Origin: Candidatus Kapaibacterium sp.
Lineage (GTDB): Bacteria; Bacteroidota; Ignavibacteria; Kapaibacteriales; UBA4661
Direction of reading: 5' to 3'
Assembly: GCA_025358765.1 (NCBI GenBank)
Contig: JANYIG010000168.1
Span: forward strand, 325-64,324
Length of the DNA: 64,000 bases
In this document: positions 1-64,000 of the stretch, one piece after another
How the letters are laid out: the number at the start of each line of letters is the position of its first letter
Numbering within the stretch: position 1 is the first letter of the stretch
The notes under the pieces: model-generated
The model's database searches: none
Told to the model about the DNA's origin: nothing
Seen by the model: the letters and a program-made list of their open reading frames with translations, nothing else
Made by a program: the position numbers and the translations under genes

Positions 1-833
1 GTAGGAGTTGTGGCTTCTGGTGTACGGGTTTCGGAGTTCATCACACCAAGACCCATACCCTCATTCATTTCATTATATGAATCAGCCCAGGCTGCATTTA
101 ATCCAGCTTGCATCATGCCTTGTTTTGCTTGGTCGGCAGGAAATTGAATGTATTGAAGTTCTGGTTTACCGATCGCATTTCCAATGATTGTTGCCGCCTC
201 GGAAAACGAAACGTCGCGTGCTCCGAGCAAGGGTAATACGGTGGTTCCCGTAAAATTCAGGGCAAGAAGTTTTTCCGCCACAACTTTTGCTATGTCTTGT
301 GTTGCAATCATCGGGATTGGTATATCACCTTTTGCCGACGAGCCTGTAATACCCATATTTTTGATTAAGCCAATCGTGGCGAACTGGTTTTCCATAAAGT
401 ATGTTGGGCGCAAATGGAGGATGGAAATATCGGCAAGAGCATTCAATTTTTTCTCGAACCGTGCCAATCCAGCAATTGGACCATTGTTCTCGGTCGTATG
501 AGCGCCGTTGCTACTGATATTCACTACATATTTTACGCCGGACGGCTTCAGTGCTGCAATATGCGCGTCGGCAATGACATCCTGTGCACTGCCAATGTCC
601 GTCCATGAATAATCGCCTGGAATTATGGTCATCACTGCCGTTGCGCCTGCGTAAGCCTTCGTGAGAAATGCCACGTCGTGTAAATCTCCTACGACAACTT
701 CTGCGCCTTTTGCAGCAAGGTCTTGAAGTTTATCGGCATGACGAGCAATTGCTCGAACGGGTTTGCCCGCTGCCAAAAGAGATTCTACAACTCGTTTGCC
801 GATGTTGCCAGTAGCGCCTGTGATTACGTACAT
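1..833 (-). CDS. NmrA-like NAD(P)-dependent oxidoreductase (atypical SDR); C-terminus runs off the window
   Basis: Minus-strand translation from ATG at 831-833 gives MYVITGATGNIGKRVVESLLAAGKPVRAIARHADKLQDL..., a Rossmann GxxGxxG NmrA/SDR-type N-terminus. The frame stays open to the window edge. It is divergent from an HxlR regulator, which is a classic pairing. Confidence 0.6.
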   Translation of the reverse strand, partial: MYVITGATGNIGKRVVESLLAAGKPVRAIARHADKLQDLAAKGAEVVVGDLHDVAFLTKAYAGATAVMTIIPGDYSWTDIGSAQDVIADAHIAALKPSGVKYVVNISSNGAHTTENNGPIAGLARFEKKLNALADISILHLRPTYFMENQFATIGLIKNMGITGSSAKGDIPIPMIATQDIAKVVAEKLLALNFTGTTVLPLLGARDVSFSEAATIIGNAIGKPELQYIQFPADQAKQGMMQAGLNAAWADSYNEMNEGMGLGVMNSETRTPEATTP

Positions 834-951
834 TTGTCTGCCCTTGAAAAACGTTGAACAAATAAAATTCTATTGCAAACTTACGAAGGTTTGTGTACTT
901 TTAGCAAGTACGCACTAATTAGTAATGTAGTATCAAAAAAGAAACCATTGG

Positions 952-1371
952 ATGAATAATATGGCTGCAGCATTAAAAATTCCTCGAAAAATAATCTCAA
1001 CCGAAAAAAATCCGGCGAATAGTCTGACCATAACCGATAAACGTATATGCGATTGCCCTGTGGAAACAGCATTAAATCTTATTAGCGGAAAATGGAAAGC
1101 GCGGATTTTGTGGAAGTTGCATACAAACGGCATTGTGCGGTTTGGCGAGATGCGAAAGGGGCTGGATGGTATTACACAAAAAATGCTCACGCAACAACTT
1201 CGTGAGCTAGAGGAAGATGGTCTTGTAAAGCGGAAGGTTTATGCAGAAGTGCCACCACGTGTGGAATATTCGCTCACAGACTTTGGGACAACGTTGCAGC
1301 CGGTGATGCAGGTGATAGCGGAATGGGGAACAGCGCACAATCAGAAAATTGTCAAGCTGCTCAAGCAGTAA
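952..1371 (+). CDS. HxlR-family winged-helix transcriptional regulator
   Basis: CPVETALNLISGKWKARILWKL...RFGEMRK...ITQKMLTQQLRELEEDGLV matches the HxlR/MarR-like wHTH signature. Divergent from the NmrA-like gene. Confidence 0.75.
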   Translation: MNNMAAALKIPRKIISTEKNPANSLTITDKRICDCPVETALNLISGKWKARILWKLHTNGIVRFGEMRKGLDGITQKMLTQQLRELEEDGLVKRKVYAEVPPRVEYSLTDFGTTLQPVMQVIAEWGTAHNQKIVKLLKQ

Positions 1372-1643
1372 ATTTTTCGGTGCATTTTGTGTTCGATTTC
1401 ATGATGCTTACGGTTCTAATGAGTTTTAGTCGGAAAAGCCAGTTTTTAGGAAGAAAAATTGCGGCAATGAACTATGGCTGTCATGACAAAACACTTCTAA
1501 CTAAAACCAACGAGAACCATGCTTATTTGGTTGGAGAGAGCAATCGTCACAATATTTGGGATTATAAATGTGACTTTTTATCGTCTAATAGCTCCTATCA
1601 TTACAGAGCATCTTGAAGTTTCACCATCAATAATCGTTGAAAT

Positions 1644-2213
1644 ATGAAAAAGCAATGGATAATCACCATTTTCATAGTTTATTCCGTTGCCGCAGAAGTG
1701 CTGCTTGGATCATGCTCATCAGCCGTCAAACAAGAGTCGCCCACACCGTCTGTTTTGTTCGAGGTGGAGTATCTGAATTACGCATGGAGTTACCAACAAA
1801 GCGGGTTGTATGTTGATATTGCTGGAAATGTCTATGGCTATCTCCGTAGAAAAGATCAGTATTGGGACGGTAACGATAAAACACTCTTTAGCTATGAAGA
1901 ATTGTTGAACAAATTCAGCGTCGGAAAAACACTTATGAAAACAATTGATGCCGCAACCTTGCAACAAAAAATAGCGCTCGGTCGGCAGGATATTGGGCAG
2001 TTGACAGAACCAAAATATAGGTGTGCTGATGCCGGTACAGTTTCGTTTTGGGTCTATCGAGTGGATACAGAATCAGGGAAATATGCGCGTACCTTACTCA
2101 CTCGAGCGGGCGATGTGATGCAGAAAAATCAAACAGAAAGTGGTACAGCACTTGTAAATTGGCTACGTTCATTGGATTCTGCTGCATATACACAACTTCC
2201 GTGTTTTGATTGA
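1644..2213 (+). CDS. hypothetical lipoprotein
   Basis: Signal peptide with lipobox (LLGSCSS). No recognisable domain. Confidence 0.4.
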   Translation: MKKQWIITIFIVYSVAAEVLLGSCSSAVKQESPTPSVLFEVEYLNYAWSYQQSGLYVDIAGNVYGYLRRKDQYWDGNDKTLFSYEELLNKFSVGKTLMKTIDAATLQQKIALGRQDIGQLTEPKYRCADAGTVSFWVYRVDTESGKYARTLLTRAGDVMQKNQTESGTALVNWLRSLDSAAYTQLPCFD

Positions 2214-2297
2214 ATTTTTTTCAACGCAAAGCGATAATGCCCAGCTAAGATCCTTCGATAGAATTGCAGCACAAACAAGAAAATGGTAATTTTGAAA

Positions 2298-2331
2298 GTG
2301 GTGGGGGAACCTGTTCTCCACCGCTTTTTTT
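2298..2331 (+). terminator. rho-independent terminator-like hairpin plus T-run downstream of the 1644..2213 gene
   Basis: GTGGTGGGGGA...TCTCCACCGC stem followed by TTTTTTT. Confidence 0.4.
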
Positions 2332-2355
2332 ATTCCGTACCAACCCTCAAAATCT

Positions 2356-3333
2356 ATGAGCAAGTTATTTTCTATTATAGTTCCCATCACGTTGACAACG
2401 GTTTTTCTGGTAATTTTGGCGGGCGGCGTTGTGCGGACAACTGGCTCCGGTATGGGGTGCCCAGACTGGCCCAAGTGTTTCGGGCAGTACATCCCACCGA
2501 CGGACGCAAGCCAACTCCCAGTGGATTACAAAACTCGGTTTGCCGTTAAGGGCAAGGAAATAGCAACGTTCGAGGCTTTCAAAACATGGACAGAATATAT
2601 CAATCGTCTGTTGGGCGCATTGTTGGGATTATTTGTCTTTGTGCAGCTTGTGAGCGGCTTCCCACGTTGGAAACGGGATAAATTGACCGTTTGGTTGTGT
2701 GTTGGAATGTTGGTGATGACAGGCTTTGTGGGATGGCTTGGTTCTGTCGTGGTGGCAACAGATTTGCAGCCTGTGAAAATTACGACCCATATGCTTTCGG
2801 CGCTCGTGATTTTGGGGATGTCCGTGATGATTGTGTTGCGTACAAGTCGCTCTACATCGTCTATTCAGGTGACATCGCAATTTTCTCAGGCGCTCAAACC
2901 ATTCCTTTTGTTGGCTCTTGGGATGACGCTTGTACAAGTGATGTTAGGAACGCAAGTGCGCGAGCAGATTGACGAGATGGCAAAAGTTTTGAACGGCGGA
3001 GCGAGGGATTTGTGGATTGACCAGCTTTCGGCGATATTCAAAATCCACCGTACGTTCTCGTTGCTTGTGTTGGCGGTGAATGCAACTATCATGTACGTCG
3101 TGTTCAAGAAGTCAGGCGGTGTGGTGGGAATAAGGGCGTATGCTGTAGTGCTTGGGTTATGTGTAACGAGTGAAATTCTGTTAGGCGTGATATTGTCGTA
3201 CTTTGCCATGCCAACGTTCGCGCAGCCGCTTCATTTATTATTTGCAAGCGGTATGTTTGCGGCGCAATGGGCGATGCTTCTGACAAATAAAACTCTCACA
3301 AACGTTCTTGATAGCAACAACGTTCAAATGTAA
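2356..3333 (+). CDS. ctaA: heme A synthase (CtaA/COX15 family)
   Basis: GMGCPDWPKC motif near the N-terminus and a multi-TM protein of about 325 aa. Confidence 0.75.
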   Translation: MSKLFSIIVPITLTTVFLVILAGGVVRTTGSGMGCPDWPKCFGQYIPPTDASQLPVDYKTRFAVKGKEIATFEAFKTWTEYINRLLGALLGLFVFVQLVSGFPRWKRDKLTVWLCVGMLVMTGFVGWLGSVVVATDLQPVKITTHMLSALVILGMSVMIVLRTSRSTSSIQVTSQFSQALKPFLLLALGMTLVQVMLGTQVREQIDEMAKVLNGGARDLWIDQLSAIFKIHRTFSLLVLAVNATIMYVVFKKSGGVVGIRAYAVVLGLCVTSEILLGVILSYFAMPTFAQPLHLLFASGMFAAQWAMLLTNKTLTNVLDSNNVQM

Positions 3334-3367
3334 GCCAAACAGGAATTAATTCGATACGTTTAATAAA

Positions 3368-3404
3368 AAGGGCAAACGATTTTTTTCGTTTGCCCTTTGT
3401 TTTT
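3368..3404. terminator. bidirectional rho-independent terminator between convergent genes
   Basis: AAGGGCAAACG-ATTTTTTT-CGTTTGCCCTT followed by TGTTTTT. It sits between the ctaA stop (3333) and the stop of the minus-strand gene at 3418. Confidence 0.6.
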
Positions 3405-3417
3405 CGCAATCATTGAA

Positions 3418-3858
3418 TTACTTCACTGTCACCGATCTTGTTGTTGTAAAAATATTCTCAACATTGTTATCTGTTACTACTCCCGTACTGAGTACAATTA
3501 CCGTACCTTTAGCAAGATTTGCACCCACCGTGTAGGGTATTGTCTGAACCGTTGCTGTAGATGACGGGGCAAATGTGACGGGAACTGAGACTGCCACTGC
3601 TCGGCTTGCTGTGCCGACTGCAGCGTAAAGTTTAACTTCTTTAATAGGGCGGTCGAAGGAGCGTGTTGTCACGCTTGCCGTTATCTGTGTTCCTGCCGCT
3701 ACCGATGCGGACGAAATGGTAAAAGCATCTATCAGCGCGGCAGAACCTTGAACGGTTACTAAATCTGTAAGGACGTTATTCTCTTTGTAGCACGATGTCG
3801 CTACCAACGAGGAAAAGAGAACAAGCGAACAGATGAAAATTTTTGGAATTGGTTTCAT
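3418..3858 (-). CDS. hypothetical lipoprotein
   Basis: Signal peptide plus lipobox (LVATSCYKE). The rest is Ser/Thr/Val-rich. Confidence 0.4.
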   Translation of the reverse strand: MKPIPKIFICSLVLFSSLVATSCYKENNVLTDLVTVQGSAALIDAFTISSASVAAGTQITASVTTRSFDRPIKEVKLYAAVGTASRAVAVSVPVTFAPSSTATVQTIPYTVGANLAKGTVIVLSTGVVTDNNVENIFTTTRSVTVK

Positions 3859-3901
3859 AATTATCGCAGTGAAAAGTATAAAATAGTCGTTGGTTTGAGG
3901 A

Positions 3902-5377
3902 TTATTTGCTGTCGCGCCACATCGGAGCAGTGAAAAACTTTACATACTTCTGAACATTTGTACCATTGCGAGCACGTTCGCTGCTCACATAGTTTGCTCG
4001 TTGTACCCATTTACCAGCAGCATCGCTATTCCCGTTCTGAGGATAAACCAACCCCTTAAACACATTCGGGTCTTGATTATAGCGACGCATATCCACCCAC
4101 GCTTCCGGATGAAGGAGCATGGATTTCCATTTCTCCGACATAATATCTTGCAAACGCAAGTCCTTTGCTGCCGGGATACGGTTTGTGTAGCGGGTGATAG
4201 CGGTATCGGCAACCCCCATTTTCGCCATGTTTGCACGAACACCAGCCACAACAGCATTGCGAGCATCATCCGTTGCTCCGACTGACGTTGTGGAGCCGCC
4301 ACTTTGCAAAAAGATCGCTTCTGCTTCAAGGAATTTGTGCTCCGAATATGTTGTCATTAAAATTGGGGCGGTAGTTGTGGCGTAGAAGGTGAATTCTGTC
4401 AAGTTAGCGTTGTTCCCACTCACTGTTCCCGCGCCATTGACGGCACCAACAAGCTGTGAAGCCGTTGCTGGAGTTGTCGCTTTGATAGGTTGAGCTATCA
4501 GGACTAAGCGTGGGTCGTCGTTCATAGATTTCACCGTGTAATCCGACCAAAGCAGCGACAAATTGCCCGTATTATTCGCAAGGGCAACACCCGTATTCCA
4601 CGGATTAAAATTGCGTGTATTGTAGATTAACGCAAAGTCGTCAGCGTTCGATGCAATACCGCCTTTAAGTGCTTGCAATGCAGCTGCACCGGCGGCGACA
4701 GAGCCTTTATTGCTCAAATGCAGAGCGTATCGAGCCTTGAGCGTATTGGCGAGTTTAAGCCAACGCGAAAGATTGCCGGCGTATATCAAATCCTCTGCAC
4801 CCGGCTTAAAGACGGATTCGGCAATAGGTCGTTGCAATTGGACAATAGCTTCGTCGAGCAATCGCTGAATTTCGGTGTAAATGGTTTGTTGTTGATCGTA
4901 ATCAGGTGTAAGGTTTCCACTGCCCTTCAGCCCTTGTGTCCATGGAATTGCTTCCCATTGGTCTGTGGCGAGACCGAGATTCATTGCCTGCAAAACTTTT
5001 CCAATGCCGCTGTACGCCGGCGATTGTCGTTGGTCGGCAAGTTTTACCATGCGGCTTGCCGTTTGGAGTGAACTCAGATAAATGGTTTCCCAGGCTGTGG
5101 AAGTCTCAGAAGGGTCTTGAGAATCAATAAGACCTGCACCGACATCAGCAGTTTGTTGTGCCCACCGTGCATTGGTAAGGCTTAACCAATAGTGTGCGTC
5201 AGCTGTACTTACAATGGTTGTGGGGAGCAAGGCACTTAAAGGGACTACCTCTTCAGACACTTGGGACGGATTTTTGTTGACATCGCCGCCCAAGTAGCTT
5301 TCGCAGCCCGCAAGAAGAGCCAGGGCAACCGTCACCATTGCGGCTGCACCGATAGATGATTTAAAAGTTCGTTTCAT
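3902..5377 (-). CDS. susD: SusD/RagB-family outer membrane nutrient-binding lipoprotein
   Basis: Start trimmed to MKRTFKSSIGAAAMVTVALALLAGCESY (lipobox). About 490 aa, immediately downstream of SusC and 37 bp from the SusC stop. Confidence 0.7.
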   Translation of the reverse strand: MKRTFKSSIGAAAMVTVALALLAGCESYLGGDVNKNPSQVSEEVVPLSALLPTTIVSTADAHYWLSLTNARWAQQTADVGAGLIDSQDPSETSTAWETIYLSSLQTASRMVKLADQRQSPAYSGIGKVLQAMNLGLATDQWEAIPWTQGLKGSGNLTPDYDQQQTIYTEIQRLLDEAIVQLQRPIAESVFKPGAEDLIYAGNLSRWLKLANTLKARYALHLSNKGSVAAGAAALQALKGGIASNADDFALIYNTRNFNPWNTGVALANNTGNLSLLWSDYTVKSMNDDPRLVLIAQPIKATTPATASQLVGAVNGAGTVSGNNANLTEFTFYATTTAPILMTTYSEHKFLEAEAIFLQSGGSTTSVGATDDARNAVVAGVRANMAKMGVADTAITRYTNRIPAAKDLRLQDIMSEKWKSMLLHPEAWVDMRRYNQDPNVFKGLVYPQNGNSDAAGKWVQRANYVSSERARNGTNVQKYVKFFTAPMWRDSK

Positions 5378-5414
5378 AATGTGATGTTCAAAGGATTGGC
5401 AAAAAGTAGGGAAA

Positions 5415-8400
5415 TTAGAAACCAAGGTTAACACTAAAGGAAATGCTTCTGAGCGGCGGCGTGTTCCTACCAACAAGACCAAAAATATTGGTGCCAGCAC
5501 CAAAGGCAAGTGCATCAGGGTCGAAACCCCGGAACGGCGTGCTCAAGAAAAGATTGTTGCCTGTAAGATTTACCCGAACCAACCGTAAAAAAGTTCCTTC
5601 AAGCAAGGATTTTGGTAATGAATATGACAACGTTACATTTCGCAAACGAATCCACGAGCCATCTTGAAGATTCATATATTTGGTGCTGTTGAACGAACCG
5701 CGATAAATGTTGGGGTCAATAAAAGCCGGTACAGTATTTGTGCTGCCGTCAGGTGCTACACCTGTAAAAACAGCTTCTTGATAGCGCAAATCGGTGAAAC
5801 CTGCCACACCATTACGATACGTATTTCGCTCGCCCATATCCACAACATTACCACCCTTGCGCCATTCAATGAAAAACGACAACGATATTCCGTTCCATGT
5901 AAAGGTGTTCGTGAACCCAAGCTGGAAATCCGGGAAAGCATTGCCCACAACAATGAGGGAATCTTTAAGCGTCGGCAATCCCGTGGTTTGGTTGATAATC
6001 ATCCGTCCTTCTGCATTTTTGACGACATCATACCCCCACAGGTCGCCAATAGCACCACCTTTGACAACCTTATTAAAAATTGTGCCTGCCGGATCACTTC
6101 CGAAACTGATTTCATCAATACCCACTGGCATGGACAGTACTTCACCCTTTGTACGAGAAAAGTTTGCAGAGAAATCCCATGAAAAATCTTGTGTTTCGAT
6201 AGGCGTTGCACGAAGCAATAATTCAAATGTTCTACTTTCCAATTCGCCCCCGTTTTGGGTGTATCGTGCATACCCGCTTGCATTGCTCACGGGAATCTGG
6301 AACAGCTGATCTTTACTGGTTTGGATGGCATAGTTTGCATCCAATGTAACGCGGTCATTTGCAAATTTGAATTCACCACCAAGTTCGATGCCGGTTGTGC
6401 GCTCGGGGCGTAAGTTTAATGCTCCGGCTTGTGGATTAACTCGGAAGCCGCCCGTGCTGCCGAATGGGAAGCCAGTAGCTACTTGGTAGTATTCACCAAC
6501 GCTGTACGGCTCAACATCCTTGCCAACTTGCGCCCACGAAGCTCGCAGCCGTGCTGAACTAAGAATGTCGCGTGGAATAGCGTCTTTGAAGAGTTCTGTT
6601 AGGACAAAACTCAAACTTGCGGAAGGATAAAAAAAGGAACGACTGTCAGATGGCAGCGTCGAGGAAATATCATTACGTCCAGACAATGTTAGGTAAAGCG
6701 TTTCGCGCCAACTAACCTGAGCATTAGCAAAAAAACCAACGATACGCCGCACAGACTGTGAACGGCTGGCAAAAAAGTTTGTCGTATTAGCCAAGTCATA
6801 AAATTGGTTCACGATAAAGCGCTCACCGCGTGTACTAAGGTTATCGCTTTTGATGTCGGTGATGGCATTGCCTAACAACACCGACGCACTCAAGTCATCG
6901 CTAAGATTGAACGTCCCCGTAATTAAAAGATTGGAGTTAATTTCACGATAATTAAAACGTTCTTCCGAGATAAACCCGCCAACTTGCGAACCAGCATCCG
7001 TATTTGCAGGCGCGTAGCTCGTGCGTTGGTCGTTATACGTATCAAGTGTGGCTTGGTAGCGGACATTAAGCCAGCTCAATGGATTGTAGTTAAAACCAAC
7101 ATCACCAAACAGGCGATTTACATTATCCGTAAATTTTGTATTTTCTGCGAACCAAAGCGGTTGGTCAACAATACCTGCGGTGTAGTTTTTTGCGCTGCCA
7201 TCGGGGAATTTGTAATCGGTAATGTCAAACGAAGGCGACCAGTAGGAAAGCGAACTAAAGATAGATTTGTCGCCACCTCGGGGGCGGGAACCGCCAGAGT
7301 TTGTATAATTCATAGAGGCATTGACGCTAAAAACTTCGGAAGCGTTGATGGTTCCTTTCAGCGCAACGGTTGTTTTGGCATAATCCGTGTGTGGAACGAT
7401 ACCGGATTGGTCAAGTCGTGATACGGAGGTGTAATATGTTGCTGTTTGACTGCCACCAGAAATGCTCAAAGTGCTATTGTAGCGTTTTCCTGTTTCAAAT
7501 ACATTGCGAAAATTGTCATAGAACGCCTCTCCTGTTAGTGAACGTGCTGGTCCGTTGCTTTGAAAAGCAGAACCACTGTACGGTTCGCGTGTTATGCCGG
7601 CAGAGCCTTGCCCATATAAGGTTTGAACACGCGGATATTTTGCCACATTATCAAAACCAATGGATGAACTAAAGTTAATATCGACTTTATCAATTTTGCC
7701 TTTTTTAGTTGTAATAATAATCGCGCCATTTGCCGCACGCAAACCGTAGAGAGCTGTAGCAGCTGCACCTTTCAAGACGTTAATGCTTTCGATGTCGTCT
7801 GGATTAACGTCGCCTGCACGGTTCGTAAAGCCAAATTGTTCGGAAGAATTTATAGCATTAGAGCCAACACTGGGAAGTGGGTTGCCTGCTTGTGTGGCGT
7901 TGCTAATAGGAATACCATCAATCACAAAAAGCGGTTGGTTGTCGCGCCCAGGTGATAACGACGTTACGCCACGAATGATGATGTTTGAGCCGGAACCCGG
8001 AGCACCACCGGAGCCAGTAATTGTCACGCCTGCAACACGACCTTATAAGGCAGCAACGATATTGGTCTCGCCGCTTCGCATAATCTCAGAACTATTGACT
8101 TCTTGCACTGCATAACCAAGCGATTTTTTCTGCCGCTCCACACCAAGAGCTGTAACCACAACATCTTCCAACGATTTGATGTCGAGGTCAAGCGTGGTGT
8201 TAATCGTGGATTTATCACCAATCGTTATTTCGCGGGTAGTAAACCCTATGTAACTAAAAACAAGTATTGTGCCGTCTGCAGGAATATTTATCCGATACTC
8301 TCCTTTTGTATCGGCAATAGCTCCCGCTTTTGTGCCTTTTACGATAATACGAACGCCTTTAAGCGGCGCTCCCGATTCGGCATCTGTCACCTTGCCAGTA

Positions 8401-8492
8401 ATGGTGCGGGTTTGGGCGTGTACTCCCACCGTCCAAAAGACGCTTAGAGCCACCACGATTAACCCACAAAGGAATGGTATTGTTTTTTTCAT
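5415..8492 (-). CDS. susC: SusC/RagA-family TonB-dependent receptor, interrupted by an in-frame TAA at 8043-8045 (possible pseudogene, sequencing error or strain-specific nonsense allele)
   Basis: The N-terminal ORF (8043..8492) has signal peptide, CarboxypepD_reg-like domain and start of plug ([19 protein letters not shown]...EDVVVTALG...). The downstream ORF (5415..8027) continues in the same frame ([16 protein letters not shown]...) and ends in the beta-barrel C-terminus ...SVNLGF. The single TAA sits where the family motif ALQGRVAGV has Gln. Confidence 0.75.
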
Positions 8493-8587
8493 ACAATATT
8501 GAAGAAAAGGTGAATAAAGGTTTGATTAGCAGTATTGCTGGTTACAGATTTTTGATATTGAACTTGTTTGATATTTCTTCGAGATTT

Positions 8588-8680
8588 ACCGCAGAGGCGC
8601 AGAGGTAGAGAGCCGATAAAAAGAGCTTTTGAAACGTATTCCACAATCTTGATTCTCTGCGCCCTCTGCGCCTCTGCGGT
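8588..8680. repeat. long hairpin: 18-bp perfect inverted repeat (ACCGCAGAGGCGCAGAGG) with a 57-nt loop, built from tandem CGCAGAGG/CTCTGCGCC units
   Basis: Read directly from the sequence. Located in the divergent region between susC and gpx. Confidence 0.6.
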
Positions 8681-8734
8681 AAAAAATCTTAAACAACTTC
8701 ATTGGCAAGCAAAATATCGTTTTATGCAGCCAAA

Positions 8735-8760
8735 GTAAATACTGAAAATTCAGTATTTAC
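8735..8760. promoter_or_regulatory. perfect 12-2-12 palindrome GTAAATACTGAA-AA-TTCAGTATTTAC (candidate operator)
   Basis: Read directly from the sequence. About 240 bp upstream of both divergent genes susC and gpx. Confidence 0.4.
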
Positions 8761-9000
8761 TATTACCGAGGAAACTTGCTTTGCACGACTCAATTATCAC
8801 AAGTACGAGTTAAGATAAAGCCAGTATTAGTAGGGCTTCTATGTCAGTTTGTCGAAGCAATACGATAAAATAAAACATAAACTTCCAGGATGCAACAGAA
8901 ACAAATACAATCTATTGGTACTTTTTTCGTTATTGCCAATTATACGGAGCATGTTCGTACTGTTTTAACCATCCAACCATCAATTTTTTAGGAGATTTCC

Positions 9001-9639
9001 ATGAAACCACTTCTTACTCGTTTTGCAGCCTTATCTACTGTGAGTGCTGTCGTTGTTTGCCTTGTGAGCGCCATAGCACTCGGCAATAATAAACCCAATA
9101 CAAACCGTGTGCACCGCACCAATTTTTCATCCGCCATGAGTGTTGTTTTCAATACACCTTCACCTTCGATTTATGATTTTACCTTAAAAAATATTGATGG
9201 CAAAGACGTAAAACTTGCGGATTACAAAGGTAGTGTATTATTGGTGGTGAATGTTGCCAGCAAATGTGGATACACACCGCAATACGAGGCTTTGCAAAAA
9301 ATTTATACGCAATACAAAGACAAAGGTTTTGTCGTGCTGGGCTTTCCGGCGAACAATTTTGGAGGGCAGGAGCCGGGAACGGAAGCAGAAATTAAGACGT
9401 TCTGTTCTACGAAGTATAGCGTAAACTTTCCGATATTCTCTAAAATTTCGGTTAAAGGCAGTGACATGCACCCGTTGTACAAGTATCTGACAACCGCAGA
9501 GGGTTTTTCGGGCGATATTAAATGGAATTTCGGCAAATTTCTTATTGGTAAAGACGGCAAAATTCTTGCTCGCTTTGAACCGCGCGACACGCCGGACGGT
9601 GAAACCGTAACAAAAGCACTCGAAGCGGCGTTGAAGTAA
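9001..9639 (+). CDS. gpx: glutathione peroxidase (Cys-type) with N-terminal signal/anchor
   Basis: LVVNVASKCGYTPQYEALQ...VLGFPANNFGGQEPG...WNFGKFLIGKDG are canonical GPx motifs. Confidence 0.85.
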   Translation: MKPLLTRFAALSTVSAVVVCLVSAIALGNNKPNTNRVHRTNFSSAMSVVFNTPSPSIYDFTLKNIDGKDVKLADYKGSVLLVVNVASKCGYTPQYEALQKIYTQYKDKGFVVLGFPANNFGGQEPGTEAEIKTFCSTKYSVNFPIFSKISVKGSDMHPLYKYLTTAEGFSGDIKWNFGKFLIGKDGKILARFEPRDTPDGETVTKALEAALK

Positions 9640-9662
9640 GGTTTCGATATATACGATTAAAG

Positions 9663-9705
9663 AGCGATAATGCGGTATAGCAATACTGGCTTATCGCTTT
9701 TTTTT
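9663..9705 (+). terminator. rho-independent terminator downstream of gpx
   Basis: AGCGATAA...TTATCGCT stem followed by TTTTTTT. Confidence 0.6.
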
Positions 9706-9847
9706 GCGCTTTTTTGAGGGCTATGTTGCTTCATTGCTTGTTTGTAGGGTTTGTCGGCGTATCTTTGCAGGATAAATTTTTTTCAAAATAGTCGAACGTT
9801 TGATTAACCTCAGTCTGAACTCCTGGCGAATCCTCAGCGAAACAATT

Positions 9848-10465
9848 ATGAACGAATTACTTGGCGAACAATTACCCCATCAATGGCATACAGATCGGCT
9901 TGTCGTCCGCGATGCAGCTATAGTAGATGTTCCACGACTTACAGCCATTTTTAATGCCTGTGAGTACGTGGGTGAGTGGGATGAAACGTTTTACGCTATT
10001 GAGCAAGACGTGATGCAGCGTTTCGTACAGCAGAGTATGAGCGATGATGAAGATTTTCGTGAGTTTCGGCTTCAATGCGTTTTGGTGCGAGATTCTTTAT
10101 CGCAGGATTCTGCATTACAGGATTCTTCGGAAATTATCGGCTATTTTCATTGTTATCATAACCTGCCGAAGCCTCACTATTTCTGGATTTCGATGTTTGT
10201 CTTCCATCCTGACTTTCACGACAAAGGATTTGGGAGCGAGGTCGTAAAAGGGTTGTGTGAACAATTGACAATGCTTGCATACAAAGCGCTGCGGACACGC
10301 GTGTATCTGAAAAACTGGACAGGTCTCCGTTTTTGGATTGATGCCGGGTTTACGAGCATCACGCAATATAAAGGCGATGCGACGTTTGCGGCTGATGCTT
10401 ACGCTAGTTTGCGATTGGAACGAGCGCTTAAACCGAACCAATCCTTCACACCGTCGAATAACTAA
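9848..10465 (+). CDS. GNAT-like acetyltransferase (putative)
   Basis: FVFHPDFHDKGFGSEVV resembles GNAT motif A (Q/R-x-x-G-x-G/A). Start chosen at MNELLGEQL; the ORF track gives 9800. Confidence 0.4.
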   Translation: MNELLGEQLPHQWHTDRLVVRDAAIVDVPRLTAIFNACEYVGEWDETFYAIEQDVMQRFVQQSMSDDEDFREFRLQCVLVRDSLSQDSALQDSSEIIGYFHCYHNLPKPHYFWISMFVFHPDFHDKGFGSEVVKGLCEQLTMLAYKALRTRVYLKNWTGLRFWIDAGFTSITQYKGDATFAADAYASLRLERALKPNQSFTPSNN

Positions 10466-10510
10466 ACAATATTCAAAATTGAGGAATGATGGTCTATTGA
10501 GGAAAAATCA

Positions 10511-11197
10511 ATGAAATCGTTTTTTGTGGCTGCTTTTATCACGATGTGTTCTGTTTCGCTTTATGCTCAATCTGTGGAAGAACTTCTTCGTTCATCTGCC
10601 GCCGGCTTTACACCCGCATTGTATCTGCCTGCGGAGGTGCTGCAATATTTGAAGGATCCCACCACAAAACAGATACGTTCGGTTGAACGCGACGAAGAAA
10701 ATGCGTCTCTGTGTTTGAGTTTTACATCTTCACGGGCTATGGTTGACGTTTGTGCAAAAGCCTTTACCGACTCGCAAGGCGCACCAATACTCTTCATCGC
10801 AACAACATCCTTCGCGCAATCCGCTTCAACAACGGGAAAAGGCAAACGCCAAATTTCAAGCAGTGCTTCAGGGGTGGCGAGCTACGAGTATAGCACACGG
10901 TTTTGCATATTAAGAAAAGCCCGTACTTGGGAAGCAGTAACGACGGAAGTAATTCCACCAGAGGCAATTAGCGCATTAAAAATAGTGTTCAAATTAGACA
11001 AACAACGCGGCGAATGGTCGAACACGAATACAAACGAAGGCAAAATTTCTTTCGGTTTTTCTGGCTCGACGGTTACACTCAATGCCGTTACTGGTGGGAT
11101 AAAAACAATGCGTGCCCGTCCGCCGCTTACAACGCTGCTTTGGAACGGGGATAGGTTTGTGGTGAATGAGCCGAGCGCCTCTCCTCAAATCCGATAA
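10511..11197 (+). CDS. hypothetical secreted protein
   Basis: Signal peptide MKSFFVAAFITMCSVSLYAQ. It is 12 bp upstream of the next gene, so probably the first gene of an operon. Confidence 0.4.
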   Translation: MKSFFVAAFITMCSVSLYAQSVEELLRSSAAGFTPALYLPAEVLQYLKDPTTKQIRSVERDEENASLCLSFTSSRAMVDVCAKAFTDSQGAPILFIATTSFAQSASTTGKGKRQISSSASGVASYEYSTRFCILRKARTWEAVTTEVIPPEAISALKIVFKLDKQRGEWSNTNTNEGKISFGFSGSTVTLNAVTGGIKTMRARPPLTTLLWNGDRFVVNEPSASPQIR

Positions 11198-11209
11198 ATT
11201 CTCATCTCT

Positions 11210-12562
11210 ATGAAATTCACCCCGTCTGACCAAGCCCTTGAGCTTGTTGAACAGCACCTTTCTCGTTTACCTCGTTTTGATGGCTCTGCACATTCAAGAA
11301 AAATGCTGCATTGCACAGTTCAAAGTGTAGCTGCGGCAACAGGGCTAACGCTTATTGAGAGCGAGGGGGCGCTCACAACGCTGATGGCACGGTACAAATG
11401 CCGTTTGATGATGAATAGGGAAACAGGCGAAGTGGAATTTGTGTTTACCGCTCCTCTTCTTCGGCGCGGCAGCCTGACGGTAAAGGAAACGTTTCGCACT
11501 TTTGGGAAAAGAGTTCTCAAGGGGTTTGAAATGATCTATCGTGCGTCGCTTGGTGCGATTTTGCTTATGTATAGCCTTGTATATGCAGTTGTTGCCGTTG
11601 TACTTGTCGTACGCTTTGGTTTTGAAGGTCTCTTAGATGGCTTTTTTGATGTTCTGTATCAAGGCGTGTTCGGAGGCAGGTCACGCAAAAAAACAAGCAA
11701 TAGCTTGCGGGTAAAAAATTTTTCGTCATTGGAAATTCGGAGCGAAGAAGAAACTCAAGGCTTAAAGCCGGAAGGGTTTATGGGTTCTGTTTTTAATTTC
11801 GTTTTTGGTCCCGTAGAACCTATACCCGACCCTCTAAAAGCAGAGAAAAACGCAGCGTTCTTCATCCATCACAATCAAGGCAAACTCACAGCGGGGCATA
11901 TTGTGGCGCTTACAGGGTGGTGTTACGACGAAGCGGAATCACATCTGGCAGAATACATCGCTCGTTTTGGTGGCGAGGCACAACTGAGTGATACCGGCGC
12001 GGTCTATGGCGAATTTGCCGATAGCATTGGTTCCGTCTCGTTGCTGGATTCTACCAAAGGCACGCCAAATCTTGTTTTTTACGACGAAGAGCAAGAGCAA
12101 AAATATCTGTTGACGGGCAATAGCGATGGGCGCAATGCAGCTATTATCGGGTTGAACGTTTTTAATATCGGCATGGCATGTTTACTTTCGCAATTCTTTC
12201 AAGATTCTACCATTTGGCAGTCACTGTTGGTCGTGTTTCCGTTCACAGTTTCGGTTTTGTATTTTCTCATTCCCCTTGCTCGATTGCCGATTGTGCAGAT
12301 CCGCAATGAACGTCAGAAGCGGCGTGTTCTTCGCAAACATATTTTGCGAAATATTTTGAATGGAGTTCAAAATGGCAATACGGATCTCAGGCTATGGGAA
12401 ATGCTTCGCGGCATTGCCGCGGATTCGAGTTTCGGTGGAGTTGCAGTTGAAGCCGCATTGGTACTTGTTGCAGAGCTTCAGGGTGAGGTTGTGCTTAACG
12501 AGGACGGCAACACAGTTTATCGCTTTACCCGTTTAAGTGGTGACCTTGTTGTGAAAGAATGA
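11210..12562 (+). CDS. hypothetical polytopic membrane protein
   Basis: 450 aa with about 3 TM helices (LGAILLMYSLVYAVVAVVLVV, AAIIGLNVFNIGMACLL, LLVVFPFTVSVLYFLIPL) and large cytoplasmic regions. Confidence 0.45.
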   Translation: MKFTPSDQALELVEQHLSRLPRFDGSAHSRKMLHCTVQSVAAATGLTLIESEGALTTLMARYKCRLMMNRETGEVEFVFTAPLLRRGSLTVKETFRTFGKRVLKGFEMIYRASLGAILLMYSLVYAVVAVVLVVRFGFEGLLDGFFDVLYQGVFGGRSRKKTSNSLRVKNFSSLEIRSEEETQGLKPEGFMGSVFNFVFGPVEPIPDPLKAEKNAAFFIHHNQGKLTAGHIVALTGWCYDEAESHLAEYIARFGGEAQLSDTGAVYGEFADSIGSVSLLDSTKGTPNLVFYDEEQEQKYLLTGNSDGRNAAIIGLNVFNIGMACLLSQFFQDSTIWQSLLVVFPFTVSVLYFLIPLARLPIVQIRNERQKRRVLRKHILRNILNGVQNGNTDLRLWEMLRGIAADSSFGGVAVEAALVLVAELQGEVVLNEDGNTVYRFTRLSGDLVVKE

Positions 12563-12910
12563 TTTCACCAAAAGTGTCAAGTTCAAGTGTCAAGTTTACT
12601 TTCCGCTTTTAGTTGCTATGTCAACTATCCTGTCAGGTTTTCTTTCCACTTTTCGCCCAGAACTCCCATATAATGACGCTTTTTAACTCTGGCACGTCCT
12701 TTGTATAATTCCACTACAGAATCAATCATCACAACGATTTTTCTTCCTTTTCTTCTCCATCTATCCTGTTATTTTTCGCTGATGAACCTTTTCGACTATT
12801 TGTAATCACGCTGGCTTCAATGTGGGTATGGTATTGCGAATCAAGAAACAAAGCGCTCCAGACCTAAATTAAGCCGCATTTTTCAAGTCGTTTTTGAAAG
12901 GTTCACCACG

Positions 12911-14188
12911 ATGACTACCACCTTGTTTGAGGGGCGTTACCAAGCCTCTTCCCGCGTGAAGGCACGTCACTACGTACTTTTTGTTGCCCTGTTTATTATC
13001 CTTGCTTCGGTTTTGTATGTTGGCGTATTGCCGCGAGCGGCGGAACGGTTTGCTGTCGCCCAATTGAAGCCCGATGAAGGCGCATTGGTTATGTTCAATG
13101 GCGTGTATGCAAGCCCAACAGGTGAGGGGGCAAATGCTTTTGGTCAGGAGGTGCAGCGCCGTTCCATCAATGGCGAATACATCTTCGATTTTACGAATGT
13201 CGAGCGCAAAACTGAAATTCATGGCTACACCAAAGTTGCCCGTGAATGGTTGATAAAATCTCCCAAAATTGGCGAAGAAGCAATTTACATCCGTCATGAA
13301 GCATTTATGCTGCTGGCGCTTGCTATCGCCTTTGCTGGCACGGTCTTGTTTACGTTTGTGTTGTCCCCAAAACTCGGCTTAATGGCTGCACTCACCGAGC
13401 GCGAGGCGGCACACACACGTTCGCGCCTTATCCTCGAAACAGGGCTGAGAGGCGATGTTGTGGATATGCTTACGATGCCGGAACGTGAATTGACGCGGCG
13501 CACAGAGATTGACGGTGAAGTCACGGAGCGTTTACGGGAACAGATGTTTGTTGTTTGGGAACGCACTTTGCCGTCTGCGGCAAGCGAACGCGCCGAAGGC
13601 TCGACACCAGAGTTTACCACTATTCCCCAAGGATATGAAGCCCAATGCCGTGCGTACCTGTTAGAGCGCATTGCAGAGCGATTTCCGTCCAATATTACGC
13701 AAGCCTTTTCGCACCTCAAAAATGTTCAACACTGGCGCAACAACAGGCTTTTGGTGCTTTCAGCGATTCGCTTGTTTATGAGTCAATTTTTTGCCGTGCG
13801 CTACTCCAATAGCGTGAACGGGCTTGCATATACCGGTGCGGCATTGCTGATTATCGCCATCGGGCTTCGCGGCTTAAAGTTCATCCCACCCGCTCATCCC
13901 AGCTTGATTCTGGCGGCTATCACGGTCGAATTTTCGTTGTTGATTTTGCTCGGCATTACGTTGTATTTCCAGCAAGAAGAAGCAGGAAACGCCGATTCAA
14001 CCTTATCGCTGAAGAAAATTGAAGGAGATATGCACAGGCTTGCCGTTGTCGTGGATAGCGGAAACGCTGAAGTCGTAGAACGCGCCGTCCGCAAGGCAGT
14101 TGAAGAATATATTGCAGGTCCGAATGTAGTCGAAAAGCACTTTGTCAATGTCATCACTGAGCGCATTACAATGGCACTTCGGGCGTAA
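12911..14188 (+). CDS. hypothetical membrane protein; the C-terminal two-helix module resembles GldL/PorL (T9SS/gliding motor stator)
   Basis: 425 aa with 4 predicted TM helices. The C-terminal pair is LAYTGAALLIIAIGLRGLKFIPP and LILAAITVEFSLLILLG, with a Glu in the second helix. From memory, the pattern resembles the GldL N-terminus (AYGMGAAVVIVGALFKITHF / LSIGLLTEAFIFAL). Confidence 0.4.
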   Translation: MTTTLFEGRYQASSRVKARHYVLFVALFIILASVLYVGVLPRAAERFAVAQLKPDEGALVMFNGVYASPTGEGANAFGQEVQRRSINGEYIFDFTNVERKTEIHGYTKVAREWLIKSPKIGEEAIYIRHEAFMLLALAIAFAGTVLFTFVLSPKLGLMAALTEREAAHTRSRLILETGLRGDVVDMLTMPERELTRRTEIDGEVTERLREQMFVVWERTLPSAASERAEGSTPEFTTIPQGYEAQCRAYLLERIAERFPSNITQAFSHLKNVQHWRNNRLLVLSAIRLFMSQFFAVRYSNSVNGLAYTGAALLIIAIGLRGLKFIPPAHPSLILAAITVEFSLLILLGITLYFQQEEAGNADSTLSLKKIEGDMHRLAVVVDSGNAEVVERAVRKAVEEYIAGPNVVEKHFVNVITERITMALRA

Positions 14189-14223
14189 ACAAACCACTCA
14201 CAACCTCAAAACTACCCAACACT

Positions 14224-16407
14224 ATGTCAAGAAATTCAGCCGGAAAGGTCTATTTCGTACTGTATTTGGCGGTGATTTTGGAACTCCTTATCATCATTGT
14301 CGAACGAGACGAAGCAGAAGACCATCTTCGCAAACGCGAACGCGAGGCACGCGAAATTGTCCAAGATATTTTGGGGCAAATGCAAATTGGCAGGGGCGAT
14401 GAAAACCTTAATTCGCGCATCACCGATGAAATCTCACTTTTGTCCGATGAAGCCATAAAAATTAGCGGAATCCCGTACAAGAAGCACCGCACCTACAACA
14501 TCGAAGTGGGCGTGAATGACGGCAATGCGTCGGTAACGCTTGGCTCTGACCGCCGCGACACGCTCGAACACCAGCGCGTTCTGAAACAGCTCGCCAACGT
14601 GCAAGATTTGAACTACGAAATCCTCTACACGCCGAGCACCGATGACGATTTGCCGCCAAACAGTGATAGTAGCGAATCTGCCGATAAACGTTGGAAACCT
14701 ATTGCTACAACCGCACTGACATTGGATACGAATGCAACTCAAACATGGCAAACGCCAGTGTATCGCGGTGATGCGGGAATAAGCGACGTGAGCAAATATG
14801 CGCCACCGCAAGCCGTCGGCGAGCCGTTTATCTTCAACAGTTCATTAACCGATGATTTTGTGCGCCAAAACAGTGGCAAATCTACAAAACGGATTTTCAC
14901 GGCGAATTTCCAGCCCACACAGCCCGGCTGGTATAAGTTGCGTTTCACGTCGAAAACGAACCGCATTATGGGCGTTGGCGGCGATGCAAAGAGTCTGGAT
15001 GAGATTTCGGACGATGCTAAAATCAATATTGGCGGGATGCAACTCACCGTCAAAAAGCTCAAAAAGCTTCAGCAGATGCTTGGGCGCGAGCTTGAAAGCT
15101 TTGGTGTGCCTACGATGGAAGAATTTGTTGCCGCTCAGACTGAGGACGATGTGCAAAAGTTTTTTACAAAAGTGGATGCCGCAAAAGCTACGATTGAGCG
15201 CGAAAAAAGTGGCAACCTGGGCTTGACACGAGATTTGGCGCGGAAAGTGGACGTATATGCCGATATTACAAAACTGCTTACGCCAAACAAATCTAAGTAT
15301 TTCGCACAAAATCACGGCGCAATGGAAATCAACGTTCGTGTAACGAAGCCACCGATAGCCATTGTGCAAGCGCAGATTGCACTTCCGAGCGAAGTGAACA
15401 TGTTCGACAAGGCAAAACCCGCGTTCAAGTTCACTGCCGGACCTTTTTACGGTAATAATTTCCCGCAAGGCGAGATTACAAGCGCCGATGGGAAAGTTTA
15501 CAAACTCACCATTGAAAAAACAGGCGCTCTTGCGGACAATAATTCGTTGAAGCCGCTTGAAAAGGGCGATGCAGTGCTGTTTATGGCGAAAACATTAGAG
15601 CCGCTCAAACCCGGTTCGTACACAATTCGCATGACGCACACTTCGCAAGGAGACTCGAAGACGGAACAATCGCCGCTCCGTGTGTTCCCGTCCGCGCTGA
15701 CGAAAAACAATTATGGCATGGTGGAAGGGCGCATGAAATCATTGTTCTACGGTTCAACGCTTTCATTAAATCTGCAACCAAACTGCGAAGACCGCATTCC
15801 AGCGAATCAATTCCGTATTTATGCTGCATTGAATAATCAGCCGCAAACGATATTTACCAACGGTTTGGTGGCAAAATTGCCGATTGAAGCAAAAGCACGA
15901 ACGGCATCGTTGCGCGTGACGTGGGTTTCGCCTTACACCGATGAGGAAATCGAAATACTGCCAAAGCTCGAAAACCCCATCAAACAACGCGAACCAGACA
16001 TGGATTTATCGCGGGTGAGCATAACCAAAATTTCGGGCGATTCGGAAGAAATGACGATTCAAATCAGCGGAATTACAGTCAATCCGGCAACGGTGGATGT
16101 GGGCGGCAAGCAAGGCGGCGAACAGGATATTGCAGACGTAGCACTCTCGCAAATAAGCACCGATGCACCCGGTATGGATGTTGCTGATTCACGCTTGATT
16201 CCTGCGGGTGGTGGAAATTATTCGGCAGTGTTTGTATTACATGGCGTTCCAGCAAAAAAATCGGTGGAAATTGTCGGAAAGCTAAACTTTACTCTTACAT
16301 CCGTTATGCGGAACCCAACGAACGGAACCCGCTCGAATTCGGCTACGTGGGCGCAAGAAGTGCCATTTACATACACAACGCCCGCCAAAAAAGGTGCGAA
16401 GAAGTAA
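14224..16407 (+). CDS. hypothetical bitopic protein with GldM/PorM-like architecture (N-terminal TM anchor plus large periplasmic domain)
   Basis: 727 aa. Single N-terminal TM (VYFVLYLAVILELLIIIV), a charged coiled segment, then about 650 aa of periplasmic sequence. It lies 35 bp downstream of the GldL-like gene. Confidence 0.4.
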   Translation: MSRNSAGKVYFVLYLAVILELLIIIVERDEAEDHLRKREREAREIVQDILGQMQIGRGDENLNSRITDEISLLSDEAIKISGIPYKKHRTYNIEVGVNDGNASVTLGSDRRDTLEHQRVLKQLANVQDLNYEILYTPSTDDDLPPNSDSSESADKRWKPIATTALTLDTNATQTWQTPVYRGDAGISDVSKYAPPQAVGEPFIFNSSLTDDFVRQNSGKSTKRIFTANFQPTQPGWYKLRFTSKTNRIMGVGGDAKSLDEISDDAKINIGGMQLTVKKLKKLQQMLGRELESFGVPTMEEFVAAQTEDDVQKFFTKVDAAKATIEREKSGNLGLTRDLARKVDVYADITKLLTPNKSKYFAQNHGAMEINVRVTKPPIAIVQAQIALPSEVNMFDKAKPAFKFTAGPFYGNNFPQGEITSADGKVYKLTIEKTGALADNNSLKPLEKGDAVLFMAKTLEPLKPGSYTIRMTHTSQGDSKTEQSPLRVFPSALTKNNYGMVEGRMKSLFYGSTLSLNLQPNCEDRIPANQFRIYAALNNQPQTIFTNGLVAKLPIEAKARTASLRVTWVSPYTDEEIEILPKLENPIKQREPDMDLSRVSITKISGDSEEMTIQISGITVNPATVDVGGKQGGEQDIADVALSQISTDAPGMDVADSRLIPAGGGNYSAVFVLHGVPAKKSVEIVGKLNFTLTSVMRNPTNGTRSNSATWAQEVPFTYTTPAKKGAKK

Positions 16408-16459
16408 GAAGTTTGGCGATGCAATTATTTTTAGAGTTTATTCCGATTCCTTTTGTCTA

Positions 16460-16550
16460 TCATTCCAGCGAAGGCTGGAATCCAGATGTAGTGCGAACTG
16501 TGGCTGGGGCTGGAATGACTGTCCCTGTGCAATTATCGGAATAAGCTCTC
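16460..16550 (+). repeat. REP/MITE-like palindromic intergenic element, copy D
   Basis: CATTCCAGCGAAGGCTGGAATCC...GGCTGGGGCTGGAATGAC...TATCGGAATAAGCTCTC matches copies at 35414, 36324 and 40966. Confidence 0.55.
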
Positions 16551-16570
16551 TTATCTTCCGAATGAATTAT

Positions 16571-16616
16571 TTTCTACCTGCTGGGCGCTTTCTTCAGTGT
16601 CCGGCAGGTTTTTTTA
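16571..16616 (+). terminator. terminator-like hairpin plus T-run
   Basis: CCTGCTGG...CCGGCAGG followed by TTTTTTTA, after the 14224..16407 gene. Confidence 0.4.
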
Positions 16617-16659
16617 TGTAGAAGCCGCGCAGATAGAATAATGACTACAACTCGCAATG

Positions 16660-17607
16660 TCATTTTGTTCTGAGCGATTGTAAGAGTTTTGATTGGATGG
16701 CATATTCACCTTCATCGCCCTTGTCAACGCCAAGAAGTCTCATACGCCCGCCGCTGCGCGTTATTGTTGGTTGATGTGTTACAAAACCAGAAAAACCATT
16801 CATAATTTTATCTTTTCTGATAATCTGTGCATTGCTTGTAGCAGAGAGCGTAAGACGGATGAAAACTCGCTGCGTTTGTAATGTTTCGGGCACTTTGAAT
16901 AGAACCGTTTCGCGGCTTTTGCTGTTTGTGCTTTTAATGATTGGTTGCTGAATCGGTTCATCGTGTTGGGAAATTGTCAGGGAATCTAAAAGCGCAAGCC
17001 GTTGTCCCATTGCCTCACCGATAAGCTCCACGCTCCAGTTAACCTCTCCGAATGCCTGATAATAATGGGCGTTCGATATCCTCGGCGTTATCATATTCTC
17101 AGTTTTCAAAAACCATCTGGTTCCATTGCCGATCCAACTCATGTCCCGGAAAAATTTGATTTCATCGCCTTTTGAAAGTAAAAATGACTCTGTTCGGCTG
17201 ATGGTGCTAAGATTATTTGCTATTGTTACATCCCCGTTACGCCAATGTTGGAGTTGGAGTGGCTTGCCGTTGTTACGACATTCTGTAAAGAGGAACGTGG
17301 CTAATGAAGAATCAAATTGTGCTGAAAACTCATACCCGGGGAATGGCTTCGTTGCTGTTAATTGTGGATATCCTTCCCCCAAAAAACTATGCTTCTTCAG
17401 TGAATCGAGCGACGTTGACTTCTGATTTTGCACTTGTTCTGGATATGTTGTTGCTGGCGCAGCGTAAACATGAGGTCGTAAAACTATATCTTGCTTGCTG
17501 CTGTCACACTGTGCCCATAGATCGCCTACACCAAAAAAACTACCTGCTATCACCAACCAAATGAGGCTAAAATACATAGCCCGCCAAAGGGAAAAGGGTT
17601 TCATCAC
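16660..17607 (-). CDS. hypothetical secreted protein
   Basis: N-terminal signal peptide (LIWLVIAGSFFGVGDLWAQ). No recognised domain. Confidence 0.4.
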   Translation of the reverse strand: MMKPFSLWRAMYFSLIWLVIAGSFFGVGDLWAQCDSSKQDIVLRPHVYAAPATTYPEQVQNQKSTSLDSLKKHSFLGEGYPQLTATKPFPGYEFSAQFDSSLATFLFTECRNNGKPLQLQHWRNGDVTIANNLSTISRTESFLLSKGDEIKFFRDMSWIGNGTRWFLKTENMITPRISNAHYYQAFGEVNWSVELIGEAMGQRLALLDSLTISQHDEPIQQPIIKSTNSKSRETVLFKVPETLQTQRVFIRLTLSATSNAQIIRKDKIMNGFSGFVTHQPTITRSGGRMRLLGVDKGDEGEYAIQSKLLQSLRTK

Positions 17608-17867
17608 GAAACACGCTCCTTGAAAAAAAGTTTTAAAATATCCCTCTCAACGATTTCCCCCTCGCCATTTCTGAATGTAAAAAAAAACTATATAAAAACA
17701 AGCAAAAATAAGTTTTTATGAGGTTTTATGCCCTCGCCATTACATTATATTTAGGCGTTTGATGTTTGATAGTTGCTCAACTTATTGCTATCTTCTTTGA
17801 GAATGTGCTTTAACACACACATTCCAAGCCATGATAAACCACAAGCAAAAACAATCCAACGTAAACT

Positions 17868-19043
17868 GTGATACGCAAGAATATTACAATGATGAAACAA
17901 TGGTTTGTGTCTATTACGACAGCGTTGATATTATTTGTGTGTAGCGGATATGCACAAGATTCAAGCTCCACAATAAAACCCGAAGAGCCTGAATTGTCCG
18001 GCTTTCGTTGGTTAGCCGTGCCGGGGTATGCACCGGAAACCTCACTTTCGCTTACGGGTGGCGGATTATATTTTTGGCGTAGAACAAATGACAATGCAAC
18101 AAACCGCTTGAATCAAATTTTTGGCGGTGTGCAGGTGACGCTTCGCAAACAATTCATCCTCAGTTTTTATCCCGATGTGTATTTTAACAACGAGAATATC
18201 CGGCTTTATGGGCAAGCAGAAGTTTCGCGGTATCCAGATTATTTTTACGGAGTGGGAACGACAACGGCACTGACTGAAGAAACGCGAGAACCATTTACGA
18301 TTTTTCGCACGGCGTTGATAGGCAGTTTGCTGTTTAGCGTGAACGGGAAAGGTATTCGCAACGGCGTGAATATTGGTGTGCGGTTCGATTTTGATTATCA
18401 AAACATTGTGGAGCGAAAAGTAGGTGGATTGCTTGAAAGCGGTACGATTTTAGGGTCAGACGGCGGCTTAATTGCTGGTGTTGGGCTGGCAATAAATTAC
18501 GATTCGCGGGATGTCGCCATCGCAGCAACGCAAGGTGGGTTTGTAGAATTTCGTGCCGTACCATATTTGAAGGCACTCGGAGGTAAATACGATTTTACGC
18601 GATTCACGTTGGATGCCCGTACATACTGGTCTGTAGCAGGGGATTCTTCGTATCCGCATGTTTTGGCGCTGCATTGGTACAACGAACTTTCAACAGGCGA
18701 TGTTCCGTTTTTCCGAATGGGATTGCTGGGAACGAGCATCGGCGGCACGGCAGTAATGCGCGGCATTTTTAACGGACGGTTCCGCGACAAAATGATGAGT
18801 GCTGCCCAAGCCGAATACCGTTTGCCGATTGGTGGCAGGTGGGGAGCGGTGGCGTTTGTGGGCGCGGGCAATGTTTCTTCTTCACTTGATGCGTTTCAAT
18901 TTGAGCATATAAAGATAGCTTTAGGAGCAGGTCTTCGTTTTGCTCTCGTGCCGGATGAACACATCAACATACGTTTTGATATTGGCTATGGCGTTTCGAC
19001 AAAGACTCTTTTCCCATATATATCATTCACGGAAGCATTTTAG
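17868..19043 (+). CDS. outer membrane beta-barrel protein, Omp85/bacterial surface antigen (D15)-like, without POTRA
   Basis: Signal peptide, alternating beta-strand pattern, and a C-terminal aromatic ending ...FPYISFTEAF typical of OM barrels. Confidence 0.45.
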   Translation: MIRKNITMMKQWFVSITTALILFVCSGYAQDSSSTIKPEEPELSGFRWLAVPGYAPETSLSLTGGGLYFWRRTNDNATNRLNQIFGGVQVTLRKQFILSFYPDVYFNNENIRLYGQAEVSRYPDYFYGVGTTTALTEETREPFTIFRTALIGSLLFSVNGKGIRNGVNIGVRFDFDYQNIVERKVGGLLESGTILGSDGGLIAGVGLAINYDSRDVAIAATQGGFVEFRAVPYLKALGGKYDFTRFTLDARTYWSVAGDSSYPHVLALHWYNELSTGDVPFFRMGLLGTSIGGTAVMRGIFNGRFRDKMMSAAQAEYRLPIGGRWGAVAFVGAGNVSSSLDAFQFEHIKIALGAGLRFALVPDEHINIRFDIGYGVSTKTLFPYISFTEAF

Positions 19044-19062
19044 GATTATGCCATCATTCTTT

Positions 19063-19743
19063 CTATTCCCGTCCACGAAACCGATACCCAACGCCCGATT
19101 CCGTCAAAATTAACGACGGTCGTGCCGGATTATCCTCTATTTTACGACGAAGCGCCGCCGTATGAACATGAACATAATGCGTTGCATCGGCATATTGATT
19201 GCCCCAGACCTCGCGCAAAATCTGCGAATACGTCAGCACCCGCCCTTCGTGTCGCACAAGAAGACTCAGGATATTGTATTCGGTAGAAGTTAGTTTGACA
19301 ATAAGCCCCGCTTTTTTTACGGTGCGAGCAACAAGGTCTATTTCGACATCGCCGACATTTAAAGTCGGCTTTTCAATGCCTTTGGTGGCTGCATGGCGCA
19401 ATGCAACACGCACCCGTGCAAGCAGTTCTGCCGGAGAAAAGGGTTTCGTCACATAATCATCTGCACCTGCGTCGAGCATCGTTACTTTATCGCGTTCGCT
19501 CCCGCGCACGGATAGTACCAACACCGGAACCGAACTCCACGACCGAACGGCACGTAATACCTCTACGCCTTCCATATCTGGCAAGCCCATATCCAAAACA
19601 ATCAAGTCAGGGCGAATCATCGCTGCTTGCGTTATGCCTTCTTTACCCGTTGCAGCTTCGGCAACGCGGTAATTGTTTGCCTCTAACGTAATCGTGAGTA
19701 ACCGTCGCATTTGTTCTTCGTCATCAATAATTAAGACGAGCAT
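19063..19743 (-). CDS. kdpE: OmpR-family response regulator KdpE
   Basis: Receiver domain (LIIDDE...LDMGLPDMEG) plus wHTH output, adjacent to kdpD. Confidence 0.85.
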   Translation of the reverse strand: MLVLIIDDEEQMRRLLTITLEANNYRVAEAATGKEGITQAAMIRPDLIVLDMGLPDMEGVEVLRAVRSWSSVPVLVLSVRGSERDKVTMLDAGADDYVTKPFSPAELLARVRVALRHAATKGIEKPTLNVGDVEIDLVARTVKKAGLIVKLTSTEYNILSLLVRHEGRVLTYSQILREVWGNQYADATHYVHVHTAALRRKIEDNPARPSLILTESGVGYRFRGRE

Positions 19744-19745
19744 CG

Positions 19746-22505
19746 TTATTCCTCGTTTCTTTCGATAACCTCTGGCAATTCCGCTCCGCGTGGCAATAGT
19801 ATTGTTATTTGTAAACCACCGTCCGTACGGTTTTGGGCTGAAATAATTCCTCCGTGCGCTTCCACGAACCCTTTACTAATTGAAAGCCCAAGCCCGGTAC
19901 CACCAGCTTTTGTCGCTGCTGTGCGAAAAAATTTATCGAATAACTGGCTGATAGCTTCCTGCGAAACGCCCTCGCCACTATCGGCTATTCGCAAAATAAA
20001 ACCGTTCAACGGCTTTTCCGTTTCCTCCAGAGTGCATTGTACCTGCGTTTCGGGCGGCGTATAGCGCGAGGCATTGAGCAAAATATTGACAAGTGCCTGC
20101 TCAATAAGCACCGTATCGCAAAAACATAACATCACATCAGAAGTGGTTTCGAGGCTAACCTTGTGCCGAGCCAATTCTGTGTGGGTACGCTCTATTGCTG
20201 CGTTGAATGTGTCATTCAAATTACACCATTCTTTGCGGGGTTGTAAGTGTCCCGTTTCAAGCCGCGTCATATCTAACAGATTTTCAACAAGCGTATTCAA
20301 GCGGCGACTTGCCGTGCGAATTTCTTGTGCATATTCGGCTTGCACCGCAGAAAGCGGCGGCGCTGTCAGTGGTAATGCTTCCGCAGAGGCGCTCATAACC
20401 GCAAGCGGCGTGCGAAATTCGTGCGAAATGGAGTTGAGCAACGTTGCATACAATCGCTCCGATTCAGCTACAACGCGGTTTTGTTTTGCTTCTTCGCTAA
20501 GTTCTTCGCGTTCCAATGCCGCGGCAATTTGCCCGACGAGATTCTCCAACAAACCCTGCCAATCGCTGCGAATTGTTTCGCTATGAACCGCAATTCCCAA
20601 AACCCCAACACAGCCACGCGGCGCTGAAAGTGGCGCATAATGAGCTTTTGCTGCCGGAAGTGTTGCCGTAAAACGCCCAGCCGGACGATGGTTCCTAAAT
20701 ACCCATTCGACAACGCCACGTTCTTTTGCATCAGGATTGAATGTACTCGCCGTGTGTACGTCGTCATACAAACGTTCCGATGCTTTGCCGTGAGTTCTTT
20801 CAGCAAGAATAACTGCTACGTCTGCATCAAACAGTGCGCCAACGTGCTTTGCACCGATTTCAACAACTTCATCGGTTGTTCGTGCGCTCGAAAGTTCACG
20901 GGCAAGGTCGTACAAAGCGGCAGTGCGCCCCTCACGATGTCTGACGGAGCGTTCTCGAAGGCGAATACGGCTGGTCAAAATACCGAGCGCAAGGGCAATT
21001 ACAAAATATAACAAAAACATCAAACGGTCTTCCACCGAGTCTATGATAAACGTATATCGTGGCGGAATAAACAGTGCATTCCACAGCATTGCACTGAGGA
21101 CAGACATGAGAACAATAGCACTTCCGCTCAGGATTAATGCTGAAAGGGCGACACCAAAGAGCATTATTAAGCCGACAGATTGGTAGCTCATAAATGTCAG
21201 AAGTGGTAAGCATCCGAGCGCGAGAGCAAAGGCGAAGCCCGTTGCAAGCCCGTAATTGCGCCACCGCGTGGAACGATCGGACAGCATCTCGCGCATAAAT
21301 GCCGTAAGGTCATCCCACCGAGAAACACGTTTTGCGGCGGCAAAACGGTTTTCGCGTAATGCCTCAACGCGAACGACGTGCAAATCAATCGTACCGCTTT
21401 CCTCAATAAGCCTATCAACAATAGATGTTCTGCCTTGATGAGCAGGTTTGCCGACAACAATTTGTGTGATATTGTGTTGCCGCGCCGCCCTCAAAATACC
21501 TCGCACGATGTCATCATCCGCAATGGTATGAATTTCTGCGCCAAGCTCCCGAGCTAAGGCGAGATTTTTGTCTAATCGTTGTTTGTTTTTATCACTTGTT
21601 GTTTGTAATACTTCCACGCTCAGGGCAATCCACGGGGCTTTCATGGTGTATGCCATTCGACGAGTCCAGCGCACCAATTGTTCAGAATACGGGCTGCCGC
21701 TCACCGCCACAAGCAAGCGGTCGCCTGACTTCCACGGCTCGGTTATAAAGTGTTCTTTTCTGTATTCGTTGAGTTGCCCTTCAACGCGCTCCGCCGTCAA
21801 ACGGAGCGACATTTCACGAAGCGCCGTAAGGTTGCCTTTGCGGAAAAAATTCTGCACCGCCTGTGCCGAGCGTTCCGGCGTATAAACTTTTCCTTCGGCA
21901 AGGCGCTCAAGCAATTCTTCGGGTGAAATATCCACGAGTTCAATTTCGTCAGCCCGCTCCAAGAGTGAATCCGGCACTGTTTCCCGAATAGTTATCCCCG
22001 TAATAGCACGGACAGTATCGGCACGGCTTTCAAGGTGCTGCACGTTCAGCGTGGAATAAACATCAATGCCGGCATCCAACAGTTCCAACACATCTTGCCA
22101 GCGTTTTTCATGGCGATGGGGCGCATGGTCGCTTTGAGCATTAGTGTGTGCGAGTTCGTCCACCAGTACCAATGAGGGCTTACGTTGCAAAACTGCGTCA
22201 CAATCAAATTCTTCCAAGGTCGCATCTCGATACGAGATATTTTTTCGTGGCAGAACGTCCAATCCCCGCACCAATGCTTCGGTTTCTGCACGTCCGTGTG
22301 TTTCGACATAACCCACAAGGACGTTCACGCCCTCGAGTTTTCGTGTGTGTGCTTCTTGAAGCATAGCGTAGGTTTTGCCCACACCGGGACTCATCCCAAA
22401 AAAGAGTTTGAGTTTGCCACGTGTGTCGCGCTCTTCGCTTTCGCGGATATTGGACAAAAGTTCGTCGGGGCTGGGGCGATGTTCCATATTGACCTCAAGA
22501 ATCAA
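19746..22505 (-). CDS. kdpD: sensor histidine kinase KdpD (KdpD N-terminal domain, USP, TM, GAF-like, HisKA/HATPase)
   Basis: About 900 aa. FGMSPGVGKTYAML Walker-like KdpD N-terminus, 4 TM helices, H-box SHEFRTPL, and G-box GGTGLGLSI. Confidence 0.9.
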   Translation of the reverse strand: MILEVNMEHRPSPDELLSNIRESEERDTRGKLKLFFGMSPGVGKTYAMLQEAHTRKLEGVNVLVGYVETHGRAETEALVRGLDVLPRKNISYRDATLEEFDCDAVLQRKPSLVLVDELAHTNAQSDHAPHRHEKRWQDVLELLDAGIDVYSTLNVQHLESRADTVRAITGITIRETVPDSLLERADEIELVDISPEELLERLAEGKVYTPERSAQAVQNFFRKGNLTALREMSLRLTAERVEGQLNEYRKEHFITEPWKSGDRLLVAVSGSPYSEQLVRWTRRMAYTMKAPWIALSVEVLQTTSDKNKQRLDKNLALARELGAEIHTIADDDIVRGILRAARQHNITQIVVGKPAHQGRTSIVDRLIEESGTIDLHVVRVEALRENRFAAAKRVSRWDDLTAFMREMLSDRSTRWRNYGLATGFAFALALGCLPLLTFMSYQSVGLIMLFGVALSALILSGSAIVLMSVLSAMLWNALFIPPRYTFIIDSVEDRLMFLLYFVIALALGILTSRIRLRERSVRHREGRTAALYDLARELSSARTTDEVVEIGAKHVGALFDADVAVILAERTHGKASERLYDDVHTASTFNPDAKERGVVEWVFRNHRPAGRFTATLPAAKAHYAPLSAPRGCVGVLGIAVHSETIRSDWQGLLENLVGQIAAALEREELSEEAKQNRVVAESERLYATLLNSISHEFRTPLAVMSASAEALPLTAPPLSAVQAEYAQEIRTASRRLNTLVENLLDMTRLETGHLQPRKEWCNLNDTFNAAIERTHTELARHKVSLETTSDVMLCFCDTVLIEQALVNILLNASRYTPPETQVQCTLEETEKPLNGFILRIADSGEGVSQEAISQLFDKFFRTAATKAGGTGLGLSISKGFVEAHGGIISAQNRTDGGLQITILLPRGAELPEVIERNEE

Positions 22506-22546
22506 GTATTCAGATTGAGCTGGATATGATAACGTAAAAATATTCG

Positions 22547-23122
22547 TTACCGTAGGGCATCTACCGCGCGATTCAATTGTAATACATTCACGCGAGGGAT
22601 ACCGAACATACCAAACTGTGGTGATTTTACAGAGCGTTCCACAAGCTGCTTCAGTGCCTGCGTTTGTTCTTCATTGCATCCACGAGCCTTCGCAACGCGG
22701 GACATTTGCAGCCGTGCAGCTTCAGGACTGATGTGTGGGTCCAAACCGCTCCCCGATGCAAACACCATTTCGCTTGGTACTTCTTGGTCGGAAGCAAGGT
22801 TGTTATGAACGCGGAAGGTTGTGCGGCGTTCTTGCGCTGTTTTTTGGAGGTCGGCGCTGGTTGGACCTTTATTACTTGCACTGCTTGCCACCGTGCCATA
22901 ATCACACGCCGAAGGACGCGATTGAAAATAAATAACACTGTCGAATTTTTGCGCTAAAAGCTCGGAGCCAATAGCTTTGTTCTGTAAGCCTTGGAGAACA
23001 CTGCCATTTGCTTTATGCGAAAAGAATCCTTGCCCCAAGCCCGTAACGGCAAGTGGGTACAGAACACCGGTGAGAAGTGTCATCACAAGGAAAAGGCGGA
23101 ATGCGATAAGAGTTGTTTTCAT
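22547..23122 (-). CDS. kdpC: K+-transporting ATPase subunit KdpC
   Basis: 191 aa, single N-terminal TM, KdpC-like sequence (LVMTLLTGVLYPLAVTGLGQ...SGSGLDPHISP). Confidence 0.85.
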   Translation of the reverse strand: MKTTLIAFRLFLVMTLLTGVLYPLAVTGLGQGFFSHKANGSVLQGLQNKAIGSELLAQKFDSVIYFQSRPSACDYGTVASSASNKGPTSADLQKTAQERRTTFRVHNNLASDQEVPSEMVFASGSGLDPHISPEAARLQMSRVAKARGCNEEQTQALKQLVERSVKSPQFGMFGIPRVNVLQLNRAVDALR

Positions 23123-23170
23123 TATGGTATTTTCTCAGTATTTTTTTTGAATGTTTTTCAAAGATCGCCA

Positions 23171-25258
23171 TTAGACTAAATGCAGCACCACAACTAACAT
23201 GTCAATCAGTTTTATCCCGACAAACGGCACGATGATGCCCCCAACGCCGTAGAGCAAAAAGTTCTTCCACAAAAGCGTCGAGGCTGGAAGCGGCTTATAC
23301 GCTACACCTCGCAGCGCAAGCGGAATAAGGGCAACAATGATAAGCGCGTTAAAAATAATGGCAGACAAAATGGCGCTTTCCGGTGTAGCCAACCGCATAA
23401 TATTCAAGGCGGATAACGCACCCGTGCCGTTTGTAGCGTACAATGTTGCAAAAATCGCAGGAATAATTGCGAAATACTTTGCCACGTCGTTTGCAATGCT
23501 GAACGTAGTAAGCGAGCCGCGTGTCATCAAAAGTTGTTTACCGATTTCGACAACTTCCAAGAGTTTTGTAGGATTATTGTCCAAATCCACCATATTTCCG
23601 GCTTCGCGGGCAGCCTGAGTGCCGGAATTCATTGCCACGCCCACATCAGCTTGTGCGAGAGCCGGCGCGTCGTTTGTGCCGTCGCCGACCATTGCTACCA
23701 GATGCCCTTGCGCCTGTTCATCACGAATGCGCTTCAGCTTTATTTCCGGCGTGGCTTCGGCGATATAATCATCCACTCCTGCTTCGGCAGCAATGGCAGC
23801 GGCGGTCAGAGGATTGTCACCCGTTATCATCACCGTTCGGATGCCTGCTTTGCGGAGTTCGGCGAAACGTTCTTTAATGCCACCTTTAACGACATCTTTC
23901 AGGTGAATCACACCCAACACTACGGCTTTGTTTTCCACGATTTCCGCGACTACAAGCGGCGTACCACCTGTTTTGGCAATATCTTCTACGGCACGTTTCA
24001 CATCGGCGGGAAAAACTGAACCATATGATTCCACGAGTTTGATAACAGCATCCGCAGCACCTTTGCGAATGGAGCGTATGCCCACATCCACGCCGCTCAT
24101 ACGGGTTTGAGCCGTAAAGGGGATAAACGTTGTTTGATGTTCCGTGTTTTCATGTCCGCGAATACCGAAGAGTTCTTTTGCCAAGACCACAATGGAGCGC
24201 CCTTCTGGTGTTTCATCGGCAAGCGAAGAACGTTGGGCGGCTTCGGCAAGACGTTTGGCATCAACACCATTTGCGGGAATAAATTCCGATGCCATGCGGT
24301 TTCCAAACGTAATCGTACCTGTTTTATCGAGAAGTAACACATCCACATCGCCCGCAGCCTCGACCGCCCGCCCGCTTGTCGCAATCACGTTGCGCTGGAT
24401 AAGTCTATCCATACCGCTAATACCAATCGCCGAAAGCAAGCCGCCAATAGTAGTGGGTATGAGGCACACCAACAGTGCGATAAGTACAGGAATGCTCAAG
24501 AGCGAGTTCGTGAGTCCTGACGCTATTTCGGAGTAATACGCAAAACCTTTTAAGGTGACTACGGCAAGTAAAAACACTATCGAAAGAGCTGCAAGCAAGA
24601 TAGAAAGTGCGATTTCGTTGGGTGTTTTTTGGCGTTGTGCGCCTTCTACGAGAGCAATCATGCGGTCGAGGAAGGAATCGCCTTGTTCCGAGGTGATGCG
24701 AACATAGATACAATCGCTAATCACTTGGGTTCCGCCCGTAACTGCGCTGCGGTCACCGCCCGCCTCGCGGATAACGGGTGCAGACTCGCCCGTGATGGCT
24801 GATTCGTTCACGCTGGCAATGCCTTGTATCACCTCGCCGTCGCCCGGAATGTTGTCGCCCGCTTCACAAAGTACAACATCGCCTACCTTGAGTTCCGCTG
24901 CAACAACGCGGTGTTCCGTCAGCGATGGATACTGTGTGAGTAATCGCGCCGTTGACCCGGAGCGTGTTTTGCGGAGTGTGTCTGCTTGTGCCTTTCCTCG
25001 TCCTTCGGCAATAGCTTCGGCAAAATTCGCAAACAGCACTGTGAACCAGAGCCAGAGCGTGATTTGGAGTGTAAAGCCGGAAAAAGTACCACTCGCAACG
25101 TCACGAAGCACCGTCATAGTCGAAAGTACCGCGCCAACAGCCACAATGAACATAACGGGATTTTTGAGTTGGACGAGTGGATTCAGTTTTGAGAACGCAT
25201 CTACCACAGCGCGGCGCGTTATGGTAGGGTCGAAGAGGGATTGAGATTGCGATAGCAT
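23171..25258 (-). CDS. kdpB: K+-transporting P-type ATPase subunit KdpB
   Basis: DKTGTIT phosphorylation motif, and [12 protein letters not shown] with [10 protein letters not shown] hinge motifs. Confidence 0.9.
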
Positions 25259-25333
25259 GATATGTTTTTATGATTATTATTGAGAAACTGAAGTGTAGCG
25301 GCGATGTATATTTTGAACCCACCGTTCGATTGG

Positions 25334-27025
25334 TTAGAAAATTTTTCCGCTATTCATCAGCAAATGCTCGACTATCGGACCCAGCGACAACGCGGGAAAG
25401 AAGGTGAGCGCACCAACAATACCAATTACTGCAAGCAGTAAAACGACAAAAAGTGGTTTATCCGTAGGGAATGTGCCAAGCGATGGTGGTGTGTATTTTT
25501 TACCAACCAGGCTTCCGGCAATCGCAAGAGCAGGCAGAATCACACCGAAACGACCAATAAGCATCCCTAAACTAAGAGCAATATTGTAAAACGGCGTGTC
25601 AACAGTTAATCCACCAAACGCACTGCCATTGTTGCCCGCAGCCGATGTAAAAGCATAAAGAATTTCGGAAAATCCATGCGGACCTTGATTGTTTAGACTG
25701 CTCAAGCCTTGCGGGATCAAAACTGCTATCATTGTACCAATCAAAATCACGGCACTTGGCGCAAGAATGGCTACCATTGCCATTTGTACCTCGAATGCCT
25801 CAATTTTTTTGCCCAAATATTCAGGAGTGCGTCCAACCATCAAACCTGCAATAAAAACCGTGATAACCACAAACATGAGCATCCCGTACATGCCTGCACC
25901 CACGCCACCGAAAATCACTTCGCCAAGCATCATGTTCAGCATTGCCATGCCGCCTGCAAGTGGCGAAAAACTATCGTGCATGGCGTTTACCGAGCCGTTG
26001 GAAGCAACCGTTGTCGTCATGCCCCACAACATACTATTTGCCACGCCAAAACGTTGTTCTTTGCCTTCCATCTGATGTGCAGTCTGCAAGACACTATTGT
26101 ACTGCGTTTCCGACCATAATGACACACCCAAGACAATCAGCAACACAACGAGCATCGCTGCAAACAGCGTCCAACCTTGTTTCACTGAACCTACGATTTT
26201 GCCGTAGGTATAAGTCAGTGCTGCCGGCAGCATCAAAATCGAAAAGACTTGCAAAAAATTACTAAAAGGTGTGGGGTTTTCAAACGGATGTGCGCTGTTC
26301 ACACCGAAAAAACCGCCGCCATTCGTGCCGAGTTGTTTGATAGCAATTTGCGAAGCGGCTGCGCCAAGTGGAATCATTTGGGAGCGCCCTTCGAGCGTGG
26401 TGGTTTGCACATAACTTCCGAAAGATTGCACTACGCCTTGCGAAATAAGAATGATTGCCAAAAGAAGGGAGAGCGGAAGCAAGATATAGAGCGTAGAACG
26501 CGTTAAATCCACCCAAAAATTTCCGACACTTGTGCCTTGTTTCCGGGCAATACCCCTTGCCAGAGCCACCATAACGGCAATTCCCGTAGCAGCACTCACA
26601 AAATTTTGAACACCCAAACCTACCATTTGCGTAAGGTAAGAAAGTGCCGCCTCGCCGGAATACGCTTGCCAATTGGTATTGGTCATAAAGCTCACAGCGG
26701 TGTTTAATGCAAGCAGAACCGAAGTTCCGGTTACTCCTTGCGGATTAAGCGGCAATGCGGCTTGGGTAAGCATAAGGATAAAAACCGCTAAAAAACCAAG
26801 TAGATTGAACACCAAAAGCGCACAAGCATACTGTTTCCACGACATTTCTTCGCGGTCGTCCACGCCGGAGAGTTTGTAAATAAAGCCTTCAACAGGTGTT
26901 AAAACAGGTGTTAGCCACGTTTTTTCGCCTGTAAATATCTTTGCCATAAAGCCGCCGATAAGCGGTGTGAGGATGATGAGAAGCCCGAAGTACAGGGCTA
27001 TTTGAAGCAGTTCAGTTGTTTGCAT
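25334..27025 (-). CDS. kdpA: K+-transporting ATPase subunit KdpA
   Basis: Start trimmed to MQTTELLQIALYFGLL, preceded by AGGAGG. About 560 aa, polytopic. Confidence 0.85.
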   Translation of the reverse strand: MQTTELLQIALYFGLLIILTPLIGGFMAKIFTGEKTWLTPVLTPVEGFIYKLSGVDDREEMSWKQYACALLVFNLLGFLAVFILMLTQAALPLNPQGVTGTSVLLALNTAVSFMTNTNWQAYSGEAALSYLTQMVGLGVQNFVSAATGIAVMVALARGIARKQGTSVGNFWVDLTRSTLYILLPLSLLLAIILISQGVVQSFGSYVQTTTLEGRSQMIPLGAAASQIAIKQLGTNGGGFFGVNSAHPFENPTPFSNFLQVFSILMLPAALTYTYGKIVGSVKQGWTLFAAMLVVLLIVLGVSLWSETQYNSVLQTAHQMEGKEQRFGVANSMLWGMTTTVASNGSVNAMHDSFSPLAGGMAMLNMMLGEVIFGGVGAGMYGMLMFVVITVFIAGLMVGRTPEYLGKKIEAFEVQMAMVAILAPSAVILIGTMIAVLIPQGLSSLNNQGPHGFSEILYAFTSAAGNNGSAFGGLTVDTPFYNIALSLGMLIGRFGVILPALAIAGSLVGKKYTPPSLGTFPTDKPLFVVLLLAVIGIVGALTFFPALSLGPIVEHLLMNSGKIF

Positions 27026-27033
27026 ATTTCCTC

Positions 27034-27123
27034 CTAAAATTTTTCGGGATACAGCATTGCATAGAGCAAATATCCCAAGAGTAGGATGGAAAGCACAAGT
27101 CCGATAATAAATTCGAGATCCAT
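27034..27123 (-). CDS. kdpF: K+-transporting ATPase subunit KdpF (29 aa; absent from the ORF track)
   Basis: Manual translation gives MDLEFIIGLVLSILLLGYLLYAMLYPEKF, which closely matches E. coli KdpF (...LLLGYLVYALINAEAF). Its stop codon overlaps the kdpA RBS. Confidence 0.75.
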   Translation of the reverse strand: MDLEFIIGLVLSILLLGYLLYAMLYPEKF

Positions 27124-27446
27124 TTGAATTTGCTTTCATACCGTGAAACAATCTGTAATTACGAAAGCAAAATTAGGGTGTATTTTCTCAAGAGAGGTTC
27201 AAATATGAGGAGGGAATCCTAAAGATTTTCTCAAGATTGTTTTTGACGTAGATTGGCACTCCGAGCCGATTCCTCTTGGATTTAGTCAAAAAAACTTAAA
27301 AGGCTCATTAAAGCTACAATAGTAGAAATATGGCGAACGAAATCTATAGAGAAATTATTTTTTTGCATGGAAAATTTTTTCGTTGTATTTTGGAGACAAA
27401 AGAGTAGCTAATCTGAAATTAAGCAATTGCAAAATCTGTTAGGTCA

Positions 27447-27899
27447 ATGTTATCAAATGCCTGTACATATGGAATGCAAGCGTCCATTTACATTGCTTTG
27501 CACAAACAGAGCGAGCAATTTATCCCTATTTCTCTTATCGCTCAAGAGCTTGATATTCCGTTTCAGTTTTTGAAAAAAATTCTACAAAAACTTGCCGAGC
27601 GAAATATTCTTACTTCACAACGGAGTGCAAAGGGTGGGGTTAAGCTTGCGCGTTCGGCAGAAACTATTTCGATGTTTGACATTATTGAGGCTATTGATGG
27701 CGTGGAGCTTTTAACAACGCAGTGCATCATGAAAATGCCCGGCTGTGGCAATCAAACACCCTGTCCGCTTCATTCGCTTTGGGGTGTAGAGCGAGCAAGG
27801 CTTCGGAAACTCTTTGAAAATACGAATTTGAAAGATTTGGCACGGAAAACGAACGATTTAGATTTGCGGCTCGGGATGTTTGTGCCGCATCAGGATTGA
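27447..27899 (+). CDS. Rrf2-family transcriptional regulator (NsrR/IscR-like, 3-Cys cluster ligands)
   Basis: N-terminal wHTH (YGMQASIYIALH...) and a C-x7-C-x5-C pattern (QCIMKMPGCGNQTPC), typical of [Fe-S] Rrf2 regulators. Confidence 0.7.
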   Translation: MLSNACTYGMQASIYIALHKQSEQFIPISLIAQELDIPFQFLKKILQKLAERNILTSQRSAKGGVKLARSAETISMFDIIEAIDGVELLTTQCIMKMPGCGNQTPCPLHSLWGVERARLRKLFENTNLKDLARKTNDLDLRLGMFVPHQD

Positions 27900-28045
27900 C
27901 AATCGTGGCTGATAGATTTTTCAGAGTAAAACATCTGTTTCTTTAACCAAGAAAAAAATCTCGTGTAGGGATGTAGTTTTTAATAAGAGATAAAATACTA
28001 TCTATTCTCTAAATTTATTATTTTTTAATGAAAGTGAAGGCTAAT

Positions 28046-28801
28046 ATGACAGGCATATCAATAGGTGCAGATGTCTTACTCGCCGACCTTGTTGCCGAAA
28101 ATTACCGTACAGCTACGGTATTGCAAGCTTACGGTATGGATTTTTGCTGCAATGGCAAACGTTCACTCGCGGAGGTTTGTGCTAAACAAGGCGTTGCGTT
28201 AAACGCTGTGTTGAGCGATCTTGAAAAACTTGATACGGAGGGCTTGCCAAACAGTAGTGTTATTGTGCGATTTAATGAGTGGGAAGCGGATTTTTTGGTG
28301 GATTTTATTATTGCCAATCATCATCAATATACAAAACGAGTATTGCCTATTCTGGCAGCACGAGCGCAAAAAGTTGCAAAAGCGCACGGGAACAAGCATC
28401 CGGAGCTACTTGAAATCTCGGAACGGATGAACGCACTCGAACGCGAACTTACGGCGCATCTCTACGAGGAAGAACAGGTATTATTCCCATATGTCAAAAA
28501 ACTTATGCGGGCAAAGATGAGCGGTATTAAATCGCCGAAACCTTTTTTCGGCTCTGCTCAAACTGTTGTTGCTGACCGCGAAAGCGAGCATACACAAACA
28601 GGGGAACATATACATAACATTCGCAGGTTGTCCAATAACTTTTTGCCACCTGACGATGCCTGCAACACGTACAAAGTCTTGTTCCAAGAGTTGCAGGAGT
28701 TTGAACAAGATGTCTTCCAGCATATTCATTTGGAAAATAATCTCCTGTTCCCGCGCATTATCGCTTTGGAGCATGAGGTGTTCGGCGAAAGCCTCAAATA
28801 A
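28046..28801 (+). CDS. RIC/ScdA/YtfE-type di-iron repair protein (hemerythrin-like)
   Basis: ScdA_N motif YGMDFCCNGKRSL plus His/Glu-rich hemerythrin-like C-terminal half. Start chosen at MTGIS; the ORF track gives 28028. Confidence 0.7.
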   Translation: MTGISIGADVLLADLVAENYRTATVLQAYGMDFCCNGKRSLAEVCAKQGVALNAVLSDLEKLDTEGLPNSSVIVRFNEWEADFLVDFIIANHHQYTKRVLPILAARAQKVAKAHGNKHPELLEISERMNALERELTAHLYEEEQVLFPYVKKLMRAKMSGIKSPKPFFGSAQTVVADRESEHTQTGEHIHNIRRLSNNFLPPDDACNTYKVLFQELQEFEQDVFQHIHLENNLLFPRIIALEHEVFGESLK

Positions 28802-28850
28802 CAACAACACAAACAGATAATTCAGGTTTCACTTTTACAGGAAATTCCTC

Positions 28851-29321
28851 ATGACTTTTTCGTTCAAAACCCGCATGACAGCTACGTTTGCTGCTGCCAT
28901 TCTGCTAATTCTCGTTTCTTGCACCAAAAGCGACGACAAAAACGGCAACACGGCTGAAAAGCCTGCTGAACAGGCATTAAAAGCTAAGGTACAATATGGC
29001 AAAATCAAAGAAGTACAACTTACTGCCACCATTGACAACGATCTTGCTCACAAAGGCGGCAAAGTGTTCGATGTGACGTGTACAGGTTGCCACAAGTATG
29101 ATGAACGGTATGTTGGTCCGGCATTGCGGGAGGTGACTAAGCGCCGTCAGCCGGAATTTATTATGAATATGATTTTGGATACCGAGACGATGATTGAAAA
29201 AGATGACACCGTAAAGTGCTTATTGCAAACCTATTTGCAAAAGATGCCCAATATGCAAGTTGATGAAAAAGATGCCCGTGCGGTGTTAGAACATTTGCGT
29301 GACATTGCAGATAAAAAATAA
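28851..29321 (+). CDS. c-type cytochrome lipoprotein (single CXXCH), nos-associated
   Basis: Lipobox LVSCTK, heme-binding CTGCHK, and a distal Met. Immediately upstream of nosZ. Confidence 0.7.
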   Translation: MTFSFKTRMTATFAAAILLILVSCTKSDDKNGNTAEKPAEQALKAKVQYGKIKEVQLTATIDNDLAHKGGKVFDVTCTGCHKYDERYVGPALREVTKRRQPEFIMNMILDTETMIEKDDTVKCLLQTYLQKMPNMQVDEKDARAVLEHLRDIADKK

Positions 29322-29399
29322 CGAACAACGCTAATTACCGCTTGCTTTCAGCGTTGGCAAGCACGTGTACAACATTACAATTACGCGGGAGACAACCGT

Positions 29400-31373
29400 A
29401 TGAAATCGAAACTTTTTGCAGTGATTATTGGTGCGAGTATCGTCTCAATAGCGCTTTTTATTACTGCTTGTCCATCAACAAAACAAGCCAGTGTGGGTGA
29501 TTCCGACGCAGCCGCAAAGGTGTATGTTGCGCCTGGCAAACAGGATGAATTTTACGCCTTCATGTCAGGTGGTTTTAGCGGACAAATTGGCGTTTATGGT
29601 TTGCCGAGCGGACGCTTATTGCGCGTGATCCCCGTTTTTTCGCAAGACCCTGAAAAAGGGTGGGGGTACTCCGAAGAAACCAAACCCATGCTCAATACTT
29701 CGGGCGGCTTTGTGCCTTGGGACGACACACACCATTTACAACTTTCGCAAACCGATGGTGTGCCAGACGGACGCTGGATATTTGTGAACGGCAATAATAC
29801 GCCGCGCATCGCCCGCATTGACCTTCGCACGTTTCGTACTGTAGAGACAATGGAAATTCCTAATACTGCGGGAAACCACGCCTCGCCGTTCATAACCTCA
29901 AACACAGAATACACCGTTGCCGCTACGCGCTTTAGTGAGCCGTACCAGTTCGAGAATACTGATGTTGCGATTGCGGATTTCAAAGATAAATTCAAAGGCG
30001 CATTTACGTTTGTGAAGGTGGATAAAACATCGGGGTCAATGAACATCGCTTTCCAAATTCTTATGCCGGGATTTAACTATGACCTTTCGCACGCCGGAAA
30101 AGGGAAATCTGAAGGCTGGTTCTTCTTTACCTGCTACAACAGCGAGCAGGCAAACACGATGCTTGAGGTGAATGCAAGCCAAAAAGATAAGGATTATATT
30201 GCGGCGGTAAATTGGAAAAAAGCTGAAGAATACCTCGCGCAAGGCAAAGGGCGTGATGTGAAAGCAAGCTATATGCACAATGTGTATGACGAATCAACCC
30301 ATTCGGCGCATTCCGAGATACTGAATACATTAAAAACCCTCAATCCAGCTGAATGCCCGGGATTGGTCTATTTTATCCCAACGCCAAAATCCCCACATGG
30401 TTGTGATGTTGATCCTTCCGGTGAATTTATTGTCGGTGGCGGTAAACTTTCCACTGTTATCCCTGTGTTTTCATACACAAATATTCAAAAAGCGATTGCT
30501 GAAAAGAACTTCGAGGGCGACCTTTACGGTATCCCTGTGTTGAACTACAAAGCTGCTTTGCATGGCGAGGTAGAAAAACCCGGATTAGGACCACTTCACA
30601 CCGAGTTTGATGGTAAAGGTAATGCCTATACGTCATTTTTTGTGTCGTCGGAAGTTGTAAAATGGGGTTTAGCAGATTGCAAAGTTATTGACCGTACGCC
30701 GACGTATTATTCTGTTGGGCACTTGGTTATTCCTGGTGGCGATAGCAAAAAGCCGTGGGGAAAATATCTGGTGGCAATGAACAAAATCACTAAAGATCGC
30801 TATTTGCCGACCGGTCCGGAGTTGTCACAATCCGCACAACTCTACGATATTTCGGGCGAAAAAATGAAGCTACTGCTCGATTTCCCGACTATCGGAGAGC
30901 CGCATTACGCGCAAGCAATCCCAGCAGAGCTTGTGAAGGATAAATCGTTGAAAGCCTTCAAACTCAAGGACAATCACCATCCGTATGTTACGCTTGGCGA
31001 GAAGGAAGCCCGCGTGGAGCGTAAAGGCAACGAGGTACATGTCTATATGACGGCTATTCGTTCGCATTTTAAGCCCGATAACATCGAAGGCGTAAAAATG
31101 GGTGATGTGGTGTATTTCCACGTGACAAACCTTGAACAAGACTGGGATGTGCCGCACGGTTTTGCGGTTCGTGGCGCAGAAAATGCCGAATTGCTTATTA
31201 TGCCGGGTGAGACCTCGACACTCAAGTGGGTTCCCAAAAAATCGGGTGTTCACGCCATGTATTGCACCGATTTCTGCTCTGCATTGCACCAAGAAATGCA
31301 AGGATATGTGCGCGTTTCGCCCGCAGGCTCGAAAGTAGAGTTGAGCGCAAATGCAAACGGTTCAAAACAATAG
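29400..31373 (+). CDS. nosZ: nitrous-oxide reductase NosZ, Sec-type (clade II)
   Basis: 657 aa. CuA site ...HAMYCTDFCSALHQEMQGYV at the C-terminus. The N-terminal signal lacks a twin-arginine motif. Confidence 0.9.
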   Translation: MKSKLFAVIIGASIVSIALFITACPSTKQASVGDSDAAAKVYVAPGKQDEFYAFMSGGFSGQIGVYGLPSGRLLRVIPVFSQDPEKGWGYSEETKPMLNTSGGFVPWDDTHHLQLSQTDGVPDGRWIFVNGNNTPRIARIDLRTFRTVETMEIPNTAGNHASPFITSNTEYTVAATRFSEPYQFENTDVAIADFKDKFKGAFTFVKVDKTSGSMNIAFQILMPGFNYDLSHAGKGKSEGWFFFTCYNSEQANTMLEVNASQKDKDYIAAVNWKKAEEYLAQGKGRDVKASYMHNVYDESTHSAHSEILNTLKTLNPAECPGLVYFIPTPKSPHGCDVDPSGEFIVGGGKLSTVIPVFSYTNIQKAIAEKNFEGDLYGIPVLNYKAALHGEVEKPGLGPLHTEFDGKGNAYTSFFVSSEVVKWGLADCKVIDRTPTYYSVGHLVIPGGDSKKPWGKYLVAMNKITKDRYLPTGPELSQSAQLYDISGEKMKLLLDFPTIGEPHYAQAIPAELVKDKSLKAFKLKDNHHPYVTLGEKEARVERKGNEVHVYMTAIRSHFKPDNIEGVKMGDVVYFHVTNLEQDWDVPHGFAVRGAENAELLIMPGETSTLKWVPKKSGVHAMYCTDFCSALHQEMQGYVRVSPAGSKVELSANANGSKQ

Positions 31374-31467
31374 TACGTTCTCTGTCCGTCGCACGGCGTT
31401 TGTCACAATTGCTGTGGCAAACGCCTGATAGACGAGAATGGCTTACAATCATTAAACTTGAATATAT

Positions 31468-32508
31468 ATGAAACCGCAATCGCGCATTCTCATGGCAGTC
31501 GCTGCGCTTATTTTATTGTTGATGTACTTGTTGCCGATGTGGAGTATTTCGCTTGATGCTCCACAGTATCCAGAAGGTTTGGGCTTAAAAATTTATATTA
31601 ACACCATCATAGGAGCACAAGAGAATGATCTGCAAAACATCAATGGGCTGAACCATTATATCGGCATGAAGCGTATAGAGCCGGATTCAATTGCGGAACT
31701 GCGGTATATGCCTGTCATTATCGGCGCATTGATTGTGTTAGGGTTGCTTATAGCGTGGAAGGGTACTTGCCGGATGGTGGGTGCTTGGGTGCTATTATTT
31801 GTGGTTCTGAGTATTGTGGGAGTGACCGATTTTTACCTCTGGGAATATGACTATGGACACAACCTTGATCCGCATGCCGCTATCAAAATTGATGGAATGT
31901 CATACCAACCGCCATTGCTGGGTTCTAAGCAGCTTTTGAATTTTACGGCATATTCATACCCCGACATTTCCGGATACATTGCCGGAGTGTCTATTTTGCT
32001 CGGCGCGGCAGCATTTGTGCTGTCGTGCAACCGTAAAAGAATCCTACCAGCAAAAAATATTACCGCTGCGACAAGCGTAGTGCTGGCTTCTTTGATTCTT
32101 GTTTCTTGTGAACCAAAACCACAGTCAATTTCCGTTGGACAAGAAGAATGCGCCCACTGTAAAATGAGCATTAGTGATAAGCGTTTTGCTGCCGAACTTT
32201 TGACCCAAAAAGGCAAGGCATATAAATTTGATGCAATTGAGTGTATGGCAGCCTTTGTGGGTGAAAAGACTGTTGCTGTAGATGATATTCACTCGCTTTG
32301 GGTGGTGGATTTTGCCCATCCCGATGAGTTTTTGAATACCAAAAAATCATTCTTTCTTCACAGCCCACTGATTCAAAGCCCGATGAGCATGAATTTAGCG
32401 GCATTTCCCAGCCGCGAAGCCTTCGATAAAGCCCAGAAACAGTTTGGTGGCGAGCTTTATTATTGGGATAGCGTTCGTCTTTTGGTAGCGAAGGGAATGG
32501 GGAAGTAG
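31468..32508 (+). CDS. nosL: membrane-domain (NosB-like?)::NosL copper chaperone fusion
   Basis: The N-terminal 190 aa carry 4 TM helices. Then comes an internal lipobox-like LILVSCEP and a NosL-like domain with CAHCKM...FDAIEC... Position is between nosZ and nosD. Confidence 0.5.
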   Translation: MKPQSRILMAVAALILLLMYLLPMWSISLDAPQYPEGLGLKIYINTIIGAQENDLQNINGLNHYIGMKRIEPDSIAELRYMPVIIGALIVLGLLIAWKGTCRMVGAWVLLFVVLSIVGVTDFYLWEYDYGHNLDPHAAIKIDGMSYQPPLLGSKQLLNFTAYSYPDISGYIAGVSILLGAAAFVLSCNRKRILPAKNITAATSVVLASLILVSCEPKPQSISVGQEECAHCKMSISDKRFAAELLTQKGKAYKFDAIECMAAFVGEKTVAVDDIHSLWVVDFAHPDEFLNTKKSFFLHSPLIQSPMSMNLAAFPSREAFDKAQKQFGGELYYWDSVRLLVAKGMGK

Positions 32509-32529
32509 AAATGTAGAAAATGAAAAAAT

Positions 32530-33843
32530 TTGTCGAGGTTGATTGTTGTTAATTCCTTTATGACATTGCTCCAGACCATAATATTACCAATCGTTGCGAG
32601 CCTTTTTTTGCTTTCGCAACTTACCGCAAAGACGTTTGACGTGTATCCGTCGGGCGGTGCGCTTGCGCGGGTGGTTGCTTTAGCTCATGCTGGCGATACA
32701 CTGCTTTTGCACGAGGGAGTGTACCGCGAAAGCGGCATCGTGGTTGATAAACCACTCTCATTGCAGGGGCAGCGTTCTGGGGGCGCTGTGGTTTTGGACG
32801 CGGAAAACAAAGGCGTTTCGATTCTTTTTATCAGGGCGAACAATGTTTCGATTTGTGGTTTGACCTTCAAAAACGTTGCCGTTGCGTACACAACCGACAA
32901 TGCCGCCATTCGTGCGGATAACGTTCGCAATTGTGTGATTGAAAACAATACGCTTGACAATACTTTTTTTGGCATTTACCTTGCAAAATCTTCGTTTTGC
33001 CGTATTGCCAACAATGTTCTCACTGCCCATGGGAGCCATGAATCCTCGTCGGGCAATGGCGTTCATTTGTGGCGCTGCGACAGCATTACCATCCATCACA
33101 ACACCGTGAATGGTCATCGGGACGGTATTTACTTTGAGTTCGTTCATACAGCAGTCATCACGCAAAACCTGAGTACCGGAAACTTACGTTATGGTTTGCA
33201 TTTTATGTTTTCAGATTCCTGCGTTTATGAGCAAAACACGTTTCGTCGCAACGGTGCTGGAGTAGCGGTGATGTACACGCATAACGTCCATATGGTGAAC
33301 AACCGATTTGAAGACAATTGGGGTGCAGCAGCGTACGGGGCGCTTTTCAAAGACATTGATGACAGTGAAGTCCGTGGCAATGTTTTTGTCAATAACACTA
33401 TTGGGCTTTACGCTGAAGGTTGCAATCGCTCAATCATTGAACAAAATGAGTTTTTGCACAATGGATATGCGGTGAAAATTATGGCTAATTCGATGAGCAA
33501 TATATTTACGCATAACACATTTGAGGGTAATTCATTTGATGTTTCGACCAATAGTCTCCAAAACTACAACACCTTCCGGGGCAACTATTGGAGCCGTTAT
33601 CAAGGATACGATCTCAACCACGATGGCGTGGGCGATGTGCCGTTTCGCCCCGTGAGACTTTTTTCGTTGATCGTTGAACAACAAGCGCCCGCACTCGTGT
33701 TGATGCACAGTTTGTTCGTGGAATTGCTTGATATTGCTGAACGAGCCTTGCCTTCGCTGACCCCTGAAACGCTTGTGGATAACGAACCACTTCTGAAGCC
33801 TTATCGGAAGCCTTTTTCCCATTCATCGCTTTCTCGAAAATGA
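32530..33843 (+). CDS. nosD: NosD, periplasmic right-handed beta-helix copper-processing protein
   Basis: Repeated N-x-I/V-x-x-N beta-helix units (NNVLTAHG, HHNTVNGH, NNRFEDN, NNTIGLY). 4-bp overlap with nosF. Confidence 0.8.
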   Translation: MSRLIVVNSFMTLLQTIILPIVASLFLLSQLTAKTFDVYPSGGALARVVALAHAGDTLLLHEGVYRESGIVVDKPLSLQGQRSGGAVVLDAENKGVSILFIRANNVSICGLTFKNVAVAYTTDNAAIRADNVRNCVIENNTLDNTFFGIYLAKSSFCRIANNVLTAHGSHESSSGNGVHLWRCDSITIHHNTVNGHRDGIYFEFVHTAVITQNLSTGNLRYGLHFMFSDSCVYEQNTFRRNGAGVAVMYTHNVHMVNNRFEDNWGAAAYGALFKDIDDSEVRGNVFVNNTIGLYAEGCNRSIIEQNEFLHNGYAVKIMANSMSNIFTHNTFEGNSFDVSTNSLQNYNTFRGNYWSRYQGYDLNHDGVGDVPFRPVRLFSLIVEQQAPALVLMHSLFVELLDIAERALPSLTPETLVDNEPLLKPYRKPFSHSSLSRK

Positions 33844-34613
33844 CAATTATTGAACTTAAGAAGTTAAAAAAAAACTTCGGCACGCTAAGTGTTTTGAAAG
33901 GTGTCAGCTTGAGTATTGAAGCAGGGCTGACGGTAGCGATTTTGGGACCAAATGGTTCTGGTAAAACTACAATTATGAAAAGCCTATTGGGGTTAGTGAA
34001 ACCTGACTCGGGCGAACTCTGGTTTCGGGGCGAATTGCTTACCGCAAAAGCTATCAATGACGGCGCATACAGGCAAAACATTGGCTATATGCCGCAGATA
34101 GCAAGGTTCGAGGAAAACATGACAGCACGCGAGATGTTGGCAATGGTGCGTGATATTCGTAATACGACGGCTTCCCATCAACTGACGAAGTATGTGGAAG
34201 AATTAACACGGCTGTTTGGTTTGGAAACACAACTCGATAAGCCGCTCAAAACCTTGTCCGGCGGTACAAGGCAAAAAGTAAATGCCGTGCTTGCATTTAT
34301 GTTTGAGCCGGAGTTGCTTATGCTTGACGAACCCACGGCTGGGCTTGACCCGATAGCGGCAAGTAACCTTAAAGACCTTATCCTTGCTGAAAAAAAACGC
34401 GGTCGAACCATAGTTCTCACCTCGCATGTTATGAGTGACATCGAAGAGCTTTCCGATATAATTGTGCTGCTCGTTGAAGGCACAATTTATTTTCAAGGTA
34501 GTATAAACGAGCTTCTTGGGCAAACTCAGGAACGTACTATTGAGCGAGCCATTGCACGAATTCTCAAAAGCCAAAGCACCAAAAACATCAAAGACCATGA
34601 ACACAGCAGGTAA
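33840..34613 (+). CDS. nosF: NosF, ABC transporter ATP-binding protein
   Basis: Walker A GPNGSGKTT, signature LSGGTRQK, Walker B LLMLDEP. Confidence 0.85.
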   Translation: MTIIELKKLKKNFGTLSVLKGVSLSIEAGLTVAILGPNGSGKTTIMKSLLGLVKPDSGELWFRGELLTAKAINDGAYRQNIGYMPQIARFEENMTAREMLAMVRDIRNTTASHQLTKYVEELTRLFGLETQLDKPLKTLSGGTRQKVNAVLAFMFEPELLMLDEPTAGLDPIAASNLKDLILAEKKRGRTIVLTSHVMSDIEELSDIIVLLVEGTIYFQGSINELLGQTQERTIERAIARILKSQSTKNIKDHEHSR

Positions 34614-35403
34614 GATTTTCAGGTATCAACTTCGTGCTGCCGTGCGGAGCCGATGGGTACTGCTTTATGCGGGATTTTTTTTCGCTGCCGCAGAAGGGTT
34701 ATTACGGTTCGGCGGCGACAGCGCAAAGGCTGCGGTTAGTTTGCTCAATATTGTGCTGATGTTGCTTCCTTTGGTGAGCATCCTGTTTGGAACGACGTAT
34801 CTGTACAATGCCCGTGATTTTGTGGAAATGTTGCTTGCACAACCTGTCCGTCGTTTGTCGTTGTTTACGGGTTTATATGCGGGGTTGACCGTGCCTTTGA
34901 TGGCGGCATTTGTGATAGGTGTGGGAGTACCCTTTGTTACGCATAGCTTCACGAGTAGTACGCCGAGTAGCGGGATAGATGCTTCAGCTCTTACAATTCT
35001 TTTGTTTGCTGGTGTTGCGCTGACGGCGATTTTTACTGCTTTTGCGTTCCTTATTGCTTCGTTGTGCGAAGATAAAGCCTTGGGAATGGGAGTAGCACTT
35101 GTTGTATGGCTTTTGTTGGGTATTCTCTACGACGCAGGTATTTTGGCAATAGTGTGGACATTCCACGATTACCCGCTTGAAACACCGGTTTTGGCGATGA
35201 GTATTGCAAACCCGATAGATTTGGCGCGAATTCTGGTAATGCTAAAGTTCGACATTGCCGCATTGATGGGATACACAGGCGCGGTATTCGAGAAATTTTT
35301 TGGCACCGGTTTCGGATTAGCACTATCGGCATCCTCATTATTCCTTTGGATAGTGCTTCCTTTCTGGGCTGGAATCAAGGTATTTATCAGAAAAGATTTC
35401 TGA
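34597..35403 (+). CDS. nosY: NosY, ABC-2 type permease
   Basis: Start MNTAGKIFRYQL overlaps the nosF stop. Six TM helices. Confidence 0.75.
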   Translation: MNTAGKIFRYQLRAAVRSRWVLLYAGFFFAAAEGLLRFGGDSAKAAVSLLNIVLMLLPLVSILFGTTYLYNARDFVEMLLAQPVRRLSLFTGLYAGLTVPLMAAFVIGVGVPFVTHSFTSSTPSSGIDASALTILLFAGVALTAIFTAFAFLIASLCEDKALGMGVALVVWLLLGILYDAGILAIVWTFHDYPLETPVLAMSIANPIDLARILVMLKFDIAALMGYTGAVFEKFFGTGFGLALSASSLFLWIVLPFWAGIKVFIRKDF

Positions 35404-35413
35404 ACATATAGTT

Positions 35414-35480
35414 CCGGCTAATGCTGGAATCCACTGGCTTGTCGAACGTCATGGAAGCCGGACTTCGCTGGCATGACAAT
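35414..35480 (+). repeat. REP/MITE-like palindromic intergenic element, copy A (partial)
   Basis: GCTGGAATCCACTGGC...GTCATGGAAGCCGGACTTCGCTGGCATGAC is related to copies B, C and D. Confidence 0.5.
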
Positions 35481-35579
35481 CAAAAAAAGCTCTTGAATTC
35501 AAAAATGATGTACTAATGATGTACTAAACGAGCATTTCTTTTTCGTTCCACATTTTTTCTCACGTATTCCACAAACACT

Positions 35580-36152
35580 ATGAAAACCCTCCATATTCTT
35601 ACAACAATCGCCGTAGTAGCATTGTTTTCCACAGCTTGCACAAAACAAAACGACGATGCAGCAGCCCGCTCTGCATCGTCCGCCTCGGAACAACCGAAAG
35701 GCGCTGGGCAAGAAGCAGTGAAGGATGATGATTCACAAAAAGACGTTGTGAAGGTTGCCGTTGGCTCACCCGATCACAGCACACTGGTAACGGCGTTAAA
35801 AGCGGCAGACCTCGTAACGTCGCTCTCCAATGTTGGTCCGTTTACCGTTTTTGCACCAACGAATGCAGCGTTTGATAAGCTCCCCAAAGGTACAGTCGAA
35901 GACCTTTTGAAGCCGGAAAACGTGAACAAACTGCGTGACATTTTGCAACACCACGTAACGGTTGCCGTGTATGAGGCATCATCGCTGAACGACGGGCAGA
36001 TATTGAGCATGGTGGATGGCACGTCGGCAAAAATCACAAAAAAAGGAAACGATCTTTTCATTGAAAATGCAAAAATTATTGCGTCTGTTCGCGCATCCAA
36101 TGGTGCTGTTCATATCATAGATGCTGTGGTTGTGCCACCAGCGGGGAAATAG
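35580..36152 (+). CDS. fasciclin (FAS1) domain lipoprotein
   Basis: Lipobox FSTACTK, then FTVFAPTNAAFDKLPKGTVEDLL...HHV... and the FAS1 signature. Confidence 0.8.
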   Translation: MKTLHILTTIAVVALFSTACTKQNDDAAARSASSASEQPKGAGQEAVKDDDSQKDVVKVAVGSPDHSTLVTALKAADLVTSLSNVGPFTVFAPTNAAFDKLPKGTVEDLLKPENVNKLRDILQHHVTVAVYEASSLNDGQILSMVDGTSAKITKKGNDLFIENAKIIASVRASNGAVHIIDAVVVPPAGK

Positions 36153-36323
36153 TTTTTTCTGGGAGTGCCTGAAATTTAATAAGTCTTTCATCCATTACTG
36201 AACGTTTTGCGGTATAATGAGCGCAGAGGCAGGGAGCCACGTACCCGTGGGGAGAGTTTGAAGATAACATGGAGCTTTCTCTTTTTATACCTTAGAGTGT
36301 AATCCGATTATTGTCCAGGAACC

Positions 36324-36403
36324 GTCATGCCAGCCCCAGCTTTCGCTGGGGTGAACTCCGGCTGGGGGCTGGCATGACAACAACAGTAATCGGAATAAAC
36401 TCT
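36324..36403 (+). repeat. REP/MITE-like palindromic intergenic element, copy B
   Basis: GTCATGCCAGCCCCAGC...GCTGGGGGCTGGCATGAC (17-bp stem with nested hairpin) followed by TAATCGGAATAAACTCTC. Confidence 0.6.
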
Positions 36404-36505
36404 CTTGTAGATTCTCTGCGCTCTCTTGACGGTTTCCGTCAGCCTCGGCGCTCAAATTCATTCGGTACTAAAAAGCCTTACATAAATCATTGCGATTTCA
36501 ATTTT

Positions 36506-38323
36506 ATGGTTATTACGTCTGTTCACACATTTCATATTCCCGTTATGGGGTTGGCGTTTACGATTGACACACCCATCAAGGTAGCGCGGTTCGGCATTTC
36601 GTCGGTTATGTCCATTATTGAGGATATGTTGATAGAAAAAGTACGGAGCTATTATTATCCTCAGATTAACGAAAAATACATTCCGATTTCGACGGAAGAA
36701 GAGGACTATCGCGCCAAACGTATTACGGATTATCTCAATTTGGTAAACAAAATTGTGCGCCAGCAGATAGAACACCTCAAAAATTCCCCCTTTGAAGTTG
36801 GCTCGGAAATCGTGAAATATTTTGAAATGCTCCCATCCGAAAGCCCTTTGTGGCATTTGTACGAGCGTATGAAGCAATCGAATGATGGGCTGGAAAAAGA
36901 ACAACTGGCGGCTTTCCTCAGAGAGCAGATTCGTGCGGGCAGCATAGATGTTAATATTATGACCAAAGTTGATAAAGATAATGTTGACGAAAATGGCGTT
37001 CCCATTGCCGATGGCTCGGATGCCCTTGCGGCGTTACGGGGCTACGCACGTAGCAATCTAACCGATTCGTCCGTTATCCTTTCGGCGGGAATGAACCCAC
37101 GGCTGTATAATTATTTGGGAAAACTTCAAGAGTTTGCCGCCAAAGGGTGGGGCGTGTTCGATAAAAAAGTGGTGATAAAGGTAAGCGATTATCGTTCGGC
37201 TATGATACAGGGCAAATATTTGGCAAAAAAGGGAATCTGGACGAGTGAGTTTAGAATTGAATCAGGTTTGAACTGCGGTGGACACGCTTTTGCAACCGAT
37301 GGGTATTTGATGGGTCCTATCCTTGAAGAATTTAGAGCTAAACGTGACGAACTCATCGGTGCAATCTTTGAAATTTATCAACAAGCCGCACAGGCAAAAG
37401 GTGATCCGATATTTGACGAGCCACATCCCGTAAAAATAACCGCGCAAGGCGGCATCGGCACGTTCGAGGAAGATAATTTTTTACGGAAATATTATGGATT
37501 GGAAAGCACGGGATGGGGAACACCATTTTTACTTGTTCCCGAAGCCACAACCGTGGATAACGAGACGTTGGAGCTTTTGAGGAAGGCAAAAAAAGCGGAC
37601 ATTGTTCTCAGTCATAATTCTCCATTGGGTGTACGTTTCCATTATCTTAAAGGAACAAGTGCTGAAAAAGAAAAATTTGCCCGTATACAAAAAGGTGTTC
37701 CGGGAAGCCCTTGCACCGAAAAACTTCTCGTTTCAAATACGGAATTTACCAAAGAACCTATTTGCACAGCTTCGCATAAATACCAAAAACTGAAGATAGA
37801 ACAATTACAATCATTGAACTTACCCGACGGCGAATATCAAAAACAACTTCAGCCCGTTCTGGATAAAGAGTGTCTGTGTCTTGGGCTAAGTAATGCCGCC
37901 ATCAAACGCTACAAATTGCCGCCCATTAAAAAACTTGAATCCGTCAATGTTTGCCCCGGCCCGAATATTACGCACTTCTCAAAAGTGGTTTCGTTGCAAG
38001 AAATGACCGACCATATTTACGGGCGAGCGACGGTTATAGACGAAGTTGAAAGACCGAATATGTTTATCAATGAATTAAACCTCTATATTGATTACCTGAA
38101 AGAGCAGGTAGAATCCGCCAGAGAAGGGGATACGAAGCAAAAAAAGTATTGTCGTGATTTTTACGAAAACTTAATGAACGGCATTGCTTATTACCATCAA
38201 TTAACCCAAACAGCGTTGGGCGATTCACCACAATCGAAAGAGGCTATTCGTCAAGGTCTCGATCAAGCTGAACAACGCTTGCGTTCTATAGTTGAGGATT
38301 TGAAGGCGGTCGAATATTTATAA
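36506..38323 (+). CDS. hypothetical protein, possibly FMN TIM-barrel (NMO/FabK-like) fold in the central region; start uncertain
   Basis: Long ORF from 36311 whose first 60 codons overlap repeat B, so the start was moved to MVITSVHTF. Motifs NCGGHAF and QGGIGT...GWGTPFLLVPEA resemble the AGGH and GGI...MGTRFL motifs of nitronate monooxygenase-family enzymes. Recalled from memory, so weak. Confidence 0.35.
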   Translation: MVITSVHTFHIPVMGLAFTIDTPIKVARFGISSVMSIIEDMLIEKVRSYYYPQINEKYIPISTEEEDYRAKRITDYLNLVNKIVRQQIEHLKNSPFEVGSEIVKYFEMLPSESPLWHLYERMKQSNDGLEKEQLAAFLREQIRAGSIDVNIMTKVDKDNVDENGVPIADGSDALAALRGYARSNLTDSSVILSAGMNPRLYNYLGKLQEFAAKGWGVFDKKVVIKVSDYRSAMIQGKYLAKKGIWTSEFRIESGLNCGGHAFATDGYLMGPILEEFRAKRDELIGAIFEIYQQAAQAKGDPIFDEPHPVKITAQGGIGTFEEDNFLRKYYGLESTGWGTPFLLVPEATTVDNETLELLRKAKKADIVLSHNSPLGVRFHYLKGTSAEKEKFARIQKGVPGSPCTEKLLVSNTEFTKEPICTASHKYQKLKIEQLQSLNLPDGEYQKQLQPVLDKECLCLGLSNAAIKRYKLPPIKKLESVNVCPGPNITHFSKVVSLQEMTDHIYGRATVIDEVERPNMFINELNLYIDYLKEQVESAREGDTKQKKYCRDFYENLMNGIAYYHQLTQTALGDSPQSKEAIRQGLDQAEQRLRSIVEDLKAVEYL

Positions 38324-38455
38324 AGGATGATTACACGACTGCCTTGCTAAAAAGTGTAAAATTGGAACAAAAAAAATATAGCAAAATTTCACAAAAAACA
38401 CCAATTTGCCCACCTCTCGAACTACCATACTATTAATTTTTTTTGAAGGTGTATT

Positions 38456-39298
38456 ATGACTGCTACTAAAAGTATTTTTATTTCCTTCTTGCTAGGAGGA
38501 ATGGTCGTTTTGGGTTGTGCTTGGCTGACTGCTCCCCATTTTGCAACGGCATTTCTTCCGATAATGGCGGCGTTAGGGGGGTTTATTGCAACGGGTATTA
38601 TAGAAGGAATGGTATCGAAGGCACGAACGGTCATTGCCCCAGGGATATCTGCATTCATGATTACCGTAGTAATGATGTTTGTATTTCCTGCATTGCAATT
38701 TAAAGGTTTCCAAAACATGACCATGTCTGACATGATACTTTTGGCATTTAACGGCATTATTTGCGCCATTATAGGTGGGTGGGTGGGCGAAATGTTTCGG
38801 TACGGTCGAATCATTCAAGCTGAGGAGCAAAAAATCGGCGAATACGTGGATAAAAATACTGCCCTTCATCAGCAAAAAGGCTCACTTAAAGAATCTGTGG
38901 ATGTTACCCCTATTGAATGGAGATGGATATTATGCGGGCTTGTGGTTGGTATTATGCAGAGCATCTTAATTGCAAGTCTTCACTTTGCGACGTTTGCTCG
39001 AAGCACCAATCCGGCTGAATCGCTTTTGATTCCGTTCTTATGTGGTCTCGCAATCACTGGTTTTGTGGTAGGATGGCTTTCACCCGGGCACACGTTAAAT
39101 GAAGCTGCATTGTCTGGTTTTATGACAGTAGTGATTGATATGAATATTATTGTTGTTGGATTAGCTACCGAGGTAGCGGTATCGGTGATGGTTGGTAGCA
39201 TGATTGTCGGGCTAGTTATTGCACTGCTTGGTGGAATGTTGGGTGATAAGTTCGGAACTATGACGATTGCAAAAAAATCCATAAACGTACCAAGGTAG
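38456..39298 (+). CDS. hypothetical polytopic membrane protein with internal duplication
   Basis: 280 aa, about 8 TM helices. Two homologous halves each carry an HFAT(A/F) motif. Confidence 0.45.
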   Translation: MTATKSIFISFLLGGMVVLGCAWLTAPHFATAFLPIMAALGGFIATGIIEGMVSKARTVIAPGISAFMITVVMMFVFPALQFKGFQNMTMSDMILLAFNGIICAIIGGWVGEMFRYGRIIQAEEQKIGEYVDKNTALHQQKGSLKESVDVTPIEWRWILCGLVVGIMQSILIASLHFATFARSTNPAESLLIPFLCGLAITGFVVGWLSPGHTLNEAALSGFMTVVIDMNIIVVGLATEVAVSVMVGSMIVGLVIALLGGMLGDKFGTMTIAKKSINVPR

Positions 39299-39538
39299 AT
39301 TATAGTTGAAATTAAGGTATCTGCTGAGGAAATAGTACCAGATACTATATTACTGTTAGGATTGATGAAAGAATAAGGTCTCGGAGTGCGAAAGGAAGTT
39401 CTTAGGATCAATCAGTTCTTGCCTCAGCCGACCAATCCGGCTGGATCAAGGGAGGTGGTTCATGGATGAACTTCCATTCGTACTCCATTTGGGACCTATT
39501 TTTTTTGGCAATCCTATATACCAATTCCCTGACCAAAT

Positions 39539-40939
39539 ATGGATCATTCGGATTGTCTCATTATAGGCGGCGGATTTGCTGGCGCTTCGGCGGCGATAGC
39601 GCTTACCAAAATGGGGCGGCGTGTGACGCTGCTCGAAGCCAAAAACACCCCCGGCGGCAGAGTGTATTCGCTCGAAGACCGCGAAACTGGCGAGGCTATT
39701 GATAACGGACAACATTTGTTAATGGGGTGTTACCATCACACCTTAGATTTGTTGGCAACGCTTGGGACAGAAGGTTTGCTGCGAGCGCAAAAGGCATTGC
39801 GCGTAGATTTTGCCGATTGCTCTGGCGGCGGCGATGCGGCGATTATACGAACGCTCGACACATCGGCGTTGCCCGGCAAAGCGGGCGTTGCATGGGGGAT
39901 GTTGCGGCTTGGTGGCTTAACGATGGGCGATAAACTAAGTGCTTTGCGCTTGGCGCTTGCAATTCAGTTCAATCGTCTTCACCTCGAAGATAAAACGGCA
40001 TTACAATTTCTCAAAGAGCATCGCCAATCCGACAACCTCATCCGTCGTTTTTGGGAGCCGATTATTCTTGCCACGCTGAATGCTCACCCGTCTATTGCTG
40101 CGGCATCATTGTTAGTGGCAGTTTTTCGCAAGGCATTTTTTGCCGATACTGCCGCGTCGCGTTTATTGTTGCCCATTGCGGAATTTTCAGACTTGCTTGC
40201 TCCTTTGTCTGGCTGGTTAGAGCGGCATGATTCCTCGTTCCGTCAGGGTTTAGCGACGAATTTTATCGTGCAGGGCAATCGGGTAACAGGCGTGAAACTC
40301 AACACTGGTGAAACGCTTACTGCCGACTGTATAGTAAGCGCCGTGCCACCGCGCTTTCTGCGCAAGTTAATACCTTGCGAGACGTATCCCGATTTTTTTG
40401 CTCCATTGTCAACACTGGATTTTTCGCCGATTATTTCGGTATATATGTGGTTTGACAAGTCGTTTATCGAAACGGATTTTGTCGCAATGCTCGGTACGCA
40501 AACGCAATGGATTTTTAATCGTCGTGCTATCTGTAAAGCCAATCCCGAGGTGGTTAAACGTTTTCCGGGTCATATTTCGGTAACAATCAGTGCCGGAGAC
40601 GACTTCATCACTCAAAGTAATGATTCTCTAACGGCATTGTGTTTGGCGGAAATTCGTCGTGCATTTCCGGCGGCACGCGCCGCGACTATGCTCCACGCAC
40701 GGGTGGTCAAAGAAAAAATGGCTACCCTTAAAATTACTCCTGCGTTAGAAAAAATGCGGTTCTCGGCAGTAACGCCGCTCGAAAATCTTTTCCTTGCCGG
40801 TGATTGGACGAATACGGGATTGCCCGCCACTATTGAAGGTGCAGCGCAAAGCGGGTGGGCGGCAGCACAGGAAATTTTGCATAACCCTCACATTTTTTCT
40901 ACCAACAACGTAGCCGCTTTTGTTGAAGCAGTTCATTAG
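39539..40939 (+). CDS. FAD-dependent amine-oxidase-family oxidoreductase, HpnE/phytoene-desaturase-like
   Basis: N-terminal dinucleotide fold IIGGGFAGASAAIAL...VTLLEA...GGR and DNGQHLLMGCYHHTLDLL, which resembles the HpnE motif DNGQHLLLGAY. Confidence 0.55.
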   Translation: MDHSDCLIIGGGFAGASAAIALTKMGRRVTLLEAKNTPGGRVYSLEDRETGEAIDNGQHLLMGCYHHTLDLLATLGTEGLLRAQKALRVDFADCSGGGDAAIIRTLDTSALPGKAGVAWGMLRLGGLTMGDKLSALRLALAIQFNRLHLEDKTALQFLKEHRQSDNLIRRFWEPIILATLNAHPSIAAASLLVAVFRKAFFADTAASRLLLPIAEFSDLLAPLSGWLERHDSSFRQGLATNFIVQGNRVTGVKLNTGETLTADCIVSAVPPRFLRKLIPCETYPDFFAPLSTLDFSPIISVYMWFDKSFIETDFVAMLGTQTQWIFNRRAICKANPEVVKRFPGHISVTISAGDDFITQSNDSLTALCLAEIRRAFPAARAATMLHARVVKEKMATLKITPALEKMRFSAVTPLENLFLAGDWTNTGLPATIEGAAQSGWAAAQEILHNPHIFSTNNVAAFVEAVH

Positions 40940-40965
40940 GGTATTTTCCGCATTTCTATAGGTCT

Positions 40966-41028
40966 GTCATTCTCCTCCCGGCGAAGGTTGGGGCGGGAAT
41001 GACATAAAAAGTATTCGGAATAAACTCC
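40966..41028 (+). repeat. REP/MITE-like palindromic intergenic element, copy C
   Basis: GTCATTCTCC...GGGAATGAC followed by TATTCGGAATAAACTCC. Its tail is near-identical to copy B. Confidence 0.55.
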
Positions 41029-41101
41029 ATTAAATTTATTTTCAATCGGATGATACACAAATCTTTCCTTTAGGTCGATAAATTTGAGATAATCAGCTAT
41101 T

Positions 41102-42250
41102 TTATTGTACTACCACAACGGTCTTACCACTCCGAAATTCCTCTGAAGCCCGCTTTACGACAATATCTTTTTCTGTAAGATTCCCAAACACCTCTGTCAA
41201 ACTATCTAATGTCAATCCTTTTTTTACGTTTATCCATTCCGTTTTGCCGTCTCGCACAACGATAACAAAGGTACGTTCTGTAGAGTTCACTACTGAACTT
41301 GCTGGCACAAAGAGTGTCGGGGTTTCGCGTTTGATGGGTAGTTTTACATCGGCATACATCCCCGCTTTCAGGATGTTTTTTGGATTTGGTACATCGAATT
41401 CGACCATCATCGAACGAATACTTTGCTCTAATGATCCCGAACTCCGCGACAGCATTGCTGTAAAAATCGCCGCTGGAATTGCGCTAACGGTAAATTCCAC
41501 TTTTGCATTTGTCCGTACCTGACTTGAATACAACTCAGGTACGGCAAGCGTTAAACGTAGTGTGCGATTGTTTTCTACCACGAATATTGGATGTGACTTC
41601 GCCACGTCGTCAGGTCCCACTAATGCGCCGGGTGAAATATTGCGTTCGGTTATCATGCCGTCGAAAGGTGCGGTGATAGTCAGATAACCTACCATTTCTC
41701 GCTTTGCCTGTAATGCCGCGTGAACGGACGCAACGGCTGCGCTGTCGCCCAGGACTCTCAATTTTGCCGCTTCTAATTCGCCCACAGCCACTGCGCCAGA
41801 CGTTTGACTTGTTTGCAGAAGCCGCATAAAAGCTGCCTTACTTTCATCAAACTTTGTGCGTGATTCGTCAAGTTTTGCTTGTGCTTCGGTGAGCTGTTCT
41901 TGGAGTTCGGGCGCGTCCAAGACAGCCAAAATCTGCCCGCGCCGCACAATTGAACCCCTGTCCACGGCAAGGCGTTTAACAAAACCTTTGACTTTTGGGT
42001 AGAGTGCTGTTTGTTCCCATGCTTTCAGGTCTCCCGGCAACACAATTGTGCTCTCTGGTAAGAACACGTTCACTTGTACTACTCGCACAGAATCTCGCAC
42101 AGAATCGGAGTGTATAGAAGATTGTTCTGCTTCTTGGGCATGTTTTGAGGAGCAAGAAGCAAAAAAACATACGAAAGAAAGAAGAATAGAATGCACAAGA
42201 GTTGAATAACGACTGAAGGTTTTCATAATGATGGTGAAAATGTGATTCAA
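41102..42250 (-). CDS. RND efflux periplasmic adaptor (membrane fusion protein) lipoprotein
   Basis: Lipobox FFASCSSK, coiled-coil hairpin and beta-barrel domains. Overlaps the RND pump stop. Confidence 0.8.
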   Translation of the reverse strand: MNHIFTIIMKTFSRYSTLVHSILLSFVCFFASCSSKHAQEAEQSSIHSDSVRDSVRVVQVNVFLPESTIVLPGDLKAWEQTALYPKVKGFVKRLAVDRGSIVRRGQILAVLDAPELQEQLTEAQAKLDESRTKFDESKAAFMRLLQTSQTSGAVAVGELEAAKLRVLGDSAAVASVHAALQAKREMVGYLTITAPFDGMITERNISPGALVGPDDVAKSHPIFVVENNRTLRLTLAVPELYSSQVRTNAKVEFTVSAIPAAIFTAMLSRSSGSLEQSIRSMMVEFDVPNPKNILKAGMYADVKLPIKRETPTLFVPASSVVNSTERTFVIVVRDGKTEWINVKKGLTLDSLTEVFGNLTEKDIVVKRASEEFRSGKTVVVVQ

Positions 42251-45200
42251 AAGGGTTTGTTCTTAGAAAAATAGATACTGGTAGAGTCTTCAGGGTCGAG
42301 CGAAACAGATTCAAGCGAAGTGCGTCGCTGTACGAATGCAAAGACGATTGGCAGCACCAGCAAAGAAGCTATTGTCGAGAATAATAGCCCGCCAATCACT
42401 GCTTGCCCAAGTGGTGCAACTTGATCGCCGCCCTCGCCTAAGCCAGAAGCCATCGGGATCATACCAGCCACCATTGCAATACTTGTCATCAAAATAGGGC
42501 GCAAGCGGCTTTTTGCCGCAATGAGCGCGGCTTCACGAGCATTGCCGAGTTTCAACCGTAGGCTTTCGGCATTGGTGATCATCAAAATTGCATTCGCCAC
42601 CGATACGCCAACGGACATGATAATCCCCATATAGGATTGCAAATTTAATGTCGAACCACATGATAGTAGCATCCACACACCGCCCATGACTACAGCAGGA
42701 ACAGATGACAAAATCACGAACGATACTTTGAATGATTGAAAGTTGGCGGAGAGTAGTAGGAAAATAACAACAATCGCAAGCAGAAGCCCTGTTTGTAGGC
42801 TGGCAAGCGTTTCCGAGAGGAGCTTTGTCAGCCCGCGCACACTGACTACCATACCGCGTGGTGGTTCGCCAACGTTGGTGAGGGCGGTTTGCACGGCTTT
42901 CGTCGCCGCACCGAGATCACGATTGTAAATATTTGCCGTTACCGTTACAAGGCGGTTTGGACCTTCTCGGTTGATTTGCCCCGGGGCTACATCCGGCGTA
43001 ATTGTTGCCACGTCTGCCAGCATCGGACGTGCTGCGCCACTTTTGAGCGGAATGCTGGCGATGTCGTTTACGTCTTGCATTGTGGCGGTCGGGATTTGCA
43101 CTTGTACTTGATACGGCAGCCCTGATTTCGGGTCGAGCCAAAGATTTTTTTCGGTGAAGCGGCTGCTGGAAGTCGCATCCACCATTGAACGAGCTATTTC
43201 TTGCGTTGTTATACCCAATTGCCCCGCACGGCGGCGGTCAATTTCAATCTTGGCAATGGGATAGCGAAGAGGTTGCCCGATTTGTACATCACGCAAAAAT
43301 GGAACGAGTTGAAGTTCCACCATGATTTTTTGTGCATGGCTTCGTGCATCACTGATATTCTTTGCCGCCACCACAACTTCAATTGGTGTGGGCGAACCTT
43401 GGCTCATAATTTTTTCCACGAGCTCAATCGGCTCAAAAGAAATCTGGACGGCTGGCATTTCCTCCGATAAGCGTTTGCGGATGTGTTCTTTGAATACAGC
43501 CATGTTCAGTGCAGCTTCCTCGTTCATTGCCACTTGCAATACAGCTTCATGTGGTCCGCTCGTAAATACGAAAATCGTGCTAATGGCGTAAGAACTTGGT
43601 TGTGTGCCAACGTAAGCAGATGTGATTTTCACATTGCTTTTCCCTTCATTGTTACCTGCTTCTTGCTTGATAATGTCCAGAGCTTTGATGAGGTGCTGTT
43701 CCGTGCGTTCAAAGCGTGTCCCATCTGGTGCGCGAAGGCGTAATTGAAACTGTCCAACATTAGATTTTGGCAAAATATCTGTCCCAATAAGCCAGAATCC
43801 AAGCCCTATTAAGCTGAATGCACCGAAGAGATACACACTCACCACAAAACGGGGGCTTTCAGAAAGCCGCTCTACAAGCCACCCGTAACGTTCGCGGAAT
43901 TTGTCGAAACCCGTGAGTTTATGAGCTTCGTTGAGCGTATGTTCTCTGATTTCTTCCACGACCATTTGTTCGCGTTCCGTATTATCCAATGAAAGTGTTG
44001 GATGCGAGAGTTCATAATTCTCGTGGTGATGTTCATGCGCCTTCAAGAGCCAATTTGCCAGCACTGGAACAAACGTTTGGGCGAGAATGTAGGAGGCAAT
44101 CATCGAAAATCCCACGGACAACGAAAGTGGCAAAAACATGGATTTCGGAATGCCGTCCATAATGAATGCTGGCGCAAACACCGCAAGGATACACAGTAAA
44201 ATGAGTAATTCGGGAAATGCAATTTCACGACAAGCATCCAAAATAGCATTGGCTTTAGGTTTGCCCATTTCAAGATGCTGGTGAATATTTTCAATCGAAA
44301 CTGTTGCTTGGTCAACAAGAACTCCGATGGCGAGTGCCAAGCCGCTCAGGGTCATAATGTTGATAGTTTGTCCGGCTAATTTGAGCAACATTACGCCTGC
44401 GGCAAGCGAAATCGGGATTGTTACGACGACAATAATCACACTGCGCCAATCGCGTAAAAACAGCAGCACCATCAGTCCCGTGAGTGCCGCCCCCAATGCG
44501 CCTTCGCTGACAAGATTTTTGAGGGCATTTATCACATAGACCGACTGGTCGAACTCGTATGACAAATGTACGTCTTCTGGCAAGGCAGCTTGCAGCTTCG
44601 GTAACGAGGCTTTGATGTTATTTACCACCGTCAACGTCGAAGCATCAGATTTTTTGATAACGGGAATGTAAATCGCCCGTCGTCCGTTCACCAGAGCATA
44701 GCCGACCGTAATATCAGCCGCATCTTCCACCGTGCCAATATCGCCCACAAAGACCGTTGGACCGCTTCCCGTGCGAATGGGAATGTTCAAAAACTCCGCA
44801 GGAGTGCGAGCGAGCGAGTTTACGGGAGTCATAACGGAATAATCACCAATGCCGACATTTCCTGCTGCTGATGGCTGATTGTTGGCAGAAATTGCTTTTA
44901 CAACATTTTCCGGCGTAAGACCGTAGCTACGAAGGCGTTCGGGATTAACTTTGATCACGATTGTACGGGCATTGCCACCAAAGGGCGGTGGCGACGACAC
45001 GCCCGGAATCGTAGCAAATTGTGAACGAATCCGAAACGCTGCTAAATCTTGTATTTCTGCCAGCCCGCGCGTTTCGCTTTCAAATACTAACTGCCCGACT
45101 GGAACAGAACTGGCATCAAAACGGACAACTTGTGGTGGCACGGTTCCTTCAGGCATGAGTGCGCGAGCGCGGTTCACTTGGTTGGCGACTTCGGCAGCGG

Positions 45201-45510
45201 CTTGCGCCATGTCGGTTCCCGGATAAAAACTAAGCTTCAACAACGACAAGCCTTGAATGCTTTTGATTTCAATATTTTTGATGCCCGATACATACAAGCA
45301 CTGATCTTGATAGCGAGCAGCAATAAAGCCATCCATCTGGTCGGGACCTACACCACCATAGGGCTGGGCAATGTAAATAGTGGGTAAATCAAGTGCGGGG
45401 AAAATATCAATTGCGATGGAATTTGCCGCAATAATCGAAAAAACAAGTATGCCGATAATGCCAACGACGACGGTGATTGGCTTGCGTAGCGCAGATTGGA
45501 TAAGATTCAT
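42247..45510 (-). CDS. RND efflux transporter permease (AcrB/CzcA superfamily)
   Basis: About 1085 aa, 12 TM helices and two large periplasmic loops. Start trimmed to MNLIQSALRKPITVVVGII. Confidence 0.85.
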   Translation of the reverse strand: MNLIQSALRKPITVVVGIIGILVFSIIAANSIAIDIFPALDLPTIYIAQPYGGVGPDQMDGFIAARYQDQCLYVSGIKNIEIKSIQGLSLLKLSFYPGTDMAQAAAEVANQVNRARALMPEGTVPPQVVRFDASSVPVGQLVFESETRGLAEIQDLAAFRIRSQFATIPGVSSPPPFGGNARTIVIKVNPERLRSYGLTPENVVKAISANNQPSAAGNVGIGDYSVMTPVNSLARTPAEFLNIPIRTGSGPTVFVGDIGTVEDAADITVGYALVNGRRAIYIPVIKKSDASTLTVVNNIKASLPKLQAALPEDVHLSYEFDQSVYVINALKNLVSEGALGAALTGLMVLLFLRDWRSVIIVVVTIPISLAAGVMLLKLAGQTINIMTLSGLALAIGVLVDQATVSIENIHQHLEMGKPKANAILDACREIAFPELLILLCILAVFAPAFIMDGIPKSMFLPLSLSVGFSMIASYILAQTFVPVLANWLLKAHEHHHENYELSHPTLSLDNTEREQMVVEEIREHTLNEAHKLTGFDKFRERYGWLVERLSESPRFVVSVYLFGAFSLIGLGFWLIGTDILPKSNVGQFQLRLRAPDGTRFERTEQHLIKALDIIKQEAGNNEGKSNVKITSAYVGTQPSSYAISTIFVFTSGPHEAVLQVAMNEEAALNMAVFKEHIRKRLSEEMPAVQISFEPIELVEKIMSQGSPTPIEVVVAAKNISDARSHAQKIMVELQLVPFLRDVQIGQPLRYPIAKIEIDRRRAGQLGITTQEIARSMVDATSSSRFTEKNLWLDPKSGLPYQVQVQIPTATMQDVNDIASIPLKSGAARPMLADVATITPDVAPGQINREGPNRLVTVTANIYNRDLGAATKAVQTALTNVGEPPRGMVVSVRGLTKLLSETLASLQTGLLLAIVVIFLLLSANFQSFKVSFVILSSVPAVVMGGVWMLLSCGSTLNLQSYMGIIMSVGVSVANAILMITNAESLRLKLGNAREAALIAAKSRLRPILMTSIAMVAGMIPMASGLGEGGDQVAPLGQAVIGGLLFSTIASLLVLPIVFAFVQRRTSLESVSLDPEDSTSIYFSKNKPF

Positions 45511-45535
45511 AGTATTCTCCTTATGATGTTCAATG

Positions 45536-46927
45536 TTATTTGACCTGCTCGAGAAAAACCTGTACATCGCCTAATGCTGCTGCTTTGAGTAACAAGGCTC
45601 TCCATACACCATTGATGGCAACGGCAGCATCTATTTGTGCACGATTCAGGATATAGAAATTTTGAGCAAGCTCTGATATTTGCGCCAAACCCGCTTGGTA
45701 CCGAGCATTTGCTTGTGCATAGCCTGCTTGAGCTGCTGCAAGTTGTACGGGTGCTTCCGCAGCTTGCGCGGAAGCAAGCTCAAGCTGTCCAAGAGCGTTG
45801 TCAAGCTGTTGGCGAGCGATAAGGTTTTGTTCGTTGTAGAGTTGTTGAAATTTTTCAGTTTGCAGGTTTTCCGCTTCATAGTCATATTCGAGCCTCAGAA
45901 AACCTAGAATATTAAACCGTGCCGCTAAACCTATATAATAATTTGCCACTTGAAACGGCAGGCCCACAAGAGGGTCGGAACTGAGTTCACCCGTTTGATT
46001 CGACACGCCAGAACCTTTGCCATAGACCGCACCCACAAGGTTGATGCTGGGCGCATATACTTTTGCAATGCCATTAGCTTTTGCGCGGCTTACCTCTATT
46101 TGCTTCATTGCTACTTGCAACAATGGATTTTGCCCGATGCCCACCGTATCTACGCGAATATTAATCGGAGCTTGTGTAAAAAACTGCATCGTATCGGCTT
46201 CGATGCCTGAATGCGTCAATCCTATGAGTTCAGCAAGTCTGAAACGATAGGCACGGGCTGTGCGACGGCTGTCGAGCAAGAGTAGTTGTGCTTTTGAGAC
46301 TTCAGCAGCAGCAAACGAACTATCAACGCCAGATGTTAATCCAGAATTTGCGCGAGCTTTGATGACACGCTGAAAAACTTGGGCACGGTTTAGATTATCC
46401 TGCTGCGCGTCAACAAGTTTTTGCGCTACCAAAAGCAATAAATACGCATCGGCAACTTTAAGCTGTTGTTGAAAAACTTCATTGTCGTACTCAGCGTGAA
46501 TTTTGTCATATTCTGCCTGCGCCACATTGACGTTTGCCTCAATTTTGCCGAAGGTGAATGCTTGCCAATTCACTTCAAATCCAATAAAACTGCCAAACAC
46601 ACCTTGATAAATATTGTCTTTACGAACACCGCTTGAAACAGGAATGTTGTTCGGATAATATGCACCTGCAATGCCGTTGTTTGTGCCATAGTTCACTTGT
46701 CCAAACCCTATAAGAGCGGGTAAATGCTCTGTTTTTGCAGCATCAATATGCTGTTGAGCGCTTTGCGAATTGTATATGCCCGCCTTGATACTTGGGTAAT
46801 TCGCTTTGGTAAGCTCTAATGCTTGTGGGAGCGTAAGCCGAGACGTGTCCGATTGTGCGGAAAGTGGCGTAATGGTTGCAATAAAAATTAGTAGAGTCGC
46901 AAACCTACGCATGAATGAATTGTTCAT
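45536..46927 (-). CDS. TolC-family outer membrane efflux protein
   Basis: Signal peptide, a two-repeat OEP architecture, and a C-terminal ...FLEQVK. It is the first gene of the TolC-RND-MFP operon. Confidence 0.75.
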   Translation of the reverse strand: MNNSFMRRFATLLIFIATITPLSAQSDTSRLTLPQALELTKANYPSIKAGIYNSQSAQQHIDAAKTEHLPALIGFGQVNYGTNNGIAGAYYPNNIPVSSGVRKDNIYQGVFGSFIGFEVNWQAFTFGKIEANVNVAQAEYDKIHAEYDNEVFQQQLKVADAYLLLLVAQKLVDAQQDNLNRAQVFQRVIKARANSGLTSGVDSSFAAAEVSKAQLLLLDSRRTARAYRFRLAELIGLTHSGIEADTMQFFTQAPINIRVDTVGIGQNPLLQVAMKQIEVSRAKANGIAKVYAPSINLVGAVYGKGSGVSNQTGELSSDPLVGLPFQVANYYIGLAARFNILGFLRLEYDYEAENLQTEKFQQLYNEQNLIARQQLDNALGQLELASAQAAEAPVQLAAAQAGYAQANARYQAGLAQISELAQNFYILNRAQIDAAVAINGVWRALLLKAAALGDVQVFLEQVK

Positions 46928-47626
46928 GGAGCATCACCTTGAAAATCTTTGAAGAATGTAGTTGCGAAAAGAGCGTATTGAAAAAAAACATACCAAAAAC
47001 ACACGAACAAGCATTAAAGCCATTCGTGGAAAATCAGAGTATGGTAGATTTTAAATACGGAAGATCACGTAGAGAACGCACAGATTAGGTGCTGCTGCTG
47101 GTATTGGTGCGAGAAATGCGGCGTGTTTACTGAGGAGTAAAGAGGTGTCGGCATCGCTTTCACACATCGAAAAAGAGAACGGGGAAACCGTTACAAGAGG
47201 TGATTTTTTCTTGAGGTCATTATTACTTTGCGCCATTGGAATAGTAATATTTGCAAGGGCGCGAGGTTTTTTGGTCTTAATAGACCGGCTTTTGAGGCAG
47301 GTATAATGTTTGGAATAATTCGGGGCATTGTTTTTGAGGCTCTGCGAAAAATCGTAGTTATAGGCGATTGTCCGTGCAAAGAGAGACAAGGTTGTTATAA
47401 ACAACAATCCTGTAACGAAACAACTGCTTCGGAAAACTTGCTGCAATGGTACTATCCTATGGCGATTTGAATACGGCATGAAATAACGATACTGGTCGCC
47501 CGAACTGAATCTATTATGTACAAACCTATGAAGTTTCTTTGTTCCGACCAAGAGTAATCGGGTGTGCAATGAATGATTCATCCAATGATATTTTTACGAC
47601 GTTATTGCAAAATACGATCAAAAAAG

Positions 47627-47703
47627 TATGACTTTTGGTTATAGAATATTGTGGCTTTTAAGCACATAAATATAGGAAGTGATTATTGCATTTTTGTAGT
47701 GGA
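47627..47703 (+). promoter_or_regulatory. conserved upstream element family, copy 1 (CACAT...inverted repeat plus TGCATTTTTGTAGTGG block)
   Basis: TATGACTTTTGG...GTGGCTTTTAAGCACATAAATATAGG...TGCATTTTTGTAGTGG, about 40 bp upstream of the NHL gene start. Confidence 0.5.
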
Positions 47704-47743
47704 ATGAAAGTAGCACGTTCAATCACGCTATCGCCCAACGACA

Positions 47744-48772
47744 ATGCGTTATCCACAAATCTCCTCGCGCCATTTTTTGGCTTCCATCGTTGCTTTTTTT
47801 TGTGCTACTTTGTGCATACAAGGGCAGCCTGTACACGGAGAAAATACGTCAGCAACACGTATGACGACGCTTGTGAGCGGCGTTGAGAATAATCAGCGTT
47901 CTCAACAATCCGTTGCGCTGTTCAACAGCCCAACAGGGGTTGCGCTTGATAGTGTGGGTAACATCATCGTTGCCGATGCGGGGCATCATCGAATTTGTCG
48001 AGTTTCGCCTAAAGGAGTAATGACGGTGCTTGCGGGTGGAATGTGTGGTTCGGAGGATGGCACAGGCTCGAAGGCGCAATTTTTCAGCCCTCTTGACGTG
48101 GCGGTAGATTCAAAGAACAATATTATCGTTCTTGATGGAAACCGTATTCGCAGGATTAGTCCTTTTGGCGTTGTAACGACGGTTGCAGGTTCCGAGCGTG
48201 GGTGTACGGATGGTTTTGGAACAATAGCACGATTCAATTTTCCTGTGAGCCTTGCCGTGGATAAACAGGAAAACATCATTGTCGCTGATGCGGGGAATAA
48301 CCGTATTCGTAGCATCACACATGATGGGGAAGTGACAACACTAAGCGAGATTCATACCAATAACGAACCCTCAAAGCCTCTTGCACTTGCGCGATTGGTG
48401 AGTTTAACAGTGGACAGAGAAGGGCATATTATCGTTGTTGACCGCTCAAGCTGTGTTATTCGTCGTATTATTCGCAACAATGGCTCTCAGGCTCGTATTG
48501 ATAGCATCGCTTATAGATGTGTGGCGGAGGCTCAGTTGCGTTTGTTGACAAATATTGCCGTTGACAACGCTGGGAATTTGATTGCGATTGAACAAGGAGG
48601 TGAACGCATTCGTAAAATTTCGCCCACGGGCATTATCACTACGATTGCCAGCAACACCAATCATACTTCACAAGCATTTTTTTCAGCATCGGACTTGGCG
48701 TTAGATGCTCAAGGAAATATTATTATCACCGACTCCCGCACGGGAACATTGCGGAAAATTATATTACCATAA
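47744..48772 (+). CDS. NHL-repeat (six-bladed beta-propeller) secreted protein
   Basis: Signal peptide plus repeated NHL motifs (VADAGHHRICRV, VLDGNRIRRI, VADAGNNRIRSI, ITDSRTGTLRKI). Confidence 0.65.
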   Translation: MRYPQISSRHFLASIVAFFCATLCIQGQPVHGENTSATRMTTLVSGVENNQRSQQSVALFNSPTGVALDSVGNIIVADAGHHRICRVSPKGVMTVLAGGMCGSEDGTGSKAQFFSPLDVAVDSKNNIIVLDGNRIRRISPFGVVTTVAGSERGCTDGFGTIARFNFPVSLAVDKQENIIVADAGNNRIRSITHDGEVTTLSEIHTNNEPSKPLALARLVSLTVDREGHIIVVDRSSCVIRRIIRNNGSQARIDSIAYRCVAEAQLRLLTNIAVDNAGNLIAIEQGGERIRKISPTGIITTIASNTNHTSQAFFSASDLALDAQGNIIITDSRTGTLRKIILP

Positions 48773-48807
48773 TCCCATAATCCATGGCTGTTCCACAGCA
48801 GAGTAAG

Positions 48808-48846
48808 TTTTTTGTAGTGGCTTTTCGTCACATAAATATGTGACAG
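48808..48846 (+). promoter_or_regulatory. conserved upstream element family, copy 2, with perfect palindrome GTCACATA-AA-TATGTGAC
   Basis: TTTTTTGTAGTGG-CTTTTC-GTCACATAAATATGTGAC, between the NHL gene stop and the orphan CTD ORF. Confidence 0.5.
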
Positions 48847-48930
48847 AGGAACATTTGAACTTGGCTATGTAATGTTGTAAGTTAAAAACATCATCTTCGT
48901 TCTTTTTCAAAACATTTTCGGAAAAATGCC

Positions 48931-49242
48931 ATGAATGCCGACCACCGCTGTACGGTACGTGTGTATCCGAACAGCGTTTTGCAGCACACAACAGTGGGGT
49001 TTTCATTAGAACAAGCCGAAACTATCGCACTCAATATTTGCGATAAAAACGGCAGAGAACTCACGACCTTGGTTCAAGGTTTATTTATGCCCGGCGATTA
49101 CAGCTTTGATGTCACCACAAGGCTTTTACGCCAGATATCATCCCGTCAAGCACAATCTCAGCCACAAACGCATGACGGCACATATATTGTCCGAATGACC
49201 GTTGGAGCGGCATCGCAAGCGATTCCGTTTATTGTTGGGTAG
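48931..49242 (+). CDS. orphan T9SS C-terminal sorting domain (CTD) ORF; possibly the remnant 3' end of a split gene
   Basis: VRVYPNSVLQHTTVGFSLEQAETIALNICDKNGRELTTLVQG...GTYIVRMTVGAA matches the Por secretion CTD pattern (YPNP...TI.F.L....V.L.IYD..GR.V.TL....G.Y.VR...). Confidence 0.5.
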   Translation: MNADHRCTVRVYPNSVLQHTTVGFSLEQAETIALNICDKNGRELTTLVQGLFMPGDYSFDVTTRLLRQISSRQAQSQPQTHDGTYIVRMTVGAASQAIPFIVG

Positions 49243-49286
49243 AAAATTTCGTCACACTCCAAGCGTGACAAATGGGTAGATAAGAA

Positions 49287-49339
49287 TATGACTTTTGGAC
49301 ACATGTTTTGCCGAACGAGAATGTGCATTTTTGTAGTAG
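49287..49339 (+). promoter_or_regulatory. conserved upstream element family, copy 3 (CACAT-N16-ATGTG)
   Basis: TATGACTTTTGG-ACACATGTTTTGCCGAACGAGAATGTGCATTTTTGTAGTAG. Confidence 0.5.
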
Positions 49340-49639
49340 AAAATAGTTCAAAAGTACGGAAATACATTGTTCTTAAAGAAAAACGACACATAGGGGAGAA
49401 AACACTATTTTTTCAGGCGACGATGGGGGAGCGCTTGAAGCACCAAAAGCTTCGTAGCACGTAAAACTGTTATTATGCTATTGGTGTAACGTTGATGGGA
49501 AGCCTCGCAAGCATGAGCTTGTGGGGCTTTTTTATGTCCTATTTTTATGGGACACGTGAGTATGTTTTTGGTCGTTTGTACGGAGGTGTGTATGTTATAT
49601 GATAGGCTTCGCAGTATGGTCATTGTATGGAGGTGTTGA

Positions 49640-50257
49640 ATGATACGTGAAGTATTCAGTAGGATCATAATACCGTTTTTAATACTCGTGTTAGTGCAAA
49701 CAAGCCTTGTTGCTCAAACATATATTGTTACTGGTAGAATCGTCTATTCAACTACCCCCACTATTGGCGTGGCGAATATCCCCGTCAGGAATACACAAAC
49801 GGGTCAGGTACTTAACACGGATTCTACAGGGTATTATACCTTTGCAGAAATAAAGAATGGGACGTATTATCTTTACCCCTTACAGCCAGGATTAGAGTTT
49901 GAGCCACTTGTACGTACGCTCAAGGTCAATGATGAAGATATTGCCCTGCCAGATTTTAAAGCTGAAGCAGCTACCTACAGCATTCATGGGAAAATCAGTT
50001 ATGAAAAAAGCCCATCTATTGGCGTACCGGGTGTGACAGTGTGGGCGGGTGAAGGTTTGGAAGCTGTAACGGATGAAACGGGCTTTTTCCGTATCAAAAA
50101 CCTTCGCCATGCCACTACATATGTCATTGTTCCTACCGTGCCAGATATGGACACAAAAAATATCAAATTTTTTCCTACAAAAGTTTCCATCATTATTACT
50201 GGCGCAATCATGCGCCAGAATTTCAGCATTCTTGGCGTTCAACCCGAGGAGAGATAA
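49640..50257 (+). CDS. secreted protein with tandem CarboxypepD_reg-like (transthyretin-like) domains; paralog of 53900..54592
   Basis: Signal peptide. Two repeats of the G-x-V...G...V-x-N...T-D-x-x-G-Y-Y-x-F...G-x-Y pattern. Confidence 0.55.
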   Translation: MIREVFSRIIIPFLILVLVQTSLVAQTYIVTGRIVYSTTPTIGVANIPVRNTQTGQVLNTDSTGYYTFAEIKNGTYYLYPLQPGLEFEPLVRTLKVNDEDIALPDFKAEAATYSIHGKISYEKSPSIGVPGVTVWAGEGLEAVTDETGFFRIKNLRHATTYVIVPTVPDMDTKNIKFFPTKVSIIITGAIMRQNFSILGVQPEER

Positions 50258-50554
50258 AAAATGGGAGCGGCTTAATTCGTGACTTCTCGGCATACGAATT
50301 CGTGTCTTTGCAGCATACGGGAATCGTTGGAAATTTTGCGAAATTTGTACAATAAGAGCCTTACCATCCCCACAATATAGGATGATTGTTTTGAAATCGT
50401 TTTTATAGCCTACAGAAAAAACGATTGCTTTCAGGAAAATCCTCGCACAGTAGCGTTACAGATGGCATATTTGTACGTACACGCACGAAAAATATTTTTT
50501 TAGCCAAATTGTAATCTTTGTTTAAACTCGTTACACTAAAGGGAGGGTAACGTT

Positions 50555-52720
50555 ATGTACTCTAATCCAGAAGAATCTACACACAACACCGAACGAGTTC
50601 ATCAAACGCAACTTCAAGATTCTGCGTTTACGGATACGTTTATCCCCAATAATAAATACGTCAAAAATGTCGCCAAAGGCGTTGCTAATACTGCCAGCAC
50701 CGTTACGACACTTGCTGCAAAACTCACATTTCTCGACCGACTGCAAAATCTAAGCCTCCGCACTCAAATCCTTTCCGGCGCTGGTATTTCCTTACTTTTG
50801 TTGGTTGTGATCACAACGATTACCTTTTTCAGCATTGGAAAGCTCATCCGCACTTTACAGGTGATTAAACAGCAAAGCACCGTCGTGGCTTCATCGCATG
50901 AATTGGAACGGTTGCTGTCGGATATGGAAAGCTCTCTGCGCGGGTTTGCACTCTCTGGTGGCAATGAGTTTTTAACATCGTATCGCCGCTCGAATGCTGA
51001 TTTCGACGAAAAACTTTCCATAATTACAGGTGTGTTGAGCGATAGTCCGCAACAACGCAAACGTTTAGACGAACTCCGAAGCCAGAAGATTACATGGGTG
51101 AAAACCATTGCAGAACCAGCGATTGCGCTTCAACAGGAGATTGTTTCTGGTGTGAAAACAACAGCAGATATGGCTGCGCTGGTGCAACAAGGAAGGGAGC
51201 AGTCGGATACAATGCGGCGTTTAGGAGCAGAAATTATTGCTTACGAAGAAGCACTCAATTCTGAAGAAGCCTCTGCCGCCAGCATCGTTGCTATTGCTGC
51301 ACAAAGTTCAACGGTCACGTTTACAATTATTGCGGTTGGCATTGGGCTGTTTGTGCTTTCCATCATTGCAAAAAATATTTCCGTACCTATCCGCGACATT
51401 GCTAAGGCAACGATGGATGTTGTGCGTGGGAATCTGAACGCCAGCGTAGATATTCGGTTCAAGAATGAAATCGGTGTATTGGCGCGGAATTTTAACCTGA
51501 TGGTGGCGCGGATAGGGCAATCGGTGGAGGATTTACAAGCAGAAAAAGTAAGTGTGGAGAGCAAAGTACATGAAGCTGTGCGAGATGCCGAGACGCAGCG
51601 TGAGTATTTATCCAAAAGCGTTGATGTAATGCTCATAGCGATAGAAAAATTTGCCGATGGAGATTTGACTGTAAAGTTGGACATTGAAAATAGTGACGCT
51701 ATCGGAAGACTGTACGAGGGTTTTAATCGTGCTGTGGGAACCATTCGTGAGATGATTCACCATCTGGCTCAAGCTGTGGAAACAGCAGCAGAAGCAGCCA
51801 CCTATATCAGCACTGCTGCGGAAGAGCTTTCTGCCGGAGCGGTACAGCAGGCATCGCAAGCGCAAGAAGTGGCAATTGATGTAGAACAAATGACCACTTC
51901 GATAATTGATAATTCCCGTCAAGCCTCATCTTCCAACGATGTAGCGCAAGCCAGCGGGATAGTTGCACAGGACGGCAGTAACGTTGTGATGCAAACGGTC
52001 GAGAAAATTGAGCGTATTGCCACAGTCGTCAAACGTTCAACAGAAACGGTGGAGCAGCTTGGTGTATCGAGTGCGGATATTGGAGTAATTGTCGCAGAAA
52101 TTAGCAAAATTGCTGACCAAACAAATCTTCTTGCCTTGAATGCCGCCATTGAAGCCGCTCGTGCCGGTGCACAAGGCAGGGGTTTTGCTGTTGTCGCCGA
52201 TGAAGTCGGGAAACTTGCCGAACGAACAGCTCGTGCGACAAAAGAAATAGAAATCATCGTCAAGAAAATTCAAGGTGAGACCAAAAATGCCGTGAAAGCA
52301 ATGAATCTTGGCAATAGCGAGGTTGCAAGTGGGATTGCGCTTGCTCACGAAGCAAATAATTCGTTAGAAAAAATTGTACAAAGTTCGTTGGAAGTTACGA
52401 CGATGATTAATAGTATAGCGCTTGCAAGCGAACGGCAAGCTGCTACAAGCAAGCATATATCGCAAAGTATTGAGATGATGTCCGTCGTGACAACTCAATC
52501 GGCACAAGGTGTAACGGAAATCGCACAATCGGCTACAAACCTTAATGACCTCACGCAGCGTTTGAACGAGCTTATTGGGCGCTTTCGCTTGGAATTGAGT
52601 ACTAATCCCTCAGGAAAATCTCTTACTTCGCACACCACGCGACATCGCGCAAGCCATAGCGCCTTACAAAAGAAGGCTGGGTTTGCTGACAAATTACATG
52701 GCAACATTGCCAAAATGTAA
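50555..52720 (+). CDS. methyl-accepting chemotaxis protein (two TM, HAMP, MCP signalling domain)
   Basis: Highly conserved MCP tip [47 protein letters not shown] 8 bp upstream. Confidence 0.9.
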
Positions 52721-52797
52721 CATAAGGCATTACATACCCGTAAACTGTGGTTTGTAATTTCGTGCTGAAATTAAGTTTATTTATTGATAAGGATGCT

Positions 52798-53622
52798 ATG
52801 AAAAACGAAGAGGTTTTTGAACAGGGGGGTGGAAAACAAGAAGGCACAATGCGTTCATCACCGCAAATTACTACCAATACAGCGAGCGTGGGCGTTCTTG
52901 AGCCATCCGTATATGGAGCGGCAGAGCTTAAAGTGTATATTAGTACAGCAACAATGAGAGGGTTCGGTATTACTGTTGCCGGTGCAATGCTTATCTTGTT
53001 ACTGTACACCGTGTTTATTGCTGCTAACAACGCAACAGCTGCACGAAACCTTGTTATCAACAAGATGAAACTTTCACAATTGCCACCCCCACCAACCACG
53101 AACGAAACTCCGCCACCCCCGCCACCTACAATAACGGCAGGACCTGCCGCGCGTGCCGGTACACCTGTTCCGGTGCCTGATGCTCTTGTGACACCCGATA
53201 TGAAGGATTTTGCAAATATTGATGATGTATCTCGCGCAAGCACTACTGGTGGCGATGGTCAGGATCAAGGTTTTTTAGGGCTGGCAAAGGACGTAGAAGT
53301 AGAAGTTCGTGAGGAAGAACCCAACGCATATGATTTTGTTAGTGTTGAGAAAGAACCGTATGTCGATATTTCAGAAATCCAGAAGAAAGTTATCTATCCT
53401 GAACTTGCTCGCCGAGCGGGGATTGAAGGGAAAGTAAGCATTCGTGTACTCATTGGTAAAAACGGAAAACCGAAAAAATTTATTGTTGAATCCTCGGACT
53501 CCGAACTTCTCAATAATGCTGCGACCACAGCCGTTATGGCTACGGCATTCACACCTGCGATTCTTGCAAATCAGCCAATAGATTGCTGGGTCAGTATTCC
53601 CGTTGTCTTTCGTATGAAATAG
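52798..53622 (+). CDS. TonB-family energy transducer (Pro-rich linker plus TonB C-terminal domain)
   Basis: TM anchor, PPPPTTNETPPPPPPT linker, and a C-terminus ...YPELARRAGIEGKVSIRVLIGKNGKP... Confidence 0.65.
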   Translation: MKNEEVFEQGGGKQEGTMRSSPQITTNTASVGVLEPSVYGAAELKVYISTATMRGFGITVAGAMLILLLYTVFIAANNATAARNLVINKMKLSQLPPPPTTNETPPPPPPTITAGPAARAGTPVPVPDALVTPDMKDFANIDDVSRASTTGGDGQDQGFLGLAKDVEVEVREEEPNAYDFVSVEKEPYVDISEIQKKVIYPELARRAGIEGKVSIRVLIGKNGKPKKFIVESSDSELLNNAATTAVMATAFTPAILANQPIDCWVSIPVVFRMK

Positions 53623-53796
53623 ACAAAGCCATATTACAGTCGTTGAACGATACGAAAAAATACAACCCCTTGCAGGTATTACCGATGGTAACTTGCAGGG
53701 GTTTTTCTTGTTCCTTTCGGAGAAAGGCGTGACTTTCGGATATAGTTATTTGTGACCGTAAGAGCTATGGAATTGTGACTCCCAAGACCACGATAA

Positions 53797-53842
53797 AGTG
53801 GCTTTCCGCCACATGTTTGGCGCGTAAGGAATGTGCATTTTA
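53797..53842 (+). promoter_or_regulatory. conserved upstream element family, copy 4 (CACAT-N16-ATGTG)
   Basis: AGTGGCTTTCCGCCACATGTTTGGCGCGTAAGGAATGTGCATTTTA, about 60 bp upstream of the ATG at 53900. Confidence 0.5.
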
Positions 53843-53899
53843 CATTACGATTCGTTAAGGATGGTTAATGTTTCATCATTCTCAAAAAGGGAGTACAAT

Positions 53900-54592
53900 A
53901 TGCGCTACGTATTCATGTTTTTCGCCATGGTTCTCATTTTCTGCGTAGGAGAAATGCTCAATCTCGGCAATAATCTACTTGCACAACAATCGTCACAAAC
54001 TACCGTTTTTGGGCGTATTGTTTCAGCCGCAGATACAACTATGGGTATGGCAAACGTTGCGGTTACTATAACGCAAGACGCACGTACGGTGAGGACGGAT
54101 GCACAGGGATATTATTCGTTTGCAAATGTGCCGGAAGGGCGATATTATGTTTTTCCACTCCAATCTGGAACACGCTTTGAGCATATAGTCACAACTATTA
54201 TTGTCACTAACACCTCAAATACAATTCACGTTTCACCGTTTAAAGGAACAGCCTTGCAACCTTCTATTTACGGCAGCGTCGTCACGGCGACCTATCCGCC
54301 CAAAGGCGTAGAAAATGTAGAAATTTCGATTGGGGATAGCTTGATTGCACGAACGGATGTGAATGGACATTTTTGTATTCCCAACCTACGCTACCAACAA
54401 CGTTACACGCTCGTACCAAGAATAACAGGAGGAGTATTTCTTCCCGCGAAGCGTACGATCACCGTTACGGGGCATGATAAAGTAGTGAAATTTGCTGTGG
54501 AAGTTCTGCCGTCAGCGTTACCTATTGTTCAAAAACTTTTTGTCGAGCCACTTGAAGTAAACAAAAGTTTGATGGTGATGCTTGTTCGATGA
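53900..54592 (+). CDS. secreted protein with tandem CarboxypepD_reg-like domains; paralog of 49640..50257
   Basis: Signal peptide MRYVFMFFAMVLIFC. Residues ...GRIVSAADTTMGMANVAVTI...TDAQGYYSFANVPEGRYYVFPLQ parallel the 49640 product. Confidence 0.55.
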   Translation: MRYVFMFFAMVLIFCVGEMLNLGNNLLAQQSSQTTVFGRIVSAADTTMGMANVAVTITQDARTVRTDAQGYYSFANVPEGRYYVFPLQSGTRFEHIVTTIIVTNTSNTIHVSPFKGTALQPSIYGSVVTATYPPKGVENVEISIGDSLIARTDVNGHFCIPNLRYQQRYTLVPRITGGVFLPAKRTITVTGHDKVVKFAVEVLPSALPIVQKLFVEPLEVNKSLMVMLVR

Positions 54593-54618
54593 AATAGGTA
54601 CGAAAAGTATGCATCATT

Positions 54619-55113
54619 TTATCTCATCTGCCCAGCAAGTGCAAAAATAGAAAAAAGGTGATGTGCTTCGTGAAGCAGGAAAAATTCTACCCACCGTTCA
54701 ATAGACATCGCGCCAAATCGTTGATGGGTGCCTGTGAGGGAGAGTTCTTCGTTTTTTAGGCTGGTGATCAATGCTACAAGCTCACGGCGCAATTCTTTAA
54801 TTGCTTCAAGGTTTTTTGTGATGTCGTAGCTAACCCAGAGGAGAAATTCAGGCTCATCATCAGCACGATACGGAGCAAATGTTGGACTATTTTCGGTAAG
54901 TATGTGCTGCAAACGCTCCCAAAAAATTTCTTGATACCGACCTAAATGAGCGACTTGCTCATGAATGCTCCACTTGTCAGGAATGACGCGCCGCTTGATG
55001 CTCTCTTCCGGCAGACCCGACAGCAAATATTCTATAGTTTCGTGCTGCGTTTTTAGGCGTTCCATGGTTGAAGGTCGCATTACATTATCCTTCGTTAATA
55101 AGTCAATAGTCAT
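54619..55113 (-). CDS. DinB_2/YfiT-like metal-dependent four-helix-bundle protein
   Basis: WSIHEQVAHL...EFFLLHEAHHL His-rich motifs typical of the DinB/YfiT superfamily. Confidence 0.55.
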   Translation of the reverse strand: MTIDLLTKDNVMRPSTMERLKTQHETIEYLLSGLPEESIKRRVIPDKWSIHEQVAHLGRYQEIFWERLQHILTENSPTFAPYRADDEPEFLLWVSYDITKNLEAIKELRRELVALITSLKNEELSLTGTHQRFGAMSIERWVEFFLLHEAHHLFSIFALAGQMR

Positions 55114-55169
55114 TGGTCAGAACCCTTTCGTTTGTTGGATATTGGTTGTTGGTACGTAAAAATAATGAA

Positions 55170-58100
55170 CTATTTCAAACGAACACCCATCACGAGAATG
55201 TCGTCAATCTGTCTGTGGCTGCTCCCTTTCCATGCTTCCATTGTATCATCTAAAATCTTCCGTTGCTCACTCATTGGCAATGTATGGATTTGCACAAGCA
55301 GCTCTCTGAAACGTCGGGACATAAATTTCCTGCCTTCGTCGCCACCAAATTGATCTTGGTAGCCATCGGAGAAAATATATAACATAGTAGGGGTATTAAA
55401 ATCAATCTGATGTTTTGTGAAAATGCGTTCTTTACCTTTAGTCTGCCCACCAATAGGCTGTCTGTCGGCTTTGATTTCATTCAGTTCACCATTCTGTATA
55501 AAATAAAGCGGGTTCATTGCGCCGGCATACTCAACGATGCGCTGACGAATATCAATCACACAAATAGCAACGTCCATACCATCACGACTATCACCTTCCT
55601 CCTGCTTGAGTGCGCGTTGGATACCCAAATGCAGGTTATTCAAAATATGGTCGGGTTCCCAAACATTTTGCTCAATCACAATTTGTGATAAAAGCGAATT
55701 GCCAATCATACTCATAAACGCCCCAGGAACACCGTGTCCTGTACAATCTGCCACAGCCATCACGATTTTATCGCCATGTTCTACAAACCAGTAAAAATCA
55801 CCGCTTACAATATCACGTGGTTTGAACAGCACAAAATATTCGGACAATGCTCGGCTAATGCGTTCGTGGTACGGCAGCATGGCATCTTGAATACGTTTTG
55901 CGTATCGAATGCTACTTTCAATATTATCCAGCAATTTCTGTAACTGATCGTTGGAAGCTGTGATGAGAATATTCTTTTGTTGAAGTTCCGTATTGGCAAG
56001 TTCAATATCGCGTGCTTGTTCTTCCAAAATTTCTTTTTGATGGCTGATTTCGGCAGTTTGTTCGTCCACCATTTTTTTGAGTAAAATATTCCGTTTGCGG
56101 ATAGCATTGAGGCGATAGAGAACAAACCCATAACCAGCAGCCAACACAGCAAAACCACAGAGCATTAAAAACCACCACGTTTCCCAGAAAAATTGCTCCA
56201 GATAAAAACTATAGGCCGCACCAGATTCGTTCCAAACGCCGTCATTGTTCGAGGCAATCACGCGGAATTTGTATTGTTTGCCGCGCGGTAGGTTCGTGTA
56301 ATATGCTTGGCGGCGATTGTCCGCATCTGTCCATGTTTTGTCGTATCCTTCAAGCATATATCGGAACTTCACGCGCTCTGGCATTAGGAGGCTCGTAGCG
56401 GTATAATGAAAAATAAATTTATCCACGCCCGGGGAGAGATTTATGCTCGATATCGAATCCGCTTTAAGATACGATTCTATCGGTTTTGTGTTTTCTTCGC
56501 CCTCCTCTGCCCATGCCGCAATGCCGCCGACACGCTTGCTATCAGCAAAAACTTTTTCCACGAGAACTGTTGGCGGAAGGGGGTTGTACGGTATTGTGAC
56601 TGGCTCGACCACGCTTGCACCGCGGTTGGTCGGATACCAAAGACTACCTGATTTTGTTCGCCAAACAGATGGCTGTGAGCCGCTTGCACACTCAAGACTT
56701 CGCAAGCCATCGGTAACACCATAAGAAAGGCTGACGACGTGTTTCGCTGTTTTATTGAGAACGTCCTCAACCTCAGATTTTTTTACACGAAATACGCCTT
56801 TGCTACAACTCATCCATAGCCAACCGGCAGCATCCTCCGTTATCGAAAAAAGAGCATCATCGAATAAACCATCACGTTTGGTGCAAGATGTAAACTTACC
56901 GTCTTTCAGTCGGTTCAAGCCACCACTTGTACCAACCCATAAAACGCCATTCATGTCTTCGTACAGCGACCATATATAATTGCCCGCCAAGCCGTCTTTG
57001 ATGGTATACGTTGTGAATTTCCCATCCTTAAAAGCCGATAAGCCACTGCCGCGTGTACCAAGCCACAGCGTCCCGCCACGGTCAACGAGCAATGCGCGGA
57101 TATTTTCGTTTGGCAATCCGTCGGCGATATGATATTGCTTGATTTGACCATATTTGATGCGATTTAAGCCACTATTTGTACCCACCCAAATGGAACTATC
57201 AGCCGCTTCTGCAATCGCCAGAACCGCATCGTTGCTCAATCCTGTTTCAGTGGAATATGTCGTAAATGCGTTGTTTTGTAGGTTCATTTTTGCTAACCCG
57301 CCGCGCGTCCCTACCCAGAGCGCACCAGAGCGGTCTGCTAAAAGAGCATTTACGATATTATTCGGTAAACCATTGTGCAGCGAGAAAGCAGTAAACGCAC
57401 CATGAACGTCCATGCGATTAAGTCCGGCATTAGTGCCGAACCACATATTTCCAGCATTGTCTTCCGTGACGGATAGAACGCTGTTGTTCGACAAGCCTTG
57501 TTTTGTGCCGAAGGTGCTGAACCGCCGATCTTTCAGACGGGTAATGCCGCCACCATCCGTGCCTATCCATAATGCTCCTTCGTAATCTTCCAACAGGCAC
57601 GATGCTTCATCAGCGGAGAGACCATTTTTTGTTGTAAGCGCCGTGAAAGTTGCAGATATTCCGCCTTGTGGATTTGGCGTATAACGATTCACACCGCCGC
57701 CGTTGGTAGCAATCCAAATCGTCCCTTCTCGGTCTTGAATAATATCACGAATATCTTCGCTTGCCAATCCATGTTGTTTTGAGAATTGTCCAACCACACC
57801 ACCCGACTTGAGAGTATTTAAGCCTTCACTTGTCCCAATCCATACCACGCCATCGCGGGCAACCATCAGCGTACGAATATCTGCGCCAGCGATTGGGTCG
57901 CCGTTTGAGTATGAATCAAGGTTGTTATTGTCTAACACGTAGCCTGTAATACGCCCACCTTTGATGTAATTCAGACCGCCGCCACTTGTTCCCACCCACA
58001 GCGCTCCCGTTGGTTCTTGGGCAATAGAGAGAACATCGTCTCGCGTTAAGCCTTCTTTTGTTGTAAAGGCAGTGAATTTCCCATCTTTCCTGTATGCCAG

Positions 58101-58592
58101 ACCATTGCTTGTTCCCACCCACAGCACGCCGAATTTATCCACGACAAGCGACGAAATATACTCGCTTGGAAGCCCTTCTTTCATGGTAAGCGTACCAAAA
58201 ATACCGTTTTTAATAAAACTTAACCCACCCCCGTTCGTACCAATCCAAAGCGTTCCGTCTGTATCTTGCGCCATTGCGGTGATGTGATTGTTTTTGAACG
58301 TTGTATTCGAGCGGTCGAATGTCGTAAAGCGTATCCCGTCAAAACGAATCAAACCCTCTTGCGTTCCAAGCCAAAGATAACCGTCGCGTGATTGGAAGAG
58401 TGCCGTGATATAACTCTGGTATAATCCCTGTTCATTTTGCCACGATTCGTGGATGTATTGGGTGATTGCTTTATTGGGATTCAAACCCCGTGCTTGTGTG
58501 GTGGTGGACGGCTGTGCATAAACAACAATGTGTGAACATGCGACAACAAGAACGCAACAAAGCTGAAGAAATGAATAAACAAAGTGAGTCAT
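55170..58592 (-). CDS. periplasmic beta-propeller (two-component regulator propeller repeats plus Y_Y_Y) sensor fused via a TM helix to a PP2C/SpoIIE-type Ser/Thr phosphatase
   Basis: More than ten repeats of the form GL..N.V.ALL.D..G.LW.GT..GL; TM helix WWFLMLCGFAVLAAGYGFVLY; coiled coil; PP2C core SGDFYWF...AVADCTGHGVPGAFMSM...DGYQDQ. Confidence 0.75.
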   Translation of the reverse strand: MTHFVYSFLQLCCVLVVACSHIVVYAQPSTTTQARGLNPNKAITQYIHESWQNEQGLYQSYITALFQSRDGYLWLGTQEGLIRFDGIRFTTFDRSNTTFKNNHITAMAQDTDGTLWIGTNGGGLSFIKNGIFGTLTMKEGLPSEYISSLVVDKFGVLWVGTSNGLAYRKDGKFTAFTTKEGLTRDDVLSIAQEPTGALWVGTSGGGLNYIKGGRITGYVLDNNNLDSYSNGDPIAGADIRTLMVARDGVVWIGTSEGLNTLKSGGVVGQFSKQHGLASEDIRDIIQDREGTIWIATNGGGVNRYTPNPQGGISATFTALTTKNGLSADEASCLLEDYEGALWIGTDGGGITRLKDRRFSTFGTKQGLSNNSVLSVTEDNAGNMWFGTNAGLNRMDVHGAFTAFSLHNGLPNNIVNALLADRSGALWVGTRGGLAKMNLQNNAFTTYSTETGLSNDAVLAIAEAADSSIWVGTNSGLNRIKYGQIKQYHIADGLPNENIRALLVDRGGTLWLGTRGSGLSAFKDGKFTTYTIKDGLAGNYIWSLYEDMNGVLWVGTSGGLNRLKDGKFTSCTKRDGLFDDALFSITEDAAGWLWMSCSKGVFRVKKSEVEDVLNKTAKHVVSLSYGVTDGLRSLECASGSQPSVWRTKSGSLWYPTNRGASVVEPVTIPYNPLPPTVLVEKVFADSKRVGGIAAWAEEGEENTKPIESYLKADSISSINLSPGVDKFIFHYTATSLLMPERVKFRYMLEGYDKTWTDADNRRQAYYTNLPRGKQYKFRVIASNNDGVWNESGAAYSFYLEQFFWETWWFLMLCGFAVLAAGYGFVLYRLNAIRKRNILLKKMVDEQTAEISHQKEILEEQARDIELANTELQQKNILITASNDQLQKLLDNIESSIRYAKRIQDAMLPYHERISRALSEYFVLFKPRDIVSGDFYWFVEHGDKIVMAVADCTGHGVPGAFMSMIGNSLLSQIVIEQNVWEPDHILNNLHLGIQRALKQEEGDSRDGMDVAICVIDIRQRIVEYAGAMNPLYFIQNGELNEIKADRQPIGGQTKGKERIFTKHQIDFNTPTMLYIFSDGYQDQFGGDEGRKFMSRRFRELLVQIHTLPMSEQRKILDDTMEAWKGSSHRQIDDILVMGVRLK

Positions 58593-58880
58593 AAAACCTT
58601 GGGAATTGAGCAATGAAGAAGGTGTGTTTACAAGGGTAGTAGTACTCCAAGAGTCTAAATAGACCGTAATGCTTTTGACGGAACATAATAACAATAAATT
58701 GCAACAAAAGTTTTGTTCGGCGAAAGGAAAAGTGCGGTTTGTGTCTCAAATACGACCTATAACCGTCTAAAGAGAAAATGGTAGAAACACTCAATAATGG
58801 AACAGATGAGGAAAAAATCCCGTACTTTTGTACAAAAGCCATTCTAAAGCATCAATACTTGAAAACTTTCTTGAGGATTT

Positions 58881-59352
58881 TATGTTGTGGTTAGAAATCG
58901 TGTTGTTTAGCGCGGCGGCGCTTGCTGGTATCATTTATGTGGGTGGTCGTCTGTCAACAAATTCGGGTAAGAGGGCTTCGGAATTTATTCAAACCGCAGA
59001 GCAAAAGTATTCATCGGCGATTGAGCAACAACTGTCGCTGTTGGCTATGAACGATGAACAGCCAAACGTGGAGCAGATTATTGCCGACACGTTTGTTATG
59101 CTCAAACCCGAAATAGACGGCTTGCTGGCGTATATCAACTCCGTGAACTACAGCGACGTAAAAATTAGCTATCAAGCACATTTTTTCAAAAATGCCGCGA
59201 TGCTGGCAGAATCCTATTTCACGTGGCGGCACAATAATGGAAAGTTGATGTTGACAAACGGCGACGACGAAAAAATGTACACGTTGTTCAAAGACGCTAT
59301 GAAAGCGGACATCCAACAACGGCTTTTGAGTTTGAAGCTGGGGCGTTTGTGA
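58881..59352 (+). CDS. hypothetical membrane-anchored protein
   Basis: N-terminal TM helix (IVLFSAAALAGIIYVGG); no recognised domain. Confidence 0.35.
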
Positions 59353-59384
59353 TTGTTGATATGTCAACTATTGTGCGTTGAGCA

Positions 59385-60128
59385 ATGTATTTTCACAATT
59401 TTATCGTTGAACAAACAATGGGAAAAATTGGATATTGGGTGTCGCGCATATTTGCCGCTATAGGAGTGCTGTTGTTGGCTGTAGCATTGTTTCTGGCGAT
59501 AAAAACTATTCGTTTCGTCAGTTCATCGGAACTGACAACGGGAGTAGTGGTGGATATTGTCAGCATTAGCTCAGGTACAATAGACCGAGACTACACACCT
59601 GTTGTTCGCTATGTTCCGAGGCGCGGTGATACACTCACATATCAGCCAACGTGGTCGAGTTCGTTCATGTATCCCATTGGGCAGCGTGTTCCCGTGTATT
59701 TTAATCCCAATCGCCCAGAAGAAGCAGAAATCAAGAGTTTCACAGCACAATGGTTTGGGACGATGATAAGTTTTCTGTTGGGAGCCGTTTATGGCGGCAT
59801 CGGCGGGGGAATGCTGCTGCACGCAGAACGCAAACGCCGTTTGATGAAATGGCTCAAACAGCCCGGAAATGCAGAATGCGTAAAGGCAAGTATTATCTCG
59901 GTGCGAAAAAACACAAGCTACAGCGAAAATAATATCCATCCGTTTCATATCAATTGTCAGTGGACGCAGTCCGCAACAAACCGAGTGTTTGTGCTCAAAA
60001 GTGAGAATATCTGGTTTGACCCAGCGCCGTATCTTACTTCCGAGATGATAGACGTACTGATAAATCCTCAAAACCCTCGTCAATACTGGGTGGATATATC
60101 ATTCCTGCTGAACGCCTCCTCATCATAA
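59385..60128 (+). CDS. hypothetical membrane protein (DUF3592-like topology)
   Basis: Two TM helices flank a beta-rich segment (TTGVVVDIVS...YTPVVRYVP...). Confidence 0.35.
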   Translation: MYFHNFIVEQTMGKIGYWVSRIFAAIGVLLLAVALFLAIKTIRFVSSSELTTGVVVDIVSISSGTIDRDYTPVVRYVPRRGDTLTYQPTWSSSFMYPIGQRVPVYFNPNRPEEAEIKSFTAQWFGTMISFLLGAVYGGIGGGMLLHAERKRRLMKWLKQPGNAECVKASIISVRKNTSYSENNIHPFHINCQWTQSATNRVFVLKSENIWFDPAPYLTSEMIDVLINPQNPRQYWVDISFLLNASSS

Positions 60129-60154
60129 TTTTAACTCCATTTTGTTTATCCATC

Positions 60155-60499
60155 ATGTTTTCGTTTGAACATCATTCCCAACCCATTATCCAACGCAGAG
60201 AATTTCTCTTACGGTTTGCTCGAACCGCATTTGCAGGTGCGGTGTTGGTTTTGGTATCGCTCGTAGCGGGTATGGCAGGCTATCACTACTTCGAGAACAT
60301 GTTGTGGATAGATGCTTTTGCCAATGCTTCGATGATTCTTTCCGGCATGGGTCCTTTAGCGCAGCCGCAAACTACGGAAGGGAAGCTCTTTGCGGGCTTT
60401 TATGCGCTGTATAGTGGTTTGGCGGTCGTCATCGTTGCTGGTATTACATTTGCACCCGTGATTCACCGATTTCTTCATAAACTTCACGCTGAGAAGTAA
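60155..60499 (+). CDS. small hypothetical membrane protein
   Basis: 114 aa, 3 predicted TM helices. Confidence 0.3.
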   Translation: MFSFEHHSQPIIQRREFLLRFARTAFAGAVLVLVSLVAGMAGYHYFENMLWIDAFANASMILSGMGPLAQPQTTEGKLFAGFYALYSGLAVVIVAGITFAPVIHRFLHKLHAEK

Positions 60500-60632
60500 G
60501 GTTGAATACCTTAAAAATATACCTGAACAAACCGTGCAACGTGTGATGATTGATAAATAACGCACCACAAAAAATAAATCCCTGTTGGAGCAGAGCGCTT
60601 CAGCAGGGATTTTTCATTTCGATAGAAATATT

Positions 60633-63539
60633 CTACAGCAAAAAGCCTAATTCTTCCAACGCATCATCCGCGTACGCAAGTCCGTAGGGAACATCCGGCA
60701 TCAACTCCAAAAGCTGCTTGTGGCGCGGCGAAAGGCTGCCGGATTGCAACTGCGAATCCAGAACATACATCACGCCTTGGTCTTCGTCGGTGCGGATGAG
60801 TCGCCCAAACATTTGCCGGAACGCTTGAAACATAAGCGGTTTATCCACTTCGTTCCATGCTATTTGCGAAAGGCGTTTCGGGTCAGGCTGTTCGCCGCGT
60901 TCAAGTGCTTCGTCGGCGTATTGCGCTACGAGTGCTTCCTGCAAGCCGCGTGTGTAGGGATTCGGAACGGCGTAGGGCATTTTTTCCAACACGATGCATT
61001 GCAGGTCGTCGCCCGGGATGTCCACACCCTTCCACAACCCGCGAGCACCCATCAACACTGCCGAATCGGAGAATTTGAATTGTTCCACACACTTGTGCTG
61101 CGACGGGCTGGTGATGCCGTGCGAAATAAGTTCAATATTTTGTTTTTGCAGCATCGGGAACAGCGCCGTGTGAACTTGTTGCAACCTAGCTTTGCTGGTG
61201 AATAGTACAAGTGTTCGCCCGCCCAGTTTTGCTGCGGCTTTGGCGATAAATTCGGCGGATTGTTTGGCGAATGTTGGTTGATTGTTTGCGGGAAATCCTT
61301 TCAGGAAGATAATCCGCGAATTCTTGCGGTAATCGAATGGCGATTTGAAGCGGCTTGTGGAGAGCGGTTTGTGGTTGTCACTTTCTTCGTTTTGAAAAGA
61401 ATTTAAGCCCAAACCTTTGATGAAATCTTGCATGTCGCGGGTGCTGGAGATTGTTGCCGACGTAAATACTGCTGCGTAAAGATTTGTCAGAATTTTTTCC
61501 GCAAACAGCGTACCAATGTTATACGGCGTGGCAACCACTGCCCAATCGTTGCGTTCCACGCGGAGGTACAACGCAAACTTCTTTTCTTCTTGCTCCAAAA
61601 ACTGCGTTATTGTCATTACTATTTTTTGCAAATCCTCCACGCGATAAAGTAATTCCTTTTGTTGTGCGGTCGGCTCTACGGAATCAATTCCTCCCCACAG
61701 TTTTAAGAGTTTATCGGCTGTTTGGAGAATCTCGAATGCCACCACGCGCAAGTTTTCTAAATCGTCGGTAATAAATCGGCGTTGATCGGTGTTGATGCGT
61801 TGGTCGTTAAGCGGCGCTTGGAGCGTAAAATTATCTTCGCCACGAAGCTCCTGCATTTGCACCGTGAGCCGTGCCAAAATATCGTTAAACTTTGTTCCCA
61901 AGCCCCAGACGTGTGTCAAGTTTGGTAGTGTAGCCGTTGCGTTCTCCGCTTTTTTGCTGTTTTTTACGTCACGCAATAATAGCTGAACGGTCGAATACGA
62001 ATCGCTCAAAATGCCATCATCTGCCGTAAGCGCGGCTATGGTGTCGCGCATTTGGCTGCGGAGCGCTATATTGCTGAATGCTTCCACGGCTTCATTCGTG
62101 AGTTCGTCTGCTTCATCCACGATAAGGCGGTCAAATTCGGGGTACGAACGAGGATAGGTGAGGAGCAGAGAATGATTCACCGCCAAAATATGCGCCGATG
62201 CCGCTTCCCACTGTTTTTTGAAGTAAAAACATTGCTGAAAAAACGAACACTCGCTCCGTGTACAATCGCGGAAATCCGCTCGCGCTTCGTTTGCAGCGCG
62301 TTGTACGATGGGAAATTCGTGCAATGGTCGTGGCAATTCCTCAACCTCGCCTTCCTCGGAGACATCCATCCATCGCATGAGGAACGCTCCGGCAAAGAGT
62401 GCGTCCGTATCGGTCGAAAACAAACGTTCTGGTTCTGGCAGTATTTCGTTGATTTTCCGCAAACAAGCGTAGTTATTCATTCCTTTTAGCACAACCGCGT
62501 GCAAATCGGGTAGCTCAAAAAGTTCGCGGAGGCGTGGAAGTTCCTGCTGCAAAAATTGATTCTGGAGAGCTTTGGTGTGTGTTGAAATCACAATAGGGGA
62601 ATCAGCATCGGTGGAAAGCGCTGCTAATGCCGCCGTCAGATAAGCGAGTGTTTTCCCTGTACCCGTGCCTGCTTCTGCAACGTAAAAGCCGCCGTCGTTT
62701 AGCGTTCGTACTGCTTTTTCGGACATTTGTTGTTGGGCGGTGCGGAGTTGATAACGTTCGTACACGCGGCTGAAAAATTCCGCTTGTTTGAGCTTTGTCG
62801 GCGCTGCGCTCAAGGATGTATCAAGCGTGGAGCGCTCCATTTCTGCAAACATTTCCTTAAAATTGCGATACTCTGGCAATTGCGCTTCATGCCGTGTCAG
62901 CATGAACGGGAGCCATCCCCAAGCGTTTTTACCCGTTTGATTGTCGCCAAACCAATACTCAACAATGGCGCACAATCCAGCAAACTCTGGTTTTGCAAGT
63001 TCGCCGTCCAAATGTTGCACCACCGCAATCATATCCAATGCGTCCTGCAAACCGCGATGATGCTCAAAATCACGAATCCCAAACTCGCGGATAAAATGTT
63101 GCAAGCTCAGACTTGGCGCAAGCGGATACATAAGCGCCAGCAAGTGGCAGGTATCCATCATCATCGGCGCTTGGAAGTCGCTTCCAAAAACATGTTCAAG
63201 GAAACGCCGCTCGAAGTCGGCGTTATGCGCCATGATGGGGATTGTGCTGTTCTCGCCACCCAAAAAAGCGCGAAACTCATCGCGAACAGCATCAAGTGTT
63301 GGAGCGGCTTTCAGCTCCTCGTTTGTGATGCCCGTCAGTTGCATGATTTCTGGCGAAAGGGTGCGGCGAGGATTGACAAGCGTGGAAAAGCGCTGTATTT
63401 CTTGCCCGTCACGGTAGCGAATAGCTCCAATGTCAATAACCGTATCATTTTCGGGCAGCAAACCCGTTGTTTCAAAATCGAGGGCGATAAACTCGCCGAG
63501 TGCAGGAAATTTGGTCATTCGTTGTTCGTTGTTGGTCAT
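60633..63539 (-). CDS. dinG: DnaQ-like 3'-5' exonuclease domain fused to DinG/Rad3-family ATP-dependent DNA helicase
   Basis: N-terminal exo motifs ALDFETTGL and AHNADFERRFL; helicase motif I AEAGTGTGKTLAYL and motif II IVDEADELT. 968 aa. Confidence 0.8.
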   Translation of the reverse strand: MTNNEQRMTKFPALGEFIALDFETTGLLPENDTVIDIGAIRYRDGQEIQRFSTLVNPRRTLSPEIMQLTGITNEELKAAPTLDAVRDEFRAFLGGENSTIPIMAHNADFERRFLEHVFGSDFQAPMMMDTCHLLALMYPLAPSLSLQHFIREFGIRDFEHHRGLQDALDMIAVVQHLDGELAKPEFAGLCAIVEYWFGDNQTGKNAWGWLPFMLTRHEAQLPEYRNFKEMFAEMERSTLDTSLSAAPTKLKQAEFFSRVYERYQLRTAQQQMSEKAVRTLNDGGFYVAEAGTGTGKTLAYLTAALAALSTDADSPIVISTHTKALQNQFLQQELPRLRELFELPDLHAVVLKGMNNYACLRKINEILPEPERLFSTDTDALFAGAFLMRWMDVSEEGEVEELPRPLHEFPIVQRAANEARADFRDCTRSECSFFQQCFYFKKQWEAASAHILAVNHSLLLTYPRSYPEFDRLIVDEADELTNEAVEAFSNIALRSQMRDTIAALTADDGILSDSYSTVQLLLRDVKNSKKAENATATLPNLTHVWGLGTKFNDILARLTVQMQELRGEDNFTLQAPLNDQRINTDQRRFITDDLENLRVVAFEILQTADKLLKLWGGIDSVEPTAQQKELLYRVEDLQKIVMTITQFLEQEEKKFALYLRVERNDWAVVATPYNIGTLFAEKILTNLYAAVFTSATISSTRDMQDFIKGLGLNSFQNEESDNHKPLSTSRFKSPFDYRKNSRIIFLKGFPANNQPTFAKQSAEFIAKAAAKLGGRTLVLFTSKARLQQVHTALFPMLQKQNIELISHGITSPSQHKCVEQFKFSDSAVLMGARGLWKGVDIPGDDLQCIVLEKMPYAVPNPYTRGLQEALVAQYADEALERGEQPDPKRLSQIAWNEVDKPLMFQAFRQMFGRLIRTDEDQGVMYVLDSQLQSGSLSPRHKQLLELMPDVPYGLAYADDALEELGFLL

Positions 63540-64000
63540 TGGGAGATGTTACTATTCGTTGACTTGCCAAAAATACTGTACAATCTTGGTGATATTCTGT
63601 ATAACGAATAACAGTTGAAACCGCTCAAATTACTGATTTTTTTATTGAGAGGTTGCACAGAATCTTGATAAATTCACGATATTCTTTACTTGAAGTTTAG
63701 ATAAATTCCTGAAAACCGCATCAAACCTTACGCGCAAGAACCCCACTCAATCTCCCCTTATAAGGGGAGAAGCAAGACGCAACACGTCTTCGTGGCGGCT
63801 TGCAGAGGGGTGATACGCTTGAGGGTAGTCAAGGTTCTCTAAACTTAAATAGGGAATCAAGGCGCATTTTTATTGTTTGTAGGAATCGTCGTTGTGGAAA
63901 TCATGCGGGTGATTATCTCCGCAATGATTCGGAAGCGTACAGCAGGGGAGTACCCTGCTTGCTGGTTGCTGCCTTCTTCGGCGGCTGTCGGCTTTTGCGC

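Follow-up and report, generated by a model that had tools for sequence, protein, structure and literature searches.

The closest described systems to the locus analysed here are the transporters of the SusC/RagA family that work with a SusD lid, namely Bt1763/Bt1762 and BT2264/BT2263 of Bacteroides thetaiotaomicron and RagAB of Porphyromonas gingivalis, which are recognised by the same family models and likewise have a susD-like gene adjoining the transporter gene. In Bt1763, the Ton box DEVVVTG comes after the N-terminal extension and is required for growth on levan (PMC7782687). Genes of this class have also been reported as repeated targets of within-host adaptation in Bacteroides fragilis, where SusC/SusD homologues are hit again and again (Zhao et al., bioRxiv 10.1101/208009), and an excess of premature stops has been described in the same dataset, together with the proposal that such stops revert (Torrillo and Lieberman, PMC11379459).

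Here we describe a susC gene of this family that is interrupted at codon 150 by an in-frame TAA and lies in a window of 64,000 nucleotides, the whole stretch of Candidatus Kapaibacterium sp. DNA that was analysed. Its domain order, with a signal peptide followed by the PF13715 N-terminal extension, the Ton box and the plug PF07715, is that of Bt1763 (PMC7782687), its best solved relative is BT2264 (5FQ6 chain B), and its product is 66-67% identical to the nearest database relatives. Unlike in the working SusC/RagA transporters, however, the frame stops short at codon 150. We consider it highly likely that this stop is a genuine and recent point mutation, in which the CAA codon of Gln-150 became an ochre TAA, and that the transporter was thereby knocked out, leaving an ordinary young pseudogene. 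The coordinates of the features are collected in Table 1; the gene lies on the minus strand, a point absent from the initial annotation of this DNA.

Table 1. Features of the susC locus, in window coordinates.
Feature	Position	Strand	Basis or remark
susC, whole gene (SusC/RagA-family TonB-dependent transporter)	5415..8492	-	now a pseudogene; TIGR04056 and TIGR04057 matches
Premature in-frame TAA, susC codon 150	8043..8045	-	sequence; CAA/CAG in orthologues
susC 5' piece, 149 codons	8046..8492	-	signal peptide, PF13715 (CarbopepD_reg_2), Ton box, about 30 plug residues
susC 3' piece, 875 codons	5418..8042	-	rest of plug and whole beta-barrel; Pfam Plug
susC own terminator TAA	5415-5417	-	
susD-like gene, 491 aa, intact	3902..5377	-	SusD-like_2, 154.6 bits; lipoprotein signal ...LLAGC
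Third operon gene, 146-aa predicted lipoprotein	3418..3858	-	lipobox LVATSC; 149-aa ORFs in L010, L011, L012 and L014
Hairpin with 13-bp stem and T-runs, between the convergent lipoprotein and COX15 genes	3367..3398	.	consensus scan only

With the premature TAA read as Gln, susC comprises 1,025 codon positions, of which codon 150 is the single internal stop. The coding strand around it reads AAT ATC GTT GCT GCC TTA TAA GGT CGT GTT GCA GGC GTG, which translates as N I V A A L * G R V A G V, and the pieces on either side share one frame. When the stop is replaced by Gln, the rejoined protein matches the SusC/RagA profile TIGR04056 from end to end (positions 1-981 of 981) in one stretch that crosses the junction, with a score of 643.2 bits against a cutoff of 368.25, and it also carries the SusC/RagA signature TIGR04057 at residues 233-263 (60.5 bits, cutoff 46.2). 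Because of this end-to-end match, the two open reading frames, which had been described from the letters alone as same-frame pieces parted only by a TAA, are parts of a single interrupted gene and do not lie side by side by chance. The CarbopepD_reg_2 domain, a carboxypeptidase-regulatory-like N-terminal extension, occupies residues 31-113 of the 5' piece, and a putative Ton box, DVVVTALG, assigned by similarity, follows at residues 110-117 (minus strand, 8142..8165), still upstream of the stop. The stop itself falls about 30 residues inside the plug domain, and the plug match runs on past it, with model positions 31-107 of 107 lying on residues 2-107 of the 3' piece. A GTG at 8027, five codons past the stop, is the start of an 870-aa open reading frame listed for this DNA. 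Whereas a functional member of the family has an open frame that places plug and barrel behind a signal peptide, the frame of this gene is closed by the TAA at codon 150; as such, susC belongs to the SusC/RagA family by descent, but as a pseudogene.

The genes that follow are whole. The susD-like gene, which had been reported as intact, is so indeed: it starts 37 nt past the own stop of susC, its SusD-like_2 match is full length, and its exact protein is present on 5 contigs. The small lipoprotein encoded next has no sequence match in Pfam, NCBIfam or the PDB, and its single-sequence AlphaFold model is all-beta and of low confidence (pLDDT 56), too poor for a fold search. The hairpin beyond it is likely to be the terminator of the susC-susD-lipoprotein operon. 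The same order of three genes is common to the orthologous loci L010, L011, L012 and L014, and the contig of a further one, L013, ends within the gene after susC. The initial annotation had spoken of a PUL, and a susC-susD pair is present; what stands here, however, is a bare operon of susC, a SusD-like_2 gene and a lipoprotein gene, with neither a glycoside hydrolase gene nor any other gene for a carbohydrate-active enzyme beside it, and the name is a generous one for such a locus.

The residue lost at codon 150 can be read from the relatives. An alignment was made of the 119 best SusC homologues (46-68% identity). At the position of the stop, 93 of them, including all 11 of the closest, have Gln, and the other 26 have Arg. 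The adjoining Gly is almost invariant, and so is the Ala-Gly two to three residues further along. In the solved SusC structures 5FQ6 (BT2264) and 8YPT, Ala takes the place of the stop. Thus, the earlier claim of a conserved Gln applies to the subfamily of this susC, for which Gln is typical, but not to the wider family, in which it is not universal. At the DNA level, the four nearest orthologues with an intact gene, which are 66-67% identical over 99-100% of the length, correspond to five loci; at this codon L010, L011, L012 and L014 have CAA, and L013 has CAG. In the window, CAA is also the preferred Gln codon, with 527 occurrences against 206 of CAG. Because the closest orthologues carry CAA or CAG at this place, one C-to-T transition on the coding strand is enough to give the stop, in line with the CAA-to-TAA change that had been suggested. 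The changed base is window position 8045, an A on the plus strand and a T on the coding strand, with G/C as the ancestor inferred, like the ancestral codon, from orthologues at 66-67% identity. The mutation also creates a perfect palindrome, CCTTATAAGG. Template switching at a quasi-palindrome was considered as a route of mutation and is unlikely, with arms of five bases and no loop; a plain C-to-T transition is simpler.

The base was then compared with other assemblies. Exact look-ups found the 149-aa truncated product on record in NCBI and in Logan, where it is carried by contig L001 (2,212 nt, run SRR23617167, reported in 3 samples). This contig has the same TAA as the window and is 99.91% identical to it, differing at 7812 (GGC to GGT) and at 7803 (AAT to AAC), both synonymous changes. 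Since L001 was assembled separately and shares the TAA while differing at two other bases, the stop is not an artefact of one assembly, and an assembly error is unlikely. Other Logan contigs of the same run group are 100% identical to the window, so that the Logan runs and the metagenome-assembled genome may have a study in common; independence is thus shown for the assembly only and not for the samples. The 875 open codons downstream, taken with the synonymous-only differences of L001, would also fit a gene under selection, a very weak indication with n=2 and sites 9 nt apart.

Searches for an intact allele of this species gave none. In the protein collection, a full-length query had, apart from the 870-aa piece, no hit with an identity between 67% and 100%, and a 245-aa query across the site returned nothing above 68%, the latter being a weak negative in that it also missed the 870-aa piece and seems to be length-biased. 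Negatives from this collection are weak more generally, as it may lack products truncated at the end of a contig. In the JGI metagenomes, an exact search with the DNA on both sides of the codon, any bases being allowed in the codon itself, had no match, and a protein-based scan gave only relatives at 35-36% identity; a scan of species-representative genomes with the SusC protein gave only paralogues at 30% identity or less, and an exact look-up with the 870-aa piece as the query had no hit. Exact look-ups of SusD and of the glutathione peroxidase led to Logan contigs from four runs beyond that of L001. None of these covers the susC stop, because on that side they end at or near an inverted repeat at 8588-8680.

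The remainder of susC is in good order. We found no second stop and no frameshift in it. Of the alignment columns, 225 are conserved to at least 90% in the other 119 sequences; at these, the window SusC departs from the consensus 13 times, and four intact orthologues do so 13, 12, 12 and 11 times. Its lineage-specific changes number 73, of which 8 fall at conserved columns, against 89 and 18 for the intact orthologue P0002. Compared with the orthologous loci, SusC is 66% identical, SusD 60-62% and the small lipoprotein 52-59%, so that among the three operon proteins SusC has changed least, as it has among the orthologues themselves, and shows no acceleration relative to SusD or to the lipoprotein. 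Because the rest of the gene thus shows no decay beyond that of the intact orthologues, the mutation is apparently recent relative to the divergence that can be measured. In this respect the gene does not differ in any essential way from ordinary single-nonsense pseudogenes, which likewise are one substitution away from the orthologous sense codon and otherwise intact. Broken relatives with heavier damage are also on record: Pseudarcicella hirudinis (GCA_042432365.1) has two SusC homologues, each split into three open reading frames, before a SusD-like_2 gene, and at this more distant locus the second of them shares the gene order of ours, with a 136-aa open reading frame after the SusD-like_2 gene. 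The fragmentation of these Pseudarcicella genes could itself come from assembly errors. In addition, a segment search returned many N-terminal SusC-like open reading frames of 270-430 aa on long contigs, which are candidate broken genes. With its single lesion, the window susC is younger than the multiply broken examples.

Of the three origins that the initial annotation had offered for the stop, a recent nonsense mutation that knocks out the transporter is thus the one supported, by the second assembly, by the codons of the orthologues and by the lack of further decay. The error reading would have the organism truly carry CAA and an intact susC, with the TAA miscalled in sequencing or in the consensus. 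It draws on the fact that the window is a metagenome-assembled contig, that the only NCBI record with these proteins is one 65,935-nt contig, and that the lesion is a single base in an otherwise flawless gene. In short-read assemblies, however, a substitution error seldom gets into the consensus, and L001, which comes from a different pipeline and is reported in three runs, cannot be a copied consensus, as it has the same TAA and two other differences; we therefore regard such an error as quite improbable. Functional read-through, the remaining option, would mean that UAA is usefully decoded, by an ochre-suppressor tRNA or in a leaky context, and that full-length SusC is made at a reduced level, possibly as a way of keeping expression low. 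It would agree with 875 downstream codons that are intact and conserved as well as in orthologues, with the two L001 differences downstream of the stop both being synonymous, and with a TAA allele seen in more than one run, although a recent mutation would leave an intact downstream frame anyway. The stop is not conserved, however: all 5 orthologous genes have Gln codons there, and all 119 homologues have Gln or Arg. TAA is also the commonest true terminator in the window, ending 24 of the 43 long open reading frames, susC and susD among them. The window holds no tRNA gene and no other in-frame TAA, and UAA followed by G is said, from work by Poole, Brown and Tate in 1995, to be among the most efficient terminators in E. 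coli. Read-through is accordingly without support as a site-specific device and very improbable. A change of the genetic code, with TAA read as Gln throughout the organism, has nothing in its favour except that the stop falls on a Gln position; those 24 TAA codons stand where the homologous families end, and an in-frame TAA occurs in just one case among about 50 genes of the window. The scan for neighbouring same-frame open reading frames, which was not exhaustive, gave no other convincing split gene, the remaining pairs being separate genes or antisense to genes, and the Pfam and NCBIfam scans of the other open reading frames, likewise non-exhaustive, gave whole genes, so that the statement that no other gene of the window is disrupted holds within these checks. 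Among these whole genes are the kdp operon, a clade II nosZ cluster, an RND efflux system, a chemotaxis receptor, DinG and TonB. We know of no bacterial reassignment of UAA, and a code change is effectively excluded. The likeness to stop-codon recoding systems (UGA to Sec, UAG to Pyl, the UGA to Trp/Gly codes and phage UAG to Gln) is superficial and lies in an in-frame stop at an amino-acid position. Unlike in those systems, the susC stop is a UAA, a normal terminator in the window that is absent from the orthologues, and Rfam, run over the whole window at gathering thresholds, matched no family.

A further proposal refines the point-mutation reading and does not replace it, namely that the loss of SusC was selected, the protein being a receptor for phage or bacteriocin or a costly transporter, and that the allele spread and could be reverted by one T-to-C change. 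It would fit a TAA allele that is found on two slightly different haplotypes or assemblies and reported in three runs, and the lack of an intact allele of the species in the protein collection and the JGI metagenomes. It also has a parallel in B. fragilis, where SusC/SusD homologues are recurrently hit during within-host adaptation (bioRxiv 10.1101/208009) and where premature stops are over-represented in the same dataset and reversion was proposed (PMC11379459). As in these adaptive stops of gut Bacteroides, the gene class is the same and the stop can be reverted by one base, but the Bacteroides cases rest on time series of isolates and on parallel mutations, whereas the window offers a single allele of an uncultured organism. 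A neutral or mildly deleterious mutation in a clonal population would look identical, and the runs are possibly not independent. As such, we hold selection for the loss to be a tentative and rather unlikely addition.

Returning to the preferred reading of a genuine nonsense mutation, its consequences can be sketched as follows. The change of G to A at window 8045 on the plus strand would be the change of CAA to TAA on the coding strand, and translation would end after 149 residues, with a product that has the signal peptide, the N-terminal extension, the Ton box and about 30 plug residues, but no barrel. Efficient termination at the UAA-G context is assumed here from what is known of E. coli. 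Without a barrel, no SusC transporter would be made, and transport would presumably be lost. A restart at the GTG at 8027 would give a protein that lacks a signal peptide and is unable to reach the outer membrane. The intact genes for SusD and the small lipoprotein would be left without their transporter partner. Long stretches of untranslated mRNA can lower the expression of downstream genes by polarity, and the roughly 2.6 kb of mRNA that would stay untranslated upstream of susD would probably reduce expression of the downstream genes in this way. Since the product lacks the barrel and no SusC would be made, this lineage has most likely lost the function of the three-gene import module.

For the annotation of this genome, the 149-aa and 870-aa open reading frames should be joined into a single susC entry that is marked as a pseudogene, and metabolic reconstructions of the organism should leave the susC-susD-lipoprotein module out of its working uptake systems. 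For the family, the case is a further instance of how quickly SusC/SusD genes turn over, and, if the stop were shown to be selected or reverting, it would illustrate in nature the "adaptive stop codon and reversion" idea that was put forward for Bacteroides.

The subfamily of SusC/SusD systems seen here carries a third conserved component, a small predicted lipoprotein of 136-149 aa that is always encoded 3' of the SusD-like_2 gene. At the orthologous loci L010, L011 and L014 this protein shares 52-59% identity with the window copy, and sequence searches of Pfam, NCBIfam and the PDB returned no match to it. Its single-sequence AlphaFold model is all-beta at low confidence (pLDDT 56), and the modelled fold is possibly Ig-like. 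It is a possible accessory surface binding protein of the SusC transporter.

The neighbourhood of the susC cassette is not conserved, because in L010 and L014 susC lies immediately 3' of genes for a sensor kinase of the Y_Y_Y/propeller type and a response regulator of the LuxR type, whereas its neighbour in the window is a divergent glutathione-peroxidase gene. Genes for such a kinase and regulator do not adjoin susC in the window, in L011 or in the further orthologous locus L012. The intergenic DNA that separates susC from the glutathione-peroxidase gene holds a perfect inverted repeat with 18-bp arms (ACCGCAGAGGCGCAGAGG and CCTCTGCGCCTCTGCGGT), which occurs once in the window against a chance expectation of 0.02 matches. 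The Logan contig that shares the in-frame TAA of susC (L001) starts at 8586, right at one arm, and two further contigs (L015 and L016) both begin at 8731, 51 nt past the other arm. The repeat may be a repeated element, or else a regulatory or terminator hairpin. In addition, the nonsense mutation in susC produced a perfect 10-bp palindrome, CCTTATAAGG, at window 8041-8050, of which the inferred ancestral form, CCTTACAAGG, is retained in the orthologue of L011; this palindrome is probably a coincidence.

Split SusC genes were also found elsewhere. A more distant locus in Pseudarcicella hirudinis (L017, GCA_042432365.1) holds a tandem pair of SusC homologues broken into three ORFs apiece, each pair member being followed 3' by an ORF of 437-441 aa that is recognised as SusD-like for the second only. 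These split genes may be real pseudogenes or may reflect assembly frameshift errors. A segment search recovered many N-terminal SusC-like ORFs of 270-430 aa on megabase contigs of isolate genomes, and one such short ORF is a 'MULTISPECIES' Hymenobacter protein.

Coordinates of features in the window and in the compared loci
Feature	Sequence	Position	Strand	Detail
Small predicted lipoprotein	window	3418-3858	minus	
Small predicted lipoprotein	L010	9135-9584		
Small predicted lipoprotein	L011	5268-5717		
Small predicted lipoprotein	L014	6223-6672		
Small predicted lipoprotein	L017	9606-10016		136-aa candidate ORF
Sensor kinase and LuxR-type regulator	L010	145-4121		
Sensor kinase and LuxR-type regulator	L014	1-1067		
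Inverted repeat	window	8588-8605 and 8663-8680		57-nt spacer
Split SusC homologue 1	L017	375-3319		279+459+289 aa
Split SusC homologue 2	L017	5001-8114		279+208+572 aa
ORF without Pfam match	window	10511-11197	+	
ORF without Pfam match	window	11210-12562	+	
ORF without Pfam match	window	12911-14188	+	
ORF without Pfam match	window	14224-16407	+	
ORF without Pfam match	window	16660-17607	-	
ORF without Pfam match	window	36311-38323		670 aa
ORF without Pfam match	window	38456-39298		

Five sizeable ORFs in a row at window 10511-17607, and two more further along, gave no Pfam match at E<=1e-3. When sequences are clustered at 90% identity, every window protein checked belongs to a cluster of just 1-2 members, so close relatives of the organism are scarce among public sequences. 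The gene content of window 27447-35403 and 50555-58694 is unusual company for SusC/SusD. In one stretch there is a cluster for a nitrous-oxide reductase of the Sec type (clade II), made up of nosZ, nosL, nosD, nosF and nosY, and 5' of it lie genes for an Rrf2 regulator and for ScdA/hemerythrin. The other encodes a methyl-accepting chemotaxis protein, TonB and a protein of 1,174 aa in which PorZ-like propeller repeats occur together with a phosphatase domain of the SiaA-like kind. The nos cluster and the chemotaxis/TonB stretch hint that the organism is motile, reduces N2O and belongs to the Bacteroidota or to a sister phylum.

Follow-up and report, generated by a model that had tools for sequence, protein, structure and literature searches.

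Four repeats in the window, by which we mean the whole 64,000-nucleotide stretch of Candidatus Kapaibacterium DNA analyzed here, very probably belong to a family of MITEs, small elements without coding capacity that derive from cut-and-paste DNA transposons. Three copies (A, C and D) are intact and the fourth (B) is a relic. A miniature transposable element was one of several explanations offered in an earlier note on this DNA, and it is the one borne out by terminal repeats, 3-bp target duplications, ends shared with unrelated interiors, independent insertions, nesting of one copy within another repeat, and patchy presence among relatives, all of which were observed. MITEs are a well-known kind of element; the family described here is new and unnamed.

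A 17-bp terminal inverted repeat bounds the intact copies

A scan with the 17-mer and a repeat finder both placed a 17-bp terminal inverted repeat, consensus AGAGTTTATTCCGATTT / AAATCGGAATAAACTCT, at the boundaries of copies A, C and D (Table 1). The same ends can also be written in the search form AGAGTTTATTCCGAWW. Reading inward in an intact copy, the 17-bp end is separated by ~10-15 nt from a subterminal inverted repeat (GTCATTCCNGC), which in turn encloses a core that is GC-rich and variable. Alignment showed that the GTCATKCCNGC motif is this subterminal inverted repeat, lying inside the terminal one. In the fuller copies the subterminal repeat makes a hairpin of its own, similar to the Neisseria Transformation Sequence (NTS) considered below; in copies C and D this local hairpin has been lost through internal deletion, and two inverted GTCATTCCNGC half-sites remain that pair with each other. 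Copies A, C and D are nested palindromes of 91-117 bp, and each is predicted to fold over its full length into a nested hairpin. Open reading frames across the copies are short frames of repeat sequence only, and no Pfam-bearing gene overlaps them.

All four sites named in the earlier note are present, and the motifs they share are far above chance. The 13-mer TCGGAATAARCTC, the core of a conserved tail, occurs exactly 4 times in the window, against 0.00 expected from 100 dinucleotide-preserving shuffles; exact matches to GTCATKCCNGC number 5, where 0.31 would be expected and none of the shuffles gave as many. Every exact match of either motif falls within the four sites. A search for the pattern GTCATKCCAGC, which the note had proposed, carried signal in its exact matches within the window; with 2 mismatches allowed, the 35 matches found were not above the 28 expected by chance.

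The core sites had been placed correctly, and the true spans proved larger: the left arms lie ~25-30 nt upstream of the element starts reported earlier. The conserved tail does exist, though not as a separate feature. At 16434-16446, shortly before the start first reported for copy A, one exact TCGGAATAARCTC match reads on the minus strand; the tail is therefore the right-hand member of a pair of terminal inverted repeats, the left one having been missed.

Table 1. Positions of the repeat copies and their parts in the 64-kb window.
Feature	Position	Strand	Description	Sequence
Copy A	16433..16549	+	117 bp, intact; family profile E 1.8e-29 (+ strand)	
Copy A left terminal repeat	16433-16449			AGAGTTTATTCCGATTC
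Copy A right terminal repeat	16533-16549			TTATCGGAATAAGCTCT
Copy A subterminal hairpin	16458..16485	+		TATCATTCCAGCGAAGGCTGGAATCCAG
Copy B	35407..35493	-	decayed relic; family profile E 0.25 only	
Copy B NTS-like hairpin	35407-35433		27 nt, 81% identity to copy A hairpin (repeat finder)	
Copy B second imperfect palindrome	35467-35477		terminal part of the palindrome	GCTGGCATGAC
Copy B degenerate right end	35478-35493			AATCAAAAAAAGCTCT
Copy C	36294..36403	-	110 bp, intact; family profile E 1.8e-28 (- strand)	
Copy C terminal repeat	36294-36310			AGAGTGTAATCCGATTA
Copy C terminal repeat	36387-36403			TAATCGGAATAAACTCT
Copy D	40938..41028	-	91 bp, internally shortened; family profile E 1.1e-18 (- strand)	
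Copy D terminal repeat	40938-40954		degenerate	AGGGTATTTTCCGCATT
Copy D terminal repeat	41012-41028		good	TATTCGGAATAAACTCC

A family of four equal members, as first described, held for copies A, C and D; copy B is a weak relic by its profile score, lacking both a left terminal repeat and a target duplication, although it shares GCTGGCATGACAA with copy C. Copy B starts 4 nt past the stop codon of nosY, and absorption of its left end into that gene was considered as a candidate explanation. The C-terminus of NosY (KVFIRKDF) is conserved in relatives, so no part of copy B has been absorbed into the gene. The family profile detected no further copies in the 64-kb window, leaving a count of three intact copies and one relic.

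The same ends bound unrelated interiors in other genomes

A two-arm terminal-repeat pattern, with the arms 65-95 nt apart, was run on 185,579 species (one genome each) and on metagenome contigs. The species genomes yielded four loci. One, from a Candidatus Kapaibacterium MAG (L002, in assembly GCA_004292595.1), shares its interior with the window copies, and one of its ends is 94% identical over 36 nt to the good end of copy D. A second, from a Caldilineales MAG (L001), has the same ends around a different interior, and the remaining two, from two Clostridia MAGs (L003 and L004), have one sequence in common with a weaker left end. The metagenome contigs yielded 17 loci that add at least two further interior types, comprising a subfamily with six copies (L015, L019, L021, L022, L024 and L025), a second with two copies (L026 and L029), and several singletons. 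Six loci, namely L013, L017, L028 (CCGAGT-rich tandem repeat), L014, L016 and L020, were dropped as chance matches or other families.

All accepted groups have the AGAGTTTATTCCGATTT / AAATCGGAATAAACTCT ends in common, and their interiors are unrelated hairpins. The 17-bp ends are found in A, C, D (where one end is degenerate), L001, L002 and at least 11 metagenome elements. Within the six-copy metagenome subfamily, mutual identity is 83-100% and the 60-nt flanks are at random-level similarity; near-identical copies between such flanks indicate independent insertions.

Target-site duplications were scored in 16 elements, 91-123 bp long, delimited by the same rule throughout, the 17-mer match alone. 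Perfect 3-bp direct repeats flank 11 of the 16, where ~0.25 perfect cases are expected by chance, and another three match at two of the three positions. Seven different triplets are duplicated (CTT, ATT, AAT, GAT, ACG, AGT and ACT). Other placements of the boundary, with GAG...CTC or TAGAG...CTCTA ends and TA, TNA or other duplications, gave no direct repeats; only AGAG...CTCT with 3 bp fits.

Insertion footprints in the window and among relatives

The window copies carry the same kind of footprint. Copy C is flanked by a perfect 3-bp duplication, CTT, at 36291-36293 and 36404-36406, and copy D by a perfect ATT at 40935-40937 and 41029-41031; the 3-mers beside copy A, TTT (16430-16432) and CTT (16550-16552), match at two of three positions only. 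The first two bases of copy D (AG), together with the last T of its ATT duplication, form the TAG stop of the upstream amine-oxidase gene. Removal of copy D and one ATT gives ...GCA GTT CAT TAA, with an in-frame stop at the same codon. Copy C sits in the loop of another palindromic repeat, with halves GCGCAGAGGCAGGGAGCC ... GATTCTCTGCGCTCTC, an uninterrupted copy of which lies at 8585-8683. Because these halves rejoin when copy C and one CTT are removed, copy C is nested in another repeat.

Comparison with relatives, which the earlier note had put forward as a check on mobility, gave a mixed picture. In ~150 kb from relatives with 51-80% identity in the flanking proteins, the orthologous sites of A, B and C included, there was no copy; the intergenic regions of these distant relatives are not alignable. 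A sister contig that is 99.8% identical (L036) lacks copy C only as part of a 277-bp block (window 36192-36468), which is made up of the second palindromic repeat plus copy C and is bounded by imperfect 15-bp direct repeats. The edges of this block differ from those of the MITE, so the contig is not a classical empty site, and no empty site with exact MITE boundaries was found among the sister contigs and fetched relatives. The absence of the block is a real strain polymorphism that may be a deletion. Copy B is identical in the same contig, and A, B and D show no such polymorphism among the available sister strains.

Search for an autonomous partner

Neither the window nor 68 loci, viral contigs or plasmids yielded an autonomous element or a transposase bearing the MITE ends, and no lone or widely spaced terminal repeats occurred in any fetched locus. 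The exact 17-mer had six singleton matches in viral contigs, lying within unrelated sequence and at the estimated chance level; the terminal-repeat plus hairpin pattern had 19, all chance matches in coding sequence. A metagenome MITE had no BLAST match among plasmids, and a Hymenobacter plasmid match to the terminal repeat fell inside a recombinase gene and was set aside as chance. Searching the literature by terminal-repeat sequence returned unrelated primers only, and no paper with the MITE terminal sequence was found.

Since an autonomous partner was not found, we infer mobilization in trans, most likely by a putative DDE transposase. Such an enzyme, encoded elsewhere in the genome, would bind the 17-bp terminal repeats and move the element in trans; the target would be cut with a 3-nt stagger, and its repair would leave the 3-bp duplication. 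Duplications of 3 bp are usual in IS3, in IS30 and in some IS5 subgroups. IS3 elements have TG...CA ends, which the MITE lacks, and IS1031-type elements have a TNA duplication, unlike the triplets found here. Judged by duplication length alone, the candidate enzyme families are presumably IS5-type subgroups or IS30.

The interior hairpins resemble a nuclease-associated motif of Neisseria

The NTS, which includes dRS3, reads CGTCATTCCCGCGMAVGCGGGAATCYRG (PMC11893778). SsnA, a 94-residue GIY-YIG protein, cuts single-stranded DNA beside the NTS hairpin (PMC11893778). In the 2025 description of the Ssn family, ssnA homologues accompanied by such motifs were reported from four phyla; the SsnA-type GIY-YIG gene (cd10448) is usually flanked by motifs in an NTS-ssnA-NTS layout, and the Ssn-related motif (SRM) follows the pattern HGTCWYN(0-2)YYVSBRHN(0-5)WNVSBRGN(0-2)RNCYNB (PMC11893778). 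MITEs are not mentioned in that paper (PMC11893778).

The subterminal hairpin of copy A agrees with the NTS consensus at 24 of 28 positions, and two of the four differences amount to a compensatory change of a C-G to an A-T stem pair. The corresponding hairpin of the Kapaibacterium copy L002, TGTCATTCCCGCGCAGACGGGAATCTAG, has 26 of the 28 NTS positions in common and is an exact match to the SRM pattern, which copy A misses by one base (A for G at position 2); B, C and D have no SRM match. In shuffled windows, NTS matches with up to 7 mismatches occur ~0.1 times per window. Exact SRM matches in the 64-kb window number 0, against 0.23 expected per shuffle. Predicted DNA hairpin stems are 7-8 bp in A, B and L002, that of copy A being 8 bp with a z of -3.82. 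That the GTCATKCC motif is part of an NTS/SRM-matching hairpin had been missed in the earlier note. We also take translations of the element (e.g., HSSEGWNP) to be reminiscent of peptides from the Neisseria dRS3 repeat.

When the L002 element was compared by BLAST with a plasmid collection, it matched NTS repeats in two N. gonorrhoeae records, at 40 or more places in each; both records are 2.17-Mb chromosomes filed as plasmids. Further matches were to Photobacterium, Azospirillum, Cupriavidus, Legionella and sphingomonads. One gonococcal alignment of 47 nt suggested that the likeness reached the terminal repeat, but the upstream flanks of eight NTS copies within 50 kb all differ, and the terminal repeat is absent from each of them. 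A motif-based scan found no small GIY-YIG or ssnA-like ORF in the window or in the fetched loci, including the Neisseria and Photobacterium stretches.

These observations bear on an alternative in which the NTS/SRM hairpin is the primary, REP-like unit, propagated and maintained by an enzyme of single-stranded DNA, for example a GIY-YIG nuclease of the Ssn type or a tyrosine transposase associated with REPs, and the outer repeat is a mere part of a longer host palindrome. The likeness of the interior hairpins to the Neisseria NTS is far greater than chance would give, copy B keeps hairpins without terminal repeats, and such hairpins are reported to multiply near ssnA genes in genomes of four phyla (PMC11893778), as this alternative would have it. 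However, the same 17-bp ends also bound interiors without NTS-like sequence, the variable 3-bp duplications flank the outer ends and not the hairpins, the flanks of the Neisseria NTS are variable and have no such terminal repeat, and the window holds no ORF resembling a GIY-YIG protein or a Y1 transposase. We consider this origin very unlikely. The REP-like label originally given to the repeats is likewise unsupported, as the copies have terminal repeats on the outside with 3-bp duplications beside them, and the window contains no candidate gene for a REP-associated Y1 transposase.

As part of a MITE, the interior hairpins may make the element a carrier of putative Ssn nuclease sites. The published NTS-ssnA-NTS layout is like the order of end, hairpin, core, inverted hairpin and end seen here, minus the outer ends, and this shared layout suggests, speculatively, that hairpins or a whole ssnA cassette may ride on a transposon. 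The element could be a vehicle for Ssn-type hairpins, either as an internally deleted remnant of an ssnA-carrying transposon or, more generally, as a MITE that is mobilized by a DDE transposase and spreads NTS/SRM hairpins in some lineages, a proposal that we regard as possible but doubtful. The Kapabacteria subfamily does carry NTS-matching hairpins, and a transposon chassis is a testable answer to the question of how such hairpins multiply. If the proposal were true, MITE-borne hairpins would be the first concrete mechanism for the dispersal of nuclease sites within and between phyla.

Folding, orientation and neighboring genes

The repeats might instead be selected cis-acting RNA elements, such as 3'-end stabilizers, processing sites or attenuators, resembling one another through function and not through mobility. 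As first described, all copies are intergenic and lie just past the stop codons of plus-strand genes; their predicted hairpins are very stable, and MITE hairpins elsewhere in bacteria (Correia, ERIC) affect mRNA stability. Yet both strands fold alike. Relative to shuffles, the RNA fold z-scores of the two strands are -6.75 and -6.96 for copy C and -3.94 and -3.15 for copy A, and folding copy A with DNA parameters (z -3.62) gives the same picture. Near-equal folding of both strands is to be expected of a DNA palindrome and not of a strand-specific RNA.

Orientation also speaks against selection as RNA. The four copies had been taken to be co-oriented; they are near-palindromes, and the strand-specific profile, which was based on the best alignment of the copies to one another, places A (plus strand in the window) and L002 on one strand and C and D (minus strand) on the opposite one. 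In keeping with this assignment, copy A scores 95 against flipped C and 65 against C as written. Copy A runs opposite to C and D even though all three follow plus-strand genes.

The claim that the elements are followed by no U-tracts, and hence are not canonical terminators, stands: no T-run directly follows any copy, and no element was called as an intrinsic terminator. A separate terminator had been described just downstream of copy D; no terminator-like hairpin was found there, and one does follow copy A, at 16576-16609, where a hairpin and TTTTTTT lie 27 nt past the element between convergent genes. Rfam gave no match window-wide at gathering thresholds and none on the elements at E <=1. 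Selection as RNA would moreover leave the target duplications unexplained, and the elements are missing from the orthologous intergenic regions of relatives. An RNA role, though possible, is not needed to explain the repeats, and we judge selection as RNA extremely unlikely to be their origin. With MITE insertion as the cause, any effects on neighbors, such as hairpins in nos transcripts or outward promoter-like hexamers, would be a by-product and not the reason for the repeats.

The protein-binding option of the earlier note is scarcely credible. The repeats might in that case be operators for a DNA-binding regulator, for example one acting on the nos (nitrous-oxide reductase) cluster, within which B and C flank the fasciclin gene, and palindromes are typical operators. 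But A and D adjoin genes unrelated to nos, related nos clusters are without such sequence, the same ends occur at unrelated loci in other phyla, and an operator would not be expected to span 110 bp and contain nested stems.

Relation to known repeats

The element is most readily compared with bacterial MITEs such as the Correia elements of Neisseria, which are ~100-155 bp long with 26-bp terminal inverted repeats and a TA duplication. Like them, it is ~100 bp, non-coding, bounded by terminal inverted repeats with a short target duplication, intergenic and often abutting stop codons, able to form a long hairpin if transcribed, and patchy across strains. It differs from Correia elements in its unrelated terminal repeat (AGAGTTTATTCCGATTT), in a variable 3-bp duplication in place of TA, in its NTS-like interior, and in its hosts, which are Kapabacteria, Chloroflexota and others.

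Several other repeats share single features with the family. With NTS/SRM it has in common a subterminal hairpin of the architecture GTCATTCC-NGC-loop-GCN-GGAATCYRG, although here the hairpin is enclosed in a transposon-like element that has both terminal repeats and target duplications, a setting absent from the NTS/SRM description (PMC11893778), and the window has no ssnA homologue. REP and BIME sequences are similarly short, GC-rich, imperfect palindromes, intergenic and in several copies, but they have no terminal inverted repeats or duplications and are tied to a flanked RAYT gene, whereas such ends and duplications are present here. In the Neisserial intergenic mosaic elements (NIMEs), repeat units are flanked by dRS3; these too are modular, mosaic intergenic repeats with NTS/dRS3-type hairpins as one module, yet their dRS3 hairpins form the outer boundaries, whereas the hairpins here are interior to a 17-bp terminal repeat with a 3-bp duplication.

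Some IS5-family ends have the general form G-R-G...T-Y-C-G-A-W-W, and IS5/PIF-Harbinger and Tourist-like MITEs usually duplicate TNA or TWA. The family described here resembles these groups in its 3-bp duplication and in the G-R-G...T-Y-C-G-A-W-W form of its ends; its triplets (ACG, GAT, AGT, CTT, ATT, etc.), in contrast, are not TNA or TWA. One 17-bp end in at least three phyla, with lineage-specific interiors, points to a widespread, unnamed transposase lineage that makes a 3-bp duplication.

Recognition of the family should aid annotation of Kapabacteria and Chloroflexota genomes, provide a strain marker, and account for some assembly breaks. The sister contig that lacks the 277-bp block (L036) terminates inside copy D, and two sister-strain contigs (L039 and L040) terminate inside copy A, breaks that resemble those usually seen in assemblies at multi-copy repeats.

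Insertion sites of the MITE copies in the window

When MITE copy D inserted, it recreated the stop codon of the adjoining amine-oxidase-family gene: CAT TAA in the reconstructed empty site has become CAT TAG, whose AG comes from the element. The encoded protein is the same before and after insertion. Copies B and C are located within a nitrous-oxide reductase (nos) cluster, whose last listed gene encodes a conserved protein of 605 aa without a Pfam domain. In relatives, genes for a ScdA/hemerythrin protein and for a GT4 glycosyltransferase occupy exactly the two intergenic positions that B and C hold here.

In both C and D, the end that is well preserved carries an outward-facing promoter-like pair, ATGACA-16 nt-TAAACT. 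These pairs are promoter-like solely as matches to the sigma-70 consensus, which may not be the consensus of this phylum.

Features of the window and of related records
Feature	Position	Details
Second palindromic repeat, copy 1	8585-8683	Perfect 21-nt arms, TTTACCGCAGAGGCGCAGAGG / CCTCTGCGCCTCTGCGGTAAA
Second palindromic repeat, copy 2	about 36206-36430	Interrupted by MITE C
nos cluster	about 29000-38323	Cytochrome c, nosZ, nosL, nosD, nosF, nosY, fasciclin-domain gene, 605-aa protein gene
Block missing in sister strain	36192-36468	277 bp
Promoter-like pair, C	36374-36401	
Amine-oxidase-family gene	39539-40939	
Rebuilt stop codon	40935-40940, 41029-41033	
Promoter-like pair, D	40999-41026	
Sister-strain contig L036	3441-3455	Single TAAAAAGTCTTACAT
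Clostridia MAG L003	5152-5184	Partial second copy
Clostridia MAG L004	87-120	Partial second copy
Photobacterium sp. GJ3 (NZ_CP073579.1; L061)	1311-2738	Recurring hairpins

A strain difference around copy C

The window also contains a second family of palindromic repeats, GCGCAGAGG(C/T)AG(G/A)GAGCC ... GATTCTCTGCGC(C/T)CTCT. The block that contains MITE C together with a repeat of this family is missing from the 99.8%-identical sister-strain contig. The sequences at the two edges of the block, TAATAAGTCTTTCAT and TAAAAAGCCTTACAT, form an imperfect direct repeat of 15 bp, and the corresponding sister-strain site carries one such sequence only. The difference between the strains may be an insertion or a deletion.

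Variation among relatives of the element

Compensatory stem substitutions were found in both interior hairpins among the copies of a metagenome MITE subfamily (L015, L019, L021, L022, L024 and L025). Stem variants included CCTTGCGG..CCGCAAG versus CCTTACGG..CCGTAAG, and CACAGGG..CCCTGTG versus CACTGGG..CCCAGTG. In some copies the loop of one hairpin is flipped (TTTGACAA versus TTGTCAAA), as would be expected from hairpin-mediated inversion.

In both Clostridia MAGs, a partial second copy directly follows the right terminal repeat (AAATCGGAATAAACTCA GAATCGGAATACTCGAGG). The L003 element lies at most about 30 nt from its contig end, and that of L004 begins about 10 nt into the stretch examined. 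This doubled right end may mark where a larger element borders.

NTS repeats in other records

The recurring Photobacterium hairpins are identical to the core, CGTCATTCCCGCGCAGGCGGGAATCCAT, of the Neisseria Transformation Sequence (NTS). Their spacings are multiples of 200 bp and their upstream flanks are alike; judged by this arrangement, they resemble NTS-bearing units arrayed in tandem. The 'plasmid' match counts are inflated by two Neisseria gonorrhoeae records in PLSDB, NZ_CP119142.1 and NZ_CP119140.1, which are labelled plasmids and which, at 2.17 Mb each, we take to be whole chromosomes.

Follow-up and report, generated by a model that had tools for sequence, protein, structure and literature searches.

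Genes and box arrays of the locus

The window, which is the whole 64-kb stretch of DNA analysed from an uncultured bacterium resembling the Ignavibacteria, carries on its + strand the genes for an NHL-repeat beta-propeller protein of 342 aa with a signal-peptide-like N-terminus (47744–48772), a 103-aa ORF like an isolated T9SS C-terminal sorting domain (48931–49242), a CarboxypepD_reg-like secreted protein of 205 aa (49640–50257), a CHASE3-HAMP methyl-accepting chemotaxis protein (MCP; 50555–52720), a TonB C-terminal domain protein (52798–53622, the longest ORF running from a GTG at 52747) and a second CarboxypepD_reg-like secreted protein of 230 aa (53900–54592), a paralogue of the 205-aa protein with 39% identity. 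The 103-aa ORF matches the sorting domain only below threshold (TIGR04183, E=0.003, 17.5 bits vs a cut-off of 23). A Reg_prop + Y_Y_Y + SpoIIE (PP2C) sensor protein is encoded on the - strand at 55170–58694.

Five intergenic regions of the window contain a module built on an array of two to four boxes with the consensus GTGACTTTTnGnCAYAT. The repeating unit is a pseudo-palindromic box of 15–17 bp, arranged head-to-tail with a period of exactly 23 bp. Each box can be described as a lopsided palindrome, GTGAC-N5-GnCAC or GTGAC-N5-GnCAY, whose left half is strong and right half weaker, around a T-rich centre. The halves are related through the pairs R-1/Y14, T1/A13, G2/C12 and C4/G10, and A13 and A15 are kept even among boxes that had not been chosen for these positions.

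The initial annotation had described four copies of this element, all of which are real, and a fifth (IG4) is found at 50277–50350 before the chemoreceptor-TonB genes. Copies 1, 3 and 4 also reach further upstream than had been described, with extra boxes at exact 23-bp steps (47629 in copy 1; a half box at 49243 and a box at 49266 in copy 3; 53730, 53753 and 53776 in copy 4). The copy 1 array (47628–47667, + strand) thus has two boxes, in which the T of TGAC/TGGC lies at 47629 and 47652 (PWM scores 17.3 and 20.9). Copy 2 (48817–48856, +) has boxes at 48818 and 48841. Copy 3 (49252–49304, +) joins the half box, of which only the right half is present, to boxes at 49266 and 49289. The fifth array (50279–50318, +), with TGAC at 50280 and TGTC at 50303 (PWM 22.0 and 18.4), is also detected as a 23-nt tandem repeat, while copy 4 (53729–53814, +) has four boxes, at 53730, 53753, 53776 and 53799.

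These 12 boxes, all intergenic and on the + strand, span 6.3 kb and rank as the top 12 PWM matches of the 64 kb; the score that follows, 11.8, is inside the shuffle range, and the scan found no above-chance box elsewhere in the window. Pairs of the form RTGRC-N18-RTGRC, which correspond to the 23-bp step, occur seven times on the + strand, six of them inside the elements, and the remaining spacings between 15 and 31 bp give 0–3 pairs each. Ungapped identity between 53-nt modules reaches 31/53 for copies 1 and 3, 32/53 for copies 3 and 4 and 28/53 for copy 1 and IG4, above a background of 13.3 +/- 3.2 (maximum 27) in 20,000 random pairs. The first conserved block, TGRCTTTYNNNCACAT, matches exactly only at 47652, 48818, 49289 and 53799, all intergenic and on the + strand; allowing up to two mismatches adds eight further matches, which is chance level. 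This pattern was itself derived from its sites, and the tests of module identity, of the dyads and of the third block are independent of it.

The CACAT-N-ATGTG dyads that had been proposed as an operator are present as described, with just three cases of CACAT-N(0–30)-ATGTG in 64 kb, at 48829 (N4), 49300 and 53810 (both N16). Their role as an operator is not supported, as the spacing is inconsistent (4 vs 16) and, for the N16 version, the ATGTG arm gives way to ATTGC in copy 1 and to CTGCAT or TTGCAT in relatives. The copy 2 dyad arises where two successive boxes meet, the right half of the first adjoining the left half of the second, and the palindrome GTCACATAAATATGTGAC marks this boundary.

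Conservation in other organisms

The module is found in the same register before related genes in three other metagenomic organisms. On L123, the PWM trained on the window gives 17.6 before an NHL orthologue, the sole match of 8 or more; another box follows at the 23-bp step, TATTTTGA keeps the register, and the orthologue (P0109) is 49% identical to the NHL protein, of equal length and with the same C-terminus. L125 carries two arrays, of three and four boxes, before CarboxypepD_reg-like genes (PWM 21.7, 20.1 and 18.7), and the proximal box of IG4 resembles that of L125b. L128 scores 20.5 with the same window-trained PWM. The sole blastn match between L128 and L125 is the module (77% over 102 nt), and the sole match between positions 47000–55200 of the window and L125 is the copy 3 module (73% over 74 nt). 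The module therefore appears to be under selection, because nothing else in the DNA can still be aligned while the CarboxypepD_reg-like homologues behind it are just ~35% identical.

Gene neighbourhoods are shared as well. The MCP-TonB and MCP-NHL linkages are also present in relatives, and an orthologue of the Reg_prop/Y_Y_Y/PP2C sensor (57% identity) adjoins a module-controlled CarboxypepD_reg-like gene in L125/L127. No boxes are found before the MCP orthologues of L026/L027, and no module accompanies the nearest homologue of the 205-aa protein, which L023 encodes (55% identity).

This in-register conservation before homologous genes supports the initial view of a shared cis-regulatory module, combining regulator sites and a promoter, that unites a few genes under common control. 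This set is not restricted to secreted products, as had been thought, since the chemoreceptor-TonB pair belongs to it too. The module is a real and fairly ordinary kind of shared gene switch.

The core element and a proposed activator

Beyond the boxes, copies 1, 3, 4 and IG4 share a core element, TGCATTTTTGTA(G/C), that starts 35 nt past the T of the last box's TGAC/TGGC and is separated from the end of that box by 19 nt. It reads TGCATTTTTGTAG in copy 1 (47687–47699, +) and copy 3 (49324–49336, +), GCGAAATTTGTAC in IG4 (50338–50350, +) and TGCATTTTACATT in copy 4 (53834–53846, +), where the -7 box is weaker. T36-G37-C38-A39-T40 occupies the same register in copies 1, 3 and 4, L125a, L125b and L128, and the TTTGTA of IG4 is in register with copies 1 and 3. 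The third block of the earlier description is thereby retained for copies 1 and 3 (TGCATTTTTGTAG) and copy 4 (TGCATTTTACAT) and lost for copy 2, which has no in-register block and carries TTTTTGTAGTGG upstream of its first block, at 48809–48820.

The core element holds a weak Bacteroidota-type -7 box, nAnnTTTG (consensus TAnnTTTG), exemplified by CATTTTTG at 47689–47696 in copy 1. This constant register recalls the Bacteroidota/Flavobacterium sigma-A promoter (TTG-N17-23-TAnnTTTG), but generic promoters conserve the flanking TGC...GTA(C/G) far less. A related Chlorobi RpoD recognises the same kind of promoter (bioRxiv 10.1101/172254), and canonical TTTG-N20-TATCTTTG promoters are found in relatives of this lineage. 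The core promoters of the modules look weak, because the first T of TAnnTTTG is replaced (by C or G in most copies) and they have no properly spaced -33 TTG, this motif being absent or just 15 nt away.

Transcription is predicted to start near 47701 in copy 1, 43 nt ahead of the NHL start codon, and near 49338 in copy 3; the core element of copy 4 lies ~52 nt ahead of the start codon at 53900. Predicted leaders measure 43–82 nt in six of the eight in-register modules, and copy 2 is given none because it has no in-register core element. Since the -7 box spans -12 to -5 (PMC9723704), box centres would fall near -43, -66, -89 and -112. All such positions are as approximate as the predicted start sites from which they are counted. 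The spacing is 23 bp rather than an integral 21–22 bp, and successive dimers would therefore be rotated by ~70 degrees, off one helix face.

Taken together, this architecture makes it probable that each copy is an activator-dependent promoter module. One dimeric transcription factor may occupy the two to four head-to-tail sites, 23 bp centre-to-centre, with the promoter-proximal dimer abutting the -33/-35 region and recruiting RNA polymerase, and the upstream sites would allow cooperative loading of further dimers. Five adjacent transcription units, encoding the NHL beta-propeller, the T9SS-CTD-like ORF, the two CarboxypepD_reg-like proteins and MCP-TonB, would in this way be coupled to one signal, and the Reg_prop/Y_Y_Y/PP2C sensor, a conserved neighbour, may contribute as an upstream signalling component.

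Some copies count against the activator-promoter reading. Copy 2, ahead of a doubtful ORF, does not keep the register; the IG4 module is 205 nt and the copy 3 module 300 nt away from the gene it would serve; and the MCP gene seems to be served by a separate promoter closer to it.

The proposed activator has a parallel in Bordetella, where dimers of BvgA bind head-to-head every 22 bp, with three to six per promoter and the last abutting the -35 (PMC7250471). This response regulator belongs to the NarL/FixJ family and has a GerE-type HTH. The BvgA-activated promoters (Pfha, Pptx, Pfim3) likewise have sites of unequal quality, evenly spaced by about two helical turns, the last adjoining the -35 of a weak core promoter; the modules have two to four pseudo-palindromic sites, with putative centres, and a Response_reg+GerE gene stands beside an array in L125. 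The systems differ in the period (23 vs 22 bp), in the half-site, GTGAC being unrelated to the BvgA heptad TTTCCTA, and in the Bacteroidota type of the core promoter.

An idealised box, TGTGAC-N5-GTCACA, equals TGTGA-N7-TCACA and so combines a CRP half-site with the spacing of the TnrA/GlnR site, TGTNA-N7-TNACA (PMC4335299). It is one base longer than the CRP/FNR class II site (TGTGA-N6-TCACA at -41.5), with a proximal centre near -43. Most real units are off the TnrA consensus, however (T at position -2 in 11/24, T at 11 in 5/24, C at 14 in 9/24), and tandem arrays of three to four sites are typical of neither family. No CRP-type or MerR-type regulator is evident.

Other explanations for the arrays

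The search for a regulator gene found no candidate within the 64-kb window. In L125, response-regulator genes stand directly upstream of both arrays, one Response_reg+GerE and one Response_reg+LytTR-like; no such gene precedes the L129 array. The regulator could well be of some other class, at somewhat below an even chance, or possibly a GerE-type response regulator, as a more tentative candidate; a LytTR-type regulator is rather unlikely. LytTR sites of the AgrA, ComE, PlnC and VirR type are pairs of imperfect direct repeats of 9–12 bp with a period of 21–22 bp, placed before a weak -35 of genes for secreted or surface products. The boxes, too, are imperfect repeats about two helical turns apart, every unit is in direct orientation and has unequal halves, and the L125 gene immediately before the four-unit array encodes a 347-aa Response_reg + LytTR-like protein. 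For the boxes to be such direct repeats instead of palindromes for a helix-turn-helix dimer is nevertheless doubtful. The LytTR match is below the Pfam threshold (19.5 bits vs 22.6), the boxes recur every 23 bp, each has a conserved part that covers 16–17 nt and is internally symmetric, four of five positions of the halves being mutually symmetric and better suited to a head-to-head dimer, and arrays of three and four units are at odds with simple pairs.

It is less probable still that the arrays are operators for an oligomerising repressor that occludes the -33/-35, the genes being turned on by de-repression. The proximal site does overlap the expected -35/-33 region, the second box of copy 2 abuts its only -7-like box, and on an unrelated contig (L102) a similar three-unit array ends 15 nt before a start codon, a repressor-like position. 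However, the core promoters look intrinsically weak, as is typical of activator-dependent promoters, and the distance from the last site to the core element is strictly fixed in four organisms, which contact between an activator and polymerase needs, whereas repressors tolerate variation.

Conservation of the core element far exceeds that of a generic -7 box, and the element occurs only beside arrays, which could suggest a -10 region read by its own alternative sigma factor, with the boxes as accessory sites. Such a factor might be released by partner-switching through the PP2C sensor, which is linked to module-controlled genes in two organisms. This is improbable, as no sigma, anti-sigma or STAS gene is found in the window or L125 (the ECF sigma/anti-sigma pair that had been suspected nearby is absent from the 64 kb), the core element still fits nAnnTTTG in the sigma-A register, and the boxes aside there is no conserved -35-like partner. 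A sigma-54 promoter is excluded, since the GC is not preceded by a GG at 12 nt.

It is very improbable that a promoter cassette without a common regulator, either MITE-like or born of tandem duplication, spread through the locus along with its genes, or that the arrays are iterons of a replication origin or mobile element. Copies 1 and 2, which flank the NHL gene on either side, both carry TTTTTGTAGTGG and have the most similar box (20/23), and mobilisable-element contigs (L107/L079) contain arrays of three near-identical 23-bp units of the same box, adjoining a Crp-like wHTH gene and a DnaC-like gene. Yet similarity between the copies is limited to short blocks with unrelated spacers; terminal inverted repeats, target duplications, an integrase and a rep gene are lacking; the five arrays share one orientation and a fixed distance to their promoter elements; other species keep the module before orthologous genes; and the wHTH protein has no homologue in the window. 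GTAGTGG, proposed earlier as a mark of tandem duplication, is a weak sign of it, shared by copies 1 and 2 alone.

An RNA-level element, in which the CACAT/ATGTG dyads form transcript hairpins that act as attenuators or protein-binding stem-loops, is scarcely credible, even though the dyads exist and the copy 3 leader is strongly structured. The stems would have just 5 bp around a 16-nt loop, copy 1 and relatives do not keep the 3' arm, transcription is predicted to start downstream of the dyads, and Rfam gave no match. That leader, belonging to the 205-aa gene (49340–49639, +), is unusually long at ~300 nt (z = -3.4 for its structure) and includes a terminator-like hairpin at ~49497–49536.

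Box arrays and core element

The first block of the upstream elements described in the initial annotation, TGRCTTTYNNNCACAT, has exact matches at only four places in the window (47652, 48818, 49289, and 53799), all of them intergenic and on the plus strand. Ungapped identity between the 53-nt modules reaches up to 31-32 of 53 positions, compared with 13.3 ± 3.2 and a maximum of 27 among 20,000 random pairs, and the only three CACAT-N(0-30)-ATGTG dyads in the 64 kb are the ones that had been reported. Because the block is unique, the dyads lie where they were placed, and the identity exceeds that of random pairs, the observation is real and not a product of chance. The four copies thus stand; a fifth had been missed, together with the 23-bp phasing of the boxes. 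When the intergenic regions are set in rows of 23 nt, (G/A)TG(A/G)C is seen to repeat at exact 23-bp steps. Giving each box the position of the T of its TGAC or TGGC, the boxes fall at 47629 and 47652 in copy 1, at 48818 and 48841 in copy 2, at 49243 (right half only), 49266, and 49289 in copy 3, and at 53730, 53753, 53776, and 53799 in copy 4. The fifth copy (IG4, 50277-50350), with boxes at 50280 and 50303, sits between the gene of a 205-aa protein and a chemoreceptor gene and was earlier visible only as a 23-nt tandem repeat.

The surrounding region from 47.6 to 53.9 kb carries six genes, all on the plus strand: those of the NHL-repeat beta-propeller protein (47744-48772), a 103-aa ORF (48931-49242), the 205-aa CarboxypepD_reg-like protein (49640-50257), a CHASE3-HAMP chemoreceptor (50555-52720), a TonB-C protein (52798-53622), and a 230-aa paralogue of the 205-aa protein (53900-54592; 39% identity). 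The 103-aa ORF, which had been called an orphan T9SS CTD, resembles such a domain at sub-threshold scores only (TIGR04183, E=0.003, 17.5 bits against a cut-off of 23; Pfam PF18962, E=0.13), has no signal peptide, and may be a remnant. Directly upstream of copy 1, about 800 nt (46928-47743) hold as their sole ORF a doubtful one of 176 aa (47051-47581, minus strand) with an odd composition and no Pfam match, although it is a pipeline gene call on the Logan contig L025; this stretch may be a large non-coding region.

The pattern RTGRC-N18-RTGRC occurs seven times on the plus strand, versus zero to three times at each other spacing from 15 to 31 bp, and six of the seven pairs fall within the module copies. 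Twelve boxes give the consensus GTGACTTTTnGnCAYAT, in which A13 and A15 are kept also in boxes picked without that criterion. With a PWM from these 12 boxes, no further site in the window rises above shuffle level (best other score 11.8; shuffle maxima 11.5 to 17.6). Over 24 units the box is a lopsided palindrome, GTGAC / GnCAY, with four of five positions mutually symmetric (R-1/Y14, T1/A13, G2/C12, and C4/G10) and a T-rich centre, which a helix-turn-helix dimer would fit, although the right half is weaker than the left. The dyad had been proposed as the operator, and this is not supported. In the lead-in to TGCAT, relatives read CTGCAT or TTGCAT instead of ATGTGCAT and copy 1 reads ATTGCAT, so the N16 dyad has no conserved 3' arm, and the perfect palindrome of copy 2 (the N4 dyad) marks a junction at which the right half of the first box abuts the left half of the second. 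As far as the aligned sequences tell, the dyads arise incidentally from the way the boxes are arranged and are not an operator.

A core element, TGCATTTTTGTAG, follows the last box at a fixed distance and in a common register, reading TGCATTTTACAT in copy 4 and GCGAAATTTGTAC in IG4. Within it, nAnnTTTG stands in fixed register in copy 1, copy 3 (CATTTTTG), and IG4 (GAAATTTG); at this position copy 4 has CATTTTAC and the relative L123 has TATTTTGA. Copy 2 is exceptional, with no in-register core element and with TTTTTGTAGTGG preceding its first box. This 12-mer occurs at 47691-47702, after the copy-1 boxes, and at 48809-48820, before the copy-2 boxes, and the boxes next to its two occurrences are identical at 20 of 23 positions; the NHL gene lies between the two, and a local duplication or conversion may have left this pair as its scar.

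Conservation in relatives

The NHL orthologue on L123/L124 has the same length of 342 aa, 49% identity, and a shared KIILP end. Upstream of it, L123 keeps AGTATGACTTT, with another unit, GTGTTTTTAAGACACAT, following at exactly 23 bp; it also keeps TATTTTGA, in register with the core element, and a 5' leader block. The first of these boxes scores 17.6 with the PWM, the sole score of 8 or more on the contig. An orthologue of the chemoreceptor (63% identity) lies immediately upstream, so that chemoreceptor and NHL genes are linked in both organisms. NHL+CTD fusions of ~430 aa are present elsewhere, and a split NHL-CTD gene in the window was considered and rejected: the 342-aa form is conserved in the orthologue, and the NHL gene of the window is therefore intact.

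An exhaustive search for small homologues of the 230-aa protein, traced to their contigs, revealed a three-unit array before a 254-aa gene (L125/L126/L127), a four-unit array before a 186-aa gene (L125), and a three-unit array before a 271-aa gene (L128/L129), with PWM scores of 18.7-21.7. In these relatives TGCATTTTTGTAC comes after every CarboxypepD_reg-like array, in the register of copies 1 and 3. Between L128 and L125 the sole aligning DNA is the 102-nt module (77%), and between window positions 47000-55200 and L125 the sole match is the copy-3 module (73% over 74 nt). Since only module DNA aligns while the proteins downstream are merely ~35% identical, purifying selection on the module is indicated. 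The idea of a shared cis-regulatory module is borne out by its being kept in register before homologous genes of relatives, and on this comparative evidence we regard its standing as a functional cis-element as settled. Short conserved blocks before neighboring genes can thus serve as a footprint across species, even at protein identities of only 35-50%.

The 205-aa protein has a single homologue (55% identity, L021-L024), which lacks the module, as do the chemoreceptor relatives on L026, L027, and L028; L130, with 198 nt of upstream sequence only, was set aside from the comparison. In the module-less lineage, a 13-nt tandem repeat, GACTGATTGCGAA, adjoins the 218-aa homologue of the 205-aa protein on its upstream side, in five copies in one sample and three in another (L022 120-200; L023 9800-9860).

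Wider scans returned about as many matches as chance would give. In the genome collection, which lacks the source genome, the box with GCATTT gave 19 single matches in unrelated taxa, at chance level, and in metagenome contigs the two-box pattern gave 94 matches, about the chance expectation, with real arrays only on L107 (4700-4775), L079 (~3085-3150), and L102 (2386-2455). A literature search on the box sequence found nothing relevant. Each of these three contigs has three near-identical 23-bp units, GATGTGACTTTTT(CG/AT)CACA, so box shape and 23-bp period recur in other systems. On L107 and L079 the units are flanked by the genes of a Crp-like wHTH protein and a DnaC-like ATPase, in the context of a mobilisable element with relaxase, NikA, and HTH_17; on L102 they directly precede a Y-family DNA polymerase gene. 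The wHTH protein of L107/L079 has no homologue in the window and no match in plasmids or phages. Given the mobile-element or polymerase contexts and the absence of the core element from all three arrays, they were rejected as regulon members. The units probably serve as iterons or operators in an element not yet described.

Probable promoter type and comparison with known systems

A Bacteroidota-type sigma-A promoter has the -7 box TAnnTTTG and a -33 TTG 17-23 nt upstream of it. No module has its TTG at that distance: it is absent from copy 1 and IG4, and in copies 3 and 4 and the first L125 module a TTTG precedes the -7 box by just 15-16 nt. The lack of a properly placed -33 TTG is consistent with activator dependence. 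The chemoreceptor gene in two relatives has a textbook Bacteroidota promoter, TTTG-N20-TATCTTTG, from which it follows that the lineage uses the -33/-7 type. Scanning for the sigma-70 consensus yielded no score beyond those of shuffles. In Chlorobaculum the RpoD motif is nearest to the Bacteroidetes type (bioRxiv 10.1101/172254), and in Flavobacterium the -7 box spans -12 to -5 (PMC9723704). That placement predicts start sites near 47701, 49338, 50352, and 53848; the boxes would be centred near -43, -66, -89, and -112, and the right half of the proximal box would cover roughly -40 to -35.

The module is a genuine, conserved, lineage-specific element, in all likelihood a promoter with a familiar predicted architecture, namely phased multi-site activator binding before a weak core. 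Dimers would bind several sites of unequal strength, evenly spaced about two helical turns apart, the last site would abut the -35 region of the weak core promoter, and the activator would bind cooperatively, with the proximal dimer recruiting polymerase. BvgA dimers bind head-to-head at 22-bp intervals, with three of them on Pfha and six on Pptx (PMC7250471). The sites of BvgA are several and unequal, steadily spaced, and end against the -35 region of a weak promoter, as those of the module are predicted to do, and because the predicted architecture is the one shown for BvgA, cooperative activation with recruitment by the proximal dimer is the favored reading. The spacing differs, at 22 bp for BvgA and 23 bp in every array here, constant in four organisms. 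A repressor might instead bind the same sites, but the fixed distance from sites to core and the defective core promoter both speak for activation, and we consider repression unlikely.

Among other known systems, promoters regulated by LytTR proteins have paired direct repeats of 9-12 bp with a 21-22-bp period upstream of -35; the module repeats are also direct, but their period is 23 bp and they come as two to four units per array. The idealized box, TGTGA-N7-TCACA, amounts to a CRP half-site arrangement with one extra base. It formally fits the TnrA/GlnR consensus TGTNAN7TNACA (PMC4335299), which most real units fail. A CRP/FNR site (TGTGA-N6-TCACA, 16-bp core) was rejected, as the spacer is 7 nt in every unit. 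In sigma-54 promoters (TGGCAC-N5-TTGCW) the GC starts 12 nt after the start of the GG; TTGCA/TGCA is present in the aligned modules, but by reading there is no conserved GG 12 nt upstream, and this type was likewise rejected. Origin iterons form one cluster of near-identical repeats beside a rep gene and an AT-rich unwinding region; here five separate arrays each precede a gene, their units share the box only, and the window has no rep gene, so that this reading was excluded too. MITE-like elements have terminal inverted repeats, a target-site duplication, and long near-identical copies, and a small mobile element of this kind is dismissed because the shared blocks are only 9-18 nt and no more copies occur in the window. 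Rfam gave no match in the window at gathering score, and a single sub-threshold match, to ssnA, within coding sequence.

Candidate regulators, leaders and lineage

A search nearby for a cognate regulator, for example an ECF sigma/anti-sigma pair, had been suggested. The window has no regulator gene for the module; the only DNA-binding proteins found in it are KdpE and an Rrf2 protein, both in unrelated operons. On L125/L126/L127 a Response_reg+GerE gene adjoins the array, ending 80 nt before the three-unit array in L125/L127, and a Response_reg gene with a LytTR-like domain (19.5 bits against a cut-off of 22.6, sub-threshold) ends 80 nt before the four-unit array of L125. A GerE-type response regulator is absent from the window and from the sequence upstream of the L129 array. 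The Reg_prop/Y_Y_Y/SpoIIE sensor gene (55170-58694) adjoins the 230-aa gene, and its orthologue, 57% identical, adjoins a module-controlled gene in L125/L127; this sensor may belong to the signaling pathway. A direct repeat upstream of the Response_reg/LytTR-like gene on L125, GAACGGCGTTTATACCA at 8639-8660 and 8741-8762, ~100 nt apart, may be another regulatory motif.

To our knowledge, almost nothing is known of transcriptional regulation in Ignavibacteria/Kapabacteria-like bacteria, a group known mostly from metagenomes. We tentatively suggest, as a possibility to be held with some doubt, an undescribed regulon specific to an uncultured lineage of this kind, in which a putative response regulator polymerizes on 23-bp-phased sites and switches on a dedicated, unusually conserved core promoter. 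This regulator may act downstream of the Reg_prop/Y_Y_Y/PP2C surface sensor. If so, the chemoreceptor, the TonB paralogue, and the secreted Ig-like and beta-propeller proteins would be co-expressed in a new surface-sensing or adhesion program, and the off-helical 23-bp spacing would make the dimers spiral on the DNA instead of lining one face. The module gives a concrete, testable regulon definition (box consensus, phasing rule, and core element), ties the small CarboxypepD_reg-like secreted proteins and the NHL propeller, whose roles are unassigned, to the chemoreceptor-TonB pair and the PP2C sensor, and would offer a ready-made inducible promoter architecture for the group.

Copy 2 and the leaders of copy 3 and IG4 do not fit a simple promoter picture. 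The copy-3 leader (49340-49640) is ~300 nt long, versus 43-82 nt in other modules, and has an unusually stable fold (z = -3.4) and a strong terminator-like hairpin, GGGAAGCCTCGCAAGC-ATGA-GCTTGTGGGGCTTTTTT, at ~49497-49536; it matches nothing in Rfam and might act as a small RNA or attenuate transcription. The IG4 leader is 205 nt and contains, at 50397-50432, an AT-rich 10-bp inverted repeat, AATCGTTTTT...AAAAACGATT. Closer to the chemoreceptor gene, 42 nt ahead of its ATG, stands another -7-like box, AATCTTTG, which suggests two promoters for this gene.

Elsewhere the window has SusC/SusD genes, a T9SS-like tail, and Kdp, nos, and RND clusters. The Kdp operon at 19-27 kb is complete, including KdpD/KdpE, and the nitrous-oxide reductase cluster (27447-35403) comprises a nos propeller protein, NosL, NosD, and ABC components, with an Rrf2-family regulator, a ScdA/hemerythrin protein, and a cytochrome c on its 5' side. 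Homologues of the chemoreceptor at 53% identity are labeled Ignavibacteria or Candidatus Kapaibacterium in their sources, and as the closest relative among 5.8 billion proteins is only 63% identical, the lineage is poorly sampled. L025 comes from the same organism as the window (99.76% identity); no module element contains a SNP between the two, a comparison of too little power to carry weight. Seventeen of the 45 differences are packed into 100 nt (50173-50271), where the 205-aa gene reaches its 3' end and slightly further, and stop a few bases before the first IG4 box; this cluster looks like the boundary of a recombination tract.
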